Part shown: piece by piece, positions 1-64,000 of the stretch
How positions within the stretch are numbered: the stretch's first letter is position 1
Layout: each line of letters starts with the position of its first letter
From: a virus
Virus record (IMG/VR): IMGVR_UViG_3300044630_003053
Span: 1-64,000 of that record
Length of the DNA: 64,000 nt
Strand: one strand, 5' to 3'
Notes under the pieces: model-generated
What the model was told of the DNA's origin: nothing
What the model saw: the letters and a program-made list of their open reading frames with translations, nothing else
Database searches by the model: none
Made by a program: the position numbers and the translations under genes

Positions 1-21
1 TGGTTAATTTTACATCATTTT

Positions 22-339
22 TCATTTATTAAACATTTTATTTATTTTTAGATATGGGTCGAAAATAATTTTATCTCCTATGTTATGTTCTTTTAAAATG
101 TAATCATTTTTTCTAACATTTAAAAGTTTATGACCCTCACTTATGTGTTTATTTATCGATTCATCTTCCCTGTCTATGAATTTATCTATTATTTCCATAA
201 AGAATTTTACATTTATAAATTTGCCTACACACCTATGACCATAAAATCTTTTCTGTGGATCATTAGTTTTACCAACATAGAAAATATCATTTGTTTCTTC
301 CCTTATTAGTTTATATAGATATGTATAGTTTATATTCAT
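22..339 (-). CDS. GIY-YIG family endonuclease (small, freestanding)
   Basis: N-terminal YLYKLI...IFYVGKT..KRF.GH matches the GIY-YIG motif; complete ORF. Confidence 0.65.
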   Translation of the reverse strand: MNINYTYLYKLIREETNDIFYVGKTNDPQKRFYGHRCVGKFINVKFFMEIIDKFIDREDESINKHISEGHKLLNVRKNDYILKEHNIGDKIIFDPYLKINKMFNK

Positions 340-420
340 ATATAATAAATATATACAAAACGATTAAAAAAATATCGTCAATTAAGACGATACTTCATTT
401 AATCGTTAGTATAAACGATA

Positions 421-585
421 TTATTGATTATTTAAACGGTCGATAATTGCATCAACCCCCGTTTGATTTGTTGTCGGTGCAGGTGCTGGTTGTGTGACAA
501 CAGGTGTTCCCGTTTCGGTTAATGTTATGTTCGTCGGTTGAACAGGTTGTGAGTTAGAATTGTTTTTTTTGCATCCGCAGCCCAT
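421..585 (-). CDS. small hypothetical protein (54 aa, MGCGCKK N-terminus)
   Basis: hand-translated ORF in the 340-674 gap; not in the ORF track (under 60 aa). Confidence 0.25.
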   Translation of the reverse strand: MGCGCKKNNSNSQPVQPTNITLTETGTPVVTQPAPAPTTNQTGVDAIIDRLNNQ

Positions 586-674
586 GGTATTTCTTTTTTT
601 TATAAATATTTTGGTTTATTGTTTTTTATTTCCTATATTTTACTAAAGTATACAAAAAAAATATCAAAAAACAA

Positions 675-1388
675 ATGGAAAAAGACTTTAAACCTGTAAA
701 AAGTGTTTACAACAGTAACTACGACGCAATTAAAAACATTATGTTTCTCTATAATATCGAAAGATTCGATTTAGATTGTACATATTCAAAAGGTAATTTT
801 TGGAAAGATTTACCATCACCGATTAATAAATCCGACATTTATCCTGTTAATGATACGGTTGTGGAATGTAGTTCAGAGAATTTGTCGTTTGCAGACGGAA
901 CGATGAAAAGTATTATGTTTGACCCACCTTTTGTTATTGCTGGTAAGTCTTATCGTGATAATAAAGAGGGTAGTTCGATTATAGCAAAGAGATTTGAGGG
1001 TTATGAGTCATATAACCACCTAAAAAACCACTATTTTAACACATTGAAGGAATTGTACCGAGTTTGTGAGAAAGGTGGTTACGTAGTCTTTAAATGTCAA
1101 GACACGGTATCCGGAGGCAAGAATCATTTTTCTCACGTTATGGTTATGAATATGGCACAGGAATTAGGATTCTATCCGAGAGACTTATTCATCCTCACAT
1201 CAAACGTCCGTATTAATAGCTTTGGTACCAAGTGGACTAAACAAGAACACGCTCGAAAATATCACAGTTATTTTTGGGTGTTTGAAAAGGTTAAACCAAG
1301 AGTGAAATACGATAGTCCTATCGAACAGGATTCTGAGGAGAACCAAGATACATTGCAACACGATCACCCACTTTCCAACCATCAGTAG
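675..1388 (+). CDS. putative DNA methyltransferase (DPPF motif); 3' end uncertain
   Basis: MFDPPFVIAGKSY resembles motif IV (DPPY/F) of N6-adenine/N4-cytosine MTases; the last 70 nt overlap a convergent DUF192 ORF. Confidence 0.4.
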   Translation: MEKDFKPVKSVYNSNYDAIKNIMFLYNIERFDLDCTYSKGNFWKDLPSPINKSDIYPVNDTVVECSSENLSFADGTMKSIMFDPPFVIAGKSYRDNKEGSSIIAKRFEGYESYNHLKNHYFNTLKELYRVCEKGGYVVFKCQDTVSGGKNHFSHVMVMNMAQELGFYPRDLFILTSNVRINSFGTKWTKQEHARKYHSYFWVFEKVKPRVKYDSPIEQDSEENQDTLQHDHPLSNHQ

Positions 1389-1683
1389 TTCCTGCAGGAA
1401 ATTCTATTACGTGGTCACCAATACCGGTGTAACGAGGTAGAGTCATCCTATGTGAATCTTCAACAGGACAATTGGAATGAATACGATTGATACGGTTGTT
1501 AAGTACAAAGACAATATCAAGTGGGATTAGACAATTCTTCATCCAAAATGAATGATGACCTTTTCCCATCTTAAAAACCATACAACCGTCTAACGACTTT
1601 CTACCCATCATACCACGACTTATGTCCTCTGGTTGGGATAGATATTCGGCATTAAAGGTTTTGTTGTTGATGTGAACTGACAT
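1318..1683 (-). CDS. DUF192 (COG1430)-like protein
   Basis: MKNCLIPLDIVFV matches the DUF192 M.NT.IPLD.IF signature. Confidence 0.5.
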   Translation of the reverse strand: MSVHINNKTFNAEYLSQPEDISRGMMGRKSLDGCMVFKMGKGHHSFWMKNCLIPLDIVFVLNNRINRIHSNCPVEDSHRMTLPRYTGIGDHVIEFPAGTTDGWKVGDRVAMYLGSPQNPVR

Positions 1684-1723
1684 AACTATAATTATTTGGT
1701 TTTTTTAAAATAATTTATTATAT

Positions 1724-1996
1724 TTGAGCATGGAAAGAATTTTTGGTGGTTTAATAGAATTCGAAGATACGGAAGAATTTGACCGATTCGTACTGAATAT
1801 TGATGAGGAATCCGCATTAACGATAATTGAAAAGGCTTTGGAGTTCTGTAATCAAAATAGAATGTTTAACTTAATGGAAGCCAATACGTTATATAAATGT
1901 TTAACTAAATTAAAAGAAAATGAAAATCAGATTAAAAGAAATCATCTACATAATGATGATAGTGACGGGGATATTAGTTCAGAAATACGGTCTTAA
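1724..1996 (+). CDS. hypothetical protein
   Basis: complete ORF, acidic. Confidence 0.4.
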   Translation: MSMERIFGGLIEFEDTEEFDRFVLNIDEESALTIIEKALEFCNQNRMFNLMEANTLYKCLTKLKENENQIKRNHLHNDDSDGDISSEIRS

Positions 1997-2100
1997 AGGT
2001 ACCGACCCTGAATTAGTAAAATATTTTGGATGGGGAGTGATATCACTTGGTTCATTTAACTTAGTGTTAGATTATTTTAGAAAACCTAAAAAGAAATAAT

Positions 2101-2679
2101 ATGCCAAAACGTACTAAAAAATGGGAGAAAGACTTTGAGAAAAGATACTCCAACGCAATTAAAGAATTGCAATCATTAGAGAAAGAATACAAACAAATGA
2201 GAGAAGAAAATACCGATGGTTATTGGTTAGGTCTTTATCCGGGTGAATCGTTTGTAGACTTTGGGGATTGTGACAATTATAGTGTTAGTTATGTAAAGGA
2301 AAATCAATATAAAGAAAGTGATTCCGAACACGTATCAATTACTCTTAATTCAGATTTAGGAAGTTTTAGTTTTGATTTCAATTCCTTAAAACAACTTAAA
2401 TCATTTAGAAACGATATCATTGAAGAATGTGATAAAATGAGTAGAGAGGATGTATCGGTAAGTATTGATACTGAGGAGTGTGAGGAAGAAGAAGGTTGGG
2501 AAGATAATGAAGAACAAGAGTACACAATCCAATGTTCAAGAACTGCAGTTCAAACTTGGACCCATACCGTAATGGCAAGAAGTACCTGTGAAGCATATAG
2601 AAAAGCTCAAGATGGCGAAGGTCACGATGAAAATGATGACTTTGATCAATATGGTGATATCGATTGGGAAGAAATTTAA
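2101..2679 (+). CDS. hypothetical acidic protein
   Basis: 192-aa ORF, strongly acidic C-terminus; antisense ORFs 2304-2525 and 2417-2689 discounted. Confidence 0.5.
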   Translation: MPKRTKKWEKDFEKRYSNAIKELQSLEKEYKQMREENTDGYWLGLYPGESFVDFGDCDNYSVSYVKENQYKESDSEHVSITLNSDLGSFSFDFNSLKQLKSFRNDIIEECDKMSREDVSVSIDTEECEEEEGWEDNEEQEYTIQCSRTAVQTWTHTVMARSTCEAYRKAQDGEGHDENDDFDQYGDIDWEEI

Positions 2680-2894
2680 ACAAATACAATATGCCAAAAT
2701 TTATTATTATTGCTGAACGTTATGTGGAAGAGGCTTGGACCCTTCACGTTGAGGCTGAAACTGCAGAAGAAGCATTACAAAAAGTTGAAGATTGTCCTTG
2801 GGACGAATGTGATGATGTAGACCACCAACAAGATGTTACATCATATAGAGATGAGGTCGAGTACCGTTTTGATGGAGAAATTGAAGAAGAATAA
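2664..2894 (+). CDS. hypothetical acidic protein
   Basis: ORF. Confidence 0.4.
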   Translation: MGRNLNKYNMPKFIIIAERYVEEAWTLHVEAETAEEALQKVEDCPWDECDDVDHQQDVTSYRDEVEYRFDGEIEEE

Positions 2895-2987
2895 TGTACA
2901 TTAAACAAACAATATTATATGTTTTCATTATAATGATATGTTCAATATGGATAACATATGATATTATAAAAAATAAAAAGAAATAGT

Positions 2988-3278
2988 ATGGACTTAACCG
3001 CAGAAATGGAAAATTACAACAAAGTTAAAGACATTGTACTAAGCAAATTAGTAAGTGAGGGACTATTAGACGAATCTGATTCAGAAGAATTTTCTGAAAG
3101 ATGTCAAGTTTTAGCTTACAAAGGTAAATGGTTTAGTAAATGGTTTGACAAGAATGTGAAATCAGAAAATTCTAAATCAGATCCTAACGGTTATTACATT
3201 CGTATAATTGAAATGAAGGAGAGGGAAGATGATGTTGATAAATTATTAAGAAGAACGACCGGCAACTACGATGAGTAA
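2988..3278 (+). CDS. hypothetical protein
   Basis: ORF. Confidence 0.4.
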   Translation: MDLTAEMENYNKVKDIVLSKLVSEGLLDESDSEEFSERCQVLAYKGKWFSKWFDKNVKSENSKSDPNGYYIRIIEMKEREDDVDKLLRRTTGNYDE

Positions 3279-3573
3279 TTATTTATTGATTTTAGTATTT
3301 CAAATTATGTTTAATATCTTCAAAGTTATGGAGATAAAATTTACATATGAGAATAACATTAAAAGTTTATTGGTTAATAGTTTTTGGATAAGTCTTGTCT
3401 CATTGGGTGCAACATACTACTCATTAGATGGATTATTCAAAGGAGATTACTTAGGGGTTGTATTTTATATTGCCGGAAGTATTATTGGGAAATGGTTCGC
3501 AATGGTTCATTACGAAAAAATAAAAGATAAATTTAAACCATTCTTTAAAAAAAATGAAAAAGAAATATTATAA
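3271..3573 (+). CDS. hypothetical membrane protein
   Basis: hydrophobic segments. Confidence 0.4.
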   Translation: MSNYLLILVFQIMFNIFKVMEIKFTYENNIKSLLVNSFWISLVSLGATYYSLDGLFKGDYLGVVFYIAGSIIGKWFAMVHYEKIKDKFKPFFKKNEKEIL

Positions 3574-3713
3574 AGATTTTTTTATCTATAAAAAGAGACA
3601 TCATTGGTTCTTAATACCAACAATTGTTTTTTTTTACAATAAAACCGAGTTCCTTGAAACTGGTGTCCACACACCATCTTGGGGATTAACTGTTAGATGG
3701 TTACAATATATGG

Positions 3714-4112
3714 TTGGGGTTCAGATACAAAAAATTTATTAATATGAAAAATAAAGATACAAGTCTATTAGCATTCGGGGCGATTGTTTCCCTATTTGGG
3801 GTATTTGTTTCATTAATGTATTTTAATGATAAACCCACACCAGTTGTGACAACAACAATCTGTAAGGAAGATTCATTACAAAACGTAATTAATGAATTAC
3901 AAATGGATTTGAAAATGCAATCAGATGGTTTTGATTTCAAAGAAAGAAGATATTCTGAAATTTTATTTGAATATGAATATGGGGTTGACCATTTAAAAAA
4001 TTATCAACCACAAGCATATAGAGAGTTTCATAGAATTTTATCCCATAAGGAAAATTTTAGCAGACAAGACGAACAAGATAATATTAAAAGATTAGAAACA
4101 CCAAAATGGTAA
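3714..4112 (+). CDS. hypothetical protein with N-terminal TM segment
   Basis: ORF; overlapping ORFs 3554-3742 and 3701-3940 less likely. Confidence 0.4.
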   Translation: MGFRYKKFINMKNKDTSLLAFGAIVSLFGVFVSLMYFNDKPTPVVTTTICKEDSLQNVINELQMDLKMQSDGFDFKERRYSEILFEYEYGVDHLKNYQPQAYREFHRILSHKENFSRQDEQDNIKRLETPKW

Positions 4113-5257
4113 ACATGAATAGATTAGATAAAAGATATCAAGATTTATTACAAGATATTTTAGATAATGGAGTCGTAAAAACGGACAGAACTGGTACAGG
4201 TACAATATCGGTATTTGGTAGACAAATTAAACATAAGATGTCACAAGGGTTTCCATTACTTACCACAAAGAAAATTGCGTGGAAAACAATGGTAACCGAG
4301 TTGTTATGGTTTCTACGAGGGGATACCAATATCAAATACCTTGTCGATAATGGTTGTAACATTTGGAATGGTGATGCATTTAAGAACTACACTAAAAAAA
4401 TTAATGATGTTATTGATGGATATAAGTGTGGTGACATAATGGGGATGCAACCACACATGGAAGTGTGGTTTAGTGATTCTGATAAATTAACACCATTAAC
4501 TCAAGAAGAGTTTATTGACAAAATAAAAACGAATGATGAGTTTGCTGAACGATGGGGTGAGTTAGGACCAATATATGGTAAACAATGGAGAAGTTGGTTA
4601 AAAGTGGGTGAAGAGGTTGATCAAATTCAAAACCTAATTGATGAACTTAAAACAAATCCAGATAGTAGAAGACTAATGGTGTCCGCATGGAATGTCGGTG
4701 AGTTAAACCATATGATTCTTCCCCCTTGTCATTACGGGTTTCAAGTTTATACCAGAGAATTAACCGGTGAAGAAAGATGGGACTTACTGAAGAAGAAGGT
4801 AGGTGAAGAAAGATTTCAATTAATGGTAGAAGATATTGTTCCATTTGGTGGTGGATTAAGTGAGGAGTTACAAGTATATAATATCCCTAAACGAGCAATA
4901 TCATTAATGTGGAATCAAAGATCTGTGGATACATTCTTAGGATTACCATTCAACATCGCATCATATGGTTTGTTATTGGAAATTTTTGCTAGAGAAGTGA
5001 ACATGATTCCAGAAGATTTGATTGGTAATTTGGGAGATGTACACTTATATAAAAATCACATCGAACAAGCTAAGGAACAAATTAATAGAGAACCATATAG
5101 GAATCTACCTAAATTGGGATTCAGTCCAATACCATTGGCACACTTTGAACATCATGTGGATAGTTTTAATGATTTTGTAAATCGTTTACAACCACACCAA
5201 TTCATTATTGACGAGTACGAAAGTCATCCACCAATAAAAGCCCCATTAAGTAATTAA
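4106..5257 (+). CDS. thyA: thymidylate synthase (ThyA family) with two large insertions
   Basis: DRTGTGT, LLWFL.GDTN, GPIYGKQWR, SAWNVGEL, PPCH, LGLPFNIASYGLL motifs; 383 aa versus about 264 canonical. Confidence 0.9.
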   Translation: MVNMNRLDKRYQDLLQDILDNGVVKTDRTGTGTISVFGRQIKHKMSQGFPLLTTKKIAWKTMVTELLWFLRGDTNIKYLVDNGCNIWNGDAFKNYTKKINDVIDGYKCGDIMGMQPHMEVWFSDSDKLTPLTQEEFIDKIKTNDEFAERWGELGPIYGKQWRSWLKVGEEVDQIQNLIDELKTNPDSRRLMVSAWNVGELNHMILPPCHYGFQVYTRELTGEERWDLLKKKVGEERFQLMVEDIVPFGGGLSEELQVYNIPKRAISLMWNQRSVDTFLGLPFNIASYGLLLEIFAREVNMIPEDLIGNLGDVHLYKNHIEQAKEQINREPYRNLPKLGFSPIPLAHFEHHVDSFNDFVNRLQPHQFIIDEYESHPPIKAPLSN

Positions 5258-5258
5258 T

Positions 5259-5507
5259 ATGTTTATCCATATTACACCAGACGAATTAGAAGAGGAATTT
5301 AGAGAGTCCTGGAAATTAGGACATATTATACACCCATCGATTGATTATGCTGATAATGCAATTTATGCCGTTTTTGAAGGTAAATTGGTAATAATATTCA
5401 GATTTAAGAAGTATGGGTGGATTAATGATAACCGACAGAATACTTACAATGTGAGCGCGGGGTCCGCGGGGATAACAATTAACATAATAAAAAATGAAAC
5501 AAATTAA
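5259..5507 (+). CDS. hypothetical protein
   Basis: ORF. Confidence 0.4.
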   Translation: MFIHITPDELEEEFRESWKLGHIIHPSIDYADNAIYAVFEGKLVIIFRFKKYGWINDNRQNTYNVSAGSAGITINIIKNETN

Positions 5508-5973
5508 AATTTTAATAATATTAATGTTCACATTGAATATTAATTCTATGGCACAAAATCAGTTTTCAGATTATGTGACTCATTTAAAGAACGACACCTT
5601 AAATTTAAAACGATTAGAATCATTTGTTATGGAGTGGTATGGAATCAAATATCAATTAGGTGGAAACACAAAAAACGGTATTGACTGTTCCCAATTTGCC
5701 AAAAAACTTTATTGGGAGGTATATGGTAAGAAACTAAATAACACTTGTGCGGAACAATGGAAACAAACAAATAGAATTAAAAAAGATAGTTTAATGGTTG
5801 GGGACATAGTCTTCTTTAGAAGTACTCAAAGTCCAAGTGGATGGCATTGTGGGGTGTATTTGGGTAGGGATACCTTTGTACATGCGGCAAATAAGAAAGA
5901 AGGGGTCAAGATAAGCAGCTTATCCGAACCCCGTTATCTTAGTTCATATAAGGGTGCAGGACGTTTGAATTAA
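5494..5973 (+). CDS. secreted NlpC/P60 family peptidase
   Basis: signal peptide; GIDCSQF...H...GDIVFF fits the Cys-His NlpC/P60 core. Confidence 0.7.
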   Translation: MKQIKILIILMFTLNINSMAQNQFSDYVTHLKNDTLNLKRLESFVMEWYGIKYQLGGNTKNGIDCSQFAKKLYWEVYGKKLNNTCAEQWKQTNRIKKDSLMVGDIVFFRSTQSPSGWHCGVYLGRDTFVHAANKKEGVKISSLSEPRYLSSYKGAGRLN

Positions 5974-6168
5974 CGTCCCTGACCTTTGTATTTCTTTGGT
6001 TTTTGATCTTTAGGACCGTAAGATTTACGAGCTTTACCTGTTGTCTTTTTACCAAATGATACTTTCATTGCCGAAGAACTCCCTTTTGCCTTTGCCATAA
6101 TATATATTTTATATTAATAAGTATTTCTTAAATATTTTTTGTATATTTGTCTCGTAAACTATTGAACA

Positions 6169-8070
6169 ATGGAAGATATCATAACTCAAAAATTCACCTA
6201 TGCAACCATTACGGTTTTCAAGGATTATTGTAAAATAATTGATAAGAAAGAATCATTAAGTTCAATGGGGGTTGATTTGGACTCACTTGACGATGGGGAT
6301 GATGATATATTTGAAAGTGCCAAGAGTCTTATAAAATTCACAATCGATGATATGAGAAGACCGACCGTTGGCCGAACAACGGAATTTCCCGAAAAGGTAG
6401 GAAAAAGAAAAACAAAATTTTTCTATGGTGAACCTGGCATAAATGAACGTACCATAATAAATTACGCAATTAGAAATTTCGAGACCAGGGACGATAGACA
6501 CATTAAGAAATATTATGGTAGCCCGTTTAGTGAAATAACCGTTACCACAATTGAACGTTCTATTAGGAGACACGGAAATAAAATAACAATTAAACTATAT
6601 CGACACCATAGACACAGAGCGTTTAACAACATTTACTTTAAGAAATCAACTGGTGTTGAGTCAGTAACGTTTAATGTTAATAATGGTAATTTTACCACAC
6701 TTAGTATGAATAAAAGTGGTAGGAAAACAACTAAGACATTTAGAACCAACAACTTCAACTTTTTGGAGATGCAATTCAAAGATGGTGGAATTTTAAACAT
6801 GAGAAAGTGTTTAGATGACAACTCTGTTCTGTTGAAAGAGTATAATGAGACATTTAATAATACGGATTTTATTTTTGAAATAGATAAGGTATTCAATCTA
6901 AATCAGAATTTTAGTTTTAATGGTACATGGTTCTGTCAATTAATGTTAGAACGATTTGTTGAATTGAAAAAGATTAAAGTATCTAACGATTACGGTATAT
7001 GGATTAAAAAGTATTATCCCACTGAAAAGTTTTTAAAGAAAAACGACAGAAAATTAATTGCTTCGATTTTGGATATGTTTCAAATCAAATCTAAAATTAC
7101 AATTAAAATAATGCATGAAAATACTAAAATAGATATACATGCATTATCTCGTTTATGTTATTTTTTCGGTGATAATTTTTCAAAATATATTGGTAGTATC
7201 GATTTGGTACATTTTATGAATTCAACATACGAAGACACCGTTGATATTGGTTACCCTAAATTTAAATTTGCGGAAGAATTAAAAAAAGAAAAGTTCCTAA
7301 TAACAAATATCGAAAAGGAAAATATCGTTAAAATCATTAATAATTTAAACAACGAAATACGAGGATATCAAAGATTAACCAATAAGAAAGAGACATTGAT
7401 TAACCATAGATTTATCGGTGATTTAAATGATCATTTTAAGATGATTGATAAATTACGTAAATTCATACCTGATTTATATTTAAAATCTAAAAACATAGAT
7501 GATTTTGATAAAGAACATTTGGAATTATCTAAAATGATGAAATTCATTAAAAAGGGATATGTTATTGAATATCAATTTGTTGATAAGATGGTTAACGATG
7601 TAGAATCACCAATTAAAGTTAAGATTAATTTAAGTGATGATGAGTCAAATCCCGAATGGGTCACTCCCGAATTCTATCCTTATATCTTAAAACGAGAAGA
7701 GGATTATGATGAGGAAGGTAATTTCATGCACCATTGTGTGGCATCATATTCGGATAAAGAAAAATCGATTATTGTTTCGGTAAGAACTGAAGATAAAAAA
7801 GATAGGGTTACTTGTGAATTTGATTGTCAAACAGGTACTCTAATTCAAGCGAGACACTTTTGTAATAAACAACCTCCTGCTGACATTGATTTAGCCGTCA
7901 ATATCCTAAAAGAAAAAACTAAGCACTATGCTAGAATGGGTTTATTACATTCTTTAGATAAAAAAAAGGTACCGGTTAAAATTAATGGAATAGAAATTAT
8001 ACCTGAAATTAAAGAACCAACACGAATATCTGATGTGTTATTTGATATGAGGCGTGAACCTGCATTTTAA
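6169..8070 (+). CDS. hypothetical protein, paralog of 8101-9519
   Basis: 633 aa; shares LSRLCYFFGDNF, KKNDRKLI..ILD and C-terminal HHCVASYSD blocks with the next gene. Confidence 0.6.
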   Translation: MEDIITQKFTYATITVFKDYCKIIDKKESLSSMGVDLDSLDDGDDDIFESAKSLIKFTIDDMRRPTVGRTTEFPEKVGKRKTKFFYGEPGINERTIINYAIRNFETRDDRHIKKYYGSPFSEITVTTIERSIRRHGNKITIKLYRHHRHRAFNNIYFKKSTGVESVTFNVNNGNFTTLSMNKSGRKTTKTFRTNNFNFLEMQFKDGGILNMRKCLDDNSVLLKEYNETFNNTDFIFEIDKVFNLNQNFSFNGTWFCQLMLERFVELKKIKVSNDYGIWIKKYYPTEKFLKKNDRKLIASILDMFQIKSKITIKIMHENTKIDIHALSRLCYFFGDNFSKYIGSIDLVHFMNSTYEDTVDIGYPKFKFAEELKKEKFLITNIEKENIVKIINNLNNEIRGYQRLTNKKETLINHRFIGDLNDHFKMIDKLRKFIPDLYLKSKNIDDFDKEHLELSKMMKFIKKGYVIEYQFVDKMVNDVESPIKVKINLSDDESNPEWVTPEFYPYILKREEDYDEEGNFMHHCVASYSDKEKSIIVSVRTEDKKDRVTCEFDCQTGTLIQARHFCNKQPPADIDLAVNILKEKTKHYARMGLLHSLDKKKVPVKINGIEIIPEIKEPTRISDVLFDMRREPAF

Positions 8071-8100
8071 CTACACAATTCAAATAAATCCATATATATT

Positions 8101-9519
8101 TTGTATATGGATTTATTATTTATACACAACCAAGAGAAGAAAGACAAGAAAAGTAAATCATTATCAACGTGTGATTTAAAGTTATATAATGACGATGATG
8201 ATATTGTTTACAAATCTACATTTGATTTTGATTACCAAAGATATGGTAAAAATAAAAAAGTTCTTTTTGAACATGAACTGGTTTTAAATAAAAAAACCGG
8301 AGACATCTTTATAACGTATAAAATTGTTAATGATGGTTTAACAGACATGAAAATGTTTAGAACCACCACCAAACAAAAAAAGAATAACTTTAGTTTATTA
8401 TTAGATTTAACTGAGAATGGTTTTGAGAGGGGAGAAAAGAGAATTGGGTTTTGGGGAGTGAAGTATTCAAGAGCAACTAATAAAATAATAGAATTAATTT
8501 ATAATTTAATCAAAGATAATTTCAAATCAGAATTTATCATTCAAAAAATTAATAAGGGTGAGTGTGAAATAAACTTTCTTTATGATATGGTTGTTGATTT
8601 TCATTTAGAAATGAAGGGTATTAAAGGACACGACAGTGTTTATTATGATATACAACATGATTACCCCAAAAAGAAATGGTTAGAGAAAAACGATTATAAA
8701 TTTCTACCGTCGGTGTTAGACCACTATGGAATCAAATCAAAATATCTTATTGGTGAATTGAATAAACAGAATTCCCATAAGAGTATTAAGTTAGATTCTT
8801 TAAACTATATCTGTAAATTATTTGGTGACAATTACATAGATTATTTAAAGAAAATAAAATGGGAGAAACATTGTTTTGATTATACACCCAACAAAAAATT
8901 ACACGTATTAAAAAATGATACGGAAAAAAACTGTATGGTTAGTGTTATTAATAAGTGGGAGAGTGATTCTTTAAAAACAGATTCATTAGTTTATTTGGTC
9001 AATAAGTTATTATCAATTAGAGAGTTACTTGAAGCTAGAGGAGTTGAATTAAAATTTAAAGCTAAGAACGATAATGAATTTGATAATTTATTGGAGATGT
9101 GGTCAGGAATTAAATTTCATTTCGCTCGAGGTTATAAAGTTAGATATGATTTACCAAAAGAATTTATGGATGAGATTGAGGAAGATATTATAGTTGGTGG
9201 GGAATCATTTAAACCCAAAGTTTTGGTGACAGAAGAGGATTTTAGAATTGAAGGGTTTAATATGAAAAACTGTATGTCTAAACAATTTCCACACGGATCA
9301 ATATACATTTATGTTGGGTTACAATGTAAACGAAAAAGGATAAACCTACAATATCGTAAGGGAGGTTTGGTACAATCATATGGTAAAGCTAACACACCAA
9401 CATTGGAGATGTTCAACGATGCGATAACCATATTAACCCAAAGGTTTAAAAAATACACATATCTTGAATGGAAAAAGGAAAAATACGACTTCCTAACTAA
9501 CTCATTATCAATACTTTAA
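8101..9519 (+). CDS. hypothetical protein, paralog of 6169-8070
   Basis: 472 aa; LNYICKLFGDNY, KKWLEKNDYKFLPSVLD. Confidence 0.6.
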   Translation: MYMDLLFIHNQEKKDKKSKSLSTCDLKLYNDDDDIVYKSTFDFDYQRYGKNKKVLFEHELVLNKKTGDIFITYKIVNDGLTDMKMFRTTTKQKKNNFSLLLDLTENGFERGEKRIGFWGVKYSRATNKIIELIYNLIKDNFKSEFIIQKINKGECEINFLYDMVVDFHLEMKGIKGHDSVYYDIQHDYPKKKWLEKNDYKFLPSVLDHYGIKSKYLIGELNKQNSHKSIKLDSLNYICKLFGDNYIDYLKKIKWEKHCFDYTPNKKLHVLKNDTEKNCMVSVINKWESDSLKTDSLVYLVNKLLSIRELLEARGVELKFKAKNDNEFDNLLEMWSGIKFHFARGYKVRYDLPKEFMDEIEEDIIVGGESFKPKVLVTEEDFRIEGFNMKNCMSKQFPHGSIYIYVGLQCKRKRINLQYRKGGLVQSYGKANTPTLEMFNDAITILTQRFKKYTYLEWKKEKYDFLTNSLSIL

Positions 9520-9602
9520 GAATAATTTAAAAAATATTCTAAAATTTTTTTTGTATTTCATAAAATATACATAACTTTGTTTCATCATTAAACAAAACAG
9601 GT

Positions 9603-10577
9603 ATGAAATATTTCTCAGTATGTAGTGGAATCGAGGCCGCAACAGTGGCTTGGTCCCCATTGAATTGGAAATGTGAAGGGTTATGTGACTTCGCATCTTT
9701 CCCACAAAAAGTATTATCACATCACTATCCAACAACCCCATTATTTTCAGACTTAACAAAATTAAACGAACATGAAAGTTACAGAAACATCAGCTTCGAC
9801 CTATTGGTCGGAGGAACGCCTTGTCAATCTTTTTCCGATGCAGGACTCAACAAAGGAATGGATGATGTCCGTGGTCAACTCTCCCTTGAGTATGGAAGAA
9901 TTCTTAAAGAAAAACGACCAAGATGGTTCATTTGGGAAAATGTCGAAGGCGTTTTTAAAAGCAAACACAGAAAAGCGTTATGTGAAATCATCTCCTCTTT
10001 CACAGGTACTAACTTCAAAGCAGAAGACCTCGACAAACAAGGTGTTGTCCAAGGAGAAGAATACTCCATCGCTTATAGGGTTTTCGACAGCCAATACTTC
10101 GGAGTTCCCCAACGACGCAAAAGAATCTTCATTGTTGGATATCGTGGAAACAATTGGAAAGTCCCATTCTCCGTATTATTTGAAGAAGGATGTTTTGAAA
10201 GCGTTAAAGAGAAGAATCGAATCAAGAGGGATGAGTACGCCAGAAATGTTCTTGGAGAAATTAAACTCGCAGGTACAGTAACAAAATCACACGCATCTAC
10301 ATTGGTTGATGGGTTTGGTAAAGTATCTACGTCTAACTATTGGATTGATAACAATAGTATTAGAATCTTCACAGAAAGAGAATTAGAGAGACTCCAAGGG
10401 TTTCCCGATGGTTATCTTGATTTTGAAATTGGTGGTAAAAAACCAAGTTATTCAAATGTTAAAGGTGCAATAGGTAACTCTATGACTGTCAATGTAATGT
10501 ATTGGATTGGTCAACGAATTAATTTTATTGACAATTATATTCAATCTAAAAATATTTTGAAATCCGAGAAAATTTAA
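9603..10577 (+). CDS. C5-cytosine DNA methyltransferase
   Basis: GGTPCQSFSDAG (IV), ENVEG (VI), QRRKRIFIVG (VIII), GNSMTVNV (X). Confidence 0.85.
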   Translation: MKYFSVCSGIEAATVAWSPLNWKCEGLCDFASFPQKVLSHHYPTTPLFSDLTKLNEHESYRNISFDLLVGGTPCQSFSDAGLNKGMDDVRGQLSLEYGRILKEKRPRWFIWENVEGVFKSKHRKALCEIISSFTGTNFKAEDLDKQGVVQGEEYSIAYRVFDSQYFGVPQRRKRIFIVGYRGNNWKVPFSVLFEEGCFESVKEKNRIKRDEYARNVLGEIKLAGTVTKSHASTLVDGFGKVSTSNYWIDNNSIRIFTERELERLQGFPDGYLDFEIGGKKPSYSNVKGAIGNSMTVNVMYWIGQRINFIDNYIQSKNILKSEKI

Positions 10578-10799
10578 CTATATTAGAATATGCAAGAAAA
10601 AGAATCAAAAACAAACAGTCACTTCTGGATAAGTTTTATTAAATCCGTTATCAGATTTGTGGCTTGTTATTTCTTATTTAATGGTGATTTTAGAAGTTCG
10701 GCTTTGTTATTTGCATTAGCTGAAGGTTTGGGTATTGCCGAAGAAATATTTTAACTATGAATTTTTATTTAATACAATCATTCGTAAAAAAACTAAAAG

Positions 10800-11099
10800 A
10801 TGAACGAAACAAGAAGACCAACCAACAACTTAGACACGATAGTGTTCGAAGAATTGAACTTTCAACCACATCCGGCGGGAATGGGACAACAGTGCATAGT
10901 TCAATTCTCAAACGGATACGGGGCTAGTATAGTTCAAGGACCACACACCTACGGAGGTAAAGATGGTTTATATGAAATTGCCGTCTTTGGTAAAGATGGT
11001 GAAATATCCTACTCCACTCCAATTACGGACGATGTACTTGGTTATCTATCGGAAGAAGAGGTAGAAAAAACATTAACTGATATTAAAAATTTAGATTAA
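10800..11099 (+). CDS. hypothetical protein
   Basis: ORF. Confidence 0.45.
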   Translation: MNETRRPTNNLDTIVFEELNFQPHPAGMGQQCIVQFSNGYGASIVQGPHTYGGKDGLYEIAVFGKDGEISYSTPITDDVLGYLSEEEVEKTLTDIKNLD

Positions 11100-11392
11100 T
11101 GACAACTGAAACTAAATTTAGAGCAGGAATTGCAACTTCTTTATTAGGGTTGGTGATGATGACATTTGCCTATCTTGAAAAAGATAGGAAGTACAATGAA
11201 ACCTATGATAAATTAACCCATACACGGGATAGTTTATCTACTCAAAAAACATTGTCAGATAGTTTACACGATGAATTATTCATTTCAAAGGTTGAAAATG
11301 GTAGACACGAGTTTACCAGAGAATACTTCTTTGGTAAACACCCAAAACTACAATTAGAATACGAAAATTATTTACATCACGAAACGGAATAA
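11099..11392 (+). CDS. hypothetical membrane protein
   Basis: ORF, one TM. Confidence 0.45.
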   Translation: MTTETKFRAGIATSLLGLVMMTFAYLEKDRKYNETYDKLTHTRDSLSTQKTLSDSLHDELFISKVENGRHEFTREYFFGKHPKLQLEYENYLHHETE

Positions 11393-11395
11393 AAC

Positions 11396-11719
11396 ATGTC
11401 AGATGAAGAATTTAGAAAACATATTAGTGGTGACCTAAATTTAGGTGGAACAAAATACTTAAACATAAAGGCCAGTACTATTATTAGTATGAACGAACAA
11501 TTTACAGTTTATACAGAAGATGGACCAAAGTATTTAAATGTTAATATAAGTGCGGATTTTGATGAAATACCAAAAAAATATCATGAGGTATTTTTAAATG
11601 TATTGACTTCAAAATATTCAAACTCGGTTTCATTTGGGAATAATCCATTTTCGGAATGTAAACCAGTTCAAAAAAAGAAGTGGTGGCAGTTTTGGAAAAC
11701 AGAATATTTCACAATTTAA
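11396..11719 (+). CDS. hypothetical protein
   Basis: ORF. Confidence 0.45.
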   Translation: MSDEEFRKHISGDLNLGGTKYLNIKASTIISMNEQFTVYTEDGPKYLNVNISADFDEIPKKYHEVFLNVLTSKYSNSVSFGNNPFSECKPVQKKKWWQFWKTEYFTI

Positions 11720-11729
11720 AAATATACAC

Positions 11730-11882
11730 ATGAAGTACGCAGCATTATTGATGTTTGTTACGGGTTTATGGATTGCTTATGAGATTTGGAGAGCACCATT
11801 ACTTGAAGAAACTGAAAATGGTAATTATAAAACTAAGAGACCAACTAAAAAACTAAGTGACTTATGGCGAAAGCGAAACTAG
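11730..11882 (+). CDS. small membrane protein
   Basis: internal ATG of ORF 11634-11882 chosen to avoid overlap with the previous gene. Confidence 0.3.
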   Translation: MKYAALLMFVTGLWIAYEIWRAPLLEETENGNYKTKRPTKKLSDLWRKRN

Positions 11883-12109
11883 TATACGATTTAAACGAAC
11901 CAGATGATGTAATGGCACATAAAAGAGCCGTTAAATCATTGGATTTAGCATTAGCACTATGGACCATAACTCATAACACTAAGAAAGGGTTGGAGTGGTC
12001 TATGGAGGGAAAAGAGATAGACAAATACGACGCTCTTGAGTTGGTGTTTGAAAAGATACATGAAATCATATCCGAACATAATATCGATTTAGACGATCTA
12101 ATTTTATGA
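11864..12109 (+). CDS. hypothetical protein
   Basis: ORF. Confidence 0.4.
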   Translation: MAKAKLVYDLNEPDDVMAHKRAVKSLDLALALWTITHNTKKGLEWSMEGKEIDKYDALELVFEKIHEIISEHNIDLDDLIL

Positions 12110-12132
12110 TATTTATCATATAAACAAATACT

Positions 12133-12543
12133 ATGGCATACTCAGATAAGGTCTTAGACCACTACTCAAACCCTAAAAACGTGGGGACATTGGACAAATC
12201 TAAATCAAATGTCGGTACTGGATTAGTCGGTGCTCCTGAATGTGGTGACGTAATGAGATTACAAATAGAGGTGGTTAACGATATCATTGTTGACGCTAAA
12301 TTTAAAACTTTTGGATGTGGTTCAGCTATCGCATCTTCTTCAGTTGCAACCGAATGGTTGAAAGGTAAGAGTTTAGATGAGGCGGTGACAATTGATAATA
12401 TGGATTTGGTAGAGGAGTTAAATCTTCCTCCAGTTAAAATACATTGTTCAGTATTGGCGGAAGATGCTATCAAATCAGCAATAAACGATTATAGAAAAAA
12501 ACAAGGATTAGAGGAAATAATCTTTGAGGAAACTCACATTTAA
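12133..12543 (+). CDS. iscU: Fe-S cluster assembly scaffold IscU/NifU-like
   Basis: LDHYSNPKNVG, GAPECGDVMRL, FKTFGCGSAIASSS, IHCSVLAEDAI: the three conserved Cys plus Asp of IscU. Confidence 0.85.
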   Translation: MAYSDKVLDHYSNPKNVGTLDKSKSNVGTGLVGAPECGDVMRLQIEVVNDIIVDAKFKTFGCGSAIASSSVATEWLKGKSLDEAVTIDNMDLVEELNLPPVKIHCSVLAEDAIKSAINDYRKKQGLEEIIFEETHI

Positions 12544-12866
12544 TGGTAACAGTATCAGAAAAAGCAGCAATTAAATTAAATTCACTTATTGAAGAAAGTG
12601 GGTTTCAAACTCCCTTTGTTAGAGTGGCTGTTAAAGGTGGTGGGTGCAGTGGATTATCATATGACCTTTCATTTGATACCGAGCAACAACCTGCCGATAC
12701 TCTTGCAGAAAACAATGGAGTAAAAATTTTAATAGACAACAAATCATTACTATATCTTTTTGGAACCGAATTAGATTTCTCTGATGGACTTAACGGTAAG
12801 GGATTTCAATTTATTAACCCAAATGCATCTCGTACTTGTGGATGTGGGGAAAGTTTCGCTCTTTAA
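12543..12866 (+). CDS. Fe-S cluster insertion protein IscA/HesB/ErpA family
   Basis: GGGCSGLSY...CGCGESF C-terminal motif; start ATGA-overlaps iscU. Confidence 0.8.
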   Translation: MVTVSEKAAIKLNSLIEESGFQTPFVRVAVKGGGCSGLSYDLSFDTEQQPADTLAENNGVKILIDNKSLLYLFGTELDFSDGLNGKGFQFINPNASRTCGCGESFAL

Positions 12867-12915
12867 TTTTTTTATGTGAATAATTTTTTGTATATTTTAT
12901 ATATAAATTTTATTC

Positions 12916-13452
12916 ATGGTTACAGAAGAAGAAATTATCGAACATGTAAAAAGTTTATCTTATCAAGATAAAATAAAACTAATCAATAAAATTACCCCAT
13001 TAAAAGATTTCAATAATCAAAAATATAGGGATAAGATTATGAGAGAGATGTTTGATATTCCAGAAACAAAGGGGTATTATGGTCCTGATTCAGAAACCAC
13101 ATCCCTTAAATCCGTTTCAATAACCCCAACCAAAAATAAAACATATAATATTACTAAAGGAAAAACTTTAGGTATATTGGGTAGAATTGATAAGGTCAGT
13201 ACACATGACAATTCAGACACCATATTTGGTTTATTTAGTGAGGAAGGGGAAATTAAATTTGTTGTATTAGTTCATAGTGATGAGAATCTAGATAATCTTT
13301 TTAAAATGGAAAGAGAAATTAAACAAAAGAAGATGGAAAACGCTAAGAACAAATATGACGGGGTTACAATTAATTTCAAAGTCATTTTAAAATATAATTT
13401 ATCATATAAAATTTTATATAAAAGTGACGATATTATATTAAAACACATTTAA
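12916..13452 (+). CDS. hypothetical protein
   Basis: ORF. Confidence 0.45.
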   Translation: MVTEEEIIEHVKSLSYQDKIKLINKITPLKDFNNQKYRDKIMREMFDIPETKGYYGPDSETTSLKSVSITPTKNKTYNITKGKTLGILGRIDKVSTHDNSDTIFGLFSEEGEIKFVVLVHSDENLDNLFKMEREIKQKKMENAKNKYDGVTINFKVILKYNLSYKILYKSDDIILKHI

Positions 13453-13462
13453 ATTTAAAACT

Positions 13463-13744
13463 ATGCCAGAATTTACATCAGAAGTAGACATCGACCCAAG
13501 TGAATTTATTGAGTCTTGTAGTAAGAAAGAAAAAGACAGATTAGTTGAAATCCTTATTGAGGATGGATACATTCAATCAGACCAAGAAACTAAGAGTACT
13601 AACAATGGTGTCCGTAGACCGAACATTAATGACCAAACATTTTGGGAAAGTTTAGAACGTCTTGCAAAGTGTAGGCATTTATTATCCATCGAAGAAGAGA
13701 ACTTCATCAATAACCTATCTAACAAGTTCAAATACATACGTTAA
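13463..13744 (+). CDS. hypothetical protein
   Basis: ORF. Confidence 0.4.
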   Translation: MPEFTSEVDIDPSEFIESCSKKEKDRLVEILIEDGYIQSDQETKSTNNGVRRPNINDQTFWESLERLAKCRHLLSIEEENFINNLSNKFKYIR

Positions 13745-14358
13745 TGAAAGTACTTGAGTTATTTGCGGGTAGTCGTTCAGTAGGAAAGATTGCAGAAGAA
13801 TTAGGAATGGAAGTATTTTCATCTGATTTAATTGAATTTGAGGGTATTCATTACCCAATTAGTATATTAGATTTTGATGTATCTAAAGTTCCGTTTCAAC
13901 CCGATGTAATTTGGGCATCTCCACCATGTACTGGTTTCAGTGTTGCAGCAATCGGTCACCACTGGTCAGGAGGTAAAGGTGCTTATATACCTAAAACAGA
14001 AACCGCAAAGTTGGGTATTGAATTAGTTAGAAAGACATTAGAAATTATTAATCACTTCCAACCAACATATTGGTTTATGGAAAACCCACGAGGTGTTCTT
14101 CGTAAGTTAGATGTTGTTAAAGGATTGAAAAAGAATTCTGTAACTTATTGCCAATATGGTGACGAGAGAATGAAACCAACTGACATATGGACTAACAGTG
14201 ATGTGTGGACTCCAAAACCAATGTGTAAGAATGGTGACCCATGTCACGTTGCCGCACCAAGAGGTAGTAGAACAGGAACACAAGGTCGAGCCAACGCTTA
14301 CGAAAGAAGTAAGATACCGGCAGATTTATGTTTAGAAATATTAAAAAGTTGTTTATGA
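13744..14358 (+). CDS. short C5-methyltransferase-like protein (204 aa)
   Basis: LELFAGSRSVG (motif I-like), PPCTGFS (PC motif), ENPRG (ENV-like); lacks TRD and motifs IX/X, so DNA-MTase activity is uncertain. Confidence 0.5.
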   Translation: MKVLELFAGSRSVGKIAEELGMEVFSSDLIEFEGIHYPISILDFDVSKVPFQPDVIWASPPCTGFSVAAIGHHWSGGKGAYIPKTETAKLGIELVRKTLEIINHFQPTYWFMENPRGVLRKLDVVKGLKKNSVTYCQYGDERMKPTDIWTNSDVWTPKPMCKNGDPCHVAAPRGSRTGTQGRANAYERSKIPADLCLEILKSCL

Positions 14359-14585
14359 TAGATTTAGTAGGGTGGGCGGCATCCTTTGTTGTTTTAGTGT
14401 CTATGACATTTAAAACAATGTGGAAATTAAGATTGGTGAACTTAGTTGCGTGTGTTATGTGGATAGTGTATGGATATCTTATATCAAATAACCCAACCAT
14501 ATTTGTAAATTTTGCAATATTGGTTACGCACATAATTTGGTTTATTAAAAACAAAGTACATGAAAATCAAACACCCGTTAGTTAA
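14328..14585 (+). CDS. small membrane protein
   Basis: two to three TM helices. Confidence 0.35.
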   Translation: MFRNIKKLFMIDLVGWAASFVVLVSMTFKTMWKLRLVNLVACVMWIVYGYLISNNPTIFVNFAILVTHIIWFIKNKVHENQTPVS

Positions 14586-15237
14586 AGGTGTGGTTAAAGA
14601 AGTGGCACCTCGAATATATTGTGTAACTATTGATGATGATTATGATAGAGCAATGTTATTCTGCCGATACCAAGAATTTTACGAGTCTCCATATAAAAAG
14701 TTCAGAGGTAAACCATTCACTTGGATGGAGTACATGAGACATTATAAAACCGTTTGGAAGAAAGGAGTATTCACTTATCCCGAAGATTGGTCAGGTTATA
14801 ATATTCCATGTAACATGATACAACAAGCACATCATATATTTTGTGGTGAAACTGAGTACGATAATATAATGAATGACATTTATTGGCATTGTGAAAAGGA
14901 TTCAATGGAAAAAAATGACGGTAGACAAACTGATTGGTATTTGATTGGTGCAAGTAGTAAAGACTTAAAGACAATGGACCACGAGATTGCACATGGTTTA
15001 TATTTCACCAATAATGAATACAAAAAATTAGTTAGTAAACTCATAAAACAAATCAAACCAACTCATTATGAGAAGTTAAAAAAGAAACTAATCAAGATGG
15101 GATATGTGGACGATAAAAAGATTATTGATGATGAGATTCAAGCATTTATGTCGACCGGATTATATAATGGTTTAGACACGAAGGAGTTAAAAAAGTACGA
15201 AAAAGATTTTGAAAAGAACTTTAAGAAATTCATATAA
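14560..15237 (+). CDS. putative zinc metallopeptidase (HExxH)
   Basis: MDHEIAHGLYF zincin motif. Confidence 0.45.
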   Translation: MKIKHPLVKGVVKEVAPRIYCVTIDDDYDRAMLFCRYQEFYESPYKKFRGKPFTWMEYMRHYKTVWKKGVFTYPEDWSGYNIPCNMIQQAHHIFCGETEYDNIMNDIYWHCEKDSMEKNDGRQTDWYLIGASSKDLKTMDHEIAHGLYFTNNEYKKLVSKLIKQIKPTHYEKLKKKLIKMGYVDDKKIIDDEIQAFMSTGLYNGLDTKELKKYEKDFEKNFKKFI

Positions 15238-15279
15238 AATACCATTTTAAAGATATATATGTAATGTAAAAAAACATAT

Positions 15280-15705
15280 ATGATTGAAAAATTTGATCCA
15301 TATCATCAACACCTTTTAATGAAAATTTGGATTAACCACCCACCAAAAGAGGTTGAGACTTTAAATAAATGGTTTGTTGATTTAGTTCACAAAGTAAAAA
15401 TGGAAGTAGTCGGTGGTCCAACGAGTGTTTATGTGGACTATCCAGGTAATGAGGGTTTAACGGGGACAGTTACTCTTGCGACCTCACACTCATCAATACA
15501 CATATGGGACCAAGACCAACCGGCGATGGCTCAATTTGACATTTATAGTTGTAAATGTTTCTCATTGTCAGATGTGTTAGAACAATTTGAACCTTGGGGT
15601 ATTGTTAATGCGGAGTGGGTAATGATTGATAGAAATAGTAAACCAACGGTAATATCCGAAGGTACTTGGTCTCCACAAATTGAATATATTAACGAAAACT
15701 CTTAA
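15280..15705 (+). CDS. S-adenosylmethionine decarboxylase proenzyme (SpeH/SpeD class 1 like)
   Basis: TSHSSIHIWDQD...FDIYSCK parallels the ESHISIHTWPE...VFTCG self-processing region. Confidence 0.65.
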   Translation: MIEKFDPYHQHLLMKIWINHPPKEVETLNKWFVDLVHKVKMEVVGGPTSVYVDYPGNEGLTGTVTLATSHSSIHIWDQDQPAMAQFDIYSCKCFSLSDVLEQFEPWGIVNAEWVMIDRNSKPTVISEGTWSPQIEYINENS

Positions 15706-15751
15706 TATAATTAAAAATATTTCATATATTTGTATAGGTTAATAACATTAT

Positions 15752-16342
15752 ATGAAAGTAATATTTTTAGATCACGACGGAGTGATTTGTCTATCAACGG
15801 AATGGGGTGGTAGACACAAAAAACAAAAAAAATTAGGACGTAAGTTAAGTCAATCGGTAGAATCTTTACCGGTTGACGCGCGCTTTGACAATTTTAATAA
15901 GAAAGCAATTGGAATACTAAATGAAATATTGGAAGAAACTGATGCTGAAATCGTTGTCTCATCTGATTGGAAAAGATGGGCCACTGTTGAGGAGATGGGT
16001 GAATATTATGAGTTACAGGGAATCAAAAAGAAACCCATAGCATTCACAAAGAAACTAATTGATAGTGACGTACCTCAAAATTTTGTATGGTCACCAAGAT
16101 GGGAATTAGAACAAGAACGTTCAATCGAGATTAACCAATACCTACAAGACCACCCTGAGATTACTCATTGGGTTGCGGTAGACGACCTGAATATGGGTAT
16201 ACCTCAAACACATAATAGTTGGGGTGACATGGTAATGGAGTGGGGATTGACTAACTTTGTTTTAACACCAAAGAGTATTGAGGGTATTAAACAAACAGGA
16301 ATTAAAGAGAAAATTTTAAAATACTTAACTGATGATTTATAG
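15752..16342 (+). CDS. HAD-superfamily hydrolase-like protein
   Basis: FLDHDGVI (DxDGV motif I). Confidence 0.4.
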   Translation: MKVIFLDHDGVICLSTEWGGRHKKQKKLGRKLSQSVESLPVDARFDNFNKKAIGILNEILEETDAEIVVSSDWKRWATVEEMGEYYELQGIKKKPIAFTKKLIDSDVPQNFVWSPRWELEQERSIEINQYLQDHPEITHWVAVDDLNMGIPQTHNSWGDMVMEWGLTNFVLTPKSIEGIKQTGIKEKILKYLTDDL

Positions 16343-16694
16343 GACTAGAAAGTTGATTAAACCAGGTGACTTAAACCCAAGAGGAACTTTATTTGGTGGT
16401 CAATTATTAAAATGGATTGATGAGGAGGCGGCAATCTTTGCCATTTGTCAGTTAGGTAGTCCTAATATCGTAACTAAAGCAATGTCTGAGATTGATTTTG
16501 TAACTACCGCAAAGCTCGGAGATGTTATTGAATTTGGTATGGACTTAGTTAAATTTGGAACAACATCGGTTACGTTATGTTGTGATGTTAGAAACAAAAA
16601 CACTAAACAATCAATCATTAAAATAGATAAAATCATTTTCGTTCTATTAGATGAAAATGGTAAACCTAAAGCACACAATAAAAAGAATAAATAA
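16332..16694 (+). CDS. acyl-CoA thioesterase (hotdog fold, YciA-like)
   Basis: GTLFGGQLLKWIDEEAAI motif. Confidence 0.65.
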   Translation: MIYRTRKLIKPGDLNPRGTLFGGQLLKWIDEEAAIFAICQLGSPNIVTKAMSEIDFVTTAKLGDVIEFGMDLVKFGTTSVTLCCDVRNKNTKQSIIKIDKIIFVLLDENGKPKAHNKKNK

Positions 16695-16695
16695 T

Positions 16696-16866
16696 ATGGA
16701 ATACTTAATTTTATTTTTGGTCATATTCATTGTTATTGGATTTATTTCATGGAGGTGGGTTGTTGGTATTGATTACATGCAAAAAAATCATCCCGATTAC
16801 AAAGGTGATGATTTTCTTAATTGGGGTGATGAAGACAACCAAGATGATAAAAATCAAATCATGTAA
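16696..16866 (+). CDS. small membrane protein
   Basis: internal ATG (MEYLILFLV...) of ORF 16651-16866. Confidence 0.3.
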   Translation: MEYLILFLVIFIVIGFISWRWVVGIDYMQKNHPDYKGDDFLNWGDEDNQDDKNQIM

Positions 16867-17261
16867 TGGCAAAAAAGAAACCTGATTTAGTTGTATGGGA
16901 CGAAGAAAAAGGATATTATCAAAGGGAATTAACTTATGGTAGTAATCAGGGTGCGCCTGCGATTAAATTGGAGGATGTTGGTGGTTGGAAACAAATGCAA
17001 GCGGGAATTGCCAACAAACAATTTAAATCAAGATACGATGAGTTAAAGGAAGAGTTTCAAAAGTTAATTGATGAAGTTAATTGGAATGAATTAGTTTATC
17101 AATCATCTTACTCATTCATACCGGTTATGGGTGAAACTTATCACTTATATGTTAGGGAAGATGAGTCAACATTTCTATCCTTAATTCACCCCACACAATG
17201 GAATAAAAAATATGTCGGGTCCTTCAAACTAGACTCAACACAAAAATGGATAAAAGTATAG
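16866..17261 (+). CDS. hypothetical protein
   Basis: ORF. Confidence 0.45.
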   Translation: MAKKKPDLVVWDEEKGYYQRELTYGSNQGAPAIKLEDVGGWKQMQAGIANKQFKSRYDELKEEFQKLIDEVNWNELVYQSSYSFIPVMGETYHLYVREDESTFLSLIHPTQWNKKYVGSFKLDSTQKWIKV

Positions 17262-17282
17262 GTTTGTTATATTTATATTGAT

Positions 17283-18638
17283 ATGAAGAAGAATTTAATC
17301 GAACAGCTGGAAAGAATCCACAGACTTAACTATGGTAAAGAAGCCATCAAAGAAGGGTTTTTAGATAATATCCTTAAGGCTGTCGGTGTTAAAAAGACTG
17401 ACAATCCTAAGAAAGCTGATTTAGTCTCTGACGACGTTGAGTCATTTTATAGTACGTTAGAAGATGCCGCTAATTCTGGTGGTTTGTCACAACAACAAAA
17501 GGGTTCGATGAATTTCCAAAAGAATGTTGAATCGATGCAAATTGGTTTAAAACTATTGGGTTATGAATTACCAAGATATGGTGTTGATGGTCTTTTTGGA
17601 CCTGAAACTGCATCCGCGGTTGGTAAGTTTACAAGTGAAAAAGTAAGTGGTGATACTAAAACCGCAATTAATGAGGCGTTTGTTCGATTGGGTGATACGA
17701 GTTATTCTAACGTAAAATTTGACGGTGATGGGACTCAAAATGACCAAATAAATCAACCACTATTGGATGATTTACAGACGGCAGCATCTAATGCGGGTGT
17801 GACTGTTACAATAACAACTGCAAAATCTGGACACGGAAATTTAACAATAAATGGAAGACCGAGTAGACACGCCACAAATACTGCTGTTGATATTGCAATA
17901 TTAGATGGTATTGGTGCGGGTGGAGCATCAAACAAATCCAATGGTAACCCAAAATTTAGAGAATTAGGTAATAGAGTAAAGAACGAGTTAATTAATATAG
18001 GTTATTCATTAAACGCCGAGGGTGGTAATCAAAAAGCGGTATTATGGCAAACAGACATCGGAGGCAATCACTATAATCATTTACACGTATCTAATAAAGA
18101 AGGAGTTTCAGGTTCTGCACCATCAGAAACGATGGCTAAAGCAACACCCGAAATGCTTAAAAAATTAATTGAATTATTAAAAGAAAAAGGAGTTACTTCT
18201 GAAGATTTAAAAAAGAATATTGACACAATAAATGTTGATGATTTGGCAGATAAGAACTTCTACGCTAAGTTACTAGAAAACTTAGGAGCACCGATTAGTG
18301 ATGAAAATATGAAATTCATGTACGCTTGGAGACAAGCTGAAGGTAGAGGAGGTACATACAATCCATTCAACACAACGTGGAATCTACCAAATTCAACCAC
18401 GATGAATAGTGCAGGTGTTAGAAATTACACATCGTTAGAAGATGGAATGGTTGCAACTGTTAAAACCCTAAAAAATGGTAGATACGATTGTATTGTTAAC
18501 GGACTAAAGAATGATATCGGAGCATCCAACATTGCAAGATGTGAATCCCTTAAAACTTGGGGTACGGGTGATTTAGTTGCCAAAGTTGTTAATAGTTATA
18601 ACAACGGAGCAAATCCCAAAATATCCGGTTTAGCGTAA
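17283..18638 (+). CDS. peptidoglycan-binding domain protein, putative cell-wall hydrolase
   Basis: LGYELPRYGVDGLFGPETASAVGKF = PG_binding_1 motif; large C-terminal domain. Confidence 0.5.
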   Translation: MKKNLIEQLERIHRLNYGKEAIKEGFLDNILKAVGVKKTDNPKKADLVSDDVESFYSTLEDAANSGGLSQQQKGSMNFQKNVESMQIGLKLLGYELPRYGVDGLFGPETASAVGKFTSEKVSGDTKTAINEAFVRLGDTSYSNVKFDGDGTQNDQINQPLLDDLQTAASNAGVTVTITTAKSGHGNLTINGRPSRHATNTAVDIAILDGIGAGGASNKSNGNPKFRELGNRVKNELINIGYSLNAEGGNQKAVLWQTDIGGNHYNHLHVSNKEGVSGSAPSETMAKATPEMLKKLIELLKEKGVTSEDLKKNIDTINVDDLADKNFYAKLLENLGAPISDENMKFMYAWRQAEGRGGTYNPFNTTWNLPNSTTMNSAGVRNYTSLEDGMVATVKTLKNGRYDCIVNGLKNDIGASNIARCESLKTWGTGDLVAKVVNSYNNGANPKISGLA

Positions 18639-18713
18639 ATTTATATAATTTTATTAGTATTTTCTTGGATTTATCAAATATAATCGGTATTTTAGTATTC
18701 TAAAACCTATTAT

Positions 18714-18953
18714 ATGCCAAAAGAAACATGTATCTTGTGTGGTAAAGAAACACACGAAGAAATAACAACACACGTGGATTTCAGAACTGGTTATGTCGAT
18801 GGAGCGGGACAATTATGTATTGAATGTTATCGAAAAGGTAACTCATCAAGTAGAAATCACATAATGATACCAGAGGATTATATAAGCGATTACCCTAACG
18901 ATATGGAGTTAGGTTCAAAAGTTAGAGAATTTTATCACAACTCATATAAGTAA
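18714..18953 (+). CDS. small Cys-rich protein
   Basis: CILCGK...CIECY. Confidence 0.35.
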   Translation: MPKETCILCGKETHEEITTHVDFRTGYVDGAGQLCIECYRKGNSSSRNHIMIPEDYISDYPNDMELGSKVREFYHNSYK

Positions 18954-18954
18954 C

Positions 18955-19422
18955 ATGAACATTTTCTTTTTAGATTGGAACCCAAAAAAATGTGCAGAAT
19001 ACCATAACGATAAACACGTCGTCAAAATGATATTAGAAACTGCCCAATTACTTTGTGGTGCACATTGGGCAACCGGTGGAGAGGCTCCTTATAAGTTATC
19101 CCACAAGAATCATCCTTGTTCTGTGTGGGTTAGAGAGGATTTACAGAATTATATTTGGTTAGTTGACTTAGGGTTCAACCTATGTCAAGAATATACATAT
19201 CGATACGGAAAACGTCATAAAACACAGGATATTATTGAGTGGTGTGCTTATCACAGACCAAAAATTAAGGATTTAGAATTCACGCCACCAGCACTTGCAA
19301 TGCCCGATAATTATAAAGTGTACGATGACACCATCCAATCTTATAGAAATTATTATCTTGGAGATAAAAAGGAATTTTGTAAATGGAAAGGTAGAGAAAC
19401 TCCAGAATGGTTCCAATTGTAA
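18955..19422 (+). CDS. hypothetical protein
   Basis: ORF. Confidence 0.45.
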   Translation: MNIFFLDWNPKKCAEYHNDKHVVKMILETAQLLCGAHWATGGEAPYKLSHKNHPCSVWVREDLQNYIWLVDLGFNLCQEYTYRYGKRHKTQDIIEWCAYHRPKIKDLEFTPPALAMPDNYKVYDDTIQSYRNYYLGDKKEFCKWKGRETPEWFQL

Positions 19423-19463
19423 TAATCCGAGTATTTATATAGATATAAGAAATCTACAACCAA

Positions 19464-20798
19464 ATGAAAGAAATATTAAAAAAAGATTTACTAGCTAAAT
19501 TGAACGAATCATCCCTTGAAATGGATGAAATGTCAAAATATAATCCAGGTAGAGAAGAAAAGAATCCATGGGATGAAACTCCTGAAGAAAGAGAAGAAAG
19601 ACAAAGATTTGAGAAAAGATCTGTAACAAAGTCTTATCGTTTTCAGAAACCTCCGATTGGTACAAGACCAGAAGATATGCCACCGGTTGATATTTGGATT
19701 TATAATCCAACAAAAGACCCACAAGGTGAGAAAACTGCAGTTATACCAACAGGTTTAGAACCAATTACTGAAGAGCAATTAAAGGCGGCAAACCCTAAGT
19801 TTTTTGAATGGGCTCAAAAAGAAATGGGAGATAGAATTCATATCATTCGAATGAAAAAAGTTCATCATGACCCTCTTGAGCCAGGTAAAGCTAAACCCTC
19901 ACCTAAAGCACTTGGTCTTAGACAAAAAACTAATTTAAGTTTTGAAACTAAAGATTCTGGCCCAACGAGTGAAAGAGAAAAAATATTAAGAAGTTTTAAC
20001 CCAATTGTTAGTAGAGTATTAATTAATCAAGAAGTAAACGATAAGTTAATCGAATCTGGATTCCCTCCGTTAAAAATGCCTGACCAAATGTTTAAAGGTC
20101 AAAAGGCGGCAATTGATAGACATAGTACAATTGGTAATAGTGAAATTAATTTTGGCGGACACAACTATGATTTCTATTTAAACATTGCGGATTTTGCACA
20201 AGCGAATGAAGATAGATTATATGGAGATGCTCCAAGTGTTGATATTTTAACCACTCACATGCCTCGTCAATACAATCCAGGTGCTAACTGGGATGCATTA
20301 AGACCTACCGAGAATATGGATTTAAATTATAAAAATGATCCATTAACTCCATTGTTAAAATTAGCGAAGAGAGGATATCGTCCTGAAGATAGAGATGTTG
20401 CCGTTTCAAGTAGTATCTCAATTAGAGGTATTGAAAGAATACAAAATGATGGTAATTCAATATTTGAATGGACCGTTGATTTCAGTACATTAATTGGTAA
20501 GAAATTAAAAGACCAAATGAGAATTGCTGGTAATAATAGACAAAAAGATAAAAACTTTACATGTACGGAATCATCTGTACCATTTTTATGTGCGGGTAAT
20601 CCATTACAATATAGTGAATGTGTTGAGGCTTTAGTTAAATGTTTAAATAAAGTTAAGGGTGACATCTTATCAATGGATGTTACTGCGGAATTAGAATCAA
20701 GAAGTGTTGTTGATAGAAGTGATATCACACAAAGAATGAATGAAGATACCATATCTAAGTTAGTATCGAACATTATGAAACAAATAAAAAGAAATTAA
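19464..20798 (+). CDS. hypothetical protein (444 aa)
   Basis: ORF followed by terminator. Confidence 0.5.
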   Translation: MKEILKKDLLAKLNESSLEMDEMSKYNPGREEKNPWDETPEEREERQRFEKRSVTKSYRFQKPPIGTRPEDMPPVDIWIYNPTKDPQGEKTAVIPTGLEPITEEQLKAANPKFFEWAQKEMGDRIHIIRMKKVHHDPLEPGKAKPSPKALGLRQKTNLSFETKDSGPTSEREKILRSFNPIVSRVLINQEVNDKLIESGFPPLKMPDQMFKGQKAAIDRHSTIGNSEINFGGHNYDFYLNIADFAQANEDRLYGDAPSVDILTTHMPRQYNPGANWDALRPTENMDLNYKNDPLTPLLKLAKRGYRPEDRDVAVSSSISIRGIERIQNDGNSIFEWTVDFSTLIGKKLKDQMRIAGNNRQKDKNFTCTESSVPFLCAGNPLQYSECVEALVKCLNKVKGDILSMDVTAELESRSVVDRSDITQRMNEDTISKLVSNIMKQIKRN

Positions 20799-20848
20799 CC
20801 TCTCCTTGGTAATTTCCAAGGACTGACCTACGTAGGGTTTCAGTTAGT

Positions 20849-20876
20849 CCCCCAAAGAAATTTGGGGGATTTTTTT
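20849..20876 (+). terminator. rho-independent terminator
   Basis: CCCCCAAAGAAATTTGGGGG hairpin plus TTTTTTT. Confidence 0.6.
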
Positions 20877-20933
20877 GCAATATTTTGGAATATCAATAAT
20901 AATATTTATTTTTGTGTTATAAACTAACTCACA

Positions 20934-21434
20934 ATGAGCACAAACTACTACAGAATACCAACACACGAAGAGATGTTGAAAAGACAACAAACTCTAATTC
21001 AACAAGTTACAACAATGGACATGTCAATAGAAAACCTCGAAAGGGGAATGAAGTATATCTCACCAACAAAAGATTGGGAATGGTTTTCACCTTGGGAAAT
21101 GTTTATCGATGGAACAAACATTCATTTAGGTAAACGAAGTGTGGGTTGGAAATTCTGTTGGAATTTCCATAAGGACAAATACTACGACAGTAAAGAAAGT
21201 CTATTAGATTTTATTCGTTCGGGTAGAGTTGTTAATGAATATGGTGAAGAACAAGATATTGAGGAGTTCATCATAATGGCACTCGAATGGGGTGAACCTG
21301 ACGGTTGGGTTGTAAATGCGGAGTATCGAAAAGAACAACGTCAGAAAGGTGTGGGTTCTTTCTTTGATAAATCAGAATATGATGATAAGATTGTAGACGG
21401 ATTAAGAGTTTCATCAGCGACAGATTTTTGTTAA
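20934..21434 (+). CDS. hypothetical protein
   Basis: ORF. Confidence 0.45.
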   Translation: MSTNYYRIPTHEEMLKRQQTLIQQVTTMDMSIENLERGMKYISPTKDWEWFSPWEMFIDGTNIHLGKRSVGWKFCWNFHKDKYYDSKESLLDFIRSGRVVNEYGEEQDIEEFIIMALEWGEPDGWVVNAEYRKEQRQKGVGSFFDKSEYDDKIVDGLRVSSATDFC

Positions 21435-21435
21435 T

Positions 21436-22089
21436 ATGATTAAGATAGAAAATAATAGAAAGGTTTGGATAACATCCGATACACATTATAACCACACAAA
21501 CATATGTCGTGGTGTAACTAAATGGAGAATGTTAGATGGTTCTGTACCTGAAGCACAAACTAGGGATTTCATGAATTTAGATAAAATGAATTCGGCAATT
21601 GTAAATAACATAAATGAGTTTGTTGGTCAAGACGATGTGCTGATTCATTTGGGTGATTGGTCGTTTGGTGGGTTTGAACAAATAGAAGAGTTTCGTAATA
21701 GAATTATCTGTAAAGAGATTCATTTAACTTTTGGTAATCATGACCACCATATTGAAAGGAACCGTGAGGATTGCCAAAGACATTTTGCATCATCACAATG
21801 GTTCCTACAATTAAATTATTTGGGTGAGACGCTTGAGTTGATGCACTATCCAATTGCTTCGTGGAATGGACTGAATAAGGGACGTATTCATCTTCATGGA
21901 CATTGTCACCTACCTAACAATAAAAAGTTCGGTAATGGTCGTAGAATGGACGTTGGTATGGATGGGAATCTTGACTTTGCACCATATAATTTAAGAGACA
22001 TAGTTAACTCAATGAAGAATAGACCAGTTGGTTCTGAACTTGGGGTTGATGATCATCACATTGATGAATTAAAAAATGTTGACCGATAA
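21436..22089 (+). CDS. calcineurin-like metallophosphoesterase
   Basis: ITSDTHYNH, GDWSFGG, GNHDHH, HGHCH motifs. Confidence 0.75.
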   Translation: MIKIENNRKVWITSDTHYNHTNICRGVTKWRMLDGSVPEAQTRDFMNLDKMNSAIVNNINEFVGQDDVLIHLGDWSFGGFEQIEEFRNRIICKEIHLTFGNHDHHIERNREDCQRHFASSQWFLQLNYLGETLELMHYPIASWNGLNKGRIHLHGHCHLPNNKKFGNGRRMDVGMDGNLDFAPYNLRDIVNSMKNRPVGSELGVDDHHIDELKNVDR

Positions 22090-22139
22090 TTTTTTTATTC
22101 CGAAAATAATTCATATATTTTTATAAACACAAACCACAC

Positions 22140-22547
22140 ATGAAAGAAACATTAAAAAAAGTATTTGACAAGCGCATTTTGGCTCTTGTTGGATTAATAT
22201 TTGGTATCGGTCTAACTTTTCAATTTATCGTATTTCCAGGTTTAACCACCGCGGATACCGTTTTAAACATCCTATCGATATTTGTGGGGATGTTCTCACT
22301 TTTATTTGCGTTCTATTTTATACAATCGAAAGATTTATTTAATTTTTCATCAGATAAAGATGAAATTATCCTACCAGGAGAAACAGAATACGATTACATC
22401 CCAAAGGACAAGATTGTTAAAAAGAAAAGAAATCCAAAACAATTTACTGAAGTTAAAAGTGAAGAACCTTTCGTGAAAACCAGAAAGAAAAACAAACCTG
22501 AGTTCCCAATGAAACCTCACCACACAACAATTAATAAAACAAAATAA
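22140..22547 (+). CDS. membrane protein
   Basis: two TM segments. Confidence 0.4.
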   Translation: MKETLKKVFDKRILALVGLIFGIGLTFQFIVFPGLTTADTVLNILSIFVGMFSLLFAFYFIQSKDLFNFSSDKDEIILPGETEYDYIPKDKIVKKKRNPKQFTEVKSEEPFVKTRKKNKPEFPMKPHHTTINKTK

Positions 22548-22548
22548 T

Positions 22549-22815
22549 ATGGCAAAATTTAGAAAAAAACCCGTAGTAATAACCGCGGTACAATACGATG
22601 GTAATTTTAGATGTTTAGACTGCTTCTCAATTAGTGAAGTGTCACATTTTATTGTTTCAAAAGATTCGGAGGGTAATCAATGTATTAAGATACCAACCTT
22701 AGAAGGTGAAATGATTGCATCAATTGGGGATTATATCATTAGAGGAGTACAAGGTGAGTACTATCCGTGCAAACCTGATATTTTTGAAATGACTTATGAA
22801 ATGGTAGAAAATTAA
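22549..22815 (+). CDS. hypothetical protein
   Basis: ORF. Confidence 0.4.
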   Translation: MAKFRKKPVVITAVQYDGNFRCLDCFSISEVSHFIVSKDSEGNQCIKIPTLEGEMIASIGDYIIRGVQGEYYPCKPDIFEMTYEMVEN

Positions 22816-22827
22816 TAACAAAATAAT

Positions 22828-23784
22828 ATGGCAAAATTTAGTAGATACGACTATCGTTATGATAATCATGGTAATCGTAGGTCAGAGGAAGAACTTGACC
22901 GTTTAGAAACACAATTTAATAATGAACAACAATTAAAACTAAAAAAAATGATTAAGGCAATCGGAGCAAGCGTTATAGGATTTTTCCTATTAGTGGTATT
23001 ATTCAATTCGTGTGAGAGAATTGATGCAGGTTATGTGGGTGTTAAAGTAAACCAATATGGTGATAACAAAGGTGTGGACGATGTAGTAGCAGTTACCGGT
23101 ATGGTATTCTATAACCCACTTACTACAAAAGTATATGAGTTCCCTACGTTCATTCAACACAAAGAATATAAAAAAACAGAGGATGCTGATAATTCATTCA
23201 TTGTAAATTCAAAGGATGGTTCGGAATTTTCCGTTTCACCAATCATGAACTATTCAGTTCAAAGAGATAAAGTACCTGCAATTTTTAGTAAGTATCGTAG
23301 ACCTTTGGAAGATATTGAGGAGGGATTCTTGAAGACATCAGTATACGATGCGTTCAGATTAGCAACTAACAAATATACGGCTGATGAATTAATTAGTAAT
23401 AGAGCAGTATTTGAGGTTGAAGTTCGTAGATTATTAGACGCTCAGTTATTAAAAGAGGGATTCGTTATCAATCAATTCACATCAAATTTAATTTATCCTG
23501 AAACATTTAAGAAGTCTATTGAGGCTAAGAACAACGCAGTTCAGGCGGCATTGAGAGCGGAGAATGAAGTTAAAACTGCAGAAGCTCAGGCGAAGATTAA
23601 AGTAGCAACTGCGGAAGGTAATGCTCAAGCGATGTTAACATCAGCTAAGGCGGAATCCGAGGCAAATAGAATGAAACAACAAACTCTTACACCGTTATTA
23701 TTACAATTAGAGTATATCAACAAATGGGATGGTAAGTTACCAGTATATGGAACAGTTCCACAGATGTTCAAAAATATTCAATAA
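22828..23784 (+). CDS. SPFH/band-7 (prohibitin-like) membrane protein
   Basis: N-terminal TM, SPFH-like core, Ala/Glu-rich coiled C-terminus (AEAQAKIKVATAEGNAQA). Confidence 0.5.
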   Translation: MAKFSRYDYRYDNHGNRRSEEELDRLETQFNNEQQLKLKKMIKAIGASVIGFFLLVVLFNSCERIDAGYVGVKVNQYGDNKGVDDVVAVTGMVFYNPLTTKVYEFPTFIQHKEYKKTEDADNSFIVNSKDGSEFSVSPIMNYSVQRDKVPAIFSKYRRPLEDIEEGFLKTSVYDAFRLATNKYTADELISNRAVFEVEVRRLLDAQLLKEGFVINQFTSNLIYPETFKKSIEAKNNAVQAALRAENEVKTAEAQAKIKVATAEGNAQAMLTSAKAESEANRMKQQTLTPLLLQLEYINKWDGKLPVYGTVPQMFKNIQ

Positions 23785-24323
23785 TGAAATTTACCGAAAC
23801 AGAAATAGAAGGTTGTTACATAATAACCTACGATACGTTTCATGACGAACGTGGTTACTTCGCCGTACCATATAATAAAGATATATTCAATAATAATGTG
23901 GGGTATGAAGTGGAGTTCATTCAGGATAATATGTCATATTCTCATTTAGGGACCATTAGAGGACTTCATTTCCAAACAGGTGAGTACGAACAGGCCAAAC
24001 TTGTTACGTGTATCACCGGACGAGTATTGGATGTTATCGTTGATATTAGAAAGGAATCCCCAAGTTATGGTAAGGTTGTTGAGGTTGAACTTGGTTGGAA
24101 AAAAAACAAACAAGTGTTCATACCAAGAGGATGTGCTCACGGATTCTCGGCGTTAAGTGATAATACAATATTTCAATATAAAGTTGATAACCCATACAAC
24201 AAAGAAAGTGAAGGTGGGATTATATACAACGACCCAACTTTGAATATCAATTGGAGAGTGAGTGGTTACTTAGAAAGAATATCTGAAAAGGATTTAGAAC
24301 TACCAACTTTCTTATCTTTATAG
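23784..24323 (+). CDS. rmlC: dTDP-4-dehydrorhamnose 3,5-epimerase (RmlC-like cupin)
   Basis: DERGYF, RGLHFQ, FIPRGCAHGF motifs. Confidence 0.8.
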   Translation: MKFTETEIEGCYIITYDTFHDERGYFAVPYNKDIFNNNVGYEVEFIQDNMSYSHLGTIRGLHFQTGEYEQAKLVTCITGRVLDVIVDIRKESPSYGKVVEVELGWKKNKQVFIPRGCAHGFSALSDNTIFQYKVDNPYNKESEGGIIYNDPTLNINWRVSGYLERISEKDLELPTFLSL

Positions 24324-24376
24324 TGTATTTATAAGAATAAAACCTAATAACAAGTATTTATATATAAAATAGAATT

Positions 24377-24601
24377 ATGTCAAAAGTTATTAAATTAAAA
24401 CAATCTGATATTGAAAGAATTGTTTCAAATATAGTTAACGAGCAAGAAATGGGGGATGTAAATCCTGATAGTATTGCTCACGAAGAAGAAATAGATGAGG
24501 AAATGGGTGGTGGAGACATCGACGTTTATCCCGCTAAAGATGCAAAAGGTAACTTGTTTTTAGTCAACGCAAGGACTGGCCAAATTGTGGCTAAGGACTA
24601 A
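24377..24601 (+). CDS. hypothetical small acidic protein
   Basis: ORF followed by terminator. Confidence 0.4.
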   Translation: MSKVIKLKQSDIERIVSNIVNEQEMGDVNPDSIAHEEEIDEEMGGGDIDVYPAKDAKGNLFLVNARTGQIVAKD

Positions 24602-24611
24602 TATATTCTAA

Positions 24612-24638
24612 CCCTCACAGAAAATGTGAGGGTTTTTT
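24612..24638 (+). terminator. rho-independent terminator
   Basis: CCCTCACAGAAAATGTGAGGG plus T-run. Confidence 0.6.
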
Positions 24639-24644
24639 ATGCTA

Positions 24645-24680
24645 TTTTTTGGAATATTCAAAAATTTTATTTATCTTTGT
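24645..24680 (+). promoter_or_regulatory. Bacteroidetes-type promoter (TTTTGG...TAtcTTTG)
   Basis: -33-like TTTTGG and -7-like TATCTTTG a few nt upstream of ATG 24684; same architecture recurs genome-wide. Confidence 0.5.
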
Positions 24681-24683
24681 TAT

Positions 24684-25160
24684 ATGAAAAACACAGAGTA
24701 CAAGATATATTGTGACATGGACGGAGTCTTGGTTGACTTTGATAAAGGTTACAAAGAATTAACCGGTGAGGATTTAACCCCTGGTGTGCATAGAAATGAC
24801 ACAGACTTTTGGGACCCGATTAATAAAGCCGGTTATGATTTCTGGATTAAATTGGGTTGGATGAAAGATGGTAAAAGATTATGGAATTATATTGAAAAAT
24901 ATAAACCAGAAATATTATCTGCACCATCTAGACAAAACGATTCAAGAGTTGCAAAACATGATTGGGTTGAAAGAGAACTACCCGACACACATTTAATTCT
25001 TAGAAGTGCAAAACATAAGAAAGATTTTGCAACACCAACATCAATTCTAATTGACGACAGGTTGGATAATATTCAAGGATGGAGAGATGCCGGTGGTATT
25101 GGTATTCATCATGTTAATACTAAACATACCATTGACCAATTAAAAGTTTTAGGATTATAA
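24684..25160 (+). CDS. 5'(3')-deoxyribonucleotidase-like HAD phosphatase
   Basis: IYCDMDGVLVDF (DxDGV); start moved to the internal ATG because ATG 24639 lies inside the promoter. Confidence 0.55.
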   Translation: MKNTEYKIYCDMDGVLVDFDKGYKELTGEDLTPGVHRNDTDFWDPINKAGYDFWIKLGWMKDGKRLWNYIEKYKPEILSAPSRQNDSRVAKHDWVERELPDTHLILRSAKHKKDFATPTSILIDDRLDNIQGWRDAGGIGIHHVNTKHTIDQLKVLGL

Positions 25161-25170
25161 AATATAATTT

Positions 25171-25413
25171 ATGCTATTCAAATATACTATTAGTTTGGAA
25201 GTTGAGGTTGAATTCGAGGCACCATTGTTAGGTGCCGACAACACCAAACACAAAAGAAAGTATGCTGGGTCAATTGCAAAAAAAACACTTCAAGAGATGG
25301 TAAGTCTTAATAGTACTTCATTGATTGTTGATAGAAATATTGAAGAGGACAACTTTAATGGAACAATTAAAGGTCGTGCACATTTAGGTAAATCACTAAA
25401 AAACAAATATTAA
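25171..25413 (+). CDS. hypothetical protein
   Basis: ORF. Confidence 0.35.
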   Translation: MLFKYTISLEVEVEFEAPLLGADNTKHKRKYAGSIAKKTLQEMVSLNSTSLIVDRNIEEDNFNGTIKGRAHLGKSLKNKY

Positions 25414-25414
25414 A

Positions 25415-25699
25415 ATGAAAAAGTTAATTATATTAATAATGTTGTTGGGAGTGACAACATTAGAGGCGAAGCCGAAATATCGTATTGAAACTTGGTTTCA
25501 AGACGAGTACCAATATTTTTTACCACAAAAAAAAGTATGGTATAAAACAAATTATTTTCCGTTGCCGTTTAAAGTATGGATATCTGGAGATTATCCATTT
25601 CAAAATAAAGACCAAGCGGAAGAAATAATTAAAAATTGGAATCAATCGGATATTGATAGAAAAAAATATAAAAAATCAGAATTTATTTATATAAAATAA
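25415..25699 (+). CDS. small secreted protein
   Basis: signal peptide. Confidence 0.4.
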   Translation: MKKLIILIMLLGVTTLEAKPKYRIETWFQDEYQYFLPQKKVWYKTNYFPLPFKVWISGDYPFQNKDQAEEIIKNWNQSDIDRKKYKKSEFIYIK

Positions 25700-25715
25700 A
25701 ATAAAATACAAAATA

Positions 25716-26837
25716 ATGTCAAAAATTAAAGAATTAAAAACCAATCCTGATAACAGTTTAAATTTGGTTACTGTACTTGAATTATTTAGTCCCGAGGGAA
25801 AATCTAAGTACACGGATTTGTTACTTAAATTAATGAAAGGCACGCCAAATTTAAAAGAACATACTAAAGAAATTAAAGAGACACTAACTAATGAATTTAC
25901 ATTTATCAGTATAGAAAAGTTGAATGGATTTAGTGAGATTCAATTAATGTTGTTGTATAAATTTGTTGATAGTTTTTTTAACGTTCAAGATTTGGTAAAT
26001 TTTAAAAAATTCTGTGATTACAATGAGAGATGTCTTATTGACCAAAACGATTTAAGTAGATACAAAAAGTTTGAGGACATTGTTAATGCGGTTAGTATAG
26101 CCGACATGAAGGTAGAGACTAAGGATATGGAAAACCAAATCATTAAAGTTTACGAAGATGATGAGTGGTTATTACTTAGACCATTAACATACTTAGCATC
26201 CAAAAAATATGGTTCTAACACAAAATGGTGTACAACCCAATCAAACAATTCCGAATATTTTATTAAGTATAGTTCTAAAGGTGTTTTAATTTATTGTATT
26301 AATAAAAAGACAGGGTATAAAGTTGCCAGTTTTTATTCATTAGATAAAAATGACCAAGAGTTTTCATTTTGGAATCAAAAAGATACTCGTGTTGATTCAT
26401 TACAAACTGAATTAAACGATGAGTTAAGAAAAATAATTAGTGAGACATCTATGGCTAAAAATGCCAAAACAAATAGATACCTATTAGATGATGACCAAAG
26501 AACTAAAGAAGATATTCTTTTAAAACATAATGGGTTATTTAAGAGTGGAGCACTTTATGAACCAACGGAACAACCCGAAAGACGATTGAGTGACAGGATT
26601 GGTGCCGCTATCAGAAGAGAAAACGAACCAACAGAAGAAATGTTAGAAGAAAGATCTGAAGAAGCGGAATATGAGGATAGTGAAAATGCTCAGGAACCAC
26701 AAGAAGATTCGATATTGACTAGAATGATGTGGAATTCCACTGGAGAAACTAACTCAATCCCCGAAACTATTGAACATAACAGAGAAAGTTATTATATTAG
26801 AAATGGAGGACCAAGTACAGAAACACCAAGAGGGTAA
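25716..26837 (+). CDS. hypothetical protein (373 aa, acidic C-terminus)
   Basis: ORF. Confidence 0.5.
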   Translation: MSKIKELKTNPDNSLNLVTVLELFSPEGKSKYTDLLLKLMKGTPNLKEHTKEIKETLTNEFTFISIEKLNGFSEIQLMLLYKFVDSFFNVQDLVNFKKFCDYNERCLIDQNDLSRYKKFEDIVNAVSIADMKVETKDMENQIIKVYEDDEWLLLRPLTYLASKKYGSNTKWCTTQSNNSEYFIKYSSKGVLIYCINKKTGYKVASFYSLDKNDQEFSFWNQKDTRVDSLQTELNDELRKIISETSMAKNAKTNRYLLDDDQRTKEDILLKHNGLFKSGALYEPTEQPERRLSDRIGAAIRRENEPTEEMLEERSEEAEYEDSENAQEPQEDSILTRMMWNSTGETNSIPETIEHNRESYYIRNGGPSTETPRG

Positions 26838-26848
26838 TATTTATAAGT

Positions 26849-27085
26849 ATGAAAGTAATTGTAACAGAATCCCAATATCAAAGAGTTGTTTCAGAAGGGT
26901 TTTATGAATCTGAAAAACTATACCCAAGAGACTATATCGTTGGTAGATTAAACAGAGCTCCAAAATATATGAGAGAATATATTAAAAATTTACCTCATAT
27001 CGAATGTACTGACAATCAAGGTATACAATCTATTTGTACCAAAATCCCCGAAGTGGTTTACCAATTTTTATTTGGGAATTTCTAA
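26849..27085 (+). CDS. hypothetical protein
   Basis: ORF. Confidence 0.4.
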   Translation: MKVIVTESQYQRVVSEGFYESEKLYPRDYIVGRLNRAPKYMREYIKNLPHIECTDNQGIQSICTKIPEVVYQFLFGNF

Positions 27086-27142
27086 AATATTTTTGGAATA
27101 TTCTAAAAATTAGAATATATTTGTAATCTAAAACAATAAAAC

Positions 27143-27520
27143 ATGTTAGAGAACATCAGTCCCTACGTTTATCCCGGTATTAAAAATAACGAGGAGTATA
27201 AAAAATTAAGAAGGTTTAAAAGGGATAGAATTACAAAAGAGGAAATACTTGATATAGTTGCTAAGAATTGCTGCGTCACTGCCTCCCAAATACTATCAAG
27301 AGTTAGAGATAGAGAAGTAATCGACGCCAGATTTATTTTTGTTGCGGTTATGAAAAGAGAGTTTGGTCACACCTTAAAACACATCGGTAAAATTTTAAAC
27401 AGAGACCACACAACTATCATTCATTCATTGGAAACATTTGCCGATAGATACAAACAGTATGATGAATATAGAGAAGTTGCAGATGGGGTATTCGAAGAAA
27501 TCAAATCAAAAATAGAGTAA
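27143..27520 (+). CDS. DnaA C-terminal (domain IV) HTH-like protein
   Basis: EVIDARFIFVAVMKREFGHTLKHIGKILNRDHTTIIHSLE parallels the DnaA domain IV region (...RDHTTV.HA). Confidence 0.5.
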   Translation: MLENISPYVYPGIKNNEEYKKLRRFKRDRITKEEILDIVAKNCCVTASQILSRVRDREVIDARFIFVAVMKREFGHTLKHIGKILNRDHTTIIHSLETFADRYKQYDEYREVADGVFEEIKSKIE

Positions 27521-28077
27521 TGAAAACTTTAATAGTACATCCGGCCGATGAGTCCACTACGTTTCTTGACATAGTTTATAGGGACATCCCAAATAAAACT
27601 GTTGTTAAAGGTGGTTGTAGTAAGATGGACGTTATGAATCTTATAAAAGAACATGACCGAGTTATGATGATGGGACACGGCAGTCCTGGAGGTTTATTTT
27701 CAATAGGTCAATTTGATAACTGTGGTGCAAAATACGGTGGTTATATTATTGACCAATCAACGGTATCACTTTTAAAAGAAAAGGACAACAGTGTCTTTAT
27801 TTGGTGTAATGCCGATAAGTTTGTTAATGTGTTCGGATTGAAGGGATTCTATTCTGGAATGTTCATCAGCGAAGTTGGTGAAGCGTTATATTGTGGATTA
27901 CCCGGTACACAACAAGATGAAGTTGATGAATCAAACTATGGTTTTGTAAACATCATTGGTAAGTACATTAATGAAGATAAGAACGTCATATATGAAAATG
28001 TGATGAAAGAATATGGAATTATTGCGGAGGAAAACCCTGTTGCATTATACAATCACAATAGACTTTATAAATCATGA
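27520..28077 (+). CDS. hypothetical protein
   Basis: ORF. Confidence 0.45.
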   Translation: MKTLIVHPADESTTFLDIVYRDIPNKTVVKGGCSKMDVMNLIKEHDRVMMMGHGSPGGLFSIGQFDNCGAKYGGYIIDQSTVSLLKEKDNSVFIWCNADKFVNVFGLKGFYSGMFISEVGEALYCGLPGTQQDEVDESNYGFVNIIGKYINEDKNVIYENVMKEYGIIAEENPVALYNHNRLYKS

Positions 28078-28586
28078 TAACAAACAAACAATACAAAGTA
28101 GAACTCTTAGATGGTAGAATACCCGATAAGATATTCGAAACAAGACAAGAGGCGGTTAGAGAATACCGTGGTAACATTAGTAAATTAATCGAGTATCTCC
28201 CAAGAGAAATTAAAAAGACAGTCGACACATCTGGTGACCAACTTGCAATATTAATTAGTGCAAGAAGTAACGAAGATTTAGACATATCTTTAGATTGTAG
28301 TTATGCAGTAATGTATAATTGTCCTAAAAGAGATAAGATATATCCTGGTATGAAATACTTGGAGGTGTCGGATGAATATGTTTTGGAGGCGGTAATCGAT
28401 AAGTTAGAAAAATATGAGAAAGGTGCACATCCACATTGGAAAGGACCGGGTTATAAACCCACCAAAGAATGGAAATGGGCTATCTATCACAAGAATGGTA
28501 AGTTAATTAGAAGGGACAACGCAGAACAAAAATATAGCAACTCCTTGAAGGGAACTCAAGGAGGAATTAGTTACATCAAAATTTAA
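28074..28586 (+). CDS. hypothetical protein
   Basis: ORF. Confidence 0.45.
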   Translation: MITNKQYKVELLDGRIPDKIFETRQEAVREYRGNISKLIEYLPREIKKTVDTSGDQLAILISARSNEDLDISLDCSYAVMYNCPKRDKIYPGMKYLEVSDEYVLEAVIDKLEKYEKGAHPHWKGPGYKPTKEWKWAIYHKNGKLIRRDNAEQKYSNSLKGTQGGISYIKI

Positions 28587-28589
28587 ATC

Positions 28590-29075
28590 ATGTCTAAAAA
28601 ACCAACACAATACCCATTGGTGATTAGAGAATTAAGAGACTATATGAACGCCGAAGATTTGATTATTACATTATCATTTGGTAGAAAATGCTTAAGTGAA
28701 ACACTTTATGTAAGTGGTGAATGGGAGGGTAAAGATTATTCACTTACCGCAGACATCAATTGGAGAAGTGGGGAACTTAAAACAACCGAAATGGACGTTT
28801 TTCAATTGGTTAAACTATTGAAAACCAAGAACATTTCGGAGATGAATCATAAAGATTTTAATGGTTTGGAATTAATTGAAACAAGAGACGGAGATACAAG
28901 TTTTTATGATTTGGAATGGAGTGAACCTTTAACTGAAGAAGAGGAAGAAGTGGCACCAAGTGAATGGGATATGTACAATGACGGAGACATAAACGATGCT
29001 TGGTACGAATTCGATGGAGGTATCGATAAATTAGAAATAAGAGTTGGTGATTACGCAACCGAAATAACAGAATAA
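28590..29075 (+). CDS. hypothetical acidic protein
   Basis: ORF. Confidence 0.45.
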   Translation: MSKKPTQYPLVIRELRDYMNAEDLIITLSFGRKCLSETLYVSGEWEGKDYSLTADINWRSGELKTTEMDVFQLVKLLKTKNISEMNHKDFNGLELIETRDGDTSFYDLEWSEPLTEEEEEVAPSEWDMYNDGDINDAWYEFDGGIDKLEIRVGDYATEITE

Positions 29076-29251
29076 TATGGATAGATTTCCCAAAGGATTT
29101 GCAAGATTTTTAAGTTTAATGTCAGCCCTTATTTTAGGATCTTACATTACCCAACAGTTTAAATTTAATCAACCTGTTGAATTTTATAGATATTTTTTAA
29201 CCTTTATGTTTGGTTTGATATTCTATATTCACGGAAATTCAAAAGATTAAT

Positions 29252-29473
29252 ATGAAAAGATATAATTGTTTTTTAATTATCGGTAGTGAATTAAGAGAAG
29301 TAACGGTTCTTGCTGATACGGTACACCCCGATTCCACATGTGCGACTAGATTTCATAAGAAAGTAAATGTAATTGGGGAGTATGGATCACGAGAAACTCA
29401 TTTTGAACTTGTGGCTCAGTACCCATCTGATAGATTGGTTATAGAATCGATTGAAGATTTAACCATTGAGTAG
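29252..29473 (+). CDS. hypothetical protein
   Basis: ORF. Confidence 0.35.
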   Translation: MKRYNCFLIIGSELREVTVLADTVHPDSTCATRFHKKVNVIGEYGSRETHFELVAQYPSDRLVIESIEDLTIE

Positions 29474-29484
29474 TATTTATTAAT

Positions 29485-30003
29485 ATGAAAAAGGTTATTT
29501 TAACAGAAGCACAGTTTAGTAAATTGGTTGAACAAACCGTATTTTATGATTTGAGTGAACTACCATCTCATATTGAGTCTATAACGAAAGATGTTATCGA
29601 GGGTAAGAAATCTATGAGTAAACTAATTGGTTTTTTAAAAACAATCAATATTGGTAATATTCTTGAAGAACCTGCAAAGTATTCTAAAATCGTTCAAGAT
29701 TGTTCTAAACTACATGAAGTTTATAGAGCAAAAAATAACAAATATTGGGATATTAGAGATTCGTTCGACGAACAGGAATATGAGAATGGTGGACGTTATA
29801 GTGACGAATTTTACAAATTTGACCACTTAGTAAATGATATAGATAATTTACAAACAGATTTAGATAACTTACATGACATGTATAATGATATTATTGAACC
29901 ATTTGTTGAATATGGTAAAGTGTCTGAAAGAATGTCATATTTTGAAAAAGAATATCCACCTGAAACAATTAATATTAAACCAATAGATAACAACCCTGAA
30001 TAA
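29485..30003 (+). CDS. hypothetical protein
   Basis: ORF; stop codon lies inside the terminator hairpin. Confidence 0.45.
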   Translation: MKKVILTEAQFSKLVEQTVFYDLSELPSHIESITKDVIEGKKSMSKLIGFLKTINIGNILEEPAKYSKIVQDCSKLHEVYRAKNNKYWDIRDSFDEQEYENGGRYSDEFYKFDHLVNDIDNLQTDLDNLHDMYNDIIEPFVEYGKVSERMSYFEKEYPPETINIKPIDNNPE

Positions 30004-30021
30004 ATTTCAGGGTTTTTTTTT
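29995..30021 (+). terminator. rho-independent terminator
   Basis: CCCTGAAATAAATTTCAGGG plus T9. Confidence 0.6.
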
Positions 30022-30071
30022 GGAATATACAAAATATTATTGTATATTTGCATGTAAACAAAATATAAAAG

Positions 30072-30545
30072 ATGAACAAACATTTTGAATTTAGTGAAGA
30101 AGATTTTAATGACCCTAAAAAGTTTATGAAAAAATTTAGGGCTATGTTAAAAGATATGAGGGAGGGGTTAAGTGATGATAGAAGAAAAGAATTGGATGAT
30201 TTTATGAAGAAAAGTAGAGTTAAAACTGATATGTTTGAAGTTCGTAATGTTAGAGGTGTGAGGTCGTTTGGTTTATTTGAAGAGGTTATGAATATTACTG
30301 AGTTCATGATAACAAACGGAATCGAGAGTTTCTTTTCTATTCCAAGAAGACCAGGTAAAACTTATGACGAACACATTGACGCCGTTTATGAACATTACGT
30401 TAATGTTGAGCAGTTAGAATTTGACGAAACATTTATTAGTAACGTTAATTACCTTCTTGAATATTATGTTGAGGATGAACAATACGAAAAATGTGTTTAT
30501 CTCCAATGGTTGAAGGAACAATACACAGAGTACATTTCAAAGTAA
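30072..30545 (+). CDS. hypothetical protein
   Basis: ORF. Confidence 0.45.
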   Translation: MNKHFEFSEEDFNDPKKFMKKFRAMLKDMREGLSDDRRKELDDFMKKSRVKTDMFEVRNVRGVRSFGLFEEVMNITEFMITNGIESFFSIPRRPGKTYDEHIDAVYEHYVNVEQLEFDETFISNVNYLLEYYVEDEQYEKCVYLQWLKEQYTEYISK

Positions 30546-30551
30546 TTTAAA

Positions 30552-30776
30552 ATGGAACAATGTCAAAAAATAAAATTTGGAAAAAAGGAAGTTAAGACGG
30601 TCTTAAACTACATTCGTTTTAAACAAAGTAAACGATGGAGAAAAGAAGTACGATACTACCATTGTTCAGATTGTAACCATTGGCATTTAACATCTTGGGA
30701 CAATTATGATGAAGAACCAATAGACATCCAAATAGATTATTCTAAATGGGAAAAATTATTAAAACAAGAATTATAA
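30552..30776 (+). CDS. small Cys/His protein
   Basis: CSDCNHWH. Confidence 0.35.
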   Translation: MEQCQKIKFGKKEVKTVLNYIRFKQSKRWRKEVRYYHCSDCNHWHLTSWDNYDEEPIDIQIDYSKWEKLLKQEL

Positions 30777-30779
30777 AAC

Positions 30780-30962
30780 ATGGAAATTAAAATTAAAATT
30801 AAATATCATATCGAAGTTGGTGAAGAAATTATTGAGTGTGAAACTTTAGAACAAGCCGAAAAAAAGATGAAGAATTTAAGATCTTCTGAATCTGAATTTT
30901 ATCTTTATCGCACAGAATTAAAAGGTAAATCAATTAAAGAAATCTATTTAATCGGTAATTAA
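30780..30962 (+). CDS. hypothetical small protein
   Basis: ORF. Confidence 0.3.
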   Translation: MEIKIKIKYHIEVGEEIIECETLEQAEKKMKNLRSSESEFYLYRTELKGKSIKEIYLIGN

Positions 30963-30967
30963 TTCAT

Positions 30968-31303
30968 ATGGTTAAATCGTTTAAATTTTTTGTTGGTAAT
31001 GAAGAGGACGAAGATTATCCAATCGAAGATATGGATATCGAAACCTTAGATGATGATAGTCCTTCTTGGTCATGGACATGTATGTTACCATTAGATGGTT
31101 ACACATACGATATTGTCGAAACCCAAAGCAATGGGATACATGAATTCTTAAGTAGATTCCCAAACAGATTTTGTGTTCCTGTGTTATCGATAACCGGACC
31201 AAACGGAAGATTTCATGATACTAACACACAATATGATGATGGTTGGGGATTTGATATCACATCCGATTTACTTACAATAAGATTTTTAAGATTTGAATCT
31301 TAG
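30968..31303 (+). CDS. FKFF-motif family protein
   Basis: N-terminal MVKSFKFFVGN, shared with 32500, 32862, 33293 and 33514. Confidence 0.45.
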   Translation: MVKSFKFFVGNEEDEDYPIEDMDIETLDDDSPSWSWTCMLPLDGYTYDIVETQSNGIHEFLSRFPNRFCVPVLSITGPNGRFHDTNTQYDDGWGFDITSDLLTIRFLRFES

Positions 31304-31325
31304 TTTCTTAAAAATAATAGTAATA

Positions 31326-31359
31326 TTTTTGGATATTCAAAATATAATTCGTATATTTG
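31326..31359 (+). promoter_or_regulatory. Bacteroidetes-type promoter
   Basis: TTTTTGGATATTC ... TATATTTG ending 4 nt before ATG 31364 (leaderless-like). Confidence 0.5.
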
Positions 31360-31363
31360 TGGT

Positions 31364-31789
31364 ATGAATACATCAATATTGACCTTTTTATTATCAATGT
31401 CACCATTGGTTATAAAAACTGCAGAAGCTCCAAGTAGATTTAATTATCCGATAAAGATAACTAAATCAATTAGTTATGAGACAGTTACCCTTACAACCTA
31501 TTCTGCAAGCGTAGGAGAAACTGACTCAACTCCTCACATAACAGCATCGGGATTTAAGATTGATACTGCTAATCCAAAAAAACACAGAATCATTGCGGTT
31601 TCAAGGGATTTAAAAAAGAAATGGCCGTTTGGTACTAAGGTTAGAATTAAAAGTGCGGGAAAATATAACGGAGTTTATACCGTTAAAGATGTAATGAACA
31701 AAAGGTATAAGAATAGAGTAGATATATTAATTGGTGAGGATGATAGACAAACCACCATGAACAACGTAAGAATTACTAAAATTAAATAA
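31364..31789 (+). CDS. 3D-domain (MltA/YocH-like) secreted protein
   Basis: signal peptide; TAYS..GETDSTPHITASG...D motifs. Confidence 0.55.
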   Translation: MNTSILTFLLSMSPLVIKTAEAPSRFNYPIKITKSISYETVTLTTYSASVGETDSTPHITASGFKIDTANPKKHRIIAVSRDLKKKWPFGTKVRIKSAGKYNGVYTVKDVMNKRYKNRVDILIGEDDRQTTMNNVRITKIK

Positions 31790-31790
31790 A

Positions 31791-32237
31791 ATGACTCCTG
31801 ATTTCACAGTTAGACCATCCCAATTAATAAACATTCTTTGGGTATTTATTGGTGGATTTGCAGTATCTGCCGCAGTATCAACAGAATTTTATTGGATTGC
31901 ACTTGTTGCACTAATACCAATCTATAAGATTTTAGATTATGCATGTTGGACCTACGATATCTATGACGACCGTATTGTAGAAAGTCGTGGTGTATTTTCT
32001 GTTACCACAAGAGAAGTGTATTTCCATAGAATTAAATCTGTAATGATGGAAAGACCTTTTTGGATGAGAATTCTTGGTGTTGGTAGTGTTATGGTTAGAA
32101 GTTCTGACCAATTCACCAGTTACTTTGTAATCTATGGTATCGATGACGTTGAGGAATTTGAAGAAGATTTTCAAGATGTTATTCAAGATAAAAGAAAGGA
32201 AAATGGAATGAAAGAACATGAAATATTTCAAATGTAA
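31791..32237 (+). CDS. membrane protein with bacterial PH (bPH_2/YdbT-like) domain
   Basis: two TM helices then YDIYDDRIV...FHRIKSV pattern. Confidence 0.45.
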   Translation: MTPDFTVRPSQLINILWVFIGGFAVSAAVSTEFYWIALVALIPIYKILDYACWTYDIYDDRIVESRGVFSVTTREVYFHRIKSVMMERPFWMRILGVGSVMVRSSDQFTSYFVIYGIDDVEEFEEDFQDVIQDKRKENGMKEHEIFQM

Positions 32238-32499
32238 AATATAAAACAATTAATATGACATCAAAATTTTTTGGTTCACCAAAACCAAACCAAGTGAAGA
32301 AAGGAGATAAAAAAACTCCAACCACACAACCTAAACCAGTGAAGACCACTCAGATTAAAAAAAATAATAGAGGTAAATAATATGAACAAGTTAATAATTA
32401 AATTTAAAAAAATCCTACAAGAAATCTTGTTGGGGTTTAAAATTGCTGAAGAGAATAAACATAAATCCCAATGGGGTAAGTTTTAAATTAAAAAAATGT

Positions 32500-32862
32500 A
32501 TGAGAGAATTCAAATTTTTCAGAGGGTACGTTGATAACCAATCGATAGGAATTAATTGGGATGAAATCAATAGAATAAATGAAATAAATAGATTACCAAC
32601 TTGGAGTGGTACTAACTACCAACCAACATGGATTACTAATCCGGGTTATATTGTTCCACAACCATATACTATAACAACAACACCGGGTACTGGCACATAT
32701 ACGATTCCATTCAGTGGAACAATTAGTGGTTCATCAACGGGTTTTAGTTTAACAACATCAAATCCAAACGGAATAACTTATACTACGGGTGGTATGGGTG
32801 GAACTTTTACAACGACAGGTACAGTATCTACAAATACATTTTATACTTCAAATATTAAGTAA
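32500..32862 (+). CDS. FKFF-motif family protein with Thr/Gly-rich C-terminus
   Basis: ATG 32500 gives MREFKFFRGYV; the ORF-track start 32443 is a TTG codon. Confidence 0.45.
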   Translation: MREFKFFRGYVDNQSIGINWDEINRINEINRLPTWSGTNYQPTWITNPGYIVPQPYTITTTPGTGTYTIPFSGTISGSSTGFSLTTSNPNGITYTTGGMGGTFTTTGTVSTNTFYTSNIK

Positions 32863-33299
32863 TGACTAAGTTCGTTTTTTTCAGGGGTTATGTTGGAACA
32901 TTAAATGTAATGGATGGAGAAACTTATGCCACCGCATCACTCAATGACGATACTCCCGAAGGTCATATGAATAGAAGAATGTTATATCACACAAATCATA
33001 ATCTTCTTGATAATGTTAGAAGGGAAATACCAAGAGGTCGGTTTGGCACGCCCGAGAGACACCAAGATATCCTAAGAAGACTACAAATGACTAACGATTT
33101 AAGAGATCTAAATGATAACCCTATAAGATTATTCCAAACAACATCAGTAACAACAGTTAACCCGAAGTGGTGGATGAAGATAAAGATGTTTTTTCAAGAG
33201 GCTAATTTTAATGGTGAAATCTTAGGTATTATTTTTATTGCTGGTTCATTAACTATTGGTGTAATTCTCGGAATTGCTAAATTATTAAATGCATGGTAA
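32862..33299 (+). CDS. FKFF-motif family protein with C-terminal TM
   Basis: MTKFVFFRGYV. Confidence 0.45.
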   Translation: MTKFVFFRGYVGTLNVMDGETYATASLNDDTPEGHMNRRMLYHTNHNLLDNVRREIPRGRFGTPERHQDILRRLQMTNDLRDLNDNPIRLFQTTSVTTVNPKWWMKIKMFFQEANFNGEILGIIFIAGSLTIGVILGIAKLLNAW

Positions 33300-33517
33300 G
33301 CGAGTTTAAGTTCTTTCAAAAGAACAAATATAAAGATAGATGTCGATTACAGATTGGTTCCTCATTTATTTTACGTGGATATTATTGTACCGTAACAAGA
33401 ATGTTTGCAAACCATTTTGAATATTGGGTACAAGAAACGGAATTTACCATTGCTATGAGTTATAAAGATTATCTAGCCACACCATCGGCTGCAGGTAGAC
33501 AATTAAATAGTATATGA
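33293..33517 (+). CDS. FKFF-motif family small protein
   Basis: MVSEFKFFQKN. Confidence 0.4.
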   Translation: MVSEFKFFQKNKYKDRCRLQIGSSFILRGYYCTVTRMFANHFEYWVQETEFTIAMSYKDYLATPSAAGRQLNSI

Positions 33518-34008
33518 TAAAACCTTTTAAACTACTTAAAGGATACACATACAGTGATGAGTATACATTACCAACACAACAAAATCCACCATTCAATTTA
33601 TCACATCGTCATTGGAATTTGTTACCTCAAGATTTGAGAGGTGCGACATTACAAGAAATGGAATGTTATATTCGTGGATGGGAAGATGCTCGTAGTAATG
33701 TTACGGTAAATCCATATATTGATAGAATAAGACGTAGTTTGTGGAATAGGGGGTTTCTAAGGTGGAGGGGTAGAGTAGGAATGAATTATCGTAATGTAAA
33801 TCCTAACCTACCAATAGACGAAAGTTACCCTGAATATTATAACACAGATGATTTTGTTTTCTCTGATGTGTCCTCAATTATGTTTGACCCAATTAGTTCT
33901 CAACCATACAAACATATGATGTTTAGACATATTGAGGATGGAGATACGGTAGAAGGTAATAGAATATTTCCCGACCACCCAATGTGGAACTTCCTTGATA
34001 TAATATAA
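33514..34008 (+). CDS. FKFF-like family protein
   Basis: MIKPFKLLKGYTY. Confidence 0.4.
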   Translation: MIKPFKLLKGYTYSDEYTLPTQQNPPFNLSHRHWNLLPQDLRGATLQEMECYIRGWEDARSNVTVNPYIDRIRRSLWNRGFLRWRGRVGMNYRNVNPNLPIDESYPEYYNTDDFVFSDVSSIMFDPISSQPYKHMMFRHIEDGDTVEGNRIFPDHPMWNFLDII

Positions 34009-34066
34009 ATGACAAAGTCGGAAGTAAAAACGTGACAATCTCGGAAGTAAAAACGTGACAATCTCG
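34003..34066. repeat. 23-nt tandem direct repeat, about 2.8 copies (CGTGACAATCTCGGAAGTAAAAA)
   Basis: read directly; upstream of the envelope-modification cluster. Confidence 0.8.
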
Positions 34067-34089
34067 GAAGTTAAGGATAATTATTATTT

Positions 34090-34278
34090 ATGAGAGAAAG
34101 AATTATAGGACCTTATTTGGTTCAACAACAAATTGTATTAGATCCAGAGGGAGAAGTCATTTTTTATAAAATTGACTCACCATTATTTAATGGGGTAAAA
34201 TTAACGGTTATGTCTGAAAGTGATTTAACTGAGGAAGTAATTGAACAACACTTACGGGTTCTGAATATAATGGTTTGA
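34090..34278 (+). CDS. hypothetical small protein
   Basis: ORF. Confidence 0.3.
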   Translation: MRERIIGPYLVQQQIVLDPEGEVIFYKIDSPLFNGVKLTVMSESDLTEEVIEQHLRVLNIMV

Positions 34279-34309
34279 TAATCAAAGTTATGGTTCTAAA
34301 GAACTATTT

Positions 34310-34999
34310 ATGAGGATGAAAATACAAGCATTATTTATCTCAGATGTTCATCTGGGTTCAAAAGGTTCCAACGCAAATGAGGTCCTAAACATTCTCAAAC
34401 AATACCAACCCGAATATCTATTCTTAGTTGGGGATATAATTGACGGATGGTTACTGAAAAGGAAGTTCCGTTGGCCCCAATCACATACCAATGTGTTAAG
34501 AAAGATATTATCACATTCAAAGAATGGGACAAAGGTAATATACATACCGGGGAATCATGATGAATTTCTAAGGGAATATGGTGAATTCTCTTTTGGAAAC
34601 GTGGAGATTCATAATGAGTATGTATGGAAGAATACCTTTATTACTCATGGTGATTTATATGATGGTGTGGTTAAATTGAAATGGTTGGGTATTCTTGGGT
34701 CGGTTGGATATGACGCAGCAATATCCATTGATAGATTTTTAAAGAAGTTGGGGATGAAGAGATCACTATCCAAGTTTTTAAAGAATAAGGTTAAGGAGGC
34801 GGTAAAGTTTATCACACAATATGAGGTGGAGTTAACCAGACAAGCCAAGAAACATCGATGCACAACCGTGATATCTGGACACATTCACCATCCTGAGGAT
34901 AGAATGATTGATGGTATAAGATACATGAACTGCGGGGATTGGATTGAAAACAATAGTTATATAATATACAACAACGATGAATATACGGTCATTAAGTAA
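34310..34999 (+). CDS. LpxH-like metallophosphoesterase
   Basis: FISDVHLG, LVGDIIDGW, GNHDEF, GHIHH motifs (UDP-2,3-diacylglucosamine hydrolase family architecture). Confidence 0.65.
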   Translation: MRMKIQALFISDVHLGSKGSNANEVLNILKQYQPEYLFLVGDIIDGWLLKRKFRWPQSHTNVLRKILSHSKNGTKVIYIPGNHDEFLREYGEFSFGNVEIHNEYVWKNTFITHGDLYDGVVKLKWLGILGSVGYDAAISIDRFLKKLGMKRSLSKFLKNKVKEAVKFITQYEVELTRQAKKHRCTTVISGHIHHPEDRMIDGIRYMNCGDWIENNSYIIYNNDEYTVIK

Positions 35000-35693
35000 G
35001 AGGTTAACAATAGTCATTCCATCCAAGAATGAGGGGATAGTATTATATAACTGCATTCAATACATATCAAGACAGAACCATATCGATGGGGTAAGAGTAA
35101 TCATTGCAGATGTATCGGATGATAATGACTCCATAATATGGATTAAGAAAGCACAATTAGAGTTCAAACACTTATTAAAGATTACGGTAATCAAGGGAGG
35201 ATATCCGGCAGAAGGAAGATTAAATGGAAGTATGTTGGTAACGACTCCGTATATGTTATTCTTGGATGCGGACATCTTATTAACCAATCCAAAGATTATT
35301 GAGGAGTGTTTATCTCATAAGAAGGATTTGGTAACGGTACTGTTCCATACGGACAAACCCTACAGATGGGTATTCAGGGTATTTGATATGTTTCAATCTC
35401 TATCTACTTTAATCGGTTCACCATTCGCCGTGGGAGGATTCCAACTATGGAAGACGGAATCCTATTGGGAAGTTGGGGGATATAACCCACAAGAACTATT
35501 CGCCGAGGATTATTCAATATCACAGAAGGTAAAATCAAAAAACTTTAAGGTGGTAAACATAGAAGGAACATATACGTCATCCAGAAGATTTAAATCTAAA
35601 GGGGTATTATGGATGTTCAAGATAATGATTAAGAGTTACATAAACAGAAAGAACCCAGAGTTCTTCAGACATCATCACAACTACTGGAATTAA
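34977..35693 (+). CDS. family-2 glycosyltransferase
   Basis: TIVIPSKNEG ... FLDAD (DxD) GT-A features. Confidence 0.6.
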   Translation: MNIRSLSKRLTIVIPSKNEGIVLYNCIQYISRQNHIDGVRVIIADVSDDNDSIIWIKKAQLEFKHLLKITVIKGGYPAEGRLNGSMLVTTPYMLFLDADILLTNPKIIEECLSHKKDLVTVLFHTDKPYRWVFRVFDMFQSLSTLIGSPFAVGGFQLWKTESYWEVGGYNPQELFAEDYSISQKVKSKNFKVVNIEGTYTSSRRFKSKGVLWMFKIMIKSYINRKNPEFFRHHHNYWN

Positions 35694-35799
35694 TATGGGA
35701 ACAATATTTCCTGTCATGATATCATTTACAATTGTAATAGGATTGACTATTATTGTAATGATAATCGACCACATCACAAAAAAGAGATAAAAAAATTAT

Positions 35800-36486
35800 A
35801 TGAAAATTCTAATAATTGCAAAGGGGAGATGTGGTTCACATTCATTAATAGATTGGTTAGGTGAGGAATTTAACTTAAAAACCATTTACGAAAATGAAAA
35901 TAAGGACACTTCGGTGGTCGATGACTATATTATTAAAAGACACCCATCATCTATTAAAGGAGATTTATCATCAGATTTTATCACCGATGGATACGATTAC
36001 GTAATAAGGTTAATTAGGGAAAATACAATACTAACCGCTGAGAGTAATGTGTGGGCAGAAGAAAAACAAAAATATCACCCGAAGGGTAAGGAAAAATATA
36101 TTATAGATGAAGCCTTTTTGAGAAAACACCATAGAGAAATTTGGAGTAAAAAAATAGGTTATGATGAATCCAACGACGTAATAAGGAATATAGGTGTTGG
36201 TATATTAGTTACATATGAAGAATTATTTTTATATGGGACAGGTCAGGAAAAGATAGAGAAGTATATGGGTTTTAAATCTACTTCAAAATTAAATACTGAC
36301 CTCAAGAAAAGTAGATTTCACATAATGGATAAAACAGTATATACCACATATGATTTAGCATATAATAAAACCACTATCTTAGAAGAAATTATTAAACAAA
36401 AAGATTTAGTTATCGATAATTTAAACGAAAAGATTAAAAATTTAAACGAAACAATTGTAGATTTGGTATCATCAAAAAATAGATAA
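35800..36486 (+). CDS. sulfotransferase-like protein
   Basis: N-terminal IIAKGRCGSHSL resembles a PAPS-binding P-loop. Confidence 0.35.
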   Translation: MKILIIAKGRCGSHSLIDWLGEEFNLKTIYENENKDTSVVDDYIIKRHPSSIKGDLSSDFITDGYDYVIRLIRENTILTAESNVWAEEKQKYHPKGKEKYIIDEAFLRKHHREIWSKKIGYDESNDVIRNIGVGILVTYEELFLYGTGQEKIEKYMGFKSTSKLNTDLKKSRFHIMDKTVYTTYDLAYNKTTILEEIIKQKDLVIDNLNEKIKNLNETIVDLVSSKNR

Positions 36487-36809
36487 TGATTAAAAGAAAG
36501 AAACCCTTTGCAAAGATTGTAAAGGAATGGAATGAGGCATCCACCATGGAAGTATGGGAAGGAGTAAGGGATAACTTTATATTTGGATTCCTTGGTGCAA
36601 CCATTGTGGTATTCATCGCAACTAGAGCCGACCTCATGGTATTATTTGGATATCTGATATACTATTTCTTCATGGGGAGGATTGTCAATAGACCAAAATA
36701 CGTCACGGACTTAGGTAAACTCATAGTGTTCCCCATCCCATCAGCACTTGGTGCATTCGCAGGATATAAGTTCTCGTACATTCTACAAGAGTTAACCCAA
36801 CGTATATGA
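36486..36809 (+). CDS. membrane protein
   Basis: 3 TM helices. Confidence 0.4.
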   Translation: MIKRKKPFAKIVKEWNEASTMEVWEGVRDNFIFGFLGATIVVFIATRADLMVLFGYLIYYFFMGRIVNRPKYVTDLGKLIVFPIPSALGAFAGYKFSYILQELTQRI

Positions 36810-37387
36810 AGATATGTATAATATCATCCATAGGTAGATCTGGAACAACCTCACTATTTGATATGATGAGTTTATGTCTACCAAGATACTACACATGTTT
36901 AAATGAACCATTCGGTCGATTTCAAAGAGGGCATGAGATGAATCTTATTGAAAACGCCCCCAATGTTCTTGTAAAGGAGTTATTAAATAATACGGTTAAC
37001 CATAAGGTTTTCCCATATGATTGGGTGTATCAGACCTTTGATAAGGTTATTGTGATGGATAGAAGAAATAAGTGGGAACAGGCGGAGAGTCACGCAGCAC
37101 ATTCATATAAAGGGGATAACTTTAAAAGTTGGCACAATAGAAGGGAATACGACTTAACAAACATACCCACGGAGTATATTAAGGCATTAGCAGACCAATC
37201 GGAGGATTTAATGCAATATCATAGGGGTAAGATTTACTATTACGAGGATGTGTTTATGGAACATAACTTGGATTTGTTAATGGAGATTATGAATTCTGTG
37301 GGGATAACAGAAATACCCAATCAAATACTAAAGGATTATTTCTATAGTCCCAAGAAGAAGGTAAGAATAGTAAAGACCCTAATTTAA
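36806..37387 (+). CDS. sulfotransferase-family protein
   Basis: IISSIGRSGTTSL (5'-PSB motif-like). Confidence 0.45.
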   Translation: MKICIISSIGRSGTTSLFDMMSLCLPRYYTCLNEPFGRFQRGHEMNLIENAPNVLVKELLNNTVNHKVFPYDWVYQTFDKVIVMDRRNKWEQAESHAAHSYKGDNFKSWHNRREYDLTNIPTEYIKALADQSEDLMQYHRGKIYYYEDVFMEHNLDLLMEIMNSVGITEIPNQILKDYFYSPKKKVRIVKTLI

Positions 37388-37483
37388 GAGTGTCCAATTT
37401 AAAATATAACTGCGAACGGGGATTCCGGAGGTCTAATTTAAAATATATTTGGAATATACTAGAATATAACATATATTTGTGGT

Positions 37484-37744
37484 ATGAGAAGAAAGAAACC
37501 ATTCATGGATGATATCCATAAGACCACACCTGTAACCATCACCTATAAGTTCTATAATGACACGGTGATTATGAAGAGAGACGTATATGATTTAACAATT
37601 AGGGACCTAATGGAGTTAAATCGGTCCATGGTGGTGAATGTCTTTGATGAACAACTCTATCAGGAGTATATTATTCAATTAGCAGGGGAGTTAACAAAGA
37701 AAAAGAATCCAATTAAGAACTTTATTGAAAGAATATTAAGATAA
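37484..37744 (+). CDS. hypothetical protein
   Basis: ORF preceded by promoter at 37445-37480. Confidence 0.4.
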   Translation: MRRKKPFMDDIHKTTPVTITYKFYNDTVIMKRDVYDLTIRDLMELNRSMVVNVFDEQLYQEYIIQLAGELTKKKNPIKNFIERILR

Positions 37745-37985
37745 GTTTGGAATTGTAATAAAGATATCTTATCTTTGTAAAAGAAATTAGTTCATTGACA
37801 TTATTGGAAATATTATTTCATCTTCTTAATAGAAGATGGTGCCAGTTGTTTGGCACATAGTGAATTCTGAATAAACAGAATGTGGATTTATCCGTGGAGA
37901 TTAATTTCTCACTCACTCAATACCTTTTATTTTTTAAAAATATTGTTCACAACTCATTGTAACATAGAAGGTTGTATATGGATAG

Positions 37986-38270
37986 GTTGTGAATACCATT
38001 ACTTTGAAAGGTTTATACAACAGAGTGACTGTCTAAATGACTACGACCCGGTTGTGAATACCCCTACTTTAAAAGGTATATACAACCGGTATAGCTCTCA
38101 TGTCATTAATGATTTGGTTGTGAATACCATTACTTTGAAAGGTTTATACAACAAACGATTGAAAGGTATATACAACCACCACATAAATGAAGATATATAC
38201 AACATCCCATTCCATACTTTACATATTAAGGTATAAACAACGAATTGGTTATTAAAAGGTAATATACAAC
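37986..38270 (+). CRISPR. mini CRISPR-like array: 3 full 36-nt repeats (37986-38021, 38051-38086, 38117-38152), spacers of 29 and 30 nt, then 4 degenerate repeat 3'-fragments
   Basis: GTTGTGAATACCATTACTTTGAAAGGTTTATACAAC (x2) and GTTGTGAATACCCCTACTTTAAAAGGTATATACAAC; repeat termini GTTGT/ACAAC are inverted; decaying copies all end in TATACAAC/TAAACAAC. Confidence 0.7.
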
Positions 38271-38324
38271 ACGAAGTCTCACGACTTAAAGATTATTATT
38301 TCCAATAATATAAACAAAATAACC

Positions 38325-39692
38325 ATGTCCATTAAAACAAGGAAGATTAAATTGATTGCGGTTGGTGAAACTGCAAAGGATAGAACAAAGGTCTACAACT
38401 ACATTAAGAAGGTTGCAGATGATTTGACCCAAGTGGGAAATGAGGTTATAAGACTTCATGTGTGCAATCAATATGAAATTGACAGGTTAAAGGGTACAAA
38501 TAATATTTCCAAGGGTGATGCAATTAAGATACTACAAGATTCACTTGGTACATCCATAAGGAATTCGGGGTATCAACTACTAACAAAATTCCCATATATA
38601 TCTTCTCAAGTAAGGACATGTTTCAATTCTGTTATATATAAGACCATAAGTGATAACTTCTATGATATCCTTAAAGGGAAAGTATCCATTCCATCATTTA
38701 GAAAATCTAATCTATCCATTCCATTTTCAGCCAATAATGATAAAGAAACTGGTATAACGAACGCAATATACGCCGAGGGAGATAGATACTACATACAATT
38801 CCCATTATCGGGGGAAGAAAGAAAGATACATAAAAAAGTTGAATTATCCTTATTCTTCGGAAAAGATAGAAGTAATAATAGAATTATTGTAGATAGAATA
38901 CTCAATAGTGAATATAAACTATGTGATAGTAACTTCAAAATAGAAGATAATGATTTATATCTATTGATTACCTATAAACAACCAGATAGTATTAAACCCG
39001 AAATGGATGTTAATAAGGTAATGGGTATAGACTTAGGTATTAATAGACCCGTATCCATTTATATTTCCAATGAAAAACATCAACCACGACAGATTAATAT
39101 AGGATTAAAGATACAACATGAAAGGATGAAATTCTATAAACATAGAAAATCCCTACAGGAATCTTTAAAGTATTCTAAAGGTGGTCACGGTAGAAATAGA
39201 AAGTTGAAGTCTTTGGAAGATTTAAGAGATAAGGAAAAGAATTGGAGTCAATTAATAAATCATACTATCTCTCGAGAAGTTATCAGGATTGCTAACGAGT
39301 ATAATGTTGGTGTTATCCATATGGAAGATTTAACAGGAATAACAACTAACTCTAAGGATTACTTCATGAAGAGTTGGGCATACTACCAACTACAAACTTA
39401 TATAGTATATAAAGCAAAAGAACTTGGGATAACCATATTATGGGTAGACCCTAAGAATACTTCTAATACCTGTCCCACTTGTAAGGTTTCTGAACCATTG
39501 AATAGAAACGATAAAGATAAAACAAAATTCAGATGTATTAATTTGAATTGTAAGGACTTTGATATGGATAGAGATGCTGATATTGTAGGAGCATTTAATA
39601 TAACACATACCTTAGGATTAGATGTAAAGTCTAATAGTAAAGAAGGTAGAATGAAAAAAGGTAAGGAGAAAAAATTTATGGAACAAGTATAA
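38325..39692 (+). CDS. TnpB/Cas12f-like RNA-guided nuclease candidate (compact RuvC nuclease, 455 aa)
   Basis: RuvC-I MGIDLGINRPV, RuvC-II VIHMEDL, zinc finger CPTC...FRC..C, RuvC-III DMDRDADIVGAFNI; all catalytic acidic residues present. Confidence 0.8.
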   Translation: MSIKTRKIKLIAVGETAKDRTKVYNYIKKVADDLTQVGNEVIRLHVCNQYEIDRLKGTNNISKGDAIKILQDSLGTSIRNSGYQLLTKFPYISSQVRTCFNSVIYKTISDNFYDILKGKVSIPSFRKSNLSIPFSANNDKETGITNAIYAEGDRYYIQFPLSGEERKIHKKVELSLFFGKDRSNNRIIVDRILNSEYKLCDSNFKIEDNDLYLLITYKQPDSIKPEMDVNKVMGIDLGINRPVSIYISNEKHQPRQINIGLKIQHERMKFYKHRKSLQESLKYSKGGHGRNRKLKSLEDLRDKEKNWSQLINHTISREVIRIANEYNVGVIHMEDLTGITTNSKDYFMKSWAYYQLQTYIVYKAKELGITILWVDPKNTSNTCPTCKVSEPLNRNDKDKTKFRCINLNCKDFDMDRDADIVGAFNITHTLGLDVKSNSKEGRMKKGKEKKFMEQV

Positions 39693-39850
39693 TATGTTCA
39701 CTAATCTCTACCGTTCACGGAACGTGAACATAGGTATTTTGTGAACACTTTTACCCTGAAGGGAGGAGACGAGAGTCTCCGACCGTACAATTACCCCCTA
39801 TAAAATTACCCCTCAGAACCCCTCCATAGGGGTTTTATTTTACCCCGAAT
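39693..39850 (+). ncRNA. candidate structured 3' RNA (omegaRNA/tracrRNA-like scaffold)
   Basis: consecutive hairpins GTTCACGgaaCGTGAAC, GGAGACgagaGTCTCC, CCCCTccatAGGGG plus T-run directly after the nuclease stop; no coding capacity. Confidence 0.35.
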
Positions 39851-40560
39851 TTTTTCCTGTTTATACCACTAAAAACCCCACTTTTTCCTGTCTGTTTTAT
39901 CGTGATCAATTAATATATCTAAAACTATCTTTTTCTATCCCATATTTGGGTTCTAGTATAATTTATCCACAATTCCCCACTTTCTCCCACTTACTAGGAA
40001 TATACCCTGGGATTGACCCGTGAGCGAATCACAGACCATTTTATTTTTTCTACCAGAATATACCCCTAATATCATTATATTATTACGGTCGGACTCTTCG
40101 AGTCCTCCCTTCAGGATGTCATACAAGTGTCTTAGTATAACCCTTTATATATTATATTAATCTGTCATACATTAGGTTCCACGTGGAACCCTGAAGGGGG
40201 ACCGAAGGTCCCCCGTATAATGAAACATTCGTAATACGGGATGAAGGGGACCGAAGGTCCCCGAGTATACTTATAATACTTTTATACGGTCCTGATGTGA
40301 TACGTCTATAATCCCTGAACCGTAATACAAACATTACTGGGGTGAAGTAGAAAATGGTTTGCCAAACAACATTAACATTACTGGGGAGACCAATATTGTT
40401 TGGCAGATTATACGGGGACCTTCGGTCCCCTTCAGGAGAATCTTAGAATAATCCTATGGAAATTAAAAAAACCCTTAGGGATTTTCCGAAGGGTTCTTAG
40501 TATAGTACAATATATGTCTTACAAGGAAAGGATGAAGGGGGACCGAAGGTCCCCCGTAAG
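39744..40560. repeat. family of six CTGAAGGG-[GC-rich hairpin]-GTA elements, incl. four GGGGACCGAAGGTCCCC hairpins, two inverted
   Basis: copies at 39744, 40085 (inv), 40187, 40237, 40406 (inv), 40529. Confidence 0.75.
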
Positions 40561-40567
40561 TAATACT

Positions 40568-41452
40568 CTATGTCCATTTAAAAATAAAGTTGAACTTATC
40601 TAAGTTACTTGAAAAACGAACAGGAACTAAATCATTTGATTTAAGTATGTATTTTATTCTTTCTGTTAATAGTGTTTCTAATAGTTCTTTTTTAGGTACT
40701 GCATAATCTTCAGAAAGTTTTGGGTACTCTATATAGATTGGCATAAAATCGAAGTCTACTTCCCCAGTAATCTTGTTGTGGCTTCTTGCATCACATTTGA
40801 AATTAAGTTTAACATTTTTGGGGAATTTATAATATACCTTGATTTGTTTTAATTCACCATCATCTCCCATACTCGTATTGATTTCATCTGGTATTGTAAA
40901 GGTTCCCTCCTCGACGAAGTCAAGATGAACCTGAAGGTTATGTGGAGTATTCTTTTGGGATTGGAGTTGTCTCAGACCTCTATTAATTCTTTCCAAGGTG
41001 GTGTCGTCGAGTTCCATTACAGATCTAAATCCCACGGGGTCCTTAAGAAACGTCATCAGAGTCTTTACTTTACGAACTTCTTTTGTCCATTGAAGTATCT
41101 CCACGGGTAATACAGTGTCCATTGCACTGTTTAAGTTAAATCCAATGAATTCATTCATTCCCCCAGTAAATAATAGGTCACTGATCCTCACCGTGGTTTC
41201 ACCCATCTCATTACTATTCCCATCCATGTACTCGTCATACATGGGCTTGAACTTCTCCGCGATTTCGGTCATCAACTTGAATATTATATCTGGTTGGACC
41301 TGAGTCTCACGTATTACGATGTTCAAGTAAGCACCAAATGTACTGAAAGTTTCAGGTAATGTATAATAAATCTCACCGTTTATTGTGTTCAACGGACCCC
41401 TCAGAGACTTTACGAATCTCTCGAAATCTGATTTGTCTAATATTTTTCCCAT
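40568..41452 (-). CDS. hypothetical protein (294 aa)
   Basis: ORF. Confidence 0.5.
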   Translation of the reverse strand: MGKILDKSDFERFVKSLRGPLNTINGEIYYTLPETFSTFGAYLNIVIRETQVQPDIIFKLMTEIAEKFKPMYDEYMDGNSNEMGETTVRISDLLFTGGMNEFIGFNLNSAMDTVLPVEILQWTKEVRKVKTLMTFLKDPVGFRSVMELDDTTLERINRGLRQLQSQKNTPHNLQVHLDFVEEGTFTIPDEINTSMGDDGELKQIKVYYKFPKNVKLNFKCDARSHNKITGEVDFDFMPIYIEYPKLSEDYAVPKKELLETLLTERIKYILKSNDLVPVRFSSNLDKFNFIFKWT

Positions 41453-41518
41453 AGATATAAATATAAAAAAAAAGGTTCCATGGTGGTGGAACCTCTTAGT
41501 AATACATGTGTAATAAGA

Positions 41519-41698
41519 CTATCGTCCCATTAACTCGTTACGGAACTGTACGGCCTTTCTCTTACTAGAGAAATTCTTAGAGTACTTAGTACCATTAACA
41601 CTTACACGTACACGGTAAGATGAACCATCATGATAGATGTTGTCGGCGACAGGAACATACGTAGTTACTGTGGTGCGACGGGATGTTGTTTTTTTCAT
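41519..41698 (-). CDS. small AP2-like DNA-binding domain protein (59 aa)
   Basis: hand-translated: ...GSSYRVRVSVNGTKYSKNFSSKRKAVQFRNE fits the AP2/integrase-type pattern; terminator at 41470-41500. Confidence 0.35.
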   Translation of the reverse strand: MKKTTSRRTTVTTYVPVADNIYHDGSSYRVRVSVNGTKYSKNFSSKRKAVQFRNELMGR

Positions 41699-41968
41699 TT
41701 GTGACTATTTTAAGTTTATATATAAAATATAACAAATAATATCCAAATAAAAAAATCCTGTCAAAAAAATATTTTATCCCAGTAATGTTCCGAGTCCCTG
41801 ATCAGGTCCCACTGTTGAGATATCTATCTCCCCACTTCTTGGTCATATAGGCATCATACCTATGTACCTTGTTCGGGTTGAACAGGAATATCACGAAGTA
41901 GTAATCCCACTTCCACTCTAAATCTTTTAAAAACTTCTTCATATGATGTTGTTTATTCCCCAGTAATG

Positions 41969-42235
41969 TTATCCCATCTTCTCCTTCCTGAGGATGTCGG
42001 TCAGAAGATTTTTGTGATTTTGGAGGATTACACCGTGCTGTTTCTTAAGAGCTTCGTCCAAAGACATTCTTTTGTGTGTAATCCTCCAATTGATTCTGTC
42101 GGTCGACTCCCATCGTTCCCAATGTTTACCACTAGGTGATAATTGAATTCTACTGTGAATCTTTTTCATTTGCTTTTTATTTGATAATTCCGCAAAGGTA
42201 CGGTGTTTAAGGGTTAATAACAAACCCTTAAACAA
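41969..42235 (-). CDS. hypothetical protein
   Basis: ORF; start may be internal. Confidence 0.35.
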   Translation of the reverse strand: MFKGLLLTLKHRTFAELSNKKQMKKIHSRIQLSPSGKHWERWESTDRINWRITHKRMSLDEALKKQHGVILQNHKNLLTDILRKEKMG

Positions 42236-42794
42236 ATTCTTCAGTTTTAATCATATTGAAGTCAATTGACTTCAGTTTGAATATTAAGTAATCGATAGCT
42301 ATTCCCACTATCTTTCCATTGTGCTTAGCCACAAGAAGTCGGTAGGAACCATCTCCATAACCTGAAGACGATACTACCCCAGTATTATATGAACCCCACT
42401 GTTGGCTTGACAAGGTTAATCTGCACATCTTCTCATACCACTTATCTCCCTCACCCTCACACGGTAACATAAAGTCCATCTTAGGTGCTGTTATCTCATC
42501 AGCAATGGAATCATTCCTATAGGACTCCATATCAAATATCCCACACTGACCTGAGTCAACACCGATATCTGCTGCGGTAACTGTTCTCCAAGACAAATCG
42601 TCCTCCACATAATCCTTGTGGACAGCAACAAGTGCTGCACATCTTGTACCCCAACCACCGGTCTCATCCGATTTGAATGCTGTGGAGGAATACTCACCAG
42701 GTAATACATCTGTCAACTTATGCTGACACCAGGTAGGGACAGTGTAACAAGGGTCCGATACCATAACTTCCGAGCCTAAATAAATTTTTTCCAT
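42228..42794 (-). CDS. hypothetical protein
   Basis: ORF. Confidence 0.5.
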   Translation of the reverse strand: MEKIYLGSEVMVSDPCYTVPTWCQHKLTDVLPGEYSSTAFKSDETGGWGTRCAALVAVHKDYVEDDLSWRTVTAADIGVDSGQCGIFDMESYRNDSIADEITAPKMDFMLPCEGEGDKWYEKMCRLTLSSQQWGSYNTGVVSSSGYGDGSYRLLVAKHNGKIVGIAIDYLIFKLKSIDFNMIKTEEFV

Positions 42795-42795
42795 T

Positions 42796-43119
42796 TTAAA
42801 TTACATTTATTGTGAATGATTCTGTTTCGATTTGTCTGTGTAAATAAACTAAGTGTTCCATTGTAAGGTCGTTATAACCTAAGTCGTGGTAACCATCTCC
42901 TGTAATACCTTTGGTGATTAACTCACCTGTGGTTCCACATATTCCAATAACAACTACTTTAACTTGGTAGTCGTCGTCGAAGTTTTGGGTAAACCACACT
43001 GAGAATGGGCTGGTTAATTCTAATTCAAAATCATCCCCTCCGTTAAGTTTAACGGTTCTGTGGACGATATCTCGGTGAATACTATCACGGAGTTTTAATA
43101 ATTCTTGACCATAGTTCAT
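42796..43119 (-). CDS. hypothetical protein
   Basis: ORF. Confidence 0.45.
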   Translation of the reverse strand: MNYGQELLKLRDSIHRDIVHRTVKLNGGDDFELELTSPFSVWFTQNFDDDYQVKVVVIGICGTTGELITKGITGDGYHDLGYNDLTMEHLVYLHRQIETESFTINVI

Positions 43120-43175
43120 ATGATTAATAGTTTTAGTGTAATACGAAATTAGATATTATTTTCGAATATTCCAAA

Positions 43176-43658
43176 TTATCCTAGAATATTTTTTAGAACT
43201 TTAACATTCTCGTTAATCTCAAGGTCCATCACTTTAAGTAACTTCTCCTTAGCTAACTCCATAAACTCTACACTGTTACCCAGTAAATCAATGTCCGTCC
43301 CGTGCACATCCGTCTTCCCGACGATGACCCTGATGTCCTTAGTGCCTTTACCCTCTCTATAGAATAGAGCTCGAGCGTAGATGTACTCACGAACCAAAGA
43401 CAGTTTGATTTCATCAGCAACCGATTCCTTAGAACGGAGTTGCATAATGATTTCTTCTAACTTGGCTAACATCTCGAAGTTGGTCTTCATCATACGGATG
43501 CTGTTCTTATACTGATTACAGTACTTCACCAGCTCATCAGTGTGAGGAATACTTAAATCGATGTCCACATTAAGGAACCGATCGTACGAACTAATTCTAT
43601 CTCGGGTACCCACTATCTCGGTGAATACTCCTCCCGTTAAACGATTTTCTCTACCCAT
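43176..43658 (-). CDS. hypothetical protein
   Basis: ORF. Confidence 0.45.
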   Translation of the reverse strand: MGRENRLTGGVFTEIVGTRDRISSYDRFLNVDIDLSIPHTDELVKYCNQYKNSIRMMKTNFEMLAKLEEIIMQLRSKESVADEIKLSLVREYIYARALFYREGKGTKDIRVIVGKTDVHGTDIDLLGNSVEFMELAKEKLLKVMDLEINENVKVLKNILG

Positions 43659-43882
43659 TTTATTTTTGTTTTTAATTTGTTTAAAATCCCAGTAAACTTG
43701 TCCCCATCCTGGCTCACCTCAGGTGCGAACTCATATCTCGTGTTCATTGTACTTCCCAAATAACCAGTAAAGTATTTGGTTGGTTCAACATATTGGCTTG
43801 ATACTCTATATCTTTCCACCCACTCATTAAATGATAATGGGGTTTGGAATGTGCTCATCTTACATTTCAGTTTCTTTTCCAT
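43637..43882 (-). CDS. hypothetical protein
   Basis: ORF. Confidence 0.4.
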   Translation of the reverse strand: MEKKLKCKMSTFQTPLSFNEWVERYRVSSQYVEPTKYFTGYLGSTMNTRYEFAPEVSQDGDKFTGILNKLKTKIKWVEKIV

Positions 43883-44519
43883 ATATCTCTTTTACTTCGT
43901 TAAAAATTTCTTCTAATGTTTTAAGGTCTTCCTCCCCAGTAATAAAATGGAACATTTCCTTCACCGACTCGAAGGTTACATCTTCATCACTCTCGAACAA
44001 ATAGTCAATGTCGCCGTCGATAGATTCAAAGAAGTTCTCCTTGTCGAAAAGATATCTACCCTCATTGTATGAATAATCTTCTTCGGTTAATCCATTCTCA
44101 TTGTCAAAATAAGATTTACCACAGAAGTCACAACCTGGTTCTTCATAATATAACTCACACTTCACATTGAATAACCTACCCAAGTGTTGAATGAAGTTTA
44201 TTGGTGGTGACCAAGCTGAATCGAACGACATTGTTATTGATTCGTCATCATAAGTGATATTAGCTTCGTTGTATGACACATCCCACTTACAACCCCAGTA
44301 ATTAATGTTGGCATCGTACCATCCTCCGTGTTCGTATTCATTTAACTCAATAGATTTGTCACGACCAACAAGAGCCATAAAAATGCCAGGGGATGTGTTA
44401 TCCTTACTCTCGATATCTTCGAGATAAAATTTAATTCTGTCCAAGTTTTCGTTATCACCTGTAATAGTAAGGTGATTGTTGCACCAATTTGGCATAGTTG
44501 TATGATTTATGTTTAACAA
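43860..44519 (-). CDS. hypothetical acidic protein
   Basis: ORF. Confidence 0.45.
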   Translation of the reverse strand: MLNINHTTMPNWCNNHLTITGDNENLDRIKFYLEDIESKDNTSPGIFMALVGRDKSIELNEYEHGGWYDANINYWGCKWDVSYNEANITYDDESITMSFDSAWSPPINFIQHLGRLFNVKCELYYEEPGCDFCGKSYFDNENGLTEEDYSYNEGRYLFDKENFFESIDGDIDYLFESDEDVTFESVKEMFHFITGEEDLKTLEEIFNEVKEIYGKETEM

Positions 44520-44569
44520 AGATATAACAGGGATATCATTATTCCAAATAATATCCCCGTTATTTTATT

Positions 44570-45052
44570 TTACCAAGAAGCTCTGTATTCAAAGTCACCA
44601 GAGTACAATCCGTGTTCTTTGGATTGTTCGTGTTCTTCTAATAACTCCTCAATGATTTTGATAGTTGAGTTTACATCTTCTTTGTAATACTCATCAATTT
44701 CATCACCACCGAAAAAGAAACCCTGTACTGGTGGAAGAAGTTCTTTAGCCTTATCAAAGTTGGAACTAACTTCTTTTAGTGTTTCAAATAACTCTTTCAG
44801 CTTGTCCTCATCAACATTGATGTTTTGACATTCATCAATACCACCACCACAATTCTCAACGAACCATCCGTGAAGTGCATTGAACTTTCTCCAATACGCC
44901 ACCTGTTCGGTGATGTAACAAATACGATTTGGTTTAATGTCGTTACGAACTACACCATTCTTTTTAACTTCGATTTGGTGTTGTTGTTCAGGTGGGTTGT
45001 GTTCCCAATTTTGTACATAAGTTCTTTTGTACAGATACATGTCTAGTCCCAT
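44570..45052 (-). CDS. hypothetical protein
   Basis: ORF. Confidence 0.45.
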   Translation of the reverse strand: MGLDMYLYKRTYVQNWEHNPPEQQHQIEVKKNGVVRNDIKPNRICYITEQVAYWRKFNALHGWFVENCGGGIDECQNINVDEDKLKELFETLKEVSSNFDKAKELLPPVQGFFFGGDEIDEYYKEDVNSTIKIIEELLEEHEQSKEHGLYSGDFEYRASW

Positions 45053-45115
45053 GATTTTTTAGTTTAAGTGTTAATTAATAATGTAAAGGTATTACAATAA
45101 TTTTATTATACCAAA

Positions 45116-45439
45116 TTATTTTATGAAAAGTTTACTATCGATTGTAAATAATTCTTTGTACTCACTTCCGTCAGCATTCTGTCCGTTTAAATTCCAGAAT
45201 GGCAATACTCTTGGATTGTATTTTAAATGTGCGGTAGTTTCAGGAACAAAATCTTCTGTAAGGATTTCTATTTCTTTACAAAGAACATATGCACAAACGA
45301 CTTTGGTGGTTTCCCCAGTAAATATTTTCTGCGCTGCTGTCCTGTTGTTTTTCAGAACGCAATCAGTTAGTATTAACTGAACTTCAGCTGGGTGATAATA
45401 TTTCACCCAGCCGTTGTTATATTCAATTTTCCATTTCAT
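45116..45439 (-). CDS. hypothetical protein (start trimmed to MKWKIEY)
   Basis: ORF-track start 45679 would overlap the neighbouring gene by 200 nt. Confidence 0.4.
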   Translation of the reverse strand: MKWKIEYNNGWVKYYHPAEVQLILTDCVLKNNRTAAQKIFTGETTKVVCAYVLCKEIEILTEDFVPETTAHLKYNPRVLPFWNLNGQNADGSEYKELFTIDSKLFIK

Positions 45440-45473
45440 ATAGTTCTCTCCCTTTCCGAGATTAAACCTAACT

Positions 45474-45926
45474 TTATGCTTTTTCAACTTCTTCCTTTTT
45501 ATATTTTTTAACAAATTGGGATGGAGTACCACGAAACAATTCAGTTTTATTTCCGTCGTTCTCATAACAAACAAACTCAATGGAGTAATCTTCTTTAACG
45601 ATAACATCATAAAGATAATCTTCCCAAGAATTTCCACGACTTGACAAAGATTGTACATAGGTGTTTCCTGTTTCGCCACCTTTTAATTTCCAAATGAGTT
45701 GAGCGGCTAAACAACCAGCTCCGTTGAATACTAATTTCTTTTCGTTGGCACCATACCCATTAACGACTTTTCCTGTTGATAACCATTCAGCGGTTTCAAG
45801 TGGATGACCTGTTGGGTATCCATCATACTGACGATAGATTAAACAGATTTCATTCTGTTTTACTTTTTTTACTTTTTTACCTGTTGAGTATTCCTCAATG
45901 ATGCGGTAAGTTGAACGAGTTCCCAT
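45474..45926 (-). CDS. hypothetical protein (start trimmed to MGTRSTY)
   Basis: TTTGG...TATCTTTGT promoter lies inside the extended ORF. Confidence 0.4.
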   Translation of the reverse strand: MGTRSTYRIIEEYSTGKKVKKVKQNEICLIYRQYDGYPTGHPLETAEWLSTGKVVNGYGANEKKLVFNGAGCLAAQLIWKLKGGETGNTYVQSLSSRGNSWEDYLYDVIVKEDYSIEFVCYENDGNKTELFRGTPSQFVKKYKKEEVEKA

Positions 45927-46102
45927 AATAGATTTTTTTTTGTGATTAATATTATAGTACAAAGATAATACTTTTTTATTACCTGCCAAATTTATTTTCA
46001 ACTTTTTTAAAAAAATATTTGCCGGCGTCATGCATAATCCTAAACATTACTGGGGTGTAATACGGATCTGATCGGCGCACGATCTGCAAAACTGGCTAAA
46101 CA

Positions 46103-46124
46103 TTACTGGGATTTACCCCAGTAA
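46103..46124. repeat. representative TTACTGGG...CCCAGTAA inverted-repeat hairpin, one of about 60 copies across 40.3-58.0 kb
   Basis: ATTACTGGGATTTACCCCAGTAA. Confidence 0.8.
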
Positions 46125-46196
46125 ACTTTCGCCTCAGGCCTGTGCAGGTACAGTGCACAGCAAAAAAAATCCCCACCTTTCGGTGAGGACATTAAA

Positions 46197-46997
46197 TTAA
46201 AGTTGTATGACAAACTTATTCTTTGTTAACTTATTTCGAACTCGTTTATATTTTAGTCCGACAATTACATTCTTTTTATCTTTATACCTCATATCGTATA
46301 AATCCCCATCGATTACTTTCCTATCCCAAAATGTTTTAGGTACTTTATTAAAAACAACCGCCACCCTTACATTCTTATTTAACATTGAGTGACACTCATT
46401 TAAATTGTGACCGCTATAAGAGAAAGTTAAATCGTAGTTCTTATATTTTTTAAGTAGTTCGATTCTTTTAGGAACCTTTGTATAATCGTAGAATTGGATG
46501 TGTTGAAAGTATTGTAAAATATTAACGGGTTTATCATTTACATGAATATAAAATGATTCGGGCGTTATATCTGATGTGTTATTCAAACGAACCGAAAATT
46601 TATAACCTAACTTCTTAGCTTTTAATTCTGTGGACTTAATTTCATCAAACATCCAATTAACAAAAAATTCCCTGTGTTCAAAAAACAATTTAGTTTTTGC
46701 AATTCGTGAACGATTAATTTTATCGTCCTCCATGTTCATCGTGTTCATCCCTGATTCATTCAAACATAACTTTGTACATTCTTTTGTTCTCATAGGGCAA
46801 ACCTCGTAACCGCTCATTTTTGCAGGAGCTAAGTACAAACTATATGTTAATTCATCGTACTTGAATGCCTTCTGATGTTTCGTCGTCATATTAACGGAAC
46901 CTAAATAAGATATCCCTGTTAATCTTTTTGCTTGAGCCTTAGTAGTGTAAATCATTTGTTTATTTTTTAGTGTAGTGAGTAATTGTTGTTTCTTCAT
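46197..46997 (-). CDS. hypothetical protein with Cys cluster (VCPMRTKECTKLC)
   Basis: ORF. Confidence 0.5.
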   Translation of the reverse strand: MKKQQLLTTLKNKQMIYTTKAQAKRLTGISYLGSVNMTTKHQKAFKYDELTYSLYLAPAKMSGYEVCPMRTKECTKLCLNESGMNTMNMEDDKINRSRIAKTKLFFEHREFFVNWMFDEIKSTELKAKKLGYKFSVRLNNTSDITPESFYIHVNDKPVNILQYFQHIQFYDYTKVPKRIELLKKYKNYDLTFSYSGHNLNECHSMLNKNVRVAVVFNKVPKTFWDRKVIDGDLYDMRYKDKKNVIVGLKYKRVRNKLTKNKFVIQL

Positions 46998-47145
46998 CCA
47001 CCGACTCTGTCACCAAATCAAAATTGTTTTTTTTACACAATTTTTCCAATGCAGGTAGGCACGCATCGTAGGTTTCTTCATCGTCGAAGATTGCTACCAG
47101 TTCAGCATATTTGCCATTATCCAATTCGAAATAAACTTTTACCAT
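46960..47145 (-). CDS. hypothetical small acidic protein
   Basis: ORF. Confidence 0.35.
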   Translation of the reverse strand: MVKVYFELDNGKYAELVAIFDDEETYDACLPALEKLCKKNNFDLVTESVDEETTITHYTKK

Positions 47146-47420
47146 AGTGTTGTTTTTTTAGTGTACACAAATATACAACTAATACTTTTATAATCCAAAT
47201 TTATTTTTAAATATTTTTTTGAGTTAGCGCATGCGCGCAGCACTGGTCTAACTTTACTGGGGTAATACAACAGCAGATTACGCTGCAGATCATAGCTCCA
47301 ATAATTACTGGGATTCCCCAGTAAACTTCAGCGCTGGTCCGGGCTGTGTTTGCGCTGAAAGTAATACGCAAAAAAAAGGGTGAACATTTCTGTCCACCCA
47401 ATCGTTCACACTAATAAACA

Positions 47421-47735
47421 CTAATCACTAATTCGTTTTTCTGTTCTAATACACTCAGCTTCCCACTGCTCACATAGAAGTAATACATCTTCCAACACAT
47501 TCTCATTCAACTCCCAATAACTTTCTTCGTAGGTGTCGATAGCGTCAGAACTACTTGAACGAGGTTCGTACACATTTACTTCGATATAATCTTCTGTGAA
47601 ATATTCACCAAGCCCAACATAGTTACCTAATGTTCCGATAAGAATACTATTCTCACCTTCTAATTCTCCAATACTAAAACATCCGTTGACTTTTAGTATG
47701 TCTGTAATACGATTAATGATTTCTGAATTTTCCAT
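47421..47735 (-). CDS. hypothetical acidic protein
   Basis: ORF. Confidence 0.45.
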   Translation of the reverse strand: MENSEIINRITDILKVNGCFSIGELEGENSILIGTLGNYVGLGEYFTEDYIEVNVYEPRSSSSDAIDTYEESYWELNENVLEDVLLLCEQWEAECIRTEKRISD

Positions 47736-47737
47736 TT

Positions 47738-48049
47738 TTAAATTGATTTAGTATTATCCCAAATTATATTACCTTCCTCGTCATACAACTCCTCCGTAGG
47801 TTCTCCACCATTTTCTTCGGGTATTAAACCTTCAAGAGTTTCGTCAATATGTTCCCACGGCAATTCCGTGTTATCTCCTCTTTCACGGAACTCGATTGCC
47901 AATTTCTTAGCCTCCTCCAATGAGTTAGCCTCTATTTCAAATTCTGTACGATACCAAGTCGTAACCTTTGTGTCTAAATGAAAATTAAATGTTGTTAGGG
48001 TCTGTTCCATTTTCCATTGATTTTTTAATTGATATAATAAGTAATACAA
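47738..48049 (-). CDS. hypothetical protein
   Basis: ORF. Confidence 0.45.
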   Translation of the reverse strand: MYYLLYQLKNQWKMEQTLTTFNFHLDTKVTTWYRTEFEIEANSLEEAKKLAIEFRERGDNTELPWEHIDETLEGLIPEENGGEPTEELYDEEGNIIWDNTKSI

Positions 48050-48121
48050 CCATTACCGAAAACAATACAATAACTCCGAATCCTAAAAGTAGGCAATATA
48101 AGACATTCATAGTTTTAATTT

Positions 48122-48319
48122 TTAAAGTTCACGAATATACATATAATCTTCTAATTCTTCCAAAGGAATTCTTCCGTTGTTTGAGGAATAATATCCTTGT
48201 CTTCGATATCGTTCTTTCCACTTGTCAAATGCCTCAAATGCTTTTTCCTTTGAGGTGTAGTAAGGTCTATCGAATTCAATCGTAAACCCGTCGGGTGATA
48301 ATACTTCGTACCTTGTCAT
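48122..48319 (-). CDS. hypothetical protein
   Basis: ORF. Confidence 0.4.
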   Translation of the reverse strand: MTRYEVLSPDGFTIEFDRPYYTSKEKAFEAFDKWKERYRRQGYYSSNNGRIPLEELEDYMYIREL

Positions 48320-48320
48320 A

Positions 48321-48518
48321 TTAATCTTGTTTAATTAAAGTTTGAGAATACTCTTGTGTAATAAGTGTGTCCATGTGTTGTGAACCACTATAACGATTTA
48401 CTTCTCGTTGGGTTACAACTTGATGAGAACCGACGGGAATAAACCCTTCGTTAATGTACTTGTTTACTTTTTCGGTTAATCCTTCGGGGGATGAACTTGT
48501 TAATACTTTGTACTCCAT
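48321..48518 (-). CDS. DUF1737-like small protein
   Basis: MEYKVLTSSSPEGLTEKVNKYINEGFIPVG pattern; start trimmed because the promoter lies inside the longer ORF. Confidence 0.45.
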   Translation of the reverse strand: MEYKVLTSSSPEGLTEKVNKYINEGFIPVGSHQVVTQREVNRYSGSQHMDTLITQEYSQTLIKQD

Positions 48519-48844
48519 ATCTTTTTGTTTTAGTGTAAGACAAAGATAAAACAATAATATTATTTTACCAAATTTATTTTGAAGAATTTTCTCCAGCCCG
48601 ATCATCCCTAAACATTACTGGGTTGAATTGTTAGCCAGCGCAAATTTCCTGATCAGCGCGCGCAAATCTGGCTAATGTTTACTGGGGTAATACAAATAAC
48701 TCATGGACCAGGCATTGTGCGCAGGTGAAAATTACTGGGATGTCCCCAGTAAAATTCAGCGCTGTTTCTATGCAGCTACAGTGCACAGGTAATACACCCA
48801 GTAAACTTGTGACCCATCGCACAGTGTGACGGGGTTCCCCAAAC

Positions 48845-48873
48845 AAAAAACCCCCGAACTAAAAGTCCGAGGG
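48845..48873 (-). terminator. rho-independent terminator (module copy 1 of 3)
   Basis: minus-strand CCCUCGGACU uuuuag AGUUCGGGGG plus U6 with G-U pairs; identical 35-bp module also at 52545 and 56478. Confidence 0.6.
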
Positions 48874-48902
48874 TTTCACCAATATAATCTTTAACCTATG
48901 TC

Positions 48903-49763
48903 TTACACTAAATGTACAAGTTCCTTAAAGATTTGTCTTTCACGATTTCCGTAAGTTCCAAACATCTTATTTTCAGAATTGTCACCTTTACCCATACTAT
49001 GAGTTGTGTATTTTGTTACACCACTAAATAAACCCCAAATGTTATCACCCTTTTCGTTAATCTCACCATTAAGGTCAACATAGAATCTACTTAATTTATT
49101 TTGTGTCACGGTAGATAATGAATCAACATCCTTAATATCAACATTCTTTTCGATATTGAATAACGATTTGATTACTCTATCCTTGATAATATCATCGAAA
49201 CGAGTTTCACTCATTTTAACGATAGAACCGAACACATTCTTTTCTTCTTGTACTACACCCTCAATTTGTCGACAGATATCTTCTATCTTTAATTCCATAT
49301 TCTTTGTATGACGTACCTTTGAATCTAAATCCTTGTACACACCAAAGAACGTGTTTTGACAACTGATAGTTTTAGAACTAGGTCCGAACGATAATGAAGT
49401 CGAACCATCAAAAGAATTAATCCCAGTAACATAACCCTCGATTCTATCCGTCCCCAAAGTTAAGTCGTTTGATTTTAATTGAACGAATACTTTTCGTCCA
49501 CCACCGAACAAACCACCTCTATGAACATCAAGTCCAGTTTGTTGGGATACTTTGAATAATAGTTCCATCATTTGGTCATTCTGATATGGCACATAACCAT
49601 TCGAGTGAATACCCAAGATTGTACTATCATCCTCACGAACGATACCAATTTTATCAGGGATAATAATTCCTGACGAAGTTTGAAGTCCTTCGGTACGGAC
49701 TTTCCAATTTAAACCAGTTCTATCCAAGAACTGATTAACCCGATTGTTTTCTACGATTTCCAT
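48903..49763 (-). CDS. DUF932-like phage/plasmid protein
   Basis: N-terminal LDRTGLNWKV...GIVREDDSTILGIHSNGYVPYQN pattern. Confidence 0.45.
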   Translation of the reverse strand: MEIVENNRVNQFLDRTGLNWKVRTEGLQTSSGIIIPDKIGIVREDDSTILGIHSNGYVPYQNDQMMELLFKVSQQTGLDVHRGGLFGGGRKVFVQLKSNDLTLGTDRIEGYVTGINSFDGSTSLSFGPSSKTISCQNTFFGVYKDLDSKVRHTKNMELKIEDICRQIEGVVQEEKNVFGSIVKMSETRFDDIIKDRVIKSLFNIEKNVDIKDVDSLSTVTQNKLSRFYVDLNGEINEKGDNIWGLFSGVTKYTTHSMGKGDNSENKMFGTYGNRERQIFKELVHLV

Positions 49764-50017
49764 CTGTTTAATTTTTATGGTTTAATAAATGATTGTATGA
49801 CAAAGATAAATTAATCTGGGATATAATCCAAATTTATTTTTAAGAAATATTAATTATTTTTTTCCTCCTAATCCACCTGTGATCAGAGCTCCCAATATTA
49901 CTGGGTAATACTTGACGATACCCCAGTAATTTTACGGGACGATCAGGTCGAGAAAAATTCTTGGACATAAAAAAACCCCCGACAGAATCGGAGGTCTTAT
50001 TAAAGTAGGTGGTTTTA

Positions 50018-50338
50018 TTACACCAACAAATCTTGTACTGAATGTTCGGAAGTTTTTTCATCCCACACATCATCATTCCAATCTTCACCGACTTGGGTAC
50101 AAGTCTTGTAGAAAATTTCAACAACACCATTCTCGATGGTGACAACTCCTTCGGTTCTCTCGTTGATAGGAATCAAATCCTTTTCAACAAGAAACAAAAG
50201 TACGAGTTCGTACTCCAAAAATTGGTCGGTGTTCTCCGACTCAATGTATTCAACTTGTCCTTGGAAATCCAAGGAGAACTCAAACTCCACATTAGAGTTT
50301 AGAGTTTTTTCGATTTGGGAAGTGAACAAAGTGTCCAT
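50018..50338 (-). CDS. hypothetical acidic protein
   Basis: ORF. Confidence 0.4.
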   Translation of the reverse strand: MDTLFTSQIEKTLNSNVEFEFSLDFQGQVEYIESENTDQFLEYELVLLFLVEKDLIPINERTEGVVTIENGVVEIFYKTCTQVGEDWNDDVWDEKTSEHSVQDLLV

Positions 50339-50754
50339 AGTGTGTAGGTCTATTGGTTAGTAGACAATACAAATATAAAAAAGAAATTCCGTTTTACAAT
50401 ACATTTATGAAAAATTATTTTACTTTTTTTCTGACCCTGGTAATCCAAATATATTACTGGGTAATACAAGAATTCCAGTTCGGGGACCTACTGGAAATTA
50501 TTACTGGGATGTCAAGTTTTCAAATCAATAAACTTGACACATGTTGTAATAAAGTAAGTCAAAAACTTCACTTTTTGACACCTATTATACCCCAGTAAAG
50601 TAATACGTCCGAACCGTCGCGTCGGAAATTCTAACACACACTATAAACTCCCCAGTAAAGTAATACACCTAACCGGTCGAGGACCTGAGGTATGAACAAA
50701 AAAAAAAGGATAGTCTTTCGACTACCCTTCTTCACCTTTCCAACCTATGTATTT

Positions 50755-51315
50755 CTACACAACTACTCCTTCTAAATGTTGTAATACGGACTTACCTTCA
50801 TCCCAACAATCATTCTCACTATAATAACTTCCACAACATTCAACTAATGTTTTGTGTTCGTGACCTTTATTACAAGTTTCAATTTCATAAACTTTGTATT
50901 GATAAACTTCACCCGTTAAGTATTCATCATAAATTCTAACTTCACTATTCATAATCAAACTTAAATGTTCTTCACCCCTTTCAAATTCTTTACCACACAT
51001 TAAGTTCAATTGTTTTTCACTTATGAAAACCCAACCAACTTGTCCACTATCCCATTGACAACTGAACGGACTTGTGGATATAGTTATACCACTATGGTCG
51101 TACATATACAAAGGTTTAATCAAAAGGACTTTATGGTCACTTTCAATTTGTGACTTCAATTCATCCCAACTATCAAAGTCAACACTTTTGTAGTCAGTTT
51201 TGTCACCAATATCGTACCTTTTGTGAAAACAAATCATTGTAGTAATGTTATCCCACTCGGTACGAGGATTCATTGGGTCGTTATCGTGTTCGACAACTAA
51301 TTCATACTTTCTCAT
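50755..51315 (-). CDS. hypothetical Cys-rich protein (start at MRKYELV)
   Basis: ATG 51339 lies inside the TATATTTGTGTACAC promoter element. Confidence 0.45.
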   Translation of the reverse strand: MRKYELVVEHDNDPMNPRTEWDNITTMICFHKRYDIGDKTDYKSVDFDSWDELKSQIESDHKVLLIKPLYMYDHSGITISTSPFSCQWDSGQVGWVFISEKQLNLMCGKEFERGEEHLSLIMNSEVRIYDEYLTGEVYQYKVYEIETCNKGHEHKTLVECCGSYYSENDCWDEGKSVLQHLEGVVV

Positions 51316-51597
51316 TTTAATGTTTTTTAGTGTACACAAATATACAACTAATTCGGTTATATCAAAAATAAATTTGTTAAAATATTGTCAAAGAATTTTG
51401 GATACCCGTGAAGGTAAAATAATTTACTGGGATGTATGACAAGGATACCCCAGTAATAAACCTGCTTCCGTCTTCTGGAGATGGTCGTTCTTGTAATACC
51501 CCAGTAATAAAAACAGATGGACGGAGATGGAGAAATTTTTGAACAAAAAAAATCCACCCCTTTCGGAGTGGACTTCGGTTAGTAGGGGAACTAACCT

Positions 51598-52128
51598 TTA
51601 AATGAACTCGTAAATGTTTCCGTTGTATGACACTTCTTTAACATTATCCAAACTTACCGATAAGGTTTGTACCTTTCTTTCACTCGGTTGATTTTTGTAA
51701 TTGTTTGACTTCACTAACCAACTTTCAAACAAAGTTTGGTCAATAGGGTTTCCCTCAAACTCAAATTCAACTTGTGGTTTCACTTCCATAAACCACTCGT
51801 ATTGAAGATAATACTTTTTTGTATTTTCGTTGTAAAGGATAACATTGTTGATGTGGTTACCAACTTTGTTTTCACTTACTTTGAAATTACCTTCACCACC
51901 CCCCTTAATTTCATTTCCGATTACTCGTTGTTCGTACTCACCACCGATTAAAACTCTAACCGATTTTTTCTTCACAACTTTTCCATAATACTTGTTCAAA
52001 CCTTCCCTACCCCCTTTGTTCATTTTTGGGATAGTGTGTGTAACTAAATTCATAAATGTAGGATTTTTAACCTCGTTCATCATTTTGATAAACTCACCTT
52101 GTAGGATTTTGAAACGATTTTTTTTCAT
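51598..52128 (-). CDS. hypothetical protein
   Basis: ORF. Confidence 0.45.
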   Translation of the reverse strand: MKKNRFKILQGEFIKMMNEVKNPTFMNLVTHTIPKMNKGGREGLNKYYGKVVKKKSVRVLIGGEYEQRVIGNEIKGGGEGNFKVSENKVGNHINNVILYNENTKKYYLQYEWFMEVKPQVEFEFEGNPIDQTLFESWLVKSNNYKNQPSERKVQTLSVSLDNVKEVSYNGNIYEFI

Positions 52129-52544
52129 AACATTATTTTGTTTATTTTTTCAATACTCTAAATTACAACTTTTATCCAATATAACAAAATATATTTAATA
52201 TTTTTTTATCCACATTCTTAATTTTTTTTTGTGGACAAATTGTGGATAACTTTTTTCCCCTTGATCCAGAAAATAAATTACTGGGGACTCTCTGACAAAA
52301 AATCTGTCCCGTTCAGGAAAACAATACTGGGGAAAACGAAAAAACATGTATCGATGTGTTGATGCAGGAAAACAATACTGGGGACGTAAAGAAAAAAAAT
52401 CTGTAGATCTACCTGTTCGATATTACTGGGGTGTAATACGTTTTACCCCAGGAAACTTTTCCTGGACGATCAGATCCAAGGTTCATTGTTGTGTAATACC
52501 CCAGTAATTTTTCCCTGGAGACTCAGGTGAAGATTCAGTAGAAA

Positions 52545-52574
52545 CAAAAAACCCCCGAACTAAAAGTCCGAGGG
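52545..52574 (-). terminator. rho-independent terminator (module copy 2)
   Basis: identical to the 48845 module. Confidence 0.6.
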
Positions 52575-52597
52575 TTTCAAAAATAATCGTGTTGAGT

Positions 52598-52810
52598 CTA
52601 ATACATTATTTCAAACTTATCTTCATCGGGAATTACGGATAAACTTCTTCCGTTATCCCAATTAACACCATAGTAACCCATATCATCAACGAATACAATC
52701 GTACCCATTGTGTTAGGTTGAATAGGGTTTGTCTTTGGGTCATCATCCATTAGAATCAATCTAATTCTTTTACCAACTAATTCTTTTCTAATTTTTAATA
52801 GTTCAAACAT
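52598..52810 (-). CDS. DUF4314-like protein
   Basis: GTIVFVDDMGYYGVNWDNGRSLSVIPDEDKF. Confidence 0.45.
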   Translation of the reverse strand: MFELLKIRKELVGKRIRLILMDDDPKTNPIQPNTMGTIVFVDDMGYYGVNWDNGRSLSVIPDEDKFEIMY

Positions 52811-52821
52811 TGTTATAGGTT

Positions 52822-53022
52822 TTATTCGTGAGAAAATAACATTTCCAATAAACCTAAAACGATAGGATGTACCTCATTATTGTTTGAGTTCCCCCATTGT
52901 TTGACTTCCCCATTTTCTTGGATGTGAAAGTTTGTCTTTGTACCATCGGTCAGTTTGAACCAACCCTTAACCTCATTGTTCCCAATGAAATTCATTTTTT
53001 GTGTTGTGATTTGTGTTTCCAT
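52822..53022 (-). CDS. hypothetical small protein
   Basis: ORF. Confidence 0.35.
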   Translation of the reverse strand: METQITTQKMNFIGNNEVKGWFKLTDGTKTNFHIQENGEVKQWGNSNNNEVHPIVLGLLEMLFSHE

Positions 53023-53343
53023 TTGTTTATGTGTTTAGTACCCAAATATACAACTATTATTTTTATATACAAACATTATTTGTTAAAATTTTGTAAAAGA
53101 ATTTTCCCGTGTTGTAACATGAAATTTATTACTGGGGTAATACGAAGATGAGGTTTTTTCCAAGCAGACGACACGACATTACTGGGTGATGTCATACGTT
53201 CATCCCAGTAAAATTGTCCCATCTGCATGTGCGCAACGGCAGTTGCGTTTGCGCTGATTCGGTAATACACCTAAAAAGAGAAACCCCCACCATTTCTGAT
53301 GAGGGCTCACTTACTAACCACACTATTAAACAAAACTATTGTC

Positions 53344-53490
53344 TTACATATCGTACGCAAATGTAGGGATAAAAAACCAAAACATAAAGTAAAATGTTCC
53401 AATTATTAATATCAAACTAAAAATTGCATCCCAAAATTCCCTTTTGTCTTCCTTGTAGACCTCAATAATCGTCTTTATCATATCTTTCAT
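53344..53490 (-). CDS. small membrane protein
   Basis: internal start chosen to avoid a 146-nt overlap. Confidence 0.25.
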   Translation of the reverse strand: MKDMIKTIIEVYKEDKREFWDAIFSLILIIGTFYFMFWFFIPTFAYDM

Positions 53491-53491
53491 C

Positions 53492-53851
53492 TTAATATGT
53501 GTTTTGATTATAGGTATCATACGTGTTATAATTTCTTTGTCGATTGTTTTCTCGATACTCATTACGAGGAACACGTTGAGGGTATCTTGGTCGTTGTATG
53601 AAGGAGTTTTCCATTTGTTCATCAATCGGTTGAACATTCCAATCTAAATCCATTTGTTTAGAATTTGCCCAATGAATGTTATAAATTGTTTCAAGTCGTT
53701 CAGTTACAATGATATAACTATTCTCGTTGAAGTGAACTTTGGTCACAGGCTCACCAGTGTTCTTGTCAATGATTTCATACATTGAATGTACATTTTGTGG
53801 ATTCATTACCACCGGTCTTTTTGAATTTGAATTTGTCAGTTTGATTAACAT
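53492..53851 (-). CDS. hypothetical protein
   Basis: ORF. Confidence 0.45.
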   Translation of the reverse strand: MLIKLTNSNSKRPVVMNPQNVHSMYEIIDKNTGEPVTKVHFNENSYIIVTERLETIYNIHWANSKQMDLDWNVQPIDEQMENSFIQRPRYPQRVPRNEYRENNRQRNYNTYDTYNQNTY

Positions 53852-54237
53852 AACATTTAAATTTAAGAGTGAATAAATAATTTATAACATTTGAAATGTG
53901 AAATATGTCAAAAGAATTACCCAACAGATTGCACCAATAGTTAATGCTCGTTTTTCGTTATTTGGTATTTTCATTTTCTTGAATATGATTTATTGTTGAT
54001 ACAAAGATATAACAATTATATTAAACTTCCAAATTTATTTTAAGAAATCTTTTTTCGGGGGACAATCTATTACTGGGTTAAGCCCTGATGAAGTGGTAAT
54101 GTAGGTATTGGTACCGTCACACCCAAAATGGTTACTGGGTAATACATCCCAGTAAGTTATCCTGATGGGAAGATGATGTGGAAATTCTTGAGCATAAAAA
54201 ACCCCGTAGATACGGAGGTCTTCATTTAAAATCTTTA

Positions 54238-54906
54238 CTACTTTATCCGTCTTACAACGACCAAGACCATTGCCGCCCCCTTTTTAGCTCCGTCATTGTT
54301 GTCGAGATACTCGAAAATGTTTTCAATGTCATACTTGTAACCACCCTCACGATTAATAAAAGTTTTGATAACCCTCATAGTTTTACCATTGTCTTGACCT
54401 TTCGGTATTTGATAAGTGTTTAACTTATCGATAGTATTACAAAAAATTGTAGAAGGTCCTGGTGTAATTCGTTTGTTGAATGTTAGGGATATAGTACCAT
54501 CCACCTCGATAATATCGTTTCTAAAAATGTATTGGAGTTCCTGGTGAAATGTACCAATTTGACCACAATAGTCTAGTATCAAATGGCTATACTCCCCTTT
54601 GTTTGCATTGTATATAATATCCCCGATTGAACCAAAATAAAGTGAAGGAGTTTTCCCAACGAAATACTTCATTTTTTGTTTCTTGATATTTCGTTTTAAC
54701 TTGTCGAAGGTTATCTCATCTCGTTCGCACATAACATAGCGATACTTTCGAGAAACATCCTGGTAGATTGTTTTCTCAATTTCGAAATGTTCTGCAGGTA
54801 AAGAAAGGATTTTGTAGTTTTTCGTGTCCGAGTTGTGAATAGCGTGCACCATTATATTTCGTGCCGTGTTCTTGTTCGTTCCTTTGTGATTGGTGAAGGT
54901 GTTCAT
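54238..54906 (-). CDS. hypothetical protein
   Basis: ORF. Confidence 0.45.
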   Translation of the reverse strand: MNTFTNHKGTNKNTARNIMVHAIHNSDTKNYKILSLPAEHFEIEKTIYQDVSRKYRYVMCERDEITFDKLKRNIKKQKMKYFVGKTPSLYFGSIGDIIYNANKGEYSHLILDYCGQIGTFHQELQYIFRNDIIEVDGTISLTFNKRITPGPSTIFCNTIDKLNTYQIPKGQDNGKTMRVIKTFINREGGYKYDIENIFEYLDNNDGAKKGAAMVLVVVRRIK

Positions 54907-55239
54907 ATCATAACATTAAGGTTAAAGAATACACAAATATAAAACTAATTCCATTATATACAAAATAAAAATGTTAATCTTTTCTAAAAATTTATTTATC
55001 GGTCTGACGGGAAAGTTTATTACTGGGGAAATGAAGATGAAGATTTTCTGTAAGAGTAAAAAATCATTTACTGGGACACTCCACCCAGTAATTTAATACT
55101 GATGATCATCGGAGATTTCTTCAGACTTCACGGAGCGTAACCCAGTAAATTATCCGGATGGGAAGATGCAGGTAAAATTCTTGGACACAAAAAAGGGGTA
55201 CCATTTCTGATACCCCAATTTTCACTAACACCACAAATA

Positions 55240-55500
55240 CTAATCTTTATAAACGATTTTATTTGTAATGTCTTTTATTATCTCTCGTATTGTATTACCC
55301 TTAACCCCATTCTCAACCATACAACCATAAATGTTGGTTATCATTGTATAAACGTGTTTAAAGTCACGATACACTTCACGATTACCCCAACTATTACCTC
55401 TCTTAATTGTTAGTCTCGTGGATTCCCAACCTTTCTTATTGTTAACGTAAATTGTTATGTTGAAATTAGTATCGTAATACGTCTTTCTATATGTTTCCAT
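55240..55500 (-). CDS. hypothetical protein
   Basis: ORF. Confidence 0.4.
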   Translation of the reverse strand: METYRKTYYDTNFNITIYVNNKKGWESTRLTIKRGNSWGNREVYRDFKHVYTMITNIYGCMVENGVKGNTIREIIKDITNKIVYKD

Positions 55501-55501
55501 A

Positions 55502-56137
55502 TTACTTAGTTAAGATACCCAACTTATGTAGGTCGTTGTAATTAAATGTGTTATTCAACTTCTTACCGAATATGTTTTCGTAAATGATTTCCATATTAAC
55601 CTTATTCAACTTCGGTTTCTTAATTCCATACTTCTCACAAAGTTTAACAAAGTTTCGTGTATCACAAACGATTTCAACATTCCTACTTTCTTCGGTATTA
55701 AACCATTGATTACCCGACTTGGTACCAACCCCACTCACACCAATAGTACAGAATTTAAATCCACCACAATCTCCCCACCAATTATCTTTCATATCCATTT
55801 CATACACTTTGGTAATTAGAACAAAGATATTCTCATTGTTCCAATGTTTTCTAACCACGATTTGACCTTCAACGAATTTTTTAGTGTCCTTCTTAACAAT
55901 CTTTTTAGTTAATCTTTCCACTTCTTCCTCGTAGATTCTTCTCCTCATCATATAATCACTATACATACTATCTTTGATTTTGTCCACTCTACTATTGAAA
56001 GAGGTTTCAGTTTGATAATACTTGTTCTCCAACTCCTTGATTTTTTCTTTTGTCATTAAGATTTCATTCTCAAAATTTCTTAATGTGGTCGTTTCGTCTT
56101 TACGAGGTCGACCAACCTTTCTTTTTAATGTTTCCAT
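55502..56137 (-). CDS. hypothetical protein with N-terminal GRPRK AT-hook-like motif
   Basis: ORF. Confidence 0.45.
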   Translation of the reverse strand: METLKRKVGRPRKDETTTLRNFENEILMTKEKIKELENKYYQTETSFNSRVDKIKDSMYSDYMMRRRIYEEEVERLTKKIVKKDTKKFVEGQIVVRKHWNNENIFVLITKVYEMDMKDNWWGDCGGFKFCTIGVSGVGTKSGNQWFNTEESRNVEIVCDTRNFVKLCEKYGIKKPKLNKVNMEIIYENIFGKKLNNTFNYNDLHKLGILTK

Positions 56138-56477
56138 TTGTTTTGTGTTTTAGTGTTCACAAATATAAAACTAATTCCATTATATACAAAATAAAAATGT
56201 TAAAACTTTCTAAAAATTTATTAACCGGTAAACGGGGGATAATGTATTACTGGGGAAATGAAGATGAAGAATTCCTCAAGAGGTGAAAACGATTTTACTG
56301 GGATGTATTACCCAGTAATTGATTTACGTCCATGATGGTCCCACGACTCGTAGTTTTCTTCGCATATCCCAGTAATGTAATACCGGTGATCGTTATAAAT
56401 TTCTTCAGACTCTATCTTCAATATCCCAGTAATATGTCATACCTGTCCAACAGTGTGACGGAGATTCTTCCACAAAC

Positions 56478-56506
56478 AAAAATCCCCCGAACTAAAAGTC
56501 CGAGGG
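56478..56506 (-). terminator. rho-independent terminator (module copy 3)
   Basis: near-identical to the 48845 and 52545 modules. Confidence 0.55.
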
Positions 56507-56537
56507 ATTCAACCAAAAAACCTATGAAAACATAAAC

Positions 56538-56876
56538 CTAACTCTCAATCAACTTATCGATGACATCAACCAATTCGTCGAACATAATGTCGTGGTCAAT
56601 TGTTTCAACCACAACCATCATATTATTTATCAATCGAACTTCATAATAATCCAAACCATTAAGAGTAATCAATACAAAATGTTTCCACTTCATACCCGTT
56701 ACTTTTAATAAAAGACCTTTAACATAATCATCCTCAGTAAGACCAATTCGAATAACCTTTTCTACACCCCAACACATATAAGGTACACCCCCTTGTGTTT
56801 TGGTTAGTACATACATTGTTTCGTTTGGGTTGAACTCTCGTACACCCAACTCCATTAGTGTTTGTTCCGTTGTCAT
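56538..56876 (-). CDS. hypothetical protein
   Basis: ORF. Confidence 0.45.
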   Translation of the reverse strand: MTTEQTLMELGVREFNPNETMYVLTKTQGGVPYMCWGVEKVIRIGLTEDDYVKGLLLKVTGMKWKHFVLITLNGLDYYEVRLINNMMVVVETIDHDIMFDELVDVIDKLIES

Positions 56877-56949
56877 ATCATTTTGTTTTTAGTGTATACA
56901 AATATAACACTATTACCAGTTTATTCCAAAATAAATCTGTTAAACTTTT

Positions 56950-57640
56950 GTGAAGTTGAGGTCCCCCTGAAATATATTCCTGGGGTAACACCCCAGTAAG
57001 GTTTTTTGAAAAAACAAGAAAATTTTTTTTATACGGGTTTTTCATCCCAGTAATTTTATTTCAATTTTATAATTTTTTTCTCTGTATTTTTTTTACCCCA
57101 GTAAGGTTTTTTTGAAAACCAGGAAAAATTTTTTTTTTATTCGTAAAAATAATATTACTGGGGTGTTGAAATAAAAAAACTCAAAAAAAATTTGGATGTA
57201 CTGGAATTAGTAAAAAATCGGAGAAAAGTAAAACTATATTACTGGGGTGACGAAATGAATATTTTTTTTTTTAGAATATAAAGATAAAAATTTTTTTTGT
57301 TGTTTACAAACTTTTTTTATTACTGGGGTAACTTTTTTTAATGACCCAAAAATCCAGAAAACCCTGGAAATCCGAAAACATTACTAGGGTAACTTTTTCT
57401 GATCGTCGGAAAATTTTATTAATAACCTTACTGGGTTGTTTTCCAGTTGAGTCGTCTACCGGATGTCGTGAAAAACATTCCTGGGGTAACCACCCAGTAA
57501 CTAATTCATACAACCTTGTATTTTTTTTATACTCCTCGGCATTACCCCAGTAAACAAAAACAAGGATCAGGGAAAAAATCAGGTTTCCTTCCAAAACAAC
57601 CCAGTAAGGTTTCCTTCCAAAGTTACCGTGTCGTGGACGA
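56950..57640. repeat. dense field of about 12 TTACTGGGG(T)/ACCCCAGTAA repeats in A/T-rich spacer at the divergent strand-switch
   Basis: read directly. Confidence 0.8.
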
Positions 57641-57708
57641 GGAGTGGGAGAAATAAAAAACCCCCACCGAATTAACGATGAGGGTTTAGGGGGAACACAA
57701 CTAATATT

Positions 57709-57828
57709 TTATCTCCACAAGTTTACTTTACCAACAACACAATGAGGTGTCTTCGGTCTGTGATAACGATTCATTACACAAGACGAAAACAATACGATGA
57801 CCATAACTAAACTGAAAACCTTTTTCAT
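57709..57828 (-). CDS. small putative lipoprotein (39 aa)
   Basis: MKKVFSLVMVIVLFSSC lipobox-like; hand-translated. Confidence 0.3.
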   Translation of the reverse strand: MKKVFSLVMVIVLFSSCVMNRYHRPKTPHCVVGKVNLWR

Positions 57829-58084
57829 ATCATTTGATTTAGAAGACAAAGATATAACATTAGTTTCATTATACCTAATATAAAAGTTAATGTTTTCATA
57901 AGGTTCATGGACCCGGATGGAAACAGGGGACTTATTACTGGGTAGACCTCCCTATACCCATAGGTGGGGGGTCCCCCCTCCCCGTATCCCCCCTTATATA
58001 GGGGGTATTTTGACATCCTAATAGGGGGGTCAATGCCGTAACAGAAATTTTTCCGGAAATTTTTTGGGAAAATTAAGGTTTTCC

Positions 58085-58150
58085 ACTGCTCACATTTAAG
58101 ACTTTTTACTGCGCACATTTAAGACTTTTTACTGCGCACATTTAAGATTT
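58085..58150. repeat. 23-nt tandem repeat x3 (ACTGCGCACATTTAAGACTTTTT)
   Basis: read directly; iteron-like. Confidence 0.8.
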
Positions 58151-58213
58151 AAAAATAAAAATTTTTGGGATTTTTTTGAGAAATTCGACTTTTTTGAGTA
58201 TATTATATACCAT

Positions 58214-58720
58214 ATGAGAATCTGTATAGAATGTAATATTAATAAAGATTTAACTGAATATCGAGACAATCGAAGAAAATGTAAATCATGTTATAATAAA
58301 AGACGACACGTTCAAAAGAAGAGTAGGATACAAACGGATGAAGTGTATCGTGAAAAGGTTAAGGAATGGGACCGAAAAAAAATGAAACGTAGACGTTCTG
58401 AAACAGACACTTTATTTTATTATAAAGAAATGTGTAGAAATATTTGTAGAAATTCATTTAAACGAAAGAACTTTATTAAGACAAGTAAAACTGGTGAATT
58501 ATTAGGTTGTGATTGGTTAACATTTAAAGTATACATAGAATCCAAATGGCAAGATGGAATGACGTGGGATAACCATTCTTTAAAAGGTTGGCATATTGAT
58601 CATATCATACCTATCGATTTTGGGAAGACTCCTGAGGATGTTGCTAAACTATGTCACTATACAAACCTCCAACCATTGTGGGCAGAAGACAACTGGGAGA
58701 AGTCCAATAAAATTCTATAA
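58214..58720 (+). CDS. HNH homing-endonuclease-like protein
   Basis: N-terminal Cys pairs; GWHIDHIIPI...NLQPLWAEDNWEKSN His-Me finger. Confidence 0.7.
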   Translation: MRICIECNINKDLTEYRDNRRKCKSCYNKRRHVQKKSRIQTDEVYREKVKEWDRKKMKRRRSETDTLFYYKEMCRNICRNSFKRKNFIKTSKTGELLGCDWLTFKVYIESKWQDGMTWDNHSLKGWHIDHIIPIDFGKTPEDVAKLCHYTNLQPLWAEDNWEKSNKIL

Positions 58721-58865
58721 ATTAGAACTATATTTCTAATTCCTATAATATCCCTATACATTCGGGGGGTAAAAACCTGTAAATGGAAATATATTTCTAA
58801 AAAGTGAAAAAAAAATTTTCCAGAAATTTTCAGGAATATACTTATCTTTGTAAAAAATATATAAT

Positions 58866-58982
58866 ATGGCAACAACAGTAAGACCCCATAACTTCCAAAG
58901 GATTGTTAAAACAAAGAACGGTCCGGTGGTTAAGAACTGTATCCGCAAGGGACATACAAGAACCACAAAGAAAAGAGCCTAA
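58866..58982 (+). CDS. small basic protein (38 aa)
   Basis: own TATCTTTGT promoter (58835-58860) and own terminator; MATTVRPHNFQRIVKTKNGPVVKNCIRKGHTRTTKKRA. Confidence 0.4.
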   Translation: MATTVRPHNFQRIVKTKNGPVVKNCIRKGHTRTTKKRA

Positions 58983-58988
58983 CAGAAA

Positions 58989-59012
58989 CCCTCCAACACG
59001 GAGGGTTTTTTT
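58989..59012 (+). terminator. rho-independent terminator
   Basis: CCCTCCaacacGGAGGG plus T7. Confidence 0.6.
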
Positions 59013-59258
59013 ATGTATTTATACTATATGACATATCAAGTGGTAGATGTTCCCAAATCAATTAACTGTGAGAACTGTGTTCCATGTATGAGAATTAGAC
59101 TCATGGAGATGGGATTTATATCAGGACAAGACATTGAGGTTGGAGAGAGGAAGTTAGGTCTTCACGTAGTTCATATGGTATCAGAAAACGGACATATTGA
59201 ACAGACCTTTGCTCTGAGACCTGAAGAATTAGGTAGAATTTGTTTAAATCAGAAATAA
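59013..59258 (+). CDS. hypothetical protein
   Basis: ORF followed by terminator at 59260-59285. Confidence 0.35.
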   Translation: MYLYYMTYQVVDVPKSINCENCVPCMRIRLMEMGFISGQDIEVGERKLGLHVVHMVSENGHIEQTFALRPEELGRICLNQK

Positions 59259-59301
59259 TCCTCTCAACGTAGAGGTTTTTTTTTGTATATTTATATACAG
59301 T

Positions 59302-60240
59302 ATGAAAATAATATTAACCGAACAACAATTAGATACCCTTACCGATACTCTTAAACCAAAGAGAGAAGATTGGAATAAGGAGAGGTTGATGAATTTGGTT
59401 AAAGATAATCCTAAGTATCTCGATGTTGAAGGTAATCCGTATGACTATAGTTTGGTTCAATATGATGTAAACGATAGAATTAAAGTTCGTAATGAAATAC
59501 CTATCAAATGTCACGCAAAATACGATTACGGTGATAAAGAAGGTCAAGAACACGGAGTGTTCCGTAAGATATTAAGAACGTGGGTTAGTCAACCGACCGC
59601 AAGTTGTCCACAATGTTTAGCACAAAGATTACGTAATAACTTTATTAAGAAGTCACGTGAAAGTCATCTTGATCCTGATAAGTATGATTATACTATGGTG
59701 GATTTCACCGACCCACGTTATATTATACCAGGTCGAGAAAGAGACGGACATCGAAGATTTTCCATTTTTTGTAAAACACATAATGAATTTTTTACTCAAG
59801 ACGCTAATGTCCATAAAAGAGGTGGAGGTTGTCCTCCTTGTGCTGAATCTAAAGGTGAAGCTGCAGTTGCAAAATATTTGGACTCTAAAGGAATATATTA
59901 TGAGAGGTATAAAAGATTTGCCGGACTTAAAAACAAATACTCACTTGAATATGATTTCTTTCTTCCTGACTATAAGATGTTGATTGAGTTTGATGGTGAA
60001 TTACATTTTGCACCGTCCAATCACACTAACGGTGAAACCAAATTTAAAACACAACAAATCAATGACCGTATTAAAGATTCTTATGTTATGGATAATCCTG
60101 ACATTGTTAGACTGATTCGTGTGTTTGTTAAAACCGATACTGAGAAAATTAATAACATTCCTGGTATATTGAACAAATTAATCTATATGAAAACAAACGA
60201 TAAAATCGTTTATAATTCAGATTATCCTAAAACAAAATAA
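59302..60240 (+). CDS. putative endonuclease with N-terminal Cys/His repeats and a DUF559-like PD-(D/E)xK C-terminus
   Basis: repeated C..H...C..C modules; EYDFFLPDYKMLIEFDGELHF. Confidence 0.4.
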   Translation: MKIILTEQQLDTLTDTLKPKREDWNKERLMNLVKDNPKYLDVEGNPYDYSLVQYDVNDRIKVRNEIPIKCHAKYDYGDKEGQEHGVFRKILRTWVSQPTASCPQCLAQRLRNNFIKKSRESHLDPDKYDYTMVDFTDPRYIIPGRERDGHRRFSIFCKTHNEFFTQDANVHKRGGGCPPCAESKGEAAVAKYLDSKGIYYERYKRFAGLKNKYSLEYDFFLPDYKMLIEFDGELHFAPSNHTNGETKFKTQQINDRIKDSYVMDNPDIVRLIRVFVKTDTEKINNIPGILNKLIYMKTNDKIVYNSDYPKTK

Positions 60241-60271
60241 AGTTTGTATTTATATAAAAACAAGATACAAT

Positions 60272-61345
60272 ATGTTAAAAGAACAAATTCCTACAGGTTG
60301 GCAAGGTGGTTTTCCATCTGAAAACCAAAAACAAATGTTATATCCTACCGCAGATTTAACTTCATTACCTATGTTGGGTAATATGGATAACATTAATTTA
60401 CTACAAAGACAATGGGGAGTTAAATGGCCAATGTTTAGTTGGAATACCCTAAATGGAGAAAAAGACCCAAAACGTTGTTATGTACAATTTGCTCCTTATA
60501 TTTCAAGAATAGGGTATACCAATGAAGGTAGAATCTATTCCATAATCTGTCCACAACAAGGAATGTGGATTGGGGATGAGATTTGTATCAATGTGGAAGT
60601 AACAGTTACGGGACAAAGAGGATGGGTTAATGAAGACACAAAAGAAATTGCTGCAGATATGATGGTTGAGGGAAAAATTTGGTTGACACCGGGTGAAAAT
60701 CAAGGTGGTCTATTAAGAGCAATTTGGCCATTATTAAAATATAGTTCTCATAAGTATCCTATCAACAAAGAGAATGCTATTCGTGTTTCAACACATCTAC
60801 CAGGAAATCCTAAAGAACCTATATTCCAACTTGGAAAGGGTTTATCTCCAAGATTTAAGAATCCTGATTTTGCCATAAAGGAAGAAGCATATAGTACAGG
60901 ACATATCAATGTGGAAATAGGAGAAGTGGTTCTTACAAATGACCACAAATTAGATAAGTTTAATCAATACTTTTTAAATCTTTTTAACTTAGGTACCGGT
61001 AATATGTTACAAAAAGGTAATGTATTATCGTGGAATTTATTTTTTGATTCACCTGAATTGGTTTCAATTCCAGAATGGCAAAATCACGCTGACTATTGGC
61101 GTACCTCTATAGGTGCCCATCACGGTTCACCAGGTGGTGAAGGAACAAGTCCAAGATATTTTGATGGAACCTATTTTGATACCAAAAATTTCGCCATTAA
61201 AGAGGTTATTAAAGATATTTTAAATCACGTTGTAAAAAACTCCACATTAAGGAAGGGTTTAATATTACTTGTAGAATATTGTCCTAAAACAATATTTGAT
61301 ATATTCTTAAAGAAAGGTGATCAATCTAAAACAAAAACACAATAA
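60272..61345 (+). CDS. hypothetical protein (357 aa)
   Basis: ORF. Confidence 0.5.
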   Translation: MLKEQIPTGWQGGFPSENQKQMLYPTADLTSLPMLGNMDNINLLQRQWGVKWPMFSWNTLNGEKDPKRCYVQFAPYISRIGYTNEGRIYSIICPQQGMWIGDEICINVEVTVTGQRGWVNEDTKEIAADMMVEGKIWLTPGENQGGLLRAIWPLLKYSSHKYPINKENAIRVSTHLPGNPKEPIFQLGKGLSPRFKNPDFAIKEEAYSTGHINVEIGEVVLTNDHKLDKFNQYFLNLFNLGTGNMLQKGNVLSWNLFFDSPELVSIPEWQNHADYWRTSIGAHHGSPGGEGTSPRYFDGTYFDTKNFAIKEVIKDILNHVVKNSTLRKGLILLVEYCPKTIFDIFLKKGDQSKTKTQ

Positions 61346-61348
61346 ACT

Positions 61349-61585
61349 ATGGAAGAAGAATTAATTGGAGCAATTAAATTATTTGCAGGAGGATACGTTC
61401 CTCAAGGATATGTAGAATGCAACGGACAATTATTAAACATAAGGGAAAATGAGGCGTTATATGTATTACTGCAAGATAGATACGGAGCAACACCAAATTT
61501 ATTTGCAGTACCTAAAATGACACCACCTATGGATGGTATGAAATACATAATGGCCATTCGTGGTATATGGCCAGCAAGACAGTAA
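61349..61585 (+). CDS. phage tail-collar domain protein
   Basis: FAGGYVPQGYVECNGQLL...YGATPNLFAVPKM. Confidence 0.55.
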   Translation: MEEELIGAIKLFAGGYVPQGYVECNGQLLNIRENEALYVLLQDRYGATPNLFAVPKMTPPMDGMKYIMAIRGIWPARQ

Positions 61586-61609
61586 TATTATAACAAAAAC
61601 AAATACACA

Positions 61610-62341
61610 ATGACAAAAGACGAAGTAATCTATAACGTACAATTAAGTGACGTTGTATATAAAGACCAAAAAGATATTGACTTCAAATCACTTGGATTAA
61701 CTTCCGTTAAGTGGATTGATGATAAGAAATCAGATACCCAAGGATTTGTTGCCATGAAAGGGAAGTCACTCTATGTGGTCTTCAGAGGAACGTCATCCAA
61801 GAAGGATGCTCAGAATGATGTATCCATCGACAAGGTTCCCTTCATCAATGAGGGTGATAAAGTACATGTTGGATTTAAGTCCTCTTGGGATGCCGTTAAG
61901 AACACCATCCTCAAAGACATCACCAAGATGAGTGGGTATAATAAGATTGTTGTATGTGGTCATAGTCTTGGAGCTGCAGTTGCTACTCTATGTGCTTATA
62001 ATCTTTCCCACGTATTTGAGGATACCACCATTGAATGTTGTACCATAGGAAGTCCAAGGGTCGGTAATAAGACCTTTAAGAACAACTATGACAGTCGTAA
62101 GATTAAAACCCTCAGAATCGTCCATAATAACGACCTGGTGACACGTTCTCCCAACATAGGGTACTATCACGTCAATCACATGTTACGAATCGACCACGAG
62201 GGTAATATTAAGAAATTTATGATTGATTGGGAACGTGCTTGGAATTTCCTTAAATCTATGGTTACCGGAAAGAACATTAAGGACCATATGACCGCTGGTT
62301 ATATGAGTTCATTAAAGAAGTGGTACGATAAACAACCATAA
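61610..62341 (+). CDS. class-3 lipase family protein
   Basis: VVFRGTSS ... CGHSLGAAVATLCAY (GHSLG nucleophile elbow). Confidence 0.75.
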   Translation: MTKDEVIYNVQLSDVVYKDQKDIDFKSLGLTSVKWIDDKKSDTQGFVAMKGKSLYVVFRGTSSKKDAQNDVSIDKVPFINEGDKVHVGFKSSWDAVKNTILKDITKMSGYNKIVVCGHSLGAAVATLCAYNLSHVFEDTTIECCTIGSPRVGNKTFKNNYDSRKIKTLRIVHNNDLVTRSPNIGYYHVNHMLRIDHEGNIKKFMIDWERAWNFLKSMVTGKNIKDHMTAGYMSSLKKWYDKQP

Positions 62342-62342
62342 T

Positions 62343-63296
62343 ATGAAAGTCATTATATCGGAGTCTCAACTAAGGACAATTATTGAACAACAAATTTTTA
62401 AACTTACCACACCCGAGCAAACCCTATTGGGTTTCTTAAATCGTTTCCTTAAAGGAGAAGACGGTGAATTTGAGAAGACACCAGCTGGTCAGTTAAAAAA
62501 GACCATGTTGTTCAATTCTAAGACCATATACCCTATGGTACAGAAGTTAATTGAGAAGAAAACCACCGGTAAGAAAACCTACGACGATAAGACTTTTAAT
62601 TCCCTGTTTATGGCCATGGATAAATCCATCACAAAGGAACAAAGATATATGTTCTTTAAGGAAGGTGAATCCATTACCAATGTGAAATATAACTCGATTT
62701 ACGAGCAGATGAATGATCTGGCCTTCGATAGAAGATACGGGACGGTGGATGCCGCAGAGAAATCTAATAGAGCAAATCGTGAGTTAATTGATGCAATTGG
62801 TGGACCACATAGAGTATTGGAGTTGATGTCCATTGGGTCCATATTCATTCCCGTGGTTGGTCCATTAATATCGATGGGACTTGGGTTTGCCGATTCGGCA
62901 TTATACATGAAAGAAGGTAAGAAGAAGGAAGCTGCGGTTGCTGCAATCTTATCTATATTACCACAGGTTGGTGAGGTGGTTAGTTCCATCCCAGCAGTAA
63001 AACAACTTGGACAGAAGGGGATGCAAGCCCTTGCAAATAAACTTGCCTCTAATATGGAACTTGGGATGCTTGAAAAACGTGCCCTTGAGGATATCCTAAG
63101 AAAGAAATCTATGGTTTATAAAGCCGTTCAGGATTATACAAAGAAAGCGGTTTATAACGGTTCACAGAAACTTGCAAAACTTCCTCCCACTCAGCAGGTA
63201 ATATTAAAGACCGTGGCTGATGGTGGTATTGGACAATTGAAAACAACTGTTAGAACTGCGGCTGTTGGTGGGATTGCAAATACGGTAACAAAATAG
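62343..63296 (+). CDS. hypothetical protein with Gly/Ala-rich hydrophobic C-terminus
   Basis: ORF. Confidence 0.45.
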   Translation: MKVIISESQLRTIIEQQIFKLTTPEQTLLGFLNRFLKGEDGEFEKTPAGQLKKTMLFNSKTIYPMVQKLIEKKTTGKKTYDDKTFNSLFMAMDKSITKEQRYMFFKEGESITNVKYNSIYEQMNDLAFDRRYGTVDAAEKSNRANRELIDAIGGPHRVLELMSIGSIFIPVVGPLISMGLGFADSALYMKEGKKKEAAVAAILSILPQVGEVVSSIPAVKQLGQKGMQALANKLASNMELGMLEKRALEDILRKKSMVYKAVQDYTKKAVYNGSQKLAKLPPTQQVILKTVADGGIGQLKTTVRTAAVGGIANTVTK

Positions 63297-63404
63297 AACT
63301 CGTACAGTCCTTTTCACAGTTTTTGTACTCCGGTACCCCCGTTCGCGATTTGTGTCCCTTTAATTTTGTGTCCCTTACTTATTTTGGGATATTTATATGT
63401 GTAT

Positions 63405-64000
63405 ATGAAATTATTTGACATTATATTGGAAAATATTGACCTTGATGAAGGTGGGGTTCCACCAAAACCAATTGAAGATTGGTTAAAAGACTTTAAATCT
63501 AAGTTTCCTAATTGGGATTATAGTAAGGCGGAATTTTTTAAAGACGAAAAACAGTTGAAAATAAAGAATGTTTATTGTACAATACATAAACATTTTTTCC
63601 CTGAAAAAGGTAGAATAGATGGGATACGTTGTGCACATCATATAAATGGAACCGGTTGTAGTGATTGTAGAAGCGAATCACAATCTAAAAAAACAACTGA
63701 AAGATTAACAAAATCGGAAGATCAATGGAGACAAGATTTATCTAAAATTAAACATCTAAAAAATAAATGTGATTTTAGTAAAACAAAATTTTTATTTGTT
63801 GAACCATTGAAAAATGGTCCATTAGTTACAAATACTTACTGTAAAATACATAAGAAATATTTTAATGGAGGTGTTAATGACAGAGGAGTTAGAGCGGGTC
63901 AATTTGCACAACAAGAAAATACTTGTCCAGATTGTATGAAAGATGATCGTTTTGTTAGTTATACAACATCTTTTGAAGATTGGATTAAGATATTTAAATC
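63405..64000 (+). CDS. Cys/His-repeat protein, paralog of the 59302 N-terminus (3' truncated by window end)
   Basis: VYCTIHKHFF...RCAHH..GTGCSDC and TYCKIHKKYF...CPDC repeats. Confidence 0.4.
   Translation, partial: MKLFDIILENIDLDEGGVPPKPIEDWLKDFKSKFPNWDYSKAEFFKDEKQLKIKNVYCTIHKHFFPEKGRIDGIRCAHHINGTGCSDCRSESQSKKTTERLTKSEDQWRQDLSKIKHLKNKCDFSKTKFLFVEPLKNGPLVTNTYCKIHKKYFNGGVNDRGVRAGQFAQQENTCPDCMKDDRFVSYTTSFEDWIKIFK

Follow-up and report, generated by a model that had tools for sequence, protein, structure and literature searches.

The region at 34090-37387 of the window (the whole 64-kb stretch of viral DNA that was analysed, which belongs to a large uncultured phage) probably encodes a phage lipid-renovation module, consisting of a PlcP-type phosphoesterase and a GT2 glycosyltransferase with an optional sulfation add-on. 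All genes described in the sequence-only reading are present there, on the + strand. That reading took them for one co-directional block, which holds as far as the strand is concerned; however, co-direction means little, because essentially all genes from position 1 to about 40 kb lie on the + strand, and the block has not been conserved as a whole. The region is mosaic, with the phosphoesterase-GT2 pair as its conserved core and, downstream of GT2, a hypervariable add-on island (333 ORFs from 48 contexts fall into 182 gene clusters), and the sulfotransferase-like genes are accessory. In two related loci, L017 and L035, a sugar aminotransferase and a hexapeptide acetyltransferase adjoin GT2, and the island content of other relatives includes an RNase T-like exonuclease, an RNA ligase and ThyA.

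The first gene of the region is a small ORF of 62 aa (34090-34278, +) without a family match in Pfam, NCBIfam or PHROG and with few relatives (L001/L002 and L045, with weak matches in L023 and L043). The phosphoesterase and GT2 genes overlap by 23 nt, and the genes for the 228-aa, 107-aa and 193-aa proteins show successive overlaps of 1 nt and 4 nt. The 107-aa product (36486-36809, +), whose gene thus overlaps both neighbours, is the small membrane protein that had been proposed, with at least two transmembrane segments by hydropathy; the two hydrophobic segments over the cut-off lie at about residues 27-58. Homologues of it are encoded close to the phosphoesterase-GT2 pair in about 20 related loci, where their position varies; in L021 and L043 they lie directly 3' of GT2. 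A class-3 lipase is also encoded in the window, and the phage carries several DNA methylases and a thymidylate-synthase-like gene bearing a large insertion.

The core gene of the module (34310-34999, +) encodes a metallophosphoesterase of 229 aa that scores 54.8 bits against Pfam Metallophos (cut-off 21.5) and is, by homology, a member of the PlcP family and a putative phospholipase C. Its nearest known counterpart is the bacterial PlcP-Agt pathway of lipid renovation, represented by S. meliloti SMc00171, Phaeobacter MED193 PlcP, Pelagibacter HTCC7211 PlcP/Agt and P. aeruginosa PA3219/PA3218. Over its full length the phage protein is 41% identical to the P. aeruginosa PA3219-locus protein (E 2e-66) and 44% identical to the S. 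meliloti homologue (E 3e-66), and the characterised PlcPs themselves share only 46-51% identity. It has the same metal ligands and GNHDEFLR motif as the bacterial enzymes, and an LpxH-type helical insertion through which the PlcP alignments continue; unlike them, it is short (229 vs 270-281 aa). The PlcP-type GNHD motif is invariant in all 52 non-redundant homologues aligned, which comprise 50 from viral metagenome contigs and the copies of the phages Mosig and S-SRM01. In a neighbor-joining tree with LpxH, the outgroup used for PlcP trees, all phage copies fall inside the PlcP clade. About 8000 homologous protein clusters were found for the phosphoesterase, the best 120 of them at least 82% identical. 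The copy in the Pelagibacter phage Mosig is 50% identical to a Pelagibacteraceae PlcP and adjoins a phosphate ABC transporter gene.

The sequence-only reading had taken this protein for an LpxH-like enzyme in an envelope/LPS-modification cluster. In such a scheme, an LpxH-type UDP-2,3-diacylglucosamine pyrophosphatase would act with GT2 and the sulfotransferases to alter the lipid A, LPS or capsule of the host, as a lysogenic-conversion-style surface change or for superinfection exclusion. LpxH is indeed the name that annotation pipelines assign to the homologues, virome papers place viral lpxH under LPS biosynthesis, and the best sequence match with a solved structure is P. aeruginosa LpxH (E 3e-5), with which the phage protein shares the subfamily architecture of a metallophosphoesterase with a helical insertion domain. 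However, its identity to the E. coli and P. aeruginosa LpxH proteins is only 20-23%, and the profile check for LpxH gave 44.6 and 36.5 bits with the two curated equivalog models, far below their cut-offs of 134 and 190. All known LpxH carry an arginine (GNRD) at the position that is histidine in 52 of 52 aligned homologues, and the same pipeline name is also put on the experimentally characterised P. aeruginosa PlcP locus. The block showed no further genes for lipid A or the LPS core. The assignment as LpxH is thus largely refuted by sequence in favour of PlcP homology (E ~1e-66), the LPS reading of the cluster loses its support, and remodelling of the host surface by this route appears highly improbable.

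The partner gene (34977-35693, +) encodes a small soluble GT2 glycosyltransferase of 238 aa with a GT-A fold. Here the original call was right: the protein scores 32.6 bits against Glycos_transf_2 (PF00535, cut-off 23.3), this model is matched by 17 of 17 diverse family members (10 of which also match GT21), and the DxD motif of the family (D97, D99) is invariant. The glycolipid synthase Pgt is a member of GT21. The pairing is conserved in viral loci: of 80 related ones, with identities down to 52%, 73 have GT2 beside the phosphoesterase. No close homologue of GT2 was found in isolated phages or plasmids, and the phosphoesterase copies of the isolated phages Mosig and S-SRM01 have no adjacent GT2.

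A glycosyltransferase gene directly downstream of the phosphoesterase gene, in operon with it, is also the arrangement of the bacterial PlcP-Agt systems. The P. aeruginosa match precedes a family-1 glycosyltransferase gene, which is the PA3219-PA3218 arrangement for which glycolipid synthesis was demonstrated by experiment. Among the loci of the best 80 bacterial homologues (40-46% identity), an agt-like GT4 gene lies directly 3' in 43 to about 52 of the 76 with room for it, and further neighbours include polyphosphate kinase, a PstS-like binding protein, a histidine kinase, DAG kinase, patatin and an OlsB-like acyltransferase. In contrast, the pair described here is phage-encoded, and its glycosyltransferase is a 238-aa GT2 of GT-A fold, whereas bacterial Agt is a GT4 of about 350 aa. 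Bacterial PlcP beside non-Agt glycolipid synthases has also been documented.

By analogy with bacterial PlcP-Agt, the phosphoesterase, likely coupled in translation to GT2, would act as a phospholipase C that cuts the phospho-head group off host membrane phospholipids and leaves diacylglycerol. The freed phosphorus-containing head groups could feed the large DNA demand of the phage. GT2 would then glycosylate the diacylglycerol, its presumed acceptor, to a phosphorus-free glycolipid, and this replacement may keep the membrane intact until lysis. Against this scheme speak the missing GT2 beside the Mosig and S-SRM01 copies and the nature of the partner, which is a GT2 rather than a GT4 Agt and has no relatives beside bacterial plcP (none next to the 80 genes examined).

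This last point, together with the small size of GT2 and its lack of a transmembrane segment, also fits a non-lipid target, in which case the pair would serve virion protein or phage DNA glycosylation or nucleotide-sugar turnover, and PlcP homology would reflect ancestry and not substrate. The closest solved relatives of GT2 are polysaccharide and teichoic-acid enzymes, the sugar-tailoring genes that adjoin it in some relatives would suit such a role, and the thymidylate-synthase-like gene and DNA methylases of the phage point the same way. Against this, the similarity to PlcPs runs through the substrate-binding helical insertion, a phosphoesterase-glycosyltransferase gene pair is a hallmark of plcP loci, and the Mosig copy lies in a phosphate-acquisition context. 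A non-lipid target is considered rather unlikely. The lipid-renovation reading also resembles the phosphate-stress auxiliary metabolic genes reportedly carried by aquatic phages, namely pstS, phoA and phoH in cyanophages and pelagiphages: in both cases a host-derived gene of phosphorus economy is found in abundant aquatic phages. Unlike these, a phage PlcP would target membrane lipids and not phosphate uptake.

For the add-on, two divergent sulfotransferase-fold proteins are predicted, a 228-aa protein (35800-36486, +) with a GRCGSHS loop, R..ES, YEELF and a C-terminal coiled coil, and a 193-aa protein (36806-37387, +) with a GRSGTTS loop resembling a 5'-PSB, a 3'-PB-like R86..S95 and YYEDVF. 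The two are homologous to each other, as the 228-aa protein aligns with the extended family of the 193-aa protein over 137 columns (hhalign probability 97.6%, E 3e-12). Direct searches of Pfam, NCBIfam and PHROG with either protein gave no match, the very outcome that the sequence-only reading had set against its own sulfotransferase call. At the level of family profiles the call probably stands. The consensus of the 193-aa family (16 close relatives and 121 remote representatives) reads PRSGSTSL...EPF...R....ES...YYEDLF, so that the three sulfotransferase motifs are kept, and the three best PDB matches to a profile built from 69 remote relatives are all sulfotransferases (CurM, NodH and OLS), weak in E-value (0.004-0.05) but consistent. 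These align at an N-terminal strand-loop-helix with (P/G)RSG(S/T)T, a later R....(E)S and a C-terminal YEDL. Among the 69 members there are 10 Pfam matches to sulfotransferase families, spread over no more than 10 members. The AF2 model of the 193-aa protein is weak and of low confidence, with Stf0 as its top Foldseek match (E 0.027); that of the 228-aa protein is unusable (pLDDT 41.9). APS kinase genes lie near remote relatives in three of four independent contexts, and none is encoded in the 64-kb window. Compared with bacterial PAPS-dependent sulfotransferases of the Stf0, NodH, CurM-ST and Sulfotransfer_3 kinds, the phage proteins are shorter (~190-230 vs 250-320 aa), those of the window reach significance with no Pfam model, and the 228-aa paralogue differs by its GRCGSHS loop and a coiled coil whose length varies among relatives.

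Together with the membrane protein, these putative PAPS-type enzymes could modify the sugar of the head group, or their target may be an unrelated one. They may also be unrelated island cargo outside the phosphoesterase-GT2 pathway, serving anti-defence, exclusion or another host interaction, and may not be sulfotransferases at all. The failed direct searches agree with this, as do the few close relatives (16 and, for the 228-aa protein, only 29, vs ~8000 for the phosphoesterase), the extreme variability of the island, the occurrence of remote relatives in islands without PlcP nearby, and a gene position that may be upstream, between repeats and phosphoesterase, downstream, or 2.3 kb away. Conversely, about 11 of 48 contexts have sulfotransferase-like genes no more than 6 kb from the pair, sugar-tailoring enzymes occupy the same spot in other relatives, and the retained motifs, the PDB matches and the APS kinase neighbours all argue for sulfotransferases. 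Unrelated cargo is a substantial possibility, to be weighed seriously, though we lean against it.

The tandem 23-nt repeats reported upstream of the cluster are real and recurrent in related loci. The array at 34010-34071 (+) contains 2.7 copies of the unit TGACAANNTCGGAAGTAAAANNG with the invariant core TCGGAAGT (TRF: period 23, 94% matches, score 110) and is the sole site of its kind within the window. The core CAANNTCGGAAGT is found in 2-3 copies each in about 15 related phage loci, where the spacing between neighbouring copies is exactly 23 nt in 21 of 21 cases. In most cases 45-80 nt separate the array from the phosphoesterase start codon downstream of it, or from genes inserted before that gene, and a TATAAT-like A/T-rich box follows it in most relatives. 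The array is therefore a conserved, clade-specific cis element, usually at the operon head, which most likely offers a transcription regulator a series of binding sites. The repeat is absent from the 80 bacterial plcP loci examined and no likeness to the published Pho box CTGTCATNNNNCTGTCAT was seen; in contrast to the bacterial systems, the phage locus has no recognisable Pho box and carries the array in that place.

Other origins of the repeats, namely chance or slippage duplication, tandem mini-ORFs, replication iterons or a packaging signal, are unlikely as a group. Each unit in the window can be read as a mini-ORF, ATG/GTG ACA A(A/T)(G/C) TCG GAA GTA AAA ACG TGA, with overlapping start and stop. 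However, some relatives, L001 and L006 among them, no longer have this frame and yet retain the 8-mer TCGGAAGT at a period of exactly 23 nt, which excludes chance or slippage. Iterons typically have a period near 22-23 nt, and what follows the repeat in three or four relatives is not a gene start but a terminator-like hairpin, the array then lying in some cases between convergent genes. The low copy number (only 2-4, at one site per locus) and the usual position ahead of the phosphoesterase gene and its A/T-rich box speak for the regulatory role.

No description of a phage PlcP was found in the literature searched. The pair is reminiscent of the bacterial plcP-agt operon, though its glycosyltransferase has another fold, and it is with a PlcP and a glycosyltransferase that bacteria replace the phospholipids of their membranes by glycolipids free of phosphorus. 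Consequently, the phage "lpxH" genes that virome studies tally under LPS probably function in lipid remodelling.

The block lies in a window of ~33% GC that resembles a large phage genome and in which the + strand holds nearly all genes from position 1 to ~40 kb. Close relatives of the window genes are carried by metagenomic contigs of 199-335 kb; at the DNA level the region has no match in isolated phages, and tRNA and Rfam scans of the window were likewise negative. The gene content includes thymidylate synthase, DNA methylases, an SPFH protein and a PcfJ-like protein. Compared with the Pfam model, the thymidylate synthase homologue (4106-5257, +) contains an insertion of ~115 aa, and the three DNA methylase genes are located at 675-1388, 9603-10577 and 13744-14358, all on the + strand; taken together, these features hint at DNA modification. 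Near position 40000, both the orientation of the genes and the GC skew switch, with + strand genes before this point and - strand genes after it, which marks the boundary of two convergent gene blocks.

Seven + strand ORFs are found downstream of the 23-nt tandem repeat, which the sequence-only reading had placed before the cluster and which is present in 2.7 copies at 34010-34071. The metallophosphoesterase and the GT2 glycosyltransferase proposed there were both confirmed by Pfam (34310-34999, calcineurin-like, 229 aa; 34977-35693, GT2, 238 aa), and their genes overlap, as do those of the 228-aa (35800-36486), 107-aa (36486-36809) and 193-aa (36806-37387) proteins. The small membrane protein also stands: in the 107-aa product, two hydrophobic segments exceed the hydropathy cut-off, and its Pfam, NCBIfam, PHROG and PDB-sequence searches returned nothing meaningful. 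Directly upstream of the repeat, five successive small ORFs (30968-34008, +) have a common F-K-F-F-x-G-Y-like N-terminus (MVKSFKFFVGN, MREFKFFRGYV, MTKFVFFRGYV, MVSEFKFFQKN and MIKPFKLLKGY) and look like a tandem paralogue array.

The phosphoesterase had been described as LpxH-like, an assignment that the data do not sustain. Its scores fall far below both NCBIfam equivalog cut-offs for LpxH (NF003743, 44.6 bits vs 134; TIGR01854, 36.5 vs 190.35), and it is only 20-23% identical to the LpxH proteins of E. coli and P. aeruginosa. According to Okada et al. 2016, every known LpxH sequence carries Arg where the second His of the GNH(D/E) motif would stand, a feature found in LpxH alone. In our alignment, the E. 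coli and P. aeruginosa enzymes read GNRD at this position, and His is found in the phage protein and in 52 of the 52 non-redundant homologues aligned. The LpxH name of the homologues originates in annotation pipelines; RefSeq also names the P. aeruginosa PlcP "UDP-2,3-diacylglucosamine diphosphatase", which accounts for this misleading label.

Sequence comparison instead makes it highly probable that the phosphoesterase is a member of the PlcP family. It shares 41% identity (E 2e-66) with a P. aeruginosa protein whose downstream neighbours are a family-1 glycosyltransferase and an adenylate cyclase, which corresponds to the PA3219-PA3218 locus, and 44% (E 3e-66) with an S. meliloti homologue encoded beside LuxR and AHL-synthase genes, which we take to be SMc00171 from the sinR/sinI neighbourhood; ~97% of the phage protein is covered in both cases. 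For reference, the mutual identity of characterised PlcPs is 46-51% (Jones et al. 2021 and a further PlcP paper). The dinuclear-metal ligand motifs of PlcP (DxH, GD, GNHD, H and GHxH) are all present, with D12, H14, D42, N82, H83, H113, H191 and H193 invariant among the phage homologues. The helical insertion at residues ~117-176 aligns with the insertions of PA3219 and of the S. meliloti protein, and in a neighbour-joining (NJ) tree all phage copies fall inside the PlcP clade. By this relationship and by analogy, the enzyme would be expected to act as a phospholipase C on host phospholipids, an activity that in PlcP is Mn-dependent and yields diacylglycerol from PE, PG or PC. Two other window genes are to be mentioned here: a second Metallophos protein (21436-22089, +) is unrelated to this phosphoesterase, and a class-3 lipase (61610-62341, +; PF01764, E 8e-31) represents a second lipid-active gene of the phage.

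About 8000 homologous protein clusters of the phosphoesterase were recovered, of which the top 120 each share 82% identity or more with it, and at least 581 IMG/VR stretches, on contigs of up to 335 kb, encode a relative. Among large uncultured phages, the phosphoesterase is a core gene of a very abundant clade. A separate case is provided by Pelagibacter phage Mosig (MT647606.1, 94129-94866), where a gene annotated as putative UDP-2,3-diacylglucosamine hydrolase encodes a protein 50% identical to a Pelagibacteraceae PlcP and adjoins a phosphate ABC transporter gene and 2OG-Fe(II) oxygenases. The Mosig copy also adjoins that Pelagibacteraceae PlcP in the NJ tree, and it is likely a host-derived, mis-named plcP.

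Bacterial homologues were scanned in one genome per prokaryotic species, and 80 loci were taken, 76 of them with room downstream. Full-length homologues of 40-46% identity occur in Pelagibacteraceae, Bradyrhizobium, Pseudomonas, Limnohabitans and others. Directly downstream, on the same strand, a GT4 glycosyltransferase is found in 43 to ~52 of the 76 loci. This is the plcP-agt arrangement by which bacteria remodel their lipids under phosphate stress (Sebastian et al. 2016; Jones et al. 2021). Further neighbours are polyphosphate kinase, a PstS-like binding protein, histidine kinase, DAG kinase, patatin and an OlsB-like acyltransferase. In contrast to the bacterial PlcP-Agt systems, the downstream partner in the phage is a GT2 enzyme unrelated to that GT4.

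The assignment of this partner to the GT2 family (GT-A fold) is solid at the sequence level. PF00535 scores 32.6 bits vs a gathering threshold of 23.3 and matches 17 of the 17 family members (best E 1.8e-25), the DxD residues D97 and D99 are invariant, and the family profile retrieves many solved GT2 enzymes, with E values down to 1e-26. The protein is small, with no predicted TM segment. The GT21 model is also weakly matched by 10 of the 17 diverse family members, and the non-Agt glycolipid synthase of Devers is reportedly a GT21 enzyme. Only distant relatives were found in isolated phages or plasmids, and none beside plcP in the 80 bacterial loci. The pairing is conserved: in 80 viral loci with a phosphoesterase homologue (52-97% identity), the GT2 gene is directly adjacent in 73, with 68 downstream, usually overlapping, and five upstream; two of the seven remaining loci stop at a contig edge. 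Since the pairing is conserved, the GT2 may stand in for Agt and glycosylate the diacylglycerol that the phosphoesterase would produce. An occurrence of plcP beside non-Agt glycolipid synthases has been described in bacteria (Sebastian et al. 2016, who cite Devers 2011).

The 23-nt repeat is a further characteristic of the phage loci. At full match, its core CAANNTCGGAAGT has no second site in the 64-kb window. The relatives carry two or three perfect copies of CAANNTCGGAAGT, and some loci hold additional, degenerate copies; among 27 distinct copies, the spacing between neighbours is exactly 23 nt in 21 of 21 cases. In most relatives, 45-80 nt separate the array from the start codon of the phosphoesterase that follows, or the array precedes genes inserted ahead of the phosphoesterase (the 62-aa ORF, at 34090-34278 in the window, an additional sulfotransferase paralogue or some other small gene), and a TATAAT-like A/T-rich box typically lies 1-10 nt behind it. 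In L021, L024/L095 and L037 the array is on the opposite strand, several kb away, and a GC-rich hairpin follows it in L024/L095, L037 and L029. With its invariant 8-mer, variable flanks and fixed period, the element fits a putative protein-binding array at the operon head. Other readings were considered. A mini-ORF is rejected, as the frame is not conserved. A repeat travelling with the sulfotransferase genes was suggested by the related locus L006, where the array heads a unit of sulfotransferase genes only; this was dropped, given that most relatives have the array upstream of the phosphoesterase with no sulfotransferase gene. For a Pho box no support emerged: for bacterial plcP the Pho-box CTGTCATNNNNCTGTCAT has been published, whereas the phage array has no match to this consensus, which may not be the host's own. 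Conversely, the 23-nt motif is absent from the 80 bacterial plcP loci.

For the two proteins with a GRxGxxS motif, the sequence-only reading had proposed sulfotransferases. Searched directly, the 228-aa and 193-aa proteins have no meaningful match in Pfam, NCBIfam, PHROG or the PDB sequences, whereas a profile of the family leads to sulfotransferases in the PDB; the proposal is probably right, at the level of the family profile only. Close relatives number 29 for the 228-aa protein and 16 for the 193-aa protein. Compared directly, the two are barely similar, and hhalign of the shallow families gives 31%; against a deeper profile of the 193-aa family, the 228-aa family reaches a probability of 97.6% (E 3e-12), which argues that both window proteins are distant paralogues. 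An exhaustive profile search added 121 remote representatives of the 193-aa family, every one of them small. The consensus of a 69-member alignment reads MKIxI..PRSGSTSL..EPF..K..FDKVIxLxRK....Q.ES..WH..YYEDLF, where R11, P35, R86, S95 and E147 are invariant and G13 is invariant or nearly so. Sulfotransferases display, in this order, a 5'-phosphosulfate (5'-PSB) loop, a 3'-phosphate (3'-PB) motif and, in bacterial enzymes, a C-terminal YEDL. The same motif order is found in the window proteins, with GRSGTTS followed by R86...S95 in the 193-aa protein and GRCGSHS followed by R..ES in the 228-aa protein. The top three PDB matches of the family profile are the CurM sulfotransferase (E 0.0037), NodH (0.012) and the OLS sulfotransferase (0.046), and all three alignments coincide with the family motifs. 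Pfam searches of the 69 relatives gave ten weak matches, in at most ten members, to Sulfotransfer_1, _3, _4 or Stf0 (best E 1e-4).

The AF2 models, built on shallow alignments, are poor (pLDDT 52.6 for the 193-aa and 41.9 for the 228-aa protein), and the top Foldseek match of the former, Stf0 (E 0.027), is only suggestive. Taking into account the profile and motif evidence, a PAPS-type sulfotransferase fold is probable for both proteins. The C-terminal coiled coil of the 228-aa protein differs in length among its relatives through gain or loss of NLNEKIKNLNETI-like repeats (alignment A2).

In three of four independent contexts (contigs L009, L010/L011 and L012), remote family members have an APS kinase gene at a distance of 0.3-4.3 kb; none was found in the 64-kb window. 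The islands of L009, L010/L011, L012 and L013, on large phage-like contigs, contain a short APS kinase (141-145 aa) and several small sulfotransferase-like genes, together with 2OG-Fe(II) oxygenases, Trp-halogenase-like genes, a carbamoyltransferase, a radical SAM enzyme, an AMP-binding enzyme and GT4s. These islands resemble a viral gene set for tailoring or biosynthesis that brings its own supply of PAPS. A Metallophos gene near the L013 relative was considered as a PlcP candidate and rejected, since it is not PlcP-like.

The single co-directional block initially proposed is preserved only in part: all genes are present on the + strand, but the block is a mosaic in which the sulfotransferase-like genes are often distant or absent in relatives. 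They adjoin the core pair in only ~7 contexts and are otherwise 2-6 kb away, on either side, or missing. The 5 kb downstream of the GT2 gene are extremely variable, with 333 ORFs from 48 contexts falling into 182 clusters. In L017 (10586-11876) and L035 (5115-5972), the GT2 gene is followed by a hexapeptide acetyltransferase, a DegT/DnrJ/EryC1 sugar aminotransferase, possibly split, and a beta-keto acid cleavage enzyme (BKACE); further relatives carry an RNase T-like exonuclease, RNA ligase or thymidylate synthase. Just past the island, a TnpB/Cas12f-like ORF (38325-39692, +; PF07282 TNB and PF01385 OrfB_IS605) is preceded by a 66-nt tandem repeat (37985-38153, 2.6 copies, 76% matches) that is overlapped by the ORF 37880-38236. 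The element is missing in L001, and differently sized ORFs occupy the spot in L015 and L045, which suggests a mobile insertion.

Collectively, we lean toward lipid renovation as the function of the phosphoesterase-GT2 pair. During infection, the PlcP-like enzyme would strip the phospho-head groups off host phospholipids, yielding diacylglycerol, and the phosphorus-containing head groups released could be recycled into nucleotides for the very large genome. The GT2 would convert diacylglycerol into a phosphorus-free glycolipid, so that the membrane stays intact. The island might add optional tailoring of the head group, namely sulfation in the present phage and, in L017 and L035, acetylation or the formation of amino sugars; or else the island genes are unrelated cargo. 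It is unlikely that the sulfotransferase-like proteins act on the GT2 product or share the pathway of the core pair. Still more doubtful is a complete three-step phage route from phospholipid to diacylglycerol (PlcP-like), to glycosyl-diacylglycerol (GT2) and finally to a sulfated anionic glycolipid (sulfotransferase-like, helped by the membrane protein). Such a route, unlike SQDG synthesis, would replace anionic phospholipids by a sulfolipid and free phosphorus for a genome of 200-335 kb, with the repeats as the sites at which a host phosphate-stress regulator or a phage regulator would turn on the operon. The lipid-renovation idea is directly testable by expression of the two genes and lipidomics.

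The bacterial PlcP pathway is well known; the present case joins a phage-borne PlcP to a non-orthologous GT2, the clade-specific repeat and, in this lineage, the sulfotransferase-like additions. No description of a phage-encoded PlcP was found in the literature searched, and an earlier description elsewhere is possible. The virome literature places the viral copies as "lpxH" under LPS biosynthesis, and pipeline-labelled LpxH genes are counted in virome studies as LPS-biosynthesis auxiliary genes. A further outcome is a large family of small phage proteins that resemble sulfotransferases and are linked to APS kinase; the sharply conserved 23-nt element could open a way into the regulation of an uncultured phage group. 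Phosphate-stress auxiliary genes are known in aquatic phages. If the pair is indeed a PlcP and a glycolipid synthase, these phages would remodel host membranes to mine phosphorus, and the pair would represent a new class of phosphorus-economy auxiliary gene beside pstS, phoA and phoH, which would matter for the cycling of nutrients in phosphorus-poor waters and for the differences between infected and uninfected cells.

Follow-up and report, generated by a model that had tools for sequence, protein, structure and literature searches.

Why does a phage carry a compact RuvC nuclease directly behind a very short CRISPR-like array, and is this nuclease a CRISPR effector or a transposon protein? 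The question is raised by positions 37986-39692 of the window, i.e. the whole 64,000-nucleotide stretch of viral DNA analysed here (IMG/VR record IMGVR_UViG_3300044630_003053), where repeats, spacers and a 455-aa open reading frame with RuvC and zinc-ribbon residues all lie on the plus strand. An initial annotation had proposed either a minimal type V-like locus or a TnpB caught in transition to a CRISPR effector. Our analysis argues with good confidence for a complete, adaptation-less type V-F1 (formerly V-U3) CRISPR-Cas12f system of a large, virulent-looking phage with a Bacteroidota (probably Chitinophagia) host. Read along the strand, the locus opens with a putative tracrRNA of about 120 nt and a brief leader; an array of three complete repeats and two spacers comes next, then decayed half-repeat units and a terminal guide, and finally cas12f:

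37815-37940, plus strand: predicted tracrRNA (covariance-model match, about 120 nt), upstream of the region initially annotated
37819-37838, plus strand: stem 1 of the tracrRNA (predicted fold)
37839-37856, plus strand: second hairpin of the tracrRNA, with the loop GUUGU at 37845-37849, the complement of ACAAC at the end of the repeat
37859-37917, plus strand: multi-stem body of the tracrRNA (predicted fold)
starting at 37910, plus strand: tracrRNA motif CACUCA
37919-37930, plus strand: anti-repeat AAUACCUUUUAU, then a U-tract to about 37935
37941-37985, plus strand: leader, linking the tracrRNA to the array; identical in the sister strain L080
37986-38021, plus strand: CRISPR repeat 1, 36 nt
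38022-38050, plus strand: spacer 1, leader-proximal, 29 nt
38051-38086, plus strand: CRISPR repeat 2, 36 nt
38087-38116, plus strand: spacer 2, 30 nt
38117-38152, plus strand: CRISPR repeat 3, 36 nt
38153-38270, plus strand: four truncated units, ending at 38176, 38203, 38241 and 38270
38271-38287, plus strand: terminal guide ACGAAGTCTCACGACTT, 17 nt, after the last repeat unit and with no repeat downstream
38325-39692, plus strand: cas12f, V-F1/V-U3-type, 455 aa
39695-39750, plus strand: stretch with weak resemblance to repeat or tracrRNA (64% similarity to the former), of uncertain membership

The initial annotation had given the three 36-nt direct repeats and their 29- and 30-nt spacers at the right coordinates, and Tandem Repeats Finder agrees (period 66, 2.6 copies, score 192); the palindromic repeat termini GTTGT...ACAAC are real as well. 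It had also placed the array upstream of the reading frame on the same strand, which is correct, with a gap of 173 nt; this gap, however, measures 172 nt and is not empty, as it contains the four truncated units and the terminal guide. The tracrRNA, the four truncated units, the 17-nt terminal guide and the existence of protospacers had been overlooked.

Profile and fold searches place the protein with Cas12f. The PADLOC Cas12u3 profile aligns with residues 3-429 over profile positions 2-388 of 398 (E 1.1e-82), and matches of the Cas12f V-F profile (E 9e-81) and of Pfam Cas12f1-like_TNB (E 2e-14) point the same way. Among solved structures, phmmer retrieved Al3Cas12f (E 1e-44) and AsCas12f (E 1e-37), and 9n9c was also matched in a sequence search; identity to solved Cas12f orthologs is about 25-35% over the matched stretch. 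With an AlphaFold model (pLDDT 84) as Foldseek query, ranks 1-22 were all Cas12f, and ISFba1 TnpB (rank 23), Cas12p (rank 26, E 1e-11), ISDra2 TnpB (rank 27) and LaTranC (rank 40) came lower. Cas12p ('Cas12 hacker'), TranC, Cas12j/Cas-lambda and TnpB were considered as nearer families and rejected, all of them ranking well below Cas12f in sequence and fold. The NCBIfam model guided_TnpB scores 146.3 bits against a cut-off of 100, over residues 110-428 only, a superfamily match that is expected of any Cas12f; Pfam OrfB_IS605 matches the 455-aa protein weakly, and CRISPR_Cas12f2 (Cas14b-type) of NCBIfam remains below its cut-off (111.7 versus 450 bits) with only the C-terminal half aligned. The complete RuvC triad and zinc ribbon recognized initially withstood comparison with 30 homologs of 47-96% identity, in which the RuvC residues D236, E334 and D419 and the zinc-ribbon (TNB) residues C383, C386, C404 and C409 are invariant. 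By homology, the protein would bind a dual RNA, probably as a homodimer on one guide, and would cleave double-stranded DNA. Clustering with IS605 TnpBs, which had been named as an outcome that would contradict the initial reading, is not what profile and structure searches return.

A structured RNA upstream of the array completes the picture. The fold of the putative tracrRNA has a z-score of -4.47, and the covariance model R1, which finds a match on the gene's strand in every family locus searched, scores 123.8 bits in the window, where the tracrRNA is intact and its score as high as that of any family member. Structure cells are 98.3% paired versus 30-48% in slid controls; 13 of 20 pairs display compensatory changes, and none of 500 shuffles reaches the observed score. 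The anti-repeat co-varies with the repeat among the family loci, and the cognate duplex is predicted at -10.7 kcal/mol versus -3.6 to -6.2 kcal/mol for non-cognate pairs. Comparative structure thus predicts a long structured tracrRNA with an anti-repeat, as in V-F1 systems. The repeat 3' portion AAAGGUAUAUACAAC could be joined via GAAA to tracrRNA positions 37839-37930 in a single-guide layout. Rfam and tRNA scans returned nothing meaningful. Another candidate anti-repeat, GGTTGTATAT (37970-37979), was rejected because in L001 and L102 this position of the leader is still occupied by an intact half-repeat with the end ACAAC, the window having a degenerate first half-repeat there, GAAGGTTGTATATGG (about 37967-37982); the real anti-repeat is that at 37919-37930. 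A second tracrRNA or array 3' of cas12f, considered at 39730-39774 (64% repeat-like), was rejected likewise: R1 has no scaffold match 3' of the reading frame within the window, and the segment is absent in L080. The weakly similar stretch at 39695-39750, absent in L080 as well, may be a relic of the downstream tracrRNA or array of relatives.

The repeat consensus reads GTTGTGAATACC[A/C][T/C]TACTTT[G/A]AAAGGT[T/A]TATACAAC, with the 3' end stretch ...TTTGAAAGGTATATACAAC. Its 3' half occurs six times in the window at up to two mismatches (expected 0.45), always within 38007-38241, and neither spacer 1 nor spacer 2 has a second copy in the window at up to three mismatches. Each truncated unit consists of a spacer remnant (6, 13, 24 and 14 nt) and then the repeat 3' half only (..AAGGTATATACAAC); these units are probably deletion scars of repeat-repeat recombination. 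One of them, GAATTGGTTATTAA plus half-repeat, is common to the window and L080, in which the terminal repeat is still full length, and the terminal guide is 100% conserved in L080-L083. The 3' half, the predicted tracrRNA-binding side, appears to be the functionally conserved part of the repeat.

Relatives of the locus were found with an alignment query, after the protein as sole query had returned nothing from IMG/VR. They form a large, well-conserved clade of their own with more than 500 metagenomic proteins, annotated by their sources as 'IS605 OrfB transposase', and the clade is nearly absent from bacterial genomes (one of 185,579 species genomes, a Flavobacteriaceae MAG). All nine distinct relatives examined possess the same tracrRNA and repeat family on the same strand with different spacers, and their contigs (29-340 kb) were viral or phage-like in every case examined. 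The same repeat family adjoins the gene in L001-L005, L080, L089, L102, L106 and L108, in arrays that reach 12 repeat units, 11 of them full-length, with unique spacers of about 29 nt; together the relatives have more than 60 spacers, and outside tracrRNA and array the flanks differ. L002, L004, L005 and L106 have, immediately behind the 3' end of the gene, a tracrRNA-like scaffold that continues in cis into a guide. The sister strain L080 (96% protein and 94% nucleotide identity to the window locus) shares leader, tracrRNA and trailer with the window and differs from it in the leader-proximal spacers; spacer turnover between the two is polarised to the leader end. Positions 36000-42000 have no nucleotide match in 50,697 phage records, and their protein matches in known phages are distant 'transposases' only (at most 35% identity).

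The phage-like genome claimed initially is borne out by thymidylate synthase, a tail-collar protein, GP88 and DNA methylases among mostly unknown reading frames of the window, and by an identical locus on a 166-kb contig. The carrier phage, represented by contig Ga0453922_0000009, is at least 166 kb in size and virulent-looking. The absence of cas1, cas2 and cas4 also held: these families were not found among the Pfam matches listed (25 of 30 families) for the 97 window ORFs, nor in the neighbourhoods of relatives. V-U3 loci typically are without adaptation genes (Shmakov 2017 and Makarova 2020 classifications). With nuclease and array sharing one strand and no adaptation genes, the designation as a minimal type V locus was apt. 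Its alternative, a TnpB caught in transition, was not: match to Cas12f profiles from end to end, Cas12f folds in the top 22 ranks, a separate tracrRNA supported by covariation and arrays with variable spacers in every relative examined speak for an ordinary V-F1 system whose RNAs are fully split, and against an intermediate. Overall, we see in the locus a phage-encoded representative of a known subtype that looks functional. The system type, its occurrence in large phages and the absence of adaptation genes are all documented already, and the classification is unchanged by our data.

What the system is directed against was approached through its guides. Both spacers had been proposed for a protospacer search, which succeeded for spacer 1 and failed for spacer 2. 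Spacer 1 matches an ATPase gene in an island at 27 of 29 positions (L109 and L113; 26 of 29 in L110) next to the 5' flank ATTG; its first 22-25 nt are perfect, and the two to three mismatches all fall on PAM-distal positions 23-29. Spacer 1 of L080 (27/29) hits the opposite strand about 430 bp from the protospacer of window spacer 1. The terminal guide shared by window and L080 matches the same island at 17 of 17 positions, with the 5' flank CTTG in L110 and ATAG in L111 and L113, and spacer 6 of L080 matches it at 14 of 14 from position 1. Four guides thus match one island (L109-L113), with BLAST E-values, in a 57-kb database, of 9e-10 (window spacer 1), 9e-10 (L080 spacer 1), 5e-5 (terminal guide) and 3e-3 (L080 spacer 6); their 5' flanks are TTG, TCG, TTG and TTG, respectively, for these four protospacers only. 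No target of spacer 2 was found in anything searched, its best INPHARED match being at chance level (E 0.2). As exact 20-mers, spacers 1 and 2 had no match in IMG/VR; the first spacers of L002, L108 and L003 matched their own arrays only, and the spacer remnants of 6-14 nt had no match of 13 nt or more in the island or the other sequences compared, including the window itself as a check for self-targeting.

The targeted island encodes an integrase, a CI-like repressor, a replication initiator, an excisionase-like HTH_17 protein, HsdR/S/M, a DUF4011 helicase, a DUF5131 protein and a ParB-methylase, and structural genes are absent. Ga0453084_0001202 is a contig of this island. In L113 its neighbours are accA, dapA and mutS, housekeeping genes of a Chitinophagia MAG, to which NCBI assigns accA and dapA. 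L111 and L112 carry the defence cargo, and R-M genes are absent from the part seen of the L113 variant; all protospacers lie in the core module, outside the R-M cargo. The target ATPase has only distant homologs (at most 27% identity) in jumbo phages, which is uninformative. We regard the island as an integrative, chromosome-resident element with type I restriction-modification and other defence candidates, a role read from gene content alone. The Bacteroidetes-type host of the initial annotation agrees with these flanking genes and with the sole genome relative in a Flavobacteriaceae MAG; the host is probably a member of the Chitinophagia within Bacteroidota, an assignment that rests on MAG labels. 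As far as sequence matches can tell, a phage-encoded effector and array carry guides to a host-resident island with putative anti-phage genes, as in the ICP1-PLE case, and the system is probably used against this island.

Taking into account these data, we propose that the array transcript pairs via the repeat 3' half (AAAGGUAU) with the tracrRNA anti-repeat (AUACCUUU), and that the last five repeat bases ACAAC would pair with the invariant tracrRNA loop GUUGU. By homology to AsCas12f and Al3Cas12f, Cas12f would bind this dual RNA, probably as a homodimer, and cut double-stranded DNA with a match to roughly the first 20 spacer nucleotides beside a 5' T-rich PAM, here putatively TTG or TCG. The guides of the phage lineage are, by computation, directed at a single integrative island of the host chromosome. 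The most likely purpose would be to destroy or disable this island during infection, be it as counter-defence or against a satellite, similar to ICP1 acting on PLE. New spacers might be acquired, for example, with the help of host Cas1-Cas2 in trans or by recombination between phage arrays. Neither adaptation machinery nor an array of the host sharing this repeat was identified.

Four other explanations deserve consideration. It is hardly credible that the protein is the selfish nuclease of a transposon, a TnpB of the IS200/IS605 type with its omega RNA, and that the repeats are debris of transposon ends. The guided_TnpB score above cut-off, the weak OrfB_IS605 match, the transposase labels of homologs and, in some relatives, a scaffold-guide fusion placed directly 3' of the gene like an omega RNA would fit such a nuclease. 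However, TnpA (Y1 transposase) was not found among the Pfam matches listed for the 97 ORFs, the gene is present as a single copy in the window, and arrays of relatives reach 12 units with unique spacers. Moreover, the tracrRNA is separate and upstream with no overlap with the gene 3' end, Cas12f profiles and structures outscore TnpB by tens of orders of magnitude, and guides match a foreign island while the flanking DNA is not matched. The transposon interpretation is thus largely refuted already. An RNA-guided DNA-binding regulator that mainly represses without cutting, by means of short or partial guides, also seems improbable, if less extremely so. Several guides do match their target over the first 14-17 nt only; short guides are reported to switch TnpB between editing and regulation (PMC13507860), and in Bacteroidota, relatives of Cas12f with a dead nuclease serve as transcription factors (PMC12259090; compare the match to 9n9c above). 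By contrast, the RuvC triad is intact and invariant here, the newest spacers match 22-25 contiguous nt, which suffices for Cas12f cleavage, and the short matches belong to the oldest section of the array, which has decayed.

With only three intact repeats and half of the array decayed, the locus may be eroding, and it could represent the relic of a once-active V-F1 system that is no longer functional. This possibility, which we judge unlikely, draws on four units cut down to half-repeats with spacer remnants of 6-24 nt, the degenerated first cis half-repeat, the missing target of spacer 2 and the absent adaptation genes. It is difficult to reconcile with invariant catalytic and zinc residues in a protein that is well conserved across more than 500 homologs, with an intact tracrRNA whose score equals the best of the family, with leader-proximal spacers that differ by strain and match a currently sampled island at 27/29 beside a consistent PAM-side flank, and with an identical locus in at least five independent metagenome assemblies. 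A more serious contender, although still on the unlikely side, is a weapon against a satellite or temperate element that competes with or parasitises the phage, the defence cargo of the island being incidental. The island has a lysogeny and replication module but no structural genes, as in phage satellites; every protospacer lies in this core module and none in the R-M cargo, and the L113 variant has no R-M genes in the part seen. In addition, according to a review (PMC11656645), the arrays of viruses are directed for the most part at related viruses or at mobile elements, which we count in favour of this interpretation. On the other hand, nothing indicates induction or packaging of the island by the phage, and L111 and L112 do have defence cargo. 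The satellite interpretation and counter-defence are not mutually exclusive. PLE itself is satellite and defence at once.

We tentatively suggest, as a joint proposal that we hold possible rather than probable, that the clade is a phage-specialised Cas12f1 branch in which (a) a single protein serves as anti-island weapon, a type V counterpart without adaptation genes of ICP1-versus-PLE in large Bacteroidota phages, and (b) both RNA configurations occur in one family, i.e. the omega-RNA-like cis scaffold-guide of L002, L004, L005 and L106 beside the split tracrRNA and array of the window. If true, the coexistence of both configurations would show, in present-day phages, the 'RNA splitting' that has been proposed as a step on the way from TnpB to Cas12, and the cis-fused relatives would be natural material on how omega RNA splits into tracrRNA and crRNA. 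The guides outline a phage-host-island triangle in uncultured freshwater-type Bacteroidota, linking a large phage to a Chitinophagia host, and suggest that phages use single-effector type V systems, beyond the type I-F system of ICP1, against host defence islands or satellites. In practical terms, more than 500 very small (about 450 aa) uncharacterised Cas12f1 orthologs now come with a predicted tracrRNA, a crRNA handle and a candidate PAM; with a guide scaffold as short as about 110-125 nt, the clade is testable material for compact genome editing.

Among known systems, V-F1 Cas12f proteins (AsCas12f1, SpCas12f1, CnCas12f1, Al3Cas12f/MG119) are nearest, especially Al3Cas12f of Alistipes (PDB 9NZO, 9NZR; PMC13186708), which is also of Bacteroidota origin. 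They resemble the window protein in size class (422-506 aa there, 455 aa here), in the split RuvC and zinc-ribbon TNB with a full-length profile match, in use of the last 15-20 nt of the repeat, in the absence of adaptation genes and, tentatively, in a 5' T-rich PAM side (a candidate drawn here from four protospacers, with a deviating flank of the terminal guide in two island variants). The published and validated sgRNA of Al3Cas12f shares stem 1, a hairpin loop complementary to the repeat end, the multi-stem body, 'CACUCAA' and the anti-repeat. AsCas12f, SpCas12f and Al3Cas12f act as homodimers on one guide RNA and cleave double-stranded DNA in an RNA-guided manner (PMC8548392, PMC13186708). 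By contrast, the window has its array between tracrRNA and gene, where those systems have the tracrRNA between gene and array; T-Y-G is its apparent PAM (four protospacers), the tracrRNA of relatives is often continuous in cis with the first half-repeat, and the clade resides, in every case examined, on viral or phage-like contigs and is almost absent from bacterial genomes.

The compact type V systems of huge phages (Cas12j/CasPhi, Cas-lambda, Cas12p, Cas14U.5-like Cas12f) are likewise virus-borne, have compact arrays without co-occurring cas genes and are presumed to be used against competing elements (bioRxiv 2025.01.20.633832; PMC11748809). However, Cas12j and Cas-lambda need no tracrRNA and comprise 700-800 aa, Cas12p (500-700 aa) has a far lower fold rank, and the Cas14U.5-like proteins of soil huge phages are about 700 aa long. 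IS200/IS605 TnpB and TranC share the RuvC/TNB core and, with relatives though not with the window, the omega-RNA topology; they differ from the window locus, which has no transposase and no transposon ends, a tracrRNA/crRNA split, a multi-spacer array and guides to foreign DNA. With respect to use, the closest parallel is vibriophage ICP1, whose type I-F CRISPR system is reportedly directed at the PLE host island (Seed et al. 2013; in general terms also PMC11656645). In both cases the phage, lytic or virulent-looking, brings an effector and an array of its own, spacers match an integrative island of the host chromosome with anti-phage functions (putative ones here), and these spacers vary among phage strains. 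The ICP1 system is a multi-subunit type I-F system with Cas1, Cas2-3 and demonstrated acquisition in another bacterial phylum, whereas the window locus, known here from sequence alone, relies on a single 455-aa type V effector without adaptation genes.

The cas12f locus is made up of the following elements of the window.

37815–37940, gene's strand: predicted tracrRNA (from fold, homology and covariance model)
37819–37838: first hairpin of the tracrRNA
37839–37856: second hairpin of the tracrRNA, GUGCCA-GUUGU-UGGCAC, its loop complementary to the repeat end ACAAC
37986–38021: CRISPR repeat 1, 36-nt direct repeat
38051–38086: CRISPR repeat 2, 36-nt direct repeat
38117–38152: CRISPR repeat 3, 36-nt direct repeat
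38325–39692, same strand as the array: cas12f, an open reading frame of 455 codons

The initial annotation, which had recognized the three repeats, the two unique spacers between them (29 and 30 nt) and the downstream ORF on the same strand, is accurate (Tandem Repeats Finder score of the array, 192) yet incomplete, as it missed a series of half-repeat units and the structured RNA gene upstream. The 172 nt between the last full repeat and the start of cas12f contain four extra units that retain just the repeat 3′ half (..AAGGTATATACAAC) and are preceded by spacer remnants of 6, 13, 24 and 14 nt; ACGAAGTCTCACGACTT directly follows the final repeat half. Six copies of the repeat 3′ half with at most two mismatches are present in the window, all of them within 38007–38241 (chance expectation 0.45). 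A 118-amino-acid ORF that spans the array and the 3′ end of the tracrRNA (37880–38236, plus strand), reported by gene callers and also annotated as a gene in public contigs (L084–L087), is almost certainly spurious, produced by translation of the repeats.

The complete RuvC triad and zinc finger attributed to the protein are confirmed by the invariance of D236, E334, D419 and the four zinc-ribbon cysteines in 30 homologs (47–96% identity). The suggestion that it might be a TnpB in transition is contradicted by end-to-end matches to the PADLOC Cas12u3 and Cas12f (V-F) profiles (E 1e-82 and 9e-81) and by a structure search with its AlphaFold model (pLDDT 84), in which Cas12f structures occupy ranks 1–22, ahead of ISFba1 TnpB, ISDra2 TnpB, Cas12p and LaTranC. 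The NCBIfam guided_TnpB superfamily model matches residues 110–428 only, the Pfam OrfB_IS605 match is sub-threshold, and the protein falls below the cut-off of the NCBIfam Cas12f2 model. The Pfam Cas12f1-like TNB domain is detected with E 2e-14, and the closest solved structures by sequence are those of Al3Cas12f (9NZO, 9NZR; E 1e-44), followed by AsCas12f, SpCas12f1 and CnCas12f1. In the 2020 classifications of Karvelis and Makarova, V-U3 was reportedly given the new name V-F1/Cas12f1, a group that includes AsCas12f1 and SpCas12f1. Because of this naming and of the profile and structure matches, we assign the protein to Cas12f1 rather than to a transitional TnpB.

The predicted tracrRNA has the same layout as the sgRNA of Al3Cas12f, which consists of a 5′ hairpin, a second hairpin, a multi-stem body, the motif ACACUCAA and the anti-repeat, and in which the second-hairpin loop GUUGGA complements the repeat end UCCAAC (PMC13186708). 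In the window, the second hairpin is followed by a multi-stem body, CACUCACUCAA, AUACCUUUUA and a U-tract, with AUACCUUUUA being the perfect complement of UAAAAGGUAU in repeat 2. The region folds with z = −4.47, and no Rfam family matches it. Homologs of this RNA adjoin every fetched relative of cas12f: a covariance model trained on nine of the copies finds exactly one match in the window (123.8 bits) and one or two, always on the gene's strand, in the sister strain of the phage (L080) and in each of the related loci L001–L005, L089, L102, L104, L106 and L108. In an alignment of 15 sequences 98.3% of cells are paired and 13 of 20 pairs have changes on both sides; the pairing score was reached by none of 500 shuffles, and slid-partner controls brought pairing down to 30–48%. 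Anti-repeat and repeat co-vary: duplexes of cognate pairs are predicted at −10.7 (window) and −12.9 kcal/mol (L003), those of non-cognate pairs at −3.6 to −6.2 kcal/mol. A conserved AT-rich motif (..TTGACATTATTGGAAATATTATTTCA..) lies ahead of the tracrRNA at 37787–37818 and at equivalent sites in L001, L002, L003 and L005, and the similar 'TATTTCCAATAATATAA' precedes cas12f in inverted orientation (38300–38320), the two forming an inverted-repeat pair. Both are candidate promoters; a consensus scan called no σ70-type site at either position.

More than 500 cas12f homologs of about 440–490 amino acids occur in metagenomes, and the family members examined reside on viral or phage-like contigs of 29–340 kb. 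A survey of 185,579 species genomes gave one close match, to a Flavobacteriaceae MAG, where the gene lies on a contig of 248 kb. The exact window locus was found in five assemblies, including a 166-kb contig that shares 99.985% identity with the window across 13.4 kb. In nine of nine distinct loci examined the gene is accompanied, upstream and/or downstream, by arrays whose repeats belong to one family; these reach 12 repeat units, 11 of them full-length, and their spacers are unrelated. As noted initially, adaptation genes are missing: Cas1, Cas2 and Cas4 were found neither among the listed Pfam matches of the window's 97 ORFs nor near the gene in the nine distinct loci. The description as a minimal type V-like locus is thus borne out, with Cas12f1, array and predicted tracrRNA as its parts, and so is its assignment to a phage.

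In four relatives, L002 (5346–5501), L004 (5349–5523), L005 (5343–5497) and L106 (5366–5530 and 5859–6024), the cas12f stop codon is directly followed by a tracrRNA whose anti-repeat continues through a loop of 3–17 nt into a half-repeat and a guide. Folding predictions for these units show the anti-repeat:repeat hairpin that would be expected. Downstream of its gene L002 carries only this unit, and a 12-unit array lies upstream. Absent in the window, the cis-joined unit of these relatives would amount to a natural single-guide RNA that shares its topology with the omega RNA of TnpB and its design with engineered sgRNAs.

In the sister strain (L080–L083) Cas12f is 96% identical to that of the window phage (94% for the gene at the nucleotide level), the leader is identical and the tracrRNA nearly so. 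Both strains have the unit GAATTGGTTATTAA plus half-repeat and, at the end of the array, a repeat half followed by the same guide. The leader-proximal spacers differ, which is the polarity seen when CRISPR arrays gain spacers at the leader end. Because the sister strain has matching units and retains a full-length terminal repeat, the half-repeats of the window are probably deletion scars between repeat 3′ halves. L001 and L102 contain units that have decayed in a similar way.

Protospacers were found for spacer 1; spacer 2 had no match in the window, IMG/VR, the fetched loci or INPHARED. Searching JGI metagenomes for exact 20-mers of spacer 1 yielded two non-array contigs, and all family spacers were compared with all fetched loci. 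Spacer 1 matches a host island, within the gene for a 301-amino-acid AAA-like ATPase, at 27 of 29 (L109, L113) or 26 of 29 positions (L110), with positions 1–22 or 1–25 perfect and the 5′ flank ATTG. To the same element match the sister strain's first spacer (27/29, opposite strand, some 430 bp from the spacer 1 site; flank TTCG), the common 17-nt terminal guide (17/17 from position 1; flank CTTG in L110) and the sixth spacer of L080 (14/14 from position 1; flank CTTG). BLAST E-values of the four matches, for a database of 57 kb, are 9e-10, 9e-10, 5e-5 and 3e-3. Their PAM-side consensus T-[T/C]-G, a candidate PAM, agrees with the preference of Cas12f1 enzymes for a T-rich PAM on the 5′ side (PMC8548392; PMC13186708). 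Leader-proximal spacers of three relatives (L002, L108, L003) matched only their own arrays in IMG/VR.

The targeted island is represented by these stretches of two contigs.

L111 (contig Ga0453084_0001202), 1–14687: targeted island
L113, 1120–7846: targeted island

It encodes a tyrosine integrase, an excisionase-like HTH protein, a CI-like repressor, a replication initiator (DUF6291; phrog_2880), a ParB-N6 methylase, the targeted ATPase and a DUF5131 protein matching the defence-candidate models PDC-M41B and PDC-M30B; no virion genes are among the island genes annotated. In L111 and L112 it also bears a complete type I restriction-modification system (hsdR/hsdS/hsdM; PADLOC E 1e-123, 3.5e-62 and 6e-160) and a 1309-amino-acid DUF4011/AAA_11/AAA_12 helicase. 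In L113 it adjoins accA, dapA, mutS and ubiA, the accA and dapA products being NCBI proteins of a Chitinophagia MAG. Gene content and chromosomal neighbours identify the target as a mobile element of Chitinophagia, an island integrated in a Bacteroidota chromosome and bearing defence cargo, which may also be a phage satellite; they agree with the proposed Bacteroidetes-type host of the virus. Replication initiator, ParB-methylase, ATPase, DUF5131 and integrase form a conserved core; the cargo varies, the restriction-modification system and helicase not being found in the visible part of L113.

Several other features surround the locus. Five 'TGAAGGG - GC-rich hairpin - CCGTA' modules in both orientations (39757–40558; chance expectation 0.07) fill the 875-nt gap between cas12f and a convergent gene (40568–41452, minus strand). 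They recur in L080 with compensatory stem changes (GGGGGACC/GGTCCCCC to GGGGACAC/GTGTCCCC), and L102 has one directly 3′ of cas12f. Rfam has no match to 39757–40558; the modules may act as terminators or be small RNAs or REP-like elements. The 56 nt at 39695–39750, deleted in the sister strain, comprise a GTTCAC-GGAAC-GTGAAC hairpin followed by ATAGGTATTTTGTGAACAC and resemble the 'hairpin + AUAG' of the tracrRNA and the repeat 5′ half. The covariance model gives no match there; the stretch may be what is left of a downstream tracrRNA or array of the kind present in L002, L003 and L005. The CRISPR locus is the exact meeting point of two convergent transcription blocks, and GC skew flips there, at about 39.7 kb. 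The phage also encodes two C5 and one N6/N4 DNA methyltransferase, thymidylate synthase, NifU, Fe-S assembly proteins, a dTDP-sugar epimerase, a DnaA-C-like HTH protein and a pyrimidine-dimer glycosylase, while most ORFs belong to no family.

The layout of gene, tracrRNA and array, the conserved tracrRNA structure, its complementarity to the repeat and the intact catalytic residues were established computationally, as were spacer turnover between strains and consistently flanked protospacers in one host island. By analogy with characterised Cas12f1 enzymes, a Cas12f dimer would assemble on one tracrRNA:crRNA, use about 20 nt of guide and cut double-stranded DNA in a PAM-dependent manner. Given this context, the phage may cut the island during infection, as counter-defence or anti-satellite action.

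V-F1 subtype, tracrRNA dependence and absence of adaptation genes are all previously documented. Since subtype, tracrRNA dependence and phage carriage are known, the locus is a further V-F1 member and not a new kind of system; it represents a sizeable and apparently undescribed phage clade of this kind. Less ordinary are the concentration of two strains' guides on a defence-bearing host island, the short tracrRNA set distal to the gene, and the cis-joined tracrRNA-half-repeat-guide unit of the relatives. The locus offers a compact, well-defined Cas12f whose guide parts are predicted, and a candidate case of a phage system set against an island. Huge phages carry compact type V systems, Cas12f-like ones included (PMC11748809; PMC11656645), and Cas12p is another phage-borne miniature Cas12 (bioRxiv 2025.01.20.633832). 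A phage system directed against a host island is the known logic of ICP1 versus PLE, and from the context we propose that the same logic may apply here.

Follow-up and report, generated by a model that had tools for sequence, protein, structure and literature searches.

The non-coding block described here belongs, as a conserved module, to the backbone of uncultivated freshwater phages and has six very stable, strand-specific hairpins arranged around an invariant core. It is an autonomous part of the phage backbone, and its synteny is kept throughout a family of such phages. Strong structural selection acts on the hairpins, their stems changing only by fully compensated Watson-Crick substitutions, and comparison of stems and loops suggests that they act as single-stranded DNA and not as RNA. 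The reading favoured, at somewhat less than even confidence, is that of a cis-acting DNA module with hairpins of the single-strand initiation type, probably an origin or a priming site; the invariant core may be the replication-initiation site. The relatives in which the module is found stem from freshwater and other aquatic metagenomes, and the promoters are of the Bacteroidota type.

Architecture of the block

The window, that is, the whole stretch of 64 kb which was analysed, contains the block exactly at the strand switch where the first-pass annotation had placed it, with a plus strand stop codon at 39692, a minus strand stop codon at 40568, and both gene sets converging on it (Table 1). 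The description of the block as GC-rich holds to a modest degree only, with a GC content of 0.40 compared to 0.33 in the window. A sequence check found all of the perfect hairpins named earlier at their places. These hairpins had been taken as a string followed by six copies of a further element; six copies do exist, but the GGAGAC hairpin (GGAGAC-gaga-GTCTCC, 39765-39780) has to be counted among them because it is the core of E1. The element, YTGAA-[GC hairpin]-GYA, occurs in six copies between 39756 and 40558 and nowhere else in the 64 kb, and it does lie in both orientations as claimed, four copies on the plus and two on the minus strand in the order + - + + - +. The sequence GGGGACCGAAGGTCCCC is present four times in the block and absent from the rest of the 64 kb, 0.02 matches with up to three mismatches being expected from shuffles. 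A covariance model applied to the whole window with no filters recovered E2 to E6 at E < 1e-3 and E1 weakly (E = 0.77), and yielded nothing credible outside the block. Upon folding as DNA the block proved to be far more stable than dinucleotide shuffles on both strands (z = -11.2 and -9.4).

Table 1. Positions of the features in and next to the hairpin block of the 64-kb window
Feature	Position	Strand	Description
Promoter of the cargo slot	37746..37777	+	Bacteroidota type; TTTG, 20 nt, TATCTTTG; left slot boundary
Structured leader	37778..37984 (~200 nt)	+	between promoter and array; contains anti-repeat UUGUUCACAAC
Mini CRISPR array	37985..~38290	+	three 37-nt repeats, then partial repeats
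Cas12f-family gene	38325-39692	+	455 aa
Hairpin-dense non-coding block	39693-40567 (~870 bp)		between plus strand stop at 39692 and minus strand stop at 40568
G-element	39695..39747	+	nested inverted repeat TGTTCAC, 11 nt, GTTCACG-GAA-CGTGAAC (39713-39729), 11 nt, GTGAACA (outer pair 39695-39747)
E1	39756-39787	+	CTGAA-GG-GA-GGAGAC-GAGA-GTCTCC-GA-CC-GTA; tandem-GA type hairpin element
C-rich short repeats	39788..39896		AATTACCCC twice, TTTTACCCC, TTTTTCCTGT twice; T1 embedded
T1	39819-39841	+	intrinsic terminator of plus strand operon; CCCCT-ccat-AGGGG then TTTTATTTT
Invariant 12-mer	39897..39908		TTATCGTGATCA
AT-rich stretch	39909..39962		between 12-mer and DnaA-box array
DnaA-box array	39963..39991	+	perfect box TTATCCACA, then degenerate TTCCCCACT and TCTCCCACT at 10-bp spacing
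Conserved motif and small variable hairpin	40009..40032		GGGATTGACCC, then GTGA-GCGAA-TCAC
E2	40084-40114	-	CTGAA-GG-GA-GGACTC-GAA-GAGTCC-GA-CC-GTA (read on minus strand)
AT-rich spacer	40117..40190	+	two TGTCATACA (40117, 40163), then palindrome GGTTCCACGTGGAACC (40175-40190)
E3	40191-40217	+	CTGAA-GGGGGACC-GAA-GGTCCCCC-GTA
E4	40241-40267	+	ATGAA-GGGGACC-GAA-GGTCCCC-GAGTA; nearly invariant in relatives
Two motifs and inverted repeat	40333..40405		two ATTACTGGGG; inverted repeat TGCCAAACAACATT / AATATTGTTTGGCA
E5	40411-40435	-	CTGAA-GGGGACC-GAA-GGTCCCC-GTA (read on minus strand)
T2	40464-40494	-	intrinsic terminator of minus strand operon; AACCCTT...AAGGGTT then seven U
E6	40532-40558	+	ATGAA-GGGGGACC-GAA-GGTCCCCC-GTA; 10 nt from stop of 294-aa minus strand gene

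E1 on the plus and E2 on the minus strand form the left and right members of an inverted pair which brackets the C-rich repeats, the invariant 12-mer, the AT-rich stretch, and the DnaA boxes. The 12-mer is exact in 29 of the 29 loci that reach its position, including the most divergent ones. In those of the 23 distinct blocks that are covered on both sides, the plus strand element ends 74-154 nt before the 12-mer and the minus strand element starts 158-224 nt after it. The one perfect and two degenerate DnaA boxes beside the AT-rich stretch are kept in most relatives. Their array is inverted relative to its flanks in seven of them (L013, L014, L023, L045, L016, L043, and L044); it keeps its sequence but is turned around from lineage to lineage, as would suit DNA bound by a protein. 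There is a single perfect box, and no enrichment of DnaA-like 9-mers was seen in the window.

Terminators were among the functions suggested for the block, and two intrinsic ones were found, T1 on the plus and T2 on the minus strand. Both consist of a GC-rich hairpin and a U-run, a combination found in none of E1 to E6, in which the 3' flank is GYA followed by mixed A/T. T1 folds in the minimum-energy and in the centroid structures and is kept in the window-type relatives. Six viral contigs, among them the divergent L006 and L011, have an exact copy of a 20-mer of T2, and T2 folds in both DNA predictions. The two terminators face inward with most of the module between them; E1 and E6 lie outside and are therefore transcribed, E1 in sense and E6 in antisense orientation. 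The window contains 28 canonical promoters of the form TTTG-N17-23-TAnnTTTG, 26 of them co-oriented with the gene blocks, and none is located between 37778 and 42190. No promoter of this host (Bacteroidota) type occurs inside any of the 23 distinct blocks. A scan for sigma-70 promoters and terminators was uninformative because the host promoter type differs.

GGGATTGACCC is kept in all relatives. The small hairpin next to it (40020-40032) was rejected as a conserved element, since it is missing in L026 and L041 and kept only in some relatives. A lower AU-rich helix beneath each element was seen in some copies only and is not conserved. Pairing of E4 with E5 or of E1 with E2 as closing helices of a large RNA was rejected because in some genomes (L012, L042) the partner stems differ and the local hairpins are kept, and an inverton was dismissed as all relatives are colinear between E4 and E5. 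The motifs at 40333..40405 recur between the genes of the minus strand gene block.

Relatives, cargo slot, and guide-RNA scaffold

The block is kept in about 45 related phage contigs; it was found in seven viral contigs and in most of 40 metagenome contigs. Most block-bearing relatives have other cargo genes where the window has the nuclease, and the neighbouring 294-aa protein is down to 47-50% identity in relatives which still keep the block. No match was obtained by blastn of the block against GenBank phages, and no cultured relative by tblastn of the nuclease and of a neighbouring 188-aa protein. A 21-mer scan of bacterial genomes gave one unrelated match, on a contig with 66% GC.

The variable slot starts at the promoter; L001 remains homologous up to 37778 and L002 up to 37753. 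These two and L003 carry other genes in the slot. Homology of the backbone to relatives with different cargo resumes about 5-20 nt past the nuclease stop codon, in many of them at E1. The right end of the slot coincides exactly with E1 or the G-element in every relative. The earlier suggestion of an insertion boundary fares better than that of a guide RNA, E1 or the GTTCAC element being the right-hand edge of the variable slot. The Cas12f gene with its mini-array is one of several alternative cargoes in a promoter-driven slot. The G-element follows unrelated genes in L001, L006, L018, and L045 and is missing in L002, L003, and L053, the last with a 96%-identical nuclease; its loop is GAA in the window and TTC in L045. 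On these comparisons it is a variable backbone element which lies outside the nuclease cassette.

It had been proposed that the first 150 nt of the block encode a TnpB omegaRNA or a Cas12f tracrRNA scaffold. The block does adjoin a Cas12f-family gene and a mini-array, it is rich in hairpins, and it has a stretch resembling an anti-repeat, all of which recalls tracrRNA and omegaRNA loci; unlike these it does not follow the nuclease in inheritance. The first 51 loci fetched, which had been found through the hairpin motif, had neither nuclease nor repeat, and most still had the block. Conversely, 39693-39754 is wholly missing in L053 beside a 96%-identical Cas12f, so that the stop codon almost abuts E1. 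The search for an anti-repeat did yield a partner of the CRISPR repeat, its best duplex lying on the minus strand at 39735-39768, but relatives without the nuclease do equally well or better. It is extremely unlikely, then, that the minus strand of the first ~100 nt (39693-39800) encodes the tracrRNA or omegaRNA of the adjacent Cas12f, even though 39735-39768 is the best partner of the 37-nt repeat outside the array in 30-48 kb, with 24 bp in two blocks and -26.8 kcal/mol (rank 1 of 7040 windows, equalled by 1 of 1000 shuffles), and even though the closest relatives of the nuclease are solved Cas12f effectors, which use tracrRNAs. The counterparts of this stretch in the nuclease-less L001, L006, and L018 reach -25.9, -28.6, and -30.6 kcal/mol, and it is missing in L053 as well as in L056, where the Cas12f has 67% identity. 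Once nuclease homologues had been fetched, sequence comparison largely refuted the downstream position.

The stretch that travels with the Cas12f gene is the leader upstream of the array, at 37778-37984. It is co-inherited with the nuclease down to 67% protein identity, and seven of its 48 predicted pairs, some of which are G.U, have compensatory double changes among four sequences. It is likely to be the tracrRNA-like scaffold of the Cas12f cassette. About 480 homologues of this phage-borne Cas12f family were found, some on contigs of more than 300 kb. For this widespread family the annotation is corrected in that the guide scaffold probably precedes the array instead of following the gene, and the nuclease becomes one interchangeable cargo in a slot that extends from promoter to hairpin.

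The exact position of the slot edge may also be viewed differently. It is considered improbable that the elements are palindromes of the REP, MITE, or PeSL kind which lack a positive function of their own and persist as recombination or boundary sequences in cargo swaps, gained and lost through hairpin-mediated events. Besides the slot edge, the variable presence of E5 points in this direction, as it is cleanly missing in L017, L038, L040, and L049, and so do extra elements or insertions which adjoin E3 and E6 in relatives, the sharing of one stem by copies within a genome, suggestive of concerted evolution, and contig breaks, which in about half of the metagenome contigs fall no more than ~500 nt away from the block. 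REPs (REP/BIME in bacteria) and PeSLs (promoter-early stem-loops in T4-type phages) are dispersed through the genome, and PeSLs flank shuffled cargo genes. With these the E elements share short GC-rich palindromes, a conserved foot, both orientations, and an intergenic position, and, as with PeSLs, a cargo is flanked, here by the promoter and E1. They differ in being located at one syntenic locus and maintained by compensated changes: all copies, in the window and in the fetched loci alike, are confined to 0.8 kb, where many dispersed intergenic copies would be expected of REP/BIME. Confinement to one locus argues that the copies have not spread. In addition, their positions are kept while the neighbouring proteins diverge to ~50% identity, no decayed copies occur, and variable cargo borders E1 only. 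It is very unlikely that the hairpins are single-strand recombination sites which together with the promoter form an integron-like cassette platform, where E1 would be an attC-type folded site exchanging cargo such as the Cas12f mini-CRISPR unit between related phages.

Structural selection on the hairpins

The 75 distinct elements contain 16 distinct stems, with lengths of 5-10 bp and mostly 7-8 bp. In 124 covariance-model matches (73 distinct) all 549 of 549 pair cells are Watson-Crick, with no G.U and no one-sided change and with 106 compensatory double changes. Covariation in the 8-bp subset is 0.577 compared to 0.110 in shuffles. The same stem swaps are seen at the orthologous sites of E3 and E6, which were aligned by synteny and not chosen for pairing. 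At E3 the stem of the relatives is GGGGACAC/GTGTCCCC or GGGGGTTC/GAACCCCC, and at E6 the hairpin is GGGGTTCC-GTA-GGAACCCC, GGGGACCAC-GGA-GTGGTCCCC, or GGGGGTTC-GAA-GAACCCCC. E1 also varies in stem and loop with its pairing kept, as GGGAGAC-ATC-GTCTCCC in L002 and L011 and as a longer stem with a GACA loop in L003 and L053. Copies in one genome often share their stem, a sign of concerted evolution.

The loops are GAA in 54 elements, GTA in seven, GTTA in five, GACA in three, and GGA, GTCA, and GATA in one each, compared to TTC in two. They fit the rule for DNA mini-hairpins, C-GNA-G or C-GNNA-G, often with a CCGAAGG apex, although part of the likeness among the loops could stem from shared ancestry of the copies. 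Most are triloops, and seven of the ten tetraloops violate the GNRA rule of RNA. Between close relatives whole loops are seen to flip from GAA to TTC, as in E5 of L033. CCGAAGG is the mini-hairpin motif of ssiA, GCGAAAGC that of the G4 origin, and GCGTTAGC that of St-1 and alpha3 (review, PMC13037366), and loops of N4 promoters are GGA or GAA (PMC4496689).

These findings bear on the possibility that the hairpins act as RNA, namely as structured modules at two places, the 3' untranslated regions of the two convergent operons and small, promoter-poor RNAs made from the gap, where they would be exonuclease blocks, processing sites, or protein-binding sites. T4 intercistronic CUUCGG hairpins and bacterial REP elements are examples of such roles. 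E1 in sense orientation between stop codon and T1 would suit this, as would the GNRA loops (GAGA, GACA, GAAA) and tandem G.A pairs within stems, the AU-rich tail 3' of most elements, the motif GT[CA][AT]TACA found upstream of elements and at phage promoter starts, and one inserted hairpin in relatives which has G.U on the plus strand only. Nevertheless, this reading is thought unlikely. The absence of G.U from the 549 stem cells contrasts with the RNA-like Cas12f leader of the same genomes, in which several G.U pairs and one-sided changes occur; triloops dominate and most tetraloops break the GNRA rule; E6 is antisense in the sole transcript which demonstrably covers it; none of the 23 distinct blocks has an internal canonical promoter; and the elements are present at a single locus and absent from other 3' untranslated regions. 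The Rfam gathering scans of the window and of 20 relatives were silent, and an E-value scan of the window gave chance-level matches only. Scans for tRNA and tmRNA that covered the window as well as 34 loci detected none. Hammerhead, twister, K-turn, sarcin-ricin, box C/D, boxB/nut, CRISPR repeats, and RNA anti-CRISPRs were rejected as their core positions misfit when inspected by eye, Rfam being silent on them too.

A further use of folded DNA is known from phage N4. In its early promoters a GC-rich hairpin stem of 5-7 bp carries a loop of 3 nt and a sheared G:A pair; the stem has positions that are conserved and covary, and the run which separates the hairpin from the start site is conserved as well (PMC4496689). 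Their function depends on hairpin extrusion from duplex DNA, and the template-strand hairpin alone resists SSB (PMC4496689). The E elements resemble them as GC-rich hairpins of one strand with short stems of matching size, GNA loops, a sheared G:A, stem covariation, and strand bias. That they serve as DNA promoters on the template strand, for a phage RNA polymerase which reads extruded hairpins like the N4 virion enzyme, is nevertheless considered highly improbable. N4 has a fixed distance from loop to start, promoters all facing the early genes at the genome end, and a giant virion polymerase, none of which is found here. Stem lengths from 5 to more than 12 bp and the 33-nt loop insertion mean that the spacing between loop and conserved flank is not fixed; the elements point both ways, most of them toward no gene; the largest open reading frame of the window has 633 amino acids, and a large RNA polymerase gene is not present in it; and the phage genes use host-type promoters.

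The module as a candidate initiation site

The points which count for a replication-initiation site are the independence from the nuclease, the deep conservation, the DNA-type hairpins, the layout of single-strand initiation (ssi) sites, the single locus, the conserved spacing, and the lack of an internal promoter. The mechanism would be the one by which ssiA and ssiB of RSF1010 and the complementary-strand origins of G4, St-1, and alpha3 work. Once the core is opened, each element would fold on its own strand into an SSB-resistant mini-hairpin, and a primase or a replisome-loading factor would read the conserved bases at the hairpin foot. If the strand that bears the GNA loop is the template, synthesis would run outward from the core, to the left from E1 and to the right from E2. 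On this reading the module would serve as an origin or as a site of priming, or at the least as a DNA site where initiation occurs in cis.

RSF1010 has two ssi sites, which lie on opposite strands as inverted repeats; RepB' binds six nucleotides 5' of a hairpin of 21 nt and begins synthesis at a triplet 3' of that hairpin (PMC8567376). The ssi sites of this IncQ oriV, served by the RepB' primase, are like the E elements units of about 30-40 nt with a conserved 5' tail, a GC-rich hairpin, a CCGAAGG apex, and a 3' triplet (PMC8567376, PMC13037366), and they likewise lie as inverted copies on complementary strands beside repeats and an AT-rich stretch. YTGAA, a stem with C-GNA-G apex, and GYA were found in 73-75 distinct elements, a likeness of layout and not homology: past the apex there is no sequence homology, the flanks being YTGAA and GYA here. 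RSF1010 is moreover a strand-displacement plasmid with two copies, compared to five or six on a large double-stranded DNA phage, and here no primase of the RepB' type turned up among the open reading frames scanned in the 64-kb window, nor did a RepC initiator or iterons of 20 bp. The primase-dependent complementary-strand origins of G4, St-1, and alpha3 have GCGAAAGC or GCGTTAGC mini-hairpins at the priming site, and their GAAA-type and GTTA loops both occur among the E variants. They differ in using a packaged single strand and three different hairpins; the genome here is double-stranded, and the hairpins would therefore need local unwinding first.

Several observations speak against an initiation site. 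The block is located at a gene convergence and at the maximum of the cumulative GC skew, where outgoing forks would meet transcription head-on, although the skew may reflect coding-strand bias only. Pfam and PHROGs scans of about 36 open reading frames, comprising all of at least 300 aa and most of those within ~7 kb of the block, revealed no primase, helicase, polymerase, or initiator genes. There are five or six hairpins and not two, outward priming explains the order + - + + - + only partly, and GAGA, GACA, and GAAA loops as well as tandem G.A pairs are also good RNA motifs. A non-coding region of 1.2 kb at the divergent strand switch (57.0-58.2 kb) looks at least as origin-like as the block.

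Should the hairpins turn out to be initiation signals, a large group of uncultivated Bacteroidota phages would have an origin or a priming module defined by its sequence. This would be a natural use of DNA mini-hairpins on a double-stranded phage genome and would provide a cis element for work on replication, vector design, and host range. As a separate observation, GT[CA][AT]TACA is often located 4-25 nt upstream not only of the elements but also of other hairpins, and it recurs in the start region of the phage's own promoters.

Conserved module at the convergent gene junction

The non-coding block 39693-40567 is flanked by the stops of a 455 amino acid plus strand gene (39692) and a 294 amino acid minus strand gene (40568), which places it at the strand switch, as the first-pass annotation had it. 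The hairpins named there were all recovered in the block, as were the six copies of a repeated element in both orientations (E1-E6) and four identical copies, these being the 17-mer GGGGACCGAAGGTCCCC, which occurs nowhere else in the 64 kb (0.02 expected). An unfiltered covariance-model run over the window confined the elements to the block. Its GC content is 0.40 versus 0.33 for the window, and folding of the two strands is much more stable than that of shuffles (z = -11.2 and -9.4). Terminators had been suggested for the region, and two canonical intrinsic ones, T1 and T2, are present, facing inward around the central part.

Positions of elements, terminators and related features
Feature	Position	Strand
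E1	39756-39787	+
E2	40084-40114	-
E3	40191-40217	+
E4	40241-40267	+
E5	40411-40435	-
E6	40532-40558	+
T1, intrinsic terminator, inward-facing	39819-39841	+
T2, intrinsic terminator, inward-facing	40464-40494	-
GTTCAC element, nested inverted repeat	39695-39747	
Invariant 12-mer	39897-39908	
Three-repeat mini-array	37985-38152	
Partial repeats	38153-38290	
Leader, window	37778-37984	
Leader, related locus L053	930-1136	
Leader, related locus L056	2440-2650	
Leader, related locus L058	2153-2365	

Relatives were collected by exact-motif scans (7 viral and 40 metagenome contigs, mostly freshwater), a homologous block being present in the majority. Comparison with related genomes had been proposed as a check for an indel. 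In three of these loci (L001, L002 and L003) their homology with the window ends at about 37750-37780 and restarts at 39712-39780, the gap being occupied by a 462 amino acid protein of repeated cysteine-rich modules (L001, 2956-4344), a 354 amino acid protein (L002, 5811-6875) or other genes. Neither a nuclease homologue nor a CRISPR repeat was found among the first 51 loci. By these sequence comparisons the block is part of the phage backbone and independent of the nuclease. Promoters of Bacteroidota follow the consensus TTTG, 17-23 nt, TAnnTTTG, and 28 canonical ones precede genes of the window, 26 of them pointing the same way as the two gene blocks (plus over 1-38 kb, minus over 42-57 kb; e.g. 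37746-37777, 47175 and 49808), which points to a putative Bacteroidota host. As the promoter at 37746-37777 forms the exact left edge of the variable segment, the genes behind it differ and the block then resumes, the layout reads promoter, interchangeable cargo, block. In a further locus (L045, 2604-3817) the slot holds several small reading frames with their own promoter; the cargo genes of L001, L002 and L045 are unrelated. About half of the motif-bearing metagenome contigs (L012-L051) end within about 500 nt of the block and the 100-kb viral contig which yielded L005 terminates inside it, which may reflect assembly breaks at repeats or real heterogeneity.

Cas12f cassette and its probable guide-RNA scaffold

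The 455 amino acid protein matches Pfam PF07282 and has Cas12f effectors as its top solved relatives (E = 1e-44), and by these matches is a member of the Cas12f family. The mini-array and partial repeats lie upstream of its gene. Four or five of the latter keep only the 3' end (GAAAGGTATATACAAC, GATATATACAAC, AAGGTATAAACAAC, AAAAGGTAATATACAAC) at irregular spacing, a pattern also found in L053, L056 and L058. The start of the block had been proposed to encode a tracrRNA or omegaRNA scaffold. A search for an anti-repeat did find the best repeat partner outside the array there (minus strand 39735-39768, -26.8 kcal/mol, rank 1 of 7040), but nuclease-less relatives pair with the repeat at that stretch as well or better. 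At 39733-39768 the plus strand (GGTATTTTGTGAACACTTTTACCCTGAAGGG) shares about 70% identity with the CRISPR repeat, yet is backbone sequence present also in nuclease-less relatives; the likeness could be accidental, or the CRISPR repeat could have arisen from the backbone. The GTTCAC element stands downstream of unrelated genes in L001, L006, L018 and L045. Nuclease homologues numbered 482 at E <= 1e-20; contigs of 50-340 kb carry many of these, and some lie on contigs of 130-340 kb. In L053 (nuclease 96% identical) the GTTCAC element is absent and E1 follows almost directly after the stop, and in L056 (67%) the reading frame ends within the foot of E1. All nuclease-bearing loci fetched conserve the leader of about 200 nt between promoter and array; 4 sequences of it show 7 compensated pairs, and its UUGUUCACAAC is complementary to the repeat start. 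As these homologues have E1 at or right behind the stop and co-inherit the leader, it is exceedingly improbable that the start of the block encodes a tracrRNA, and the leader is likely the tracrRNA-like guide-RNA scaffold in a family of Cas12f nucleases carried by phages.

Structural selection on the hairpin elements

Across relatives the element consists of (C/A)TGAA, a GC-rich stem with loop, G(T/C/A)A and an A/T-rich stretch. Among 75 distinct simple elements 16 different stems occur (e.g. GGGGACC, GGGGACAC, GGGGTTCC, GGGCCACC, GGGGGTTC, GGGCCGAC, GGGCTGAACC). A gap-free alignment of 25 elements scored 0.577 for covariation versus 0.110 in shuffles, and 124 model hits (73 distinct) had Watson-Crick pairs in 549 of 549 cells with 106 two-sided and no one-sided changes, both sets being selected partly for pairing. 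In a synteny-based alignment of whole blocks, which is free of this bias, the orthologous E3 and E6 sites again differ by compensated swaps. A second class, to which E1 and E2 belong, carries tandem G.A pairs within the stem (e.g. GGGCC-GA-CC-GAA-GG-GA-GGCCC), and their inner stems covary. Judged from these substitution patterns, the six oriented elements are maintained by compensated changes under strong, strand-specific structural selection. Searches of Rfam, GenBank phages and bacterial species representatives gave no match to block or elements, and the family appears to be so far undescribed.

The stems are devoid of G.U pairs; in the same genomes the RNA-like structure of the leader does contain them, along with one-sided changes. 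The loops (GAA 54, GTA 7, GTTA 5, GACA 3, also GGA, GTCA and GATA, TTC only 2) fit C-GNA-G and C-GNNA-G with C-G closure, and 7 of 10 tetraloops break the GNRA rule of RNA. Flips of the whole loop from GAA to TTC between close relatives favour DNA, since hairpin formation in DNA yields such flips. The elements occur at a single locus only, and a role as boundary elements of the REP or PeSL type is rather improbable; within 23 distinct blocks scanned no host-type promoter was found. Lack of G.U pairs, loop types, loop flips, single locus and promoter absence together point to function as single-stranded DNA. Action as RNA, with which E1 transcribed in sense upstream of T1, some GNRA loops, the tandem G.A pairs and a promoter-start-like motif GT[CA][AT]TACA often upstream of hairpins would agree, is unlikely. 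Mini-hairpin DNA motifs are found at priming and initiation sites, such as CCGAAGG in RSF1010 ssiA, GCGAAAGC in the G4 origin and GCGTTAGC in St-1/alpha3 (PMC13037366), and N4 promoters have GGA/GAA loops (PMC13037366; PMC4496689). The C-GNA-G and C-GNNA-G loops of the elements are of this same type; hairpin promoters as in N4 are a very doubtful explanation.

Invariant core and possible origin

The 12-mer TTATCGTGATCA is exact in 29 loci. In every relative covering the region a plus strand element ends 74-154 nt before it and a minus strand element begins 158-224 nt after it, with C-rich short repeats, the 12-mer, an AT-rich stretch and a perfect DnaA box in between. This box is accompanied by two degenerate ones at 10-bp spacing, and in one group of relatives the array has the opposite orientation with the flanks unmoved. 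In RSF1010, RepB' binds six nt 5' of a hairpin of 21 nt and begins synthesis at a triplet 3' of the hairpin, the two signals being inverted repeats on complementary strands (PMC8567376). Mapped onto the window, this scheme would have E1 prime leftward and E2 rightward, outward from the core. The elements may thus tentatively be read as ssi-type hairpins for single-stranded DNA initiation in an origin or priming site. Against an origin stand the location at a convergent junction and skew maximum, the single good DnaA box, the mixed orientation of six hairpins and a competing origin-like region at 57.0-58.2 kb; Pfam and PHROGs scans of about 36 reading frames of the window, among them every one of at least 300 amino acids, turned up no replication gene. 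The competing region (57000-58213) is a 1.2-kb non-coding stretch at a divergent strand switch with many ATTACTGGGG copies between A/T runs, the GC palindromes GGGGGGTCCCCCC and CCCCC-TTATATA-GGGGG, and at 58085-58147 a 23-nt tandem repeat ACTGCGCACATTTAAGACTTTTT homologous to a piece within the block of L006, L026 and L041. At 52206-52249 a stretch of 44 bp holds three DnaA-box-like 9-mers in inverted arrangement, two being perfect copies of TTATCCACA.

The 8-mer TTACTGGG/CCCAGTAA, usually ATTACTGGGG, has 61 copies over 40334-57935 (about 2 expected by chance), all in the minus strand gene block and none before 40334. Copies concentrate in large intergenic gaps, often as inverted pairs around GTAATACA or GTCATACA (e.g. 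54132-54155, 56295-56318), and resemble modular units, regulatory or RNA, placed ahead of the promoters. The motif TTGCCAGACAAYATT, present in both orientations in the divergent relatives L006 (12190-13260) and L011 (10940-12000), partly in coding DNA, has TTGCCAAACAACATT at 40359-40405 as its window counterpart and is probably a protein-binding site. An intergenic gap at 34010-34071 contains 2.7 copies of a 23-nt tandem repeat TGACAATCTCGGAAGTAAAAACG, conserved in L002 too. A gene for thymidylate synthase occupies 4106-5257, and a PcfJ-like domain (6169-8070), a C-5 cytosine methylase (9603-10577) and a DUF932 protein (48903-49763) are accessory genes typical of mobile DNA.
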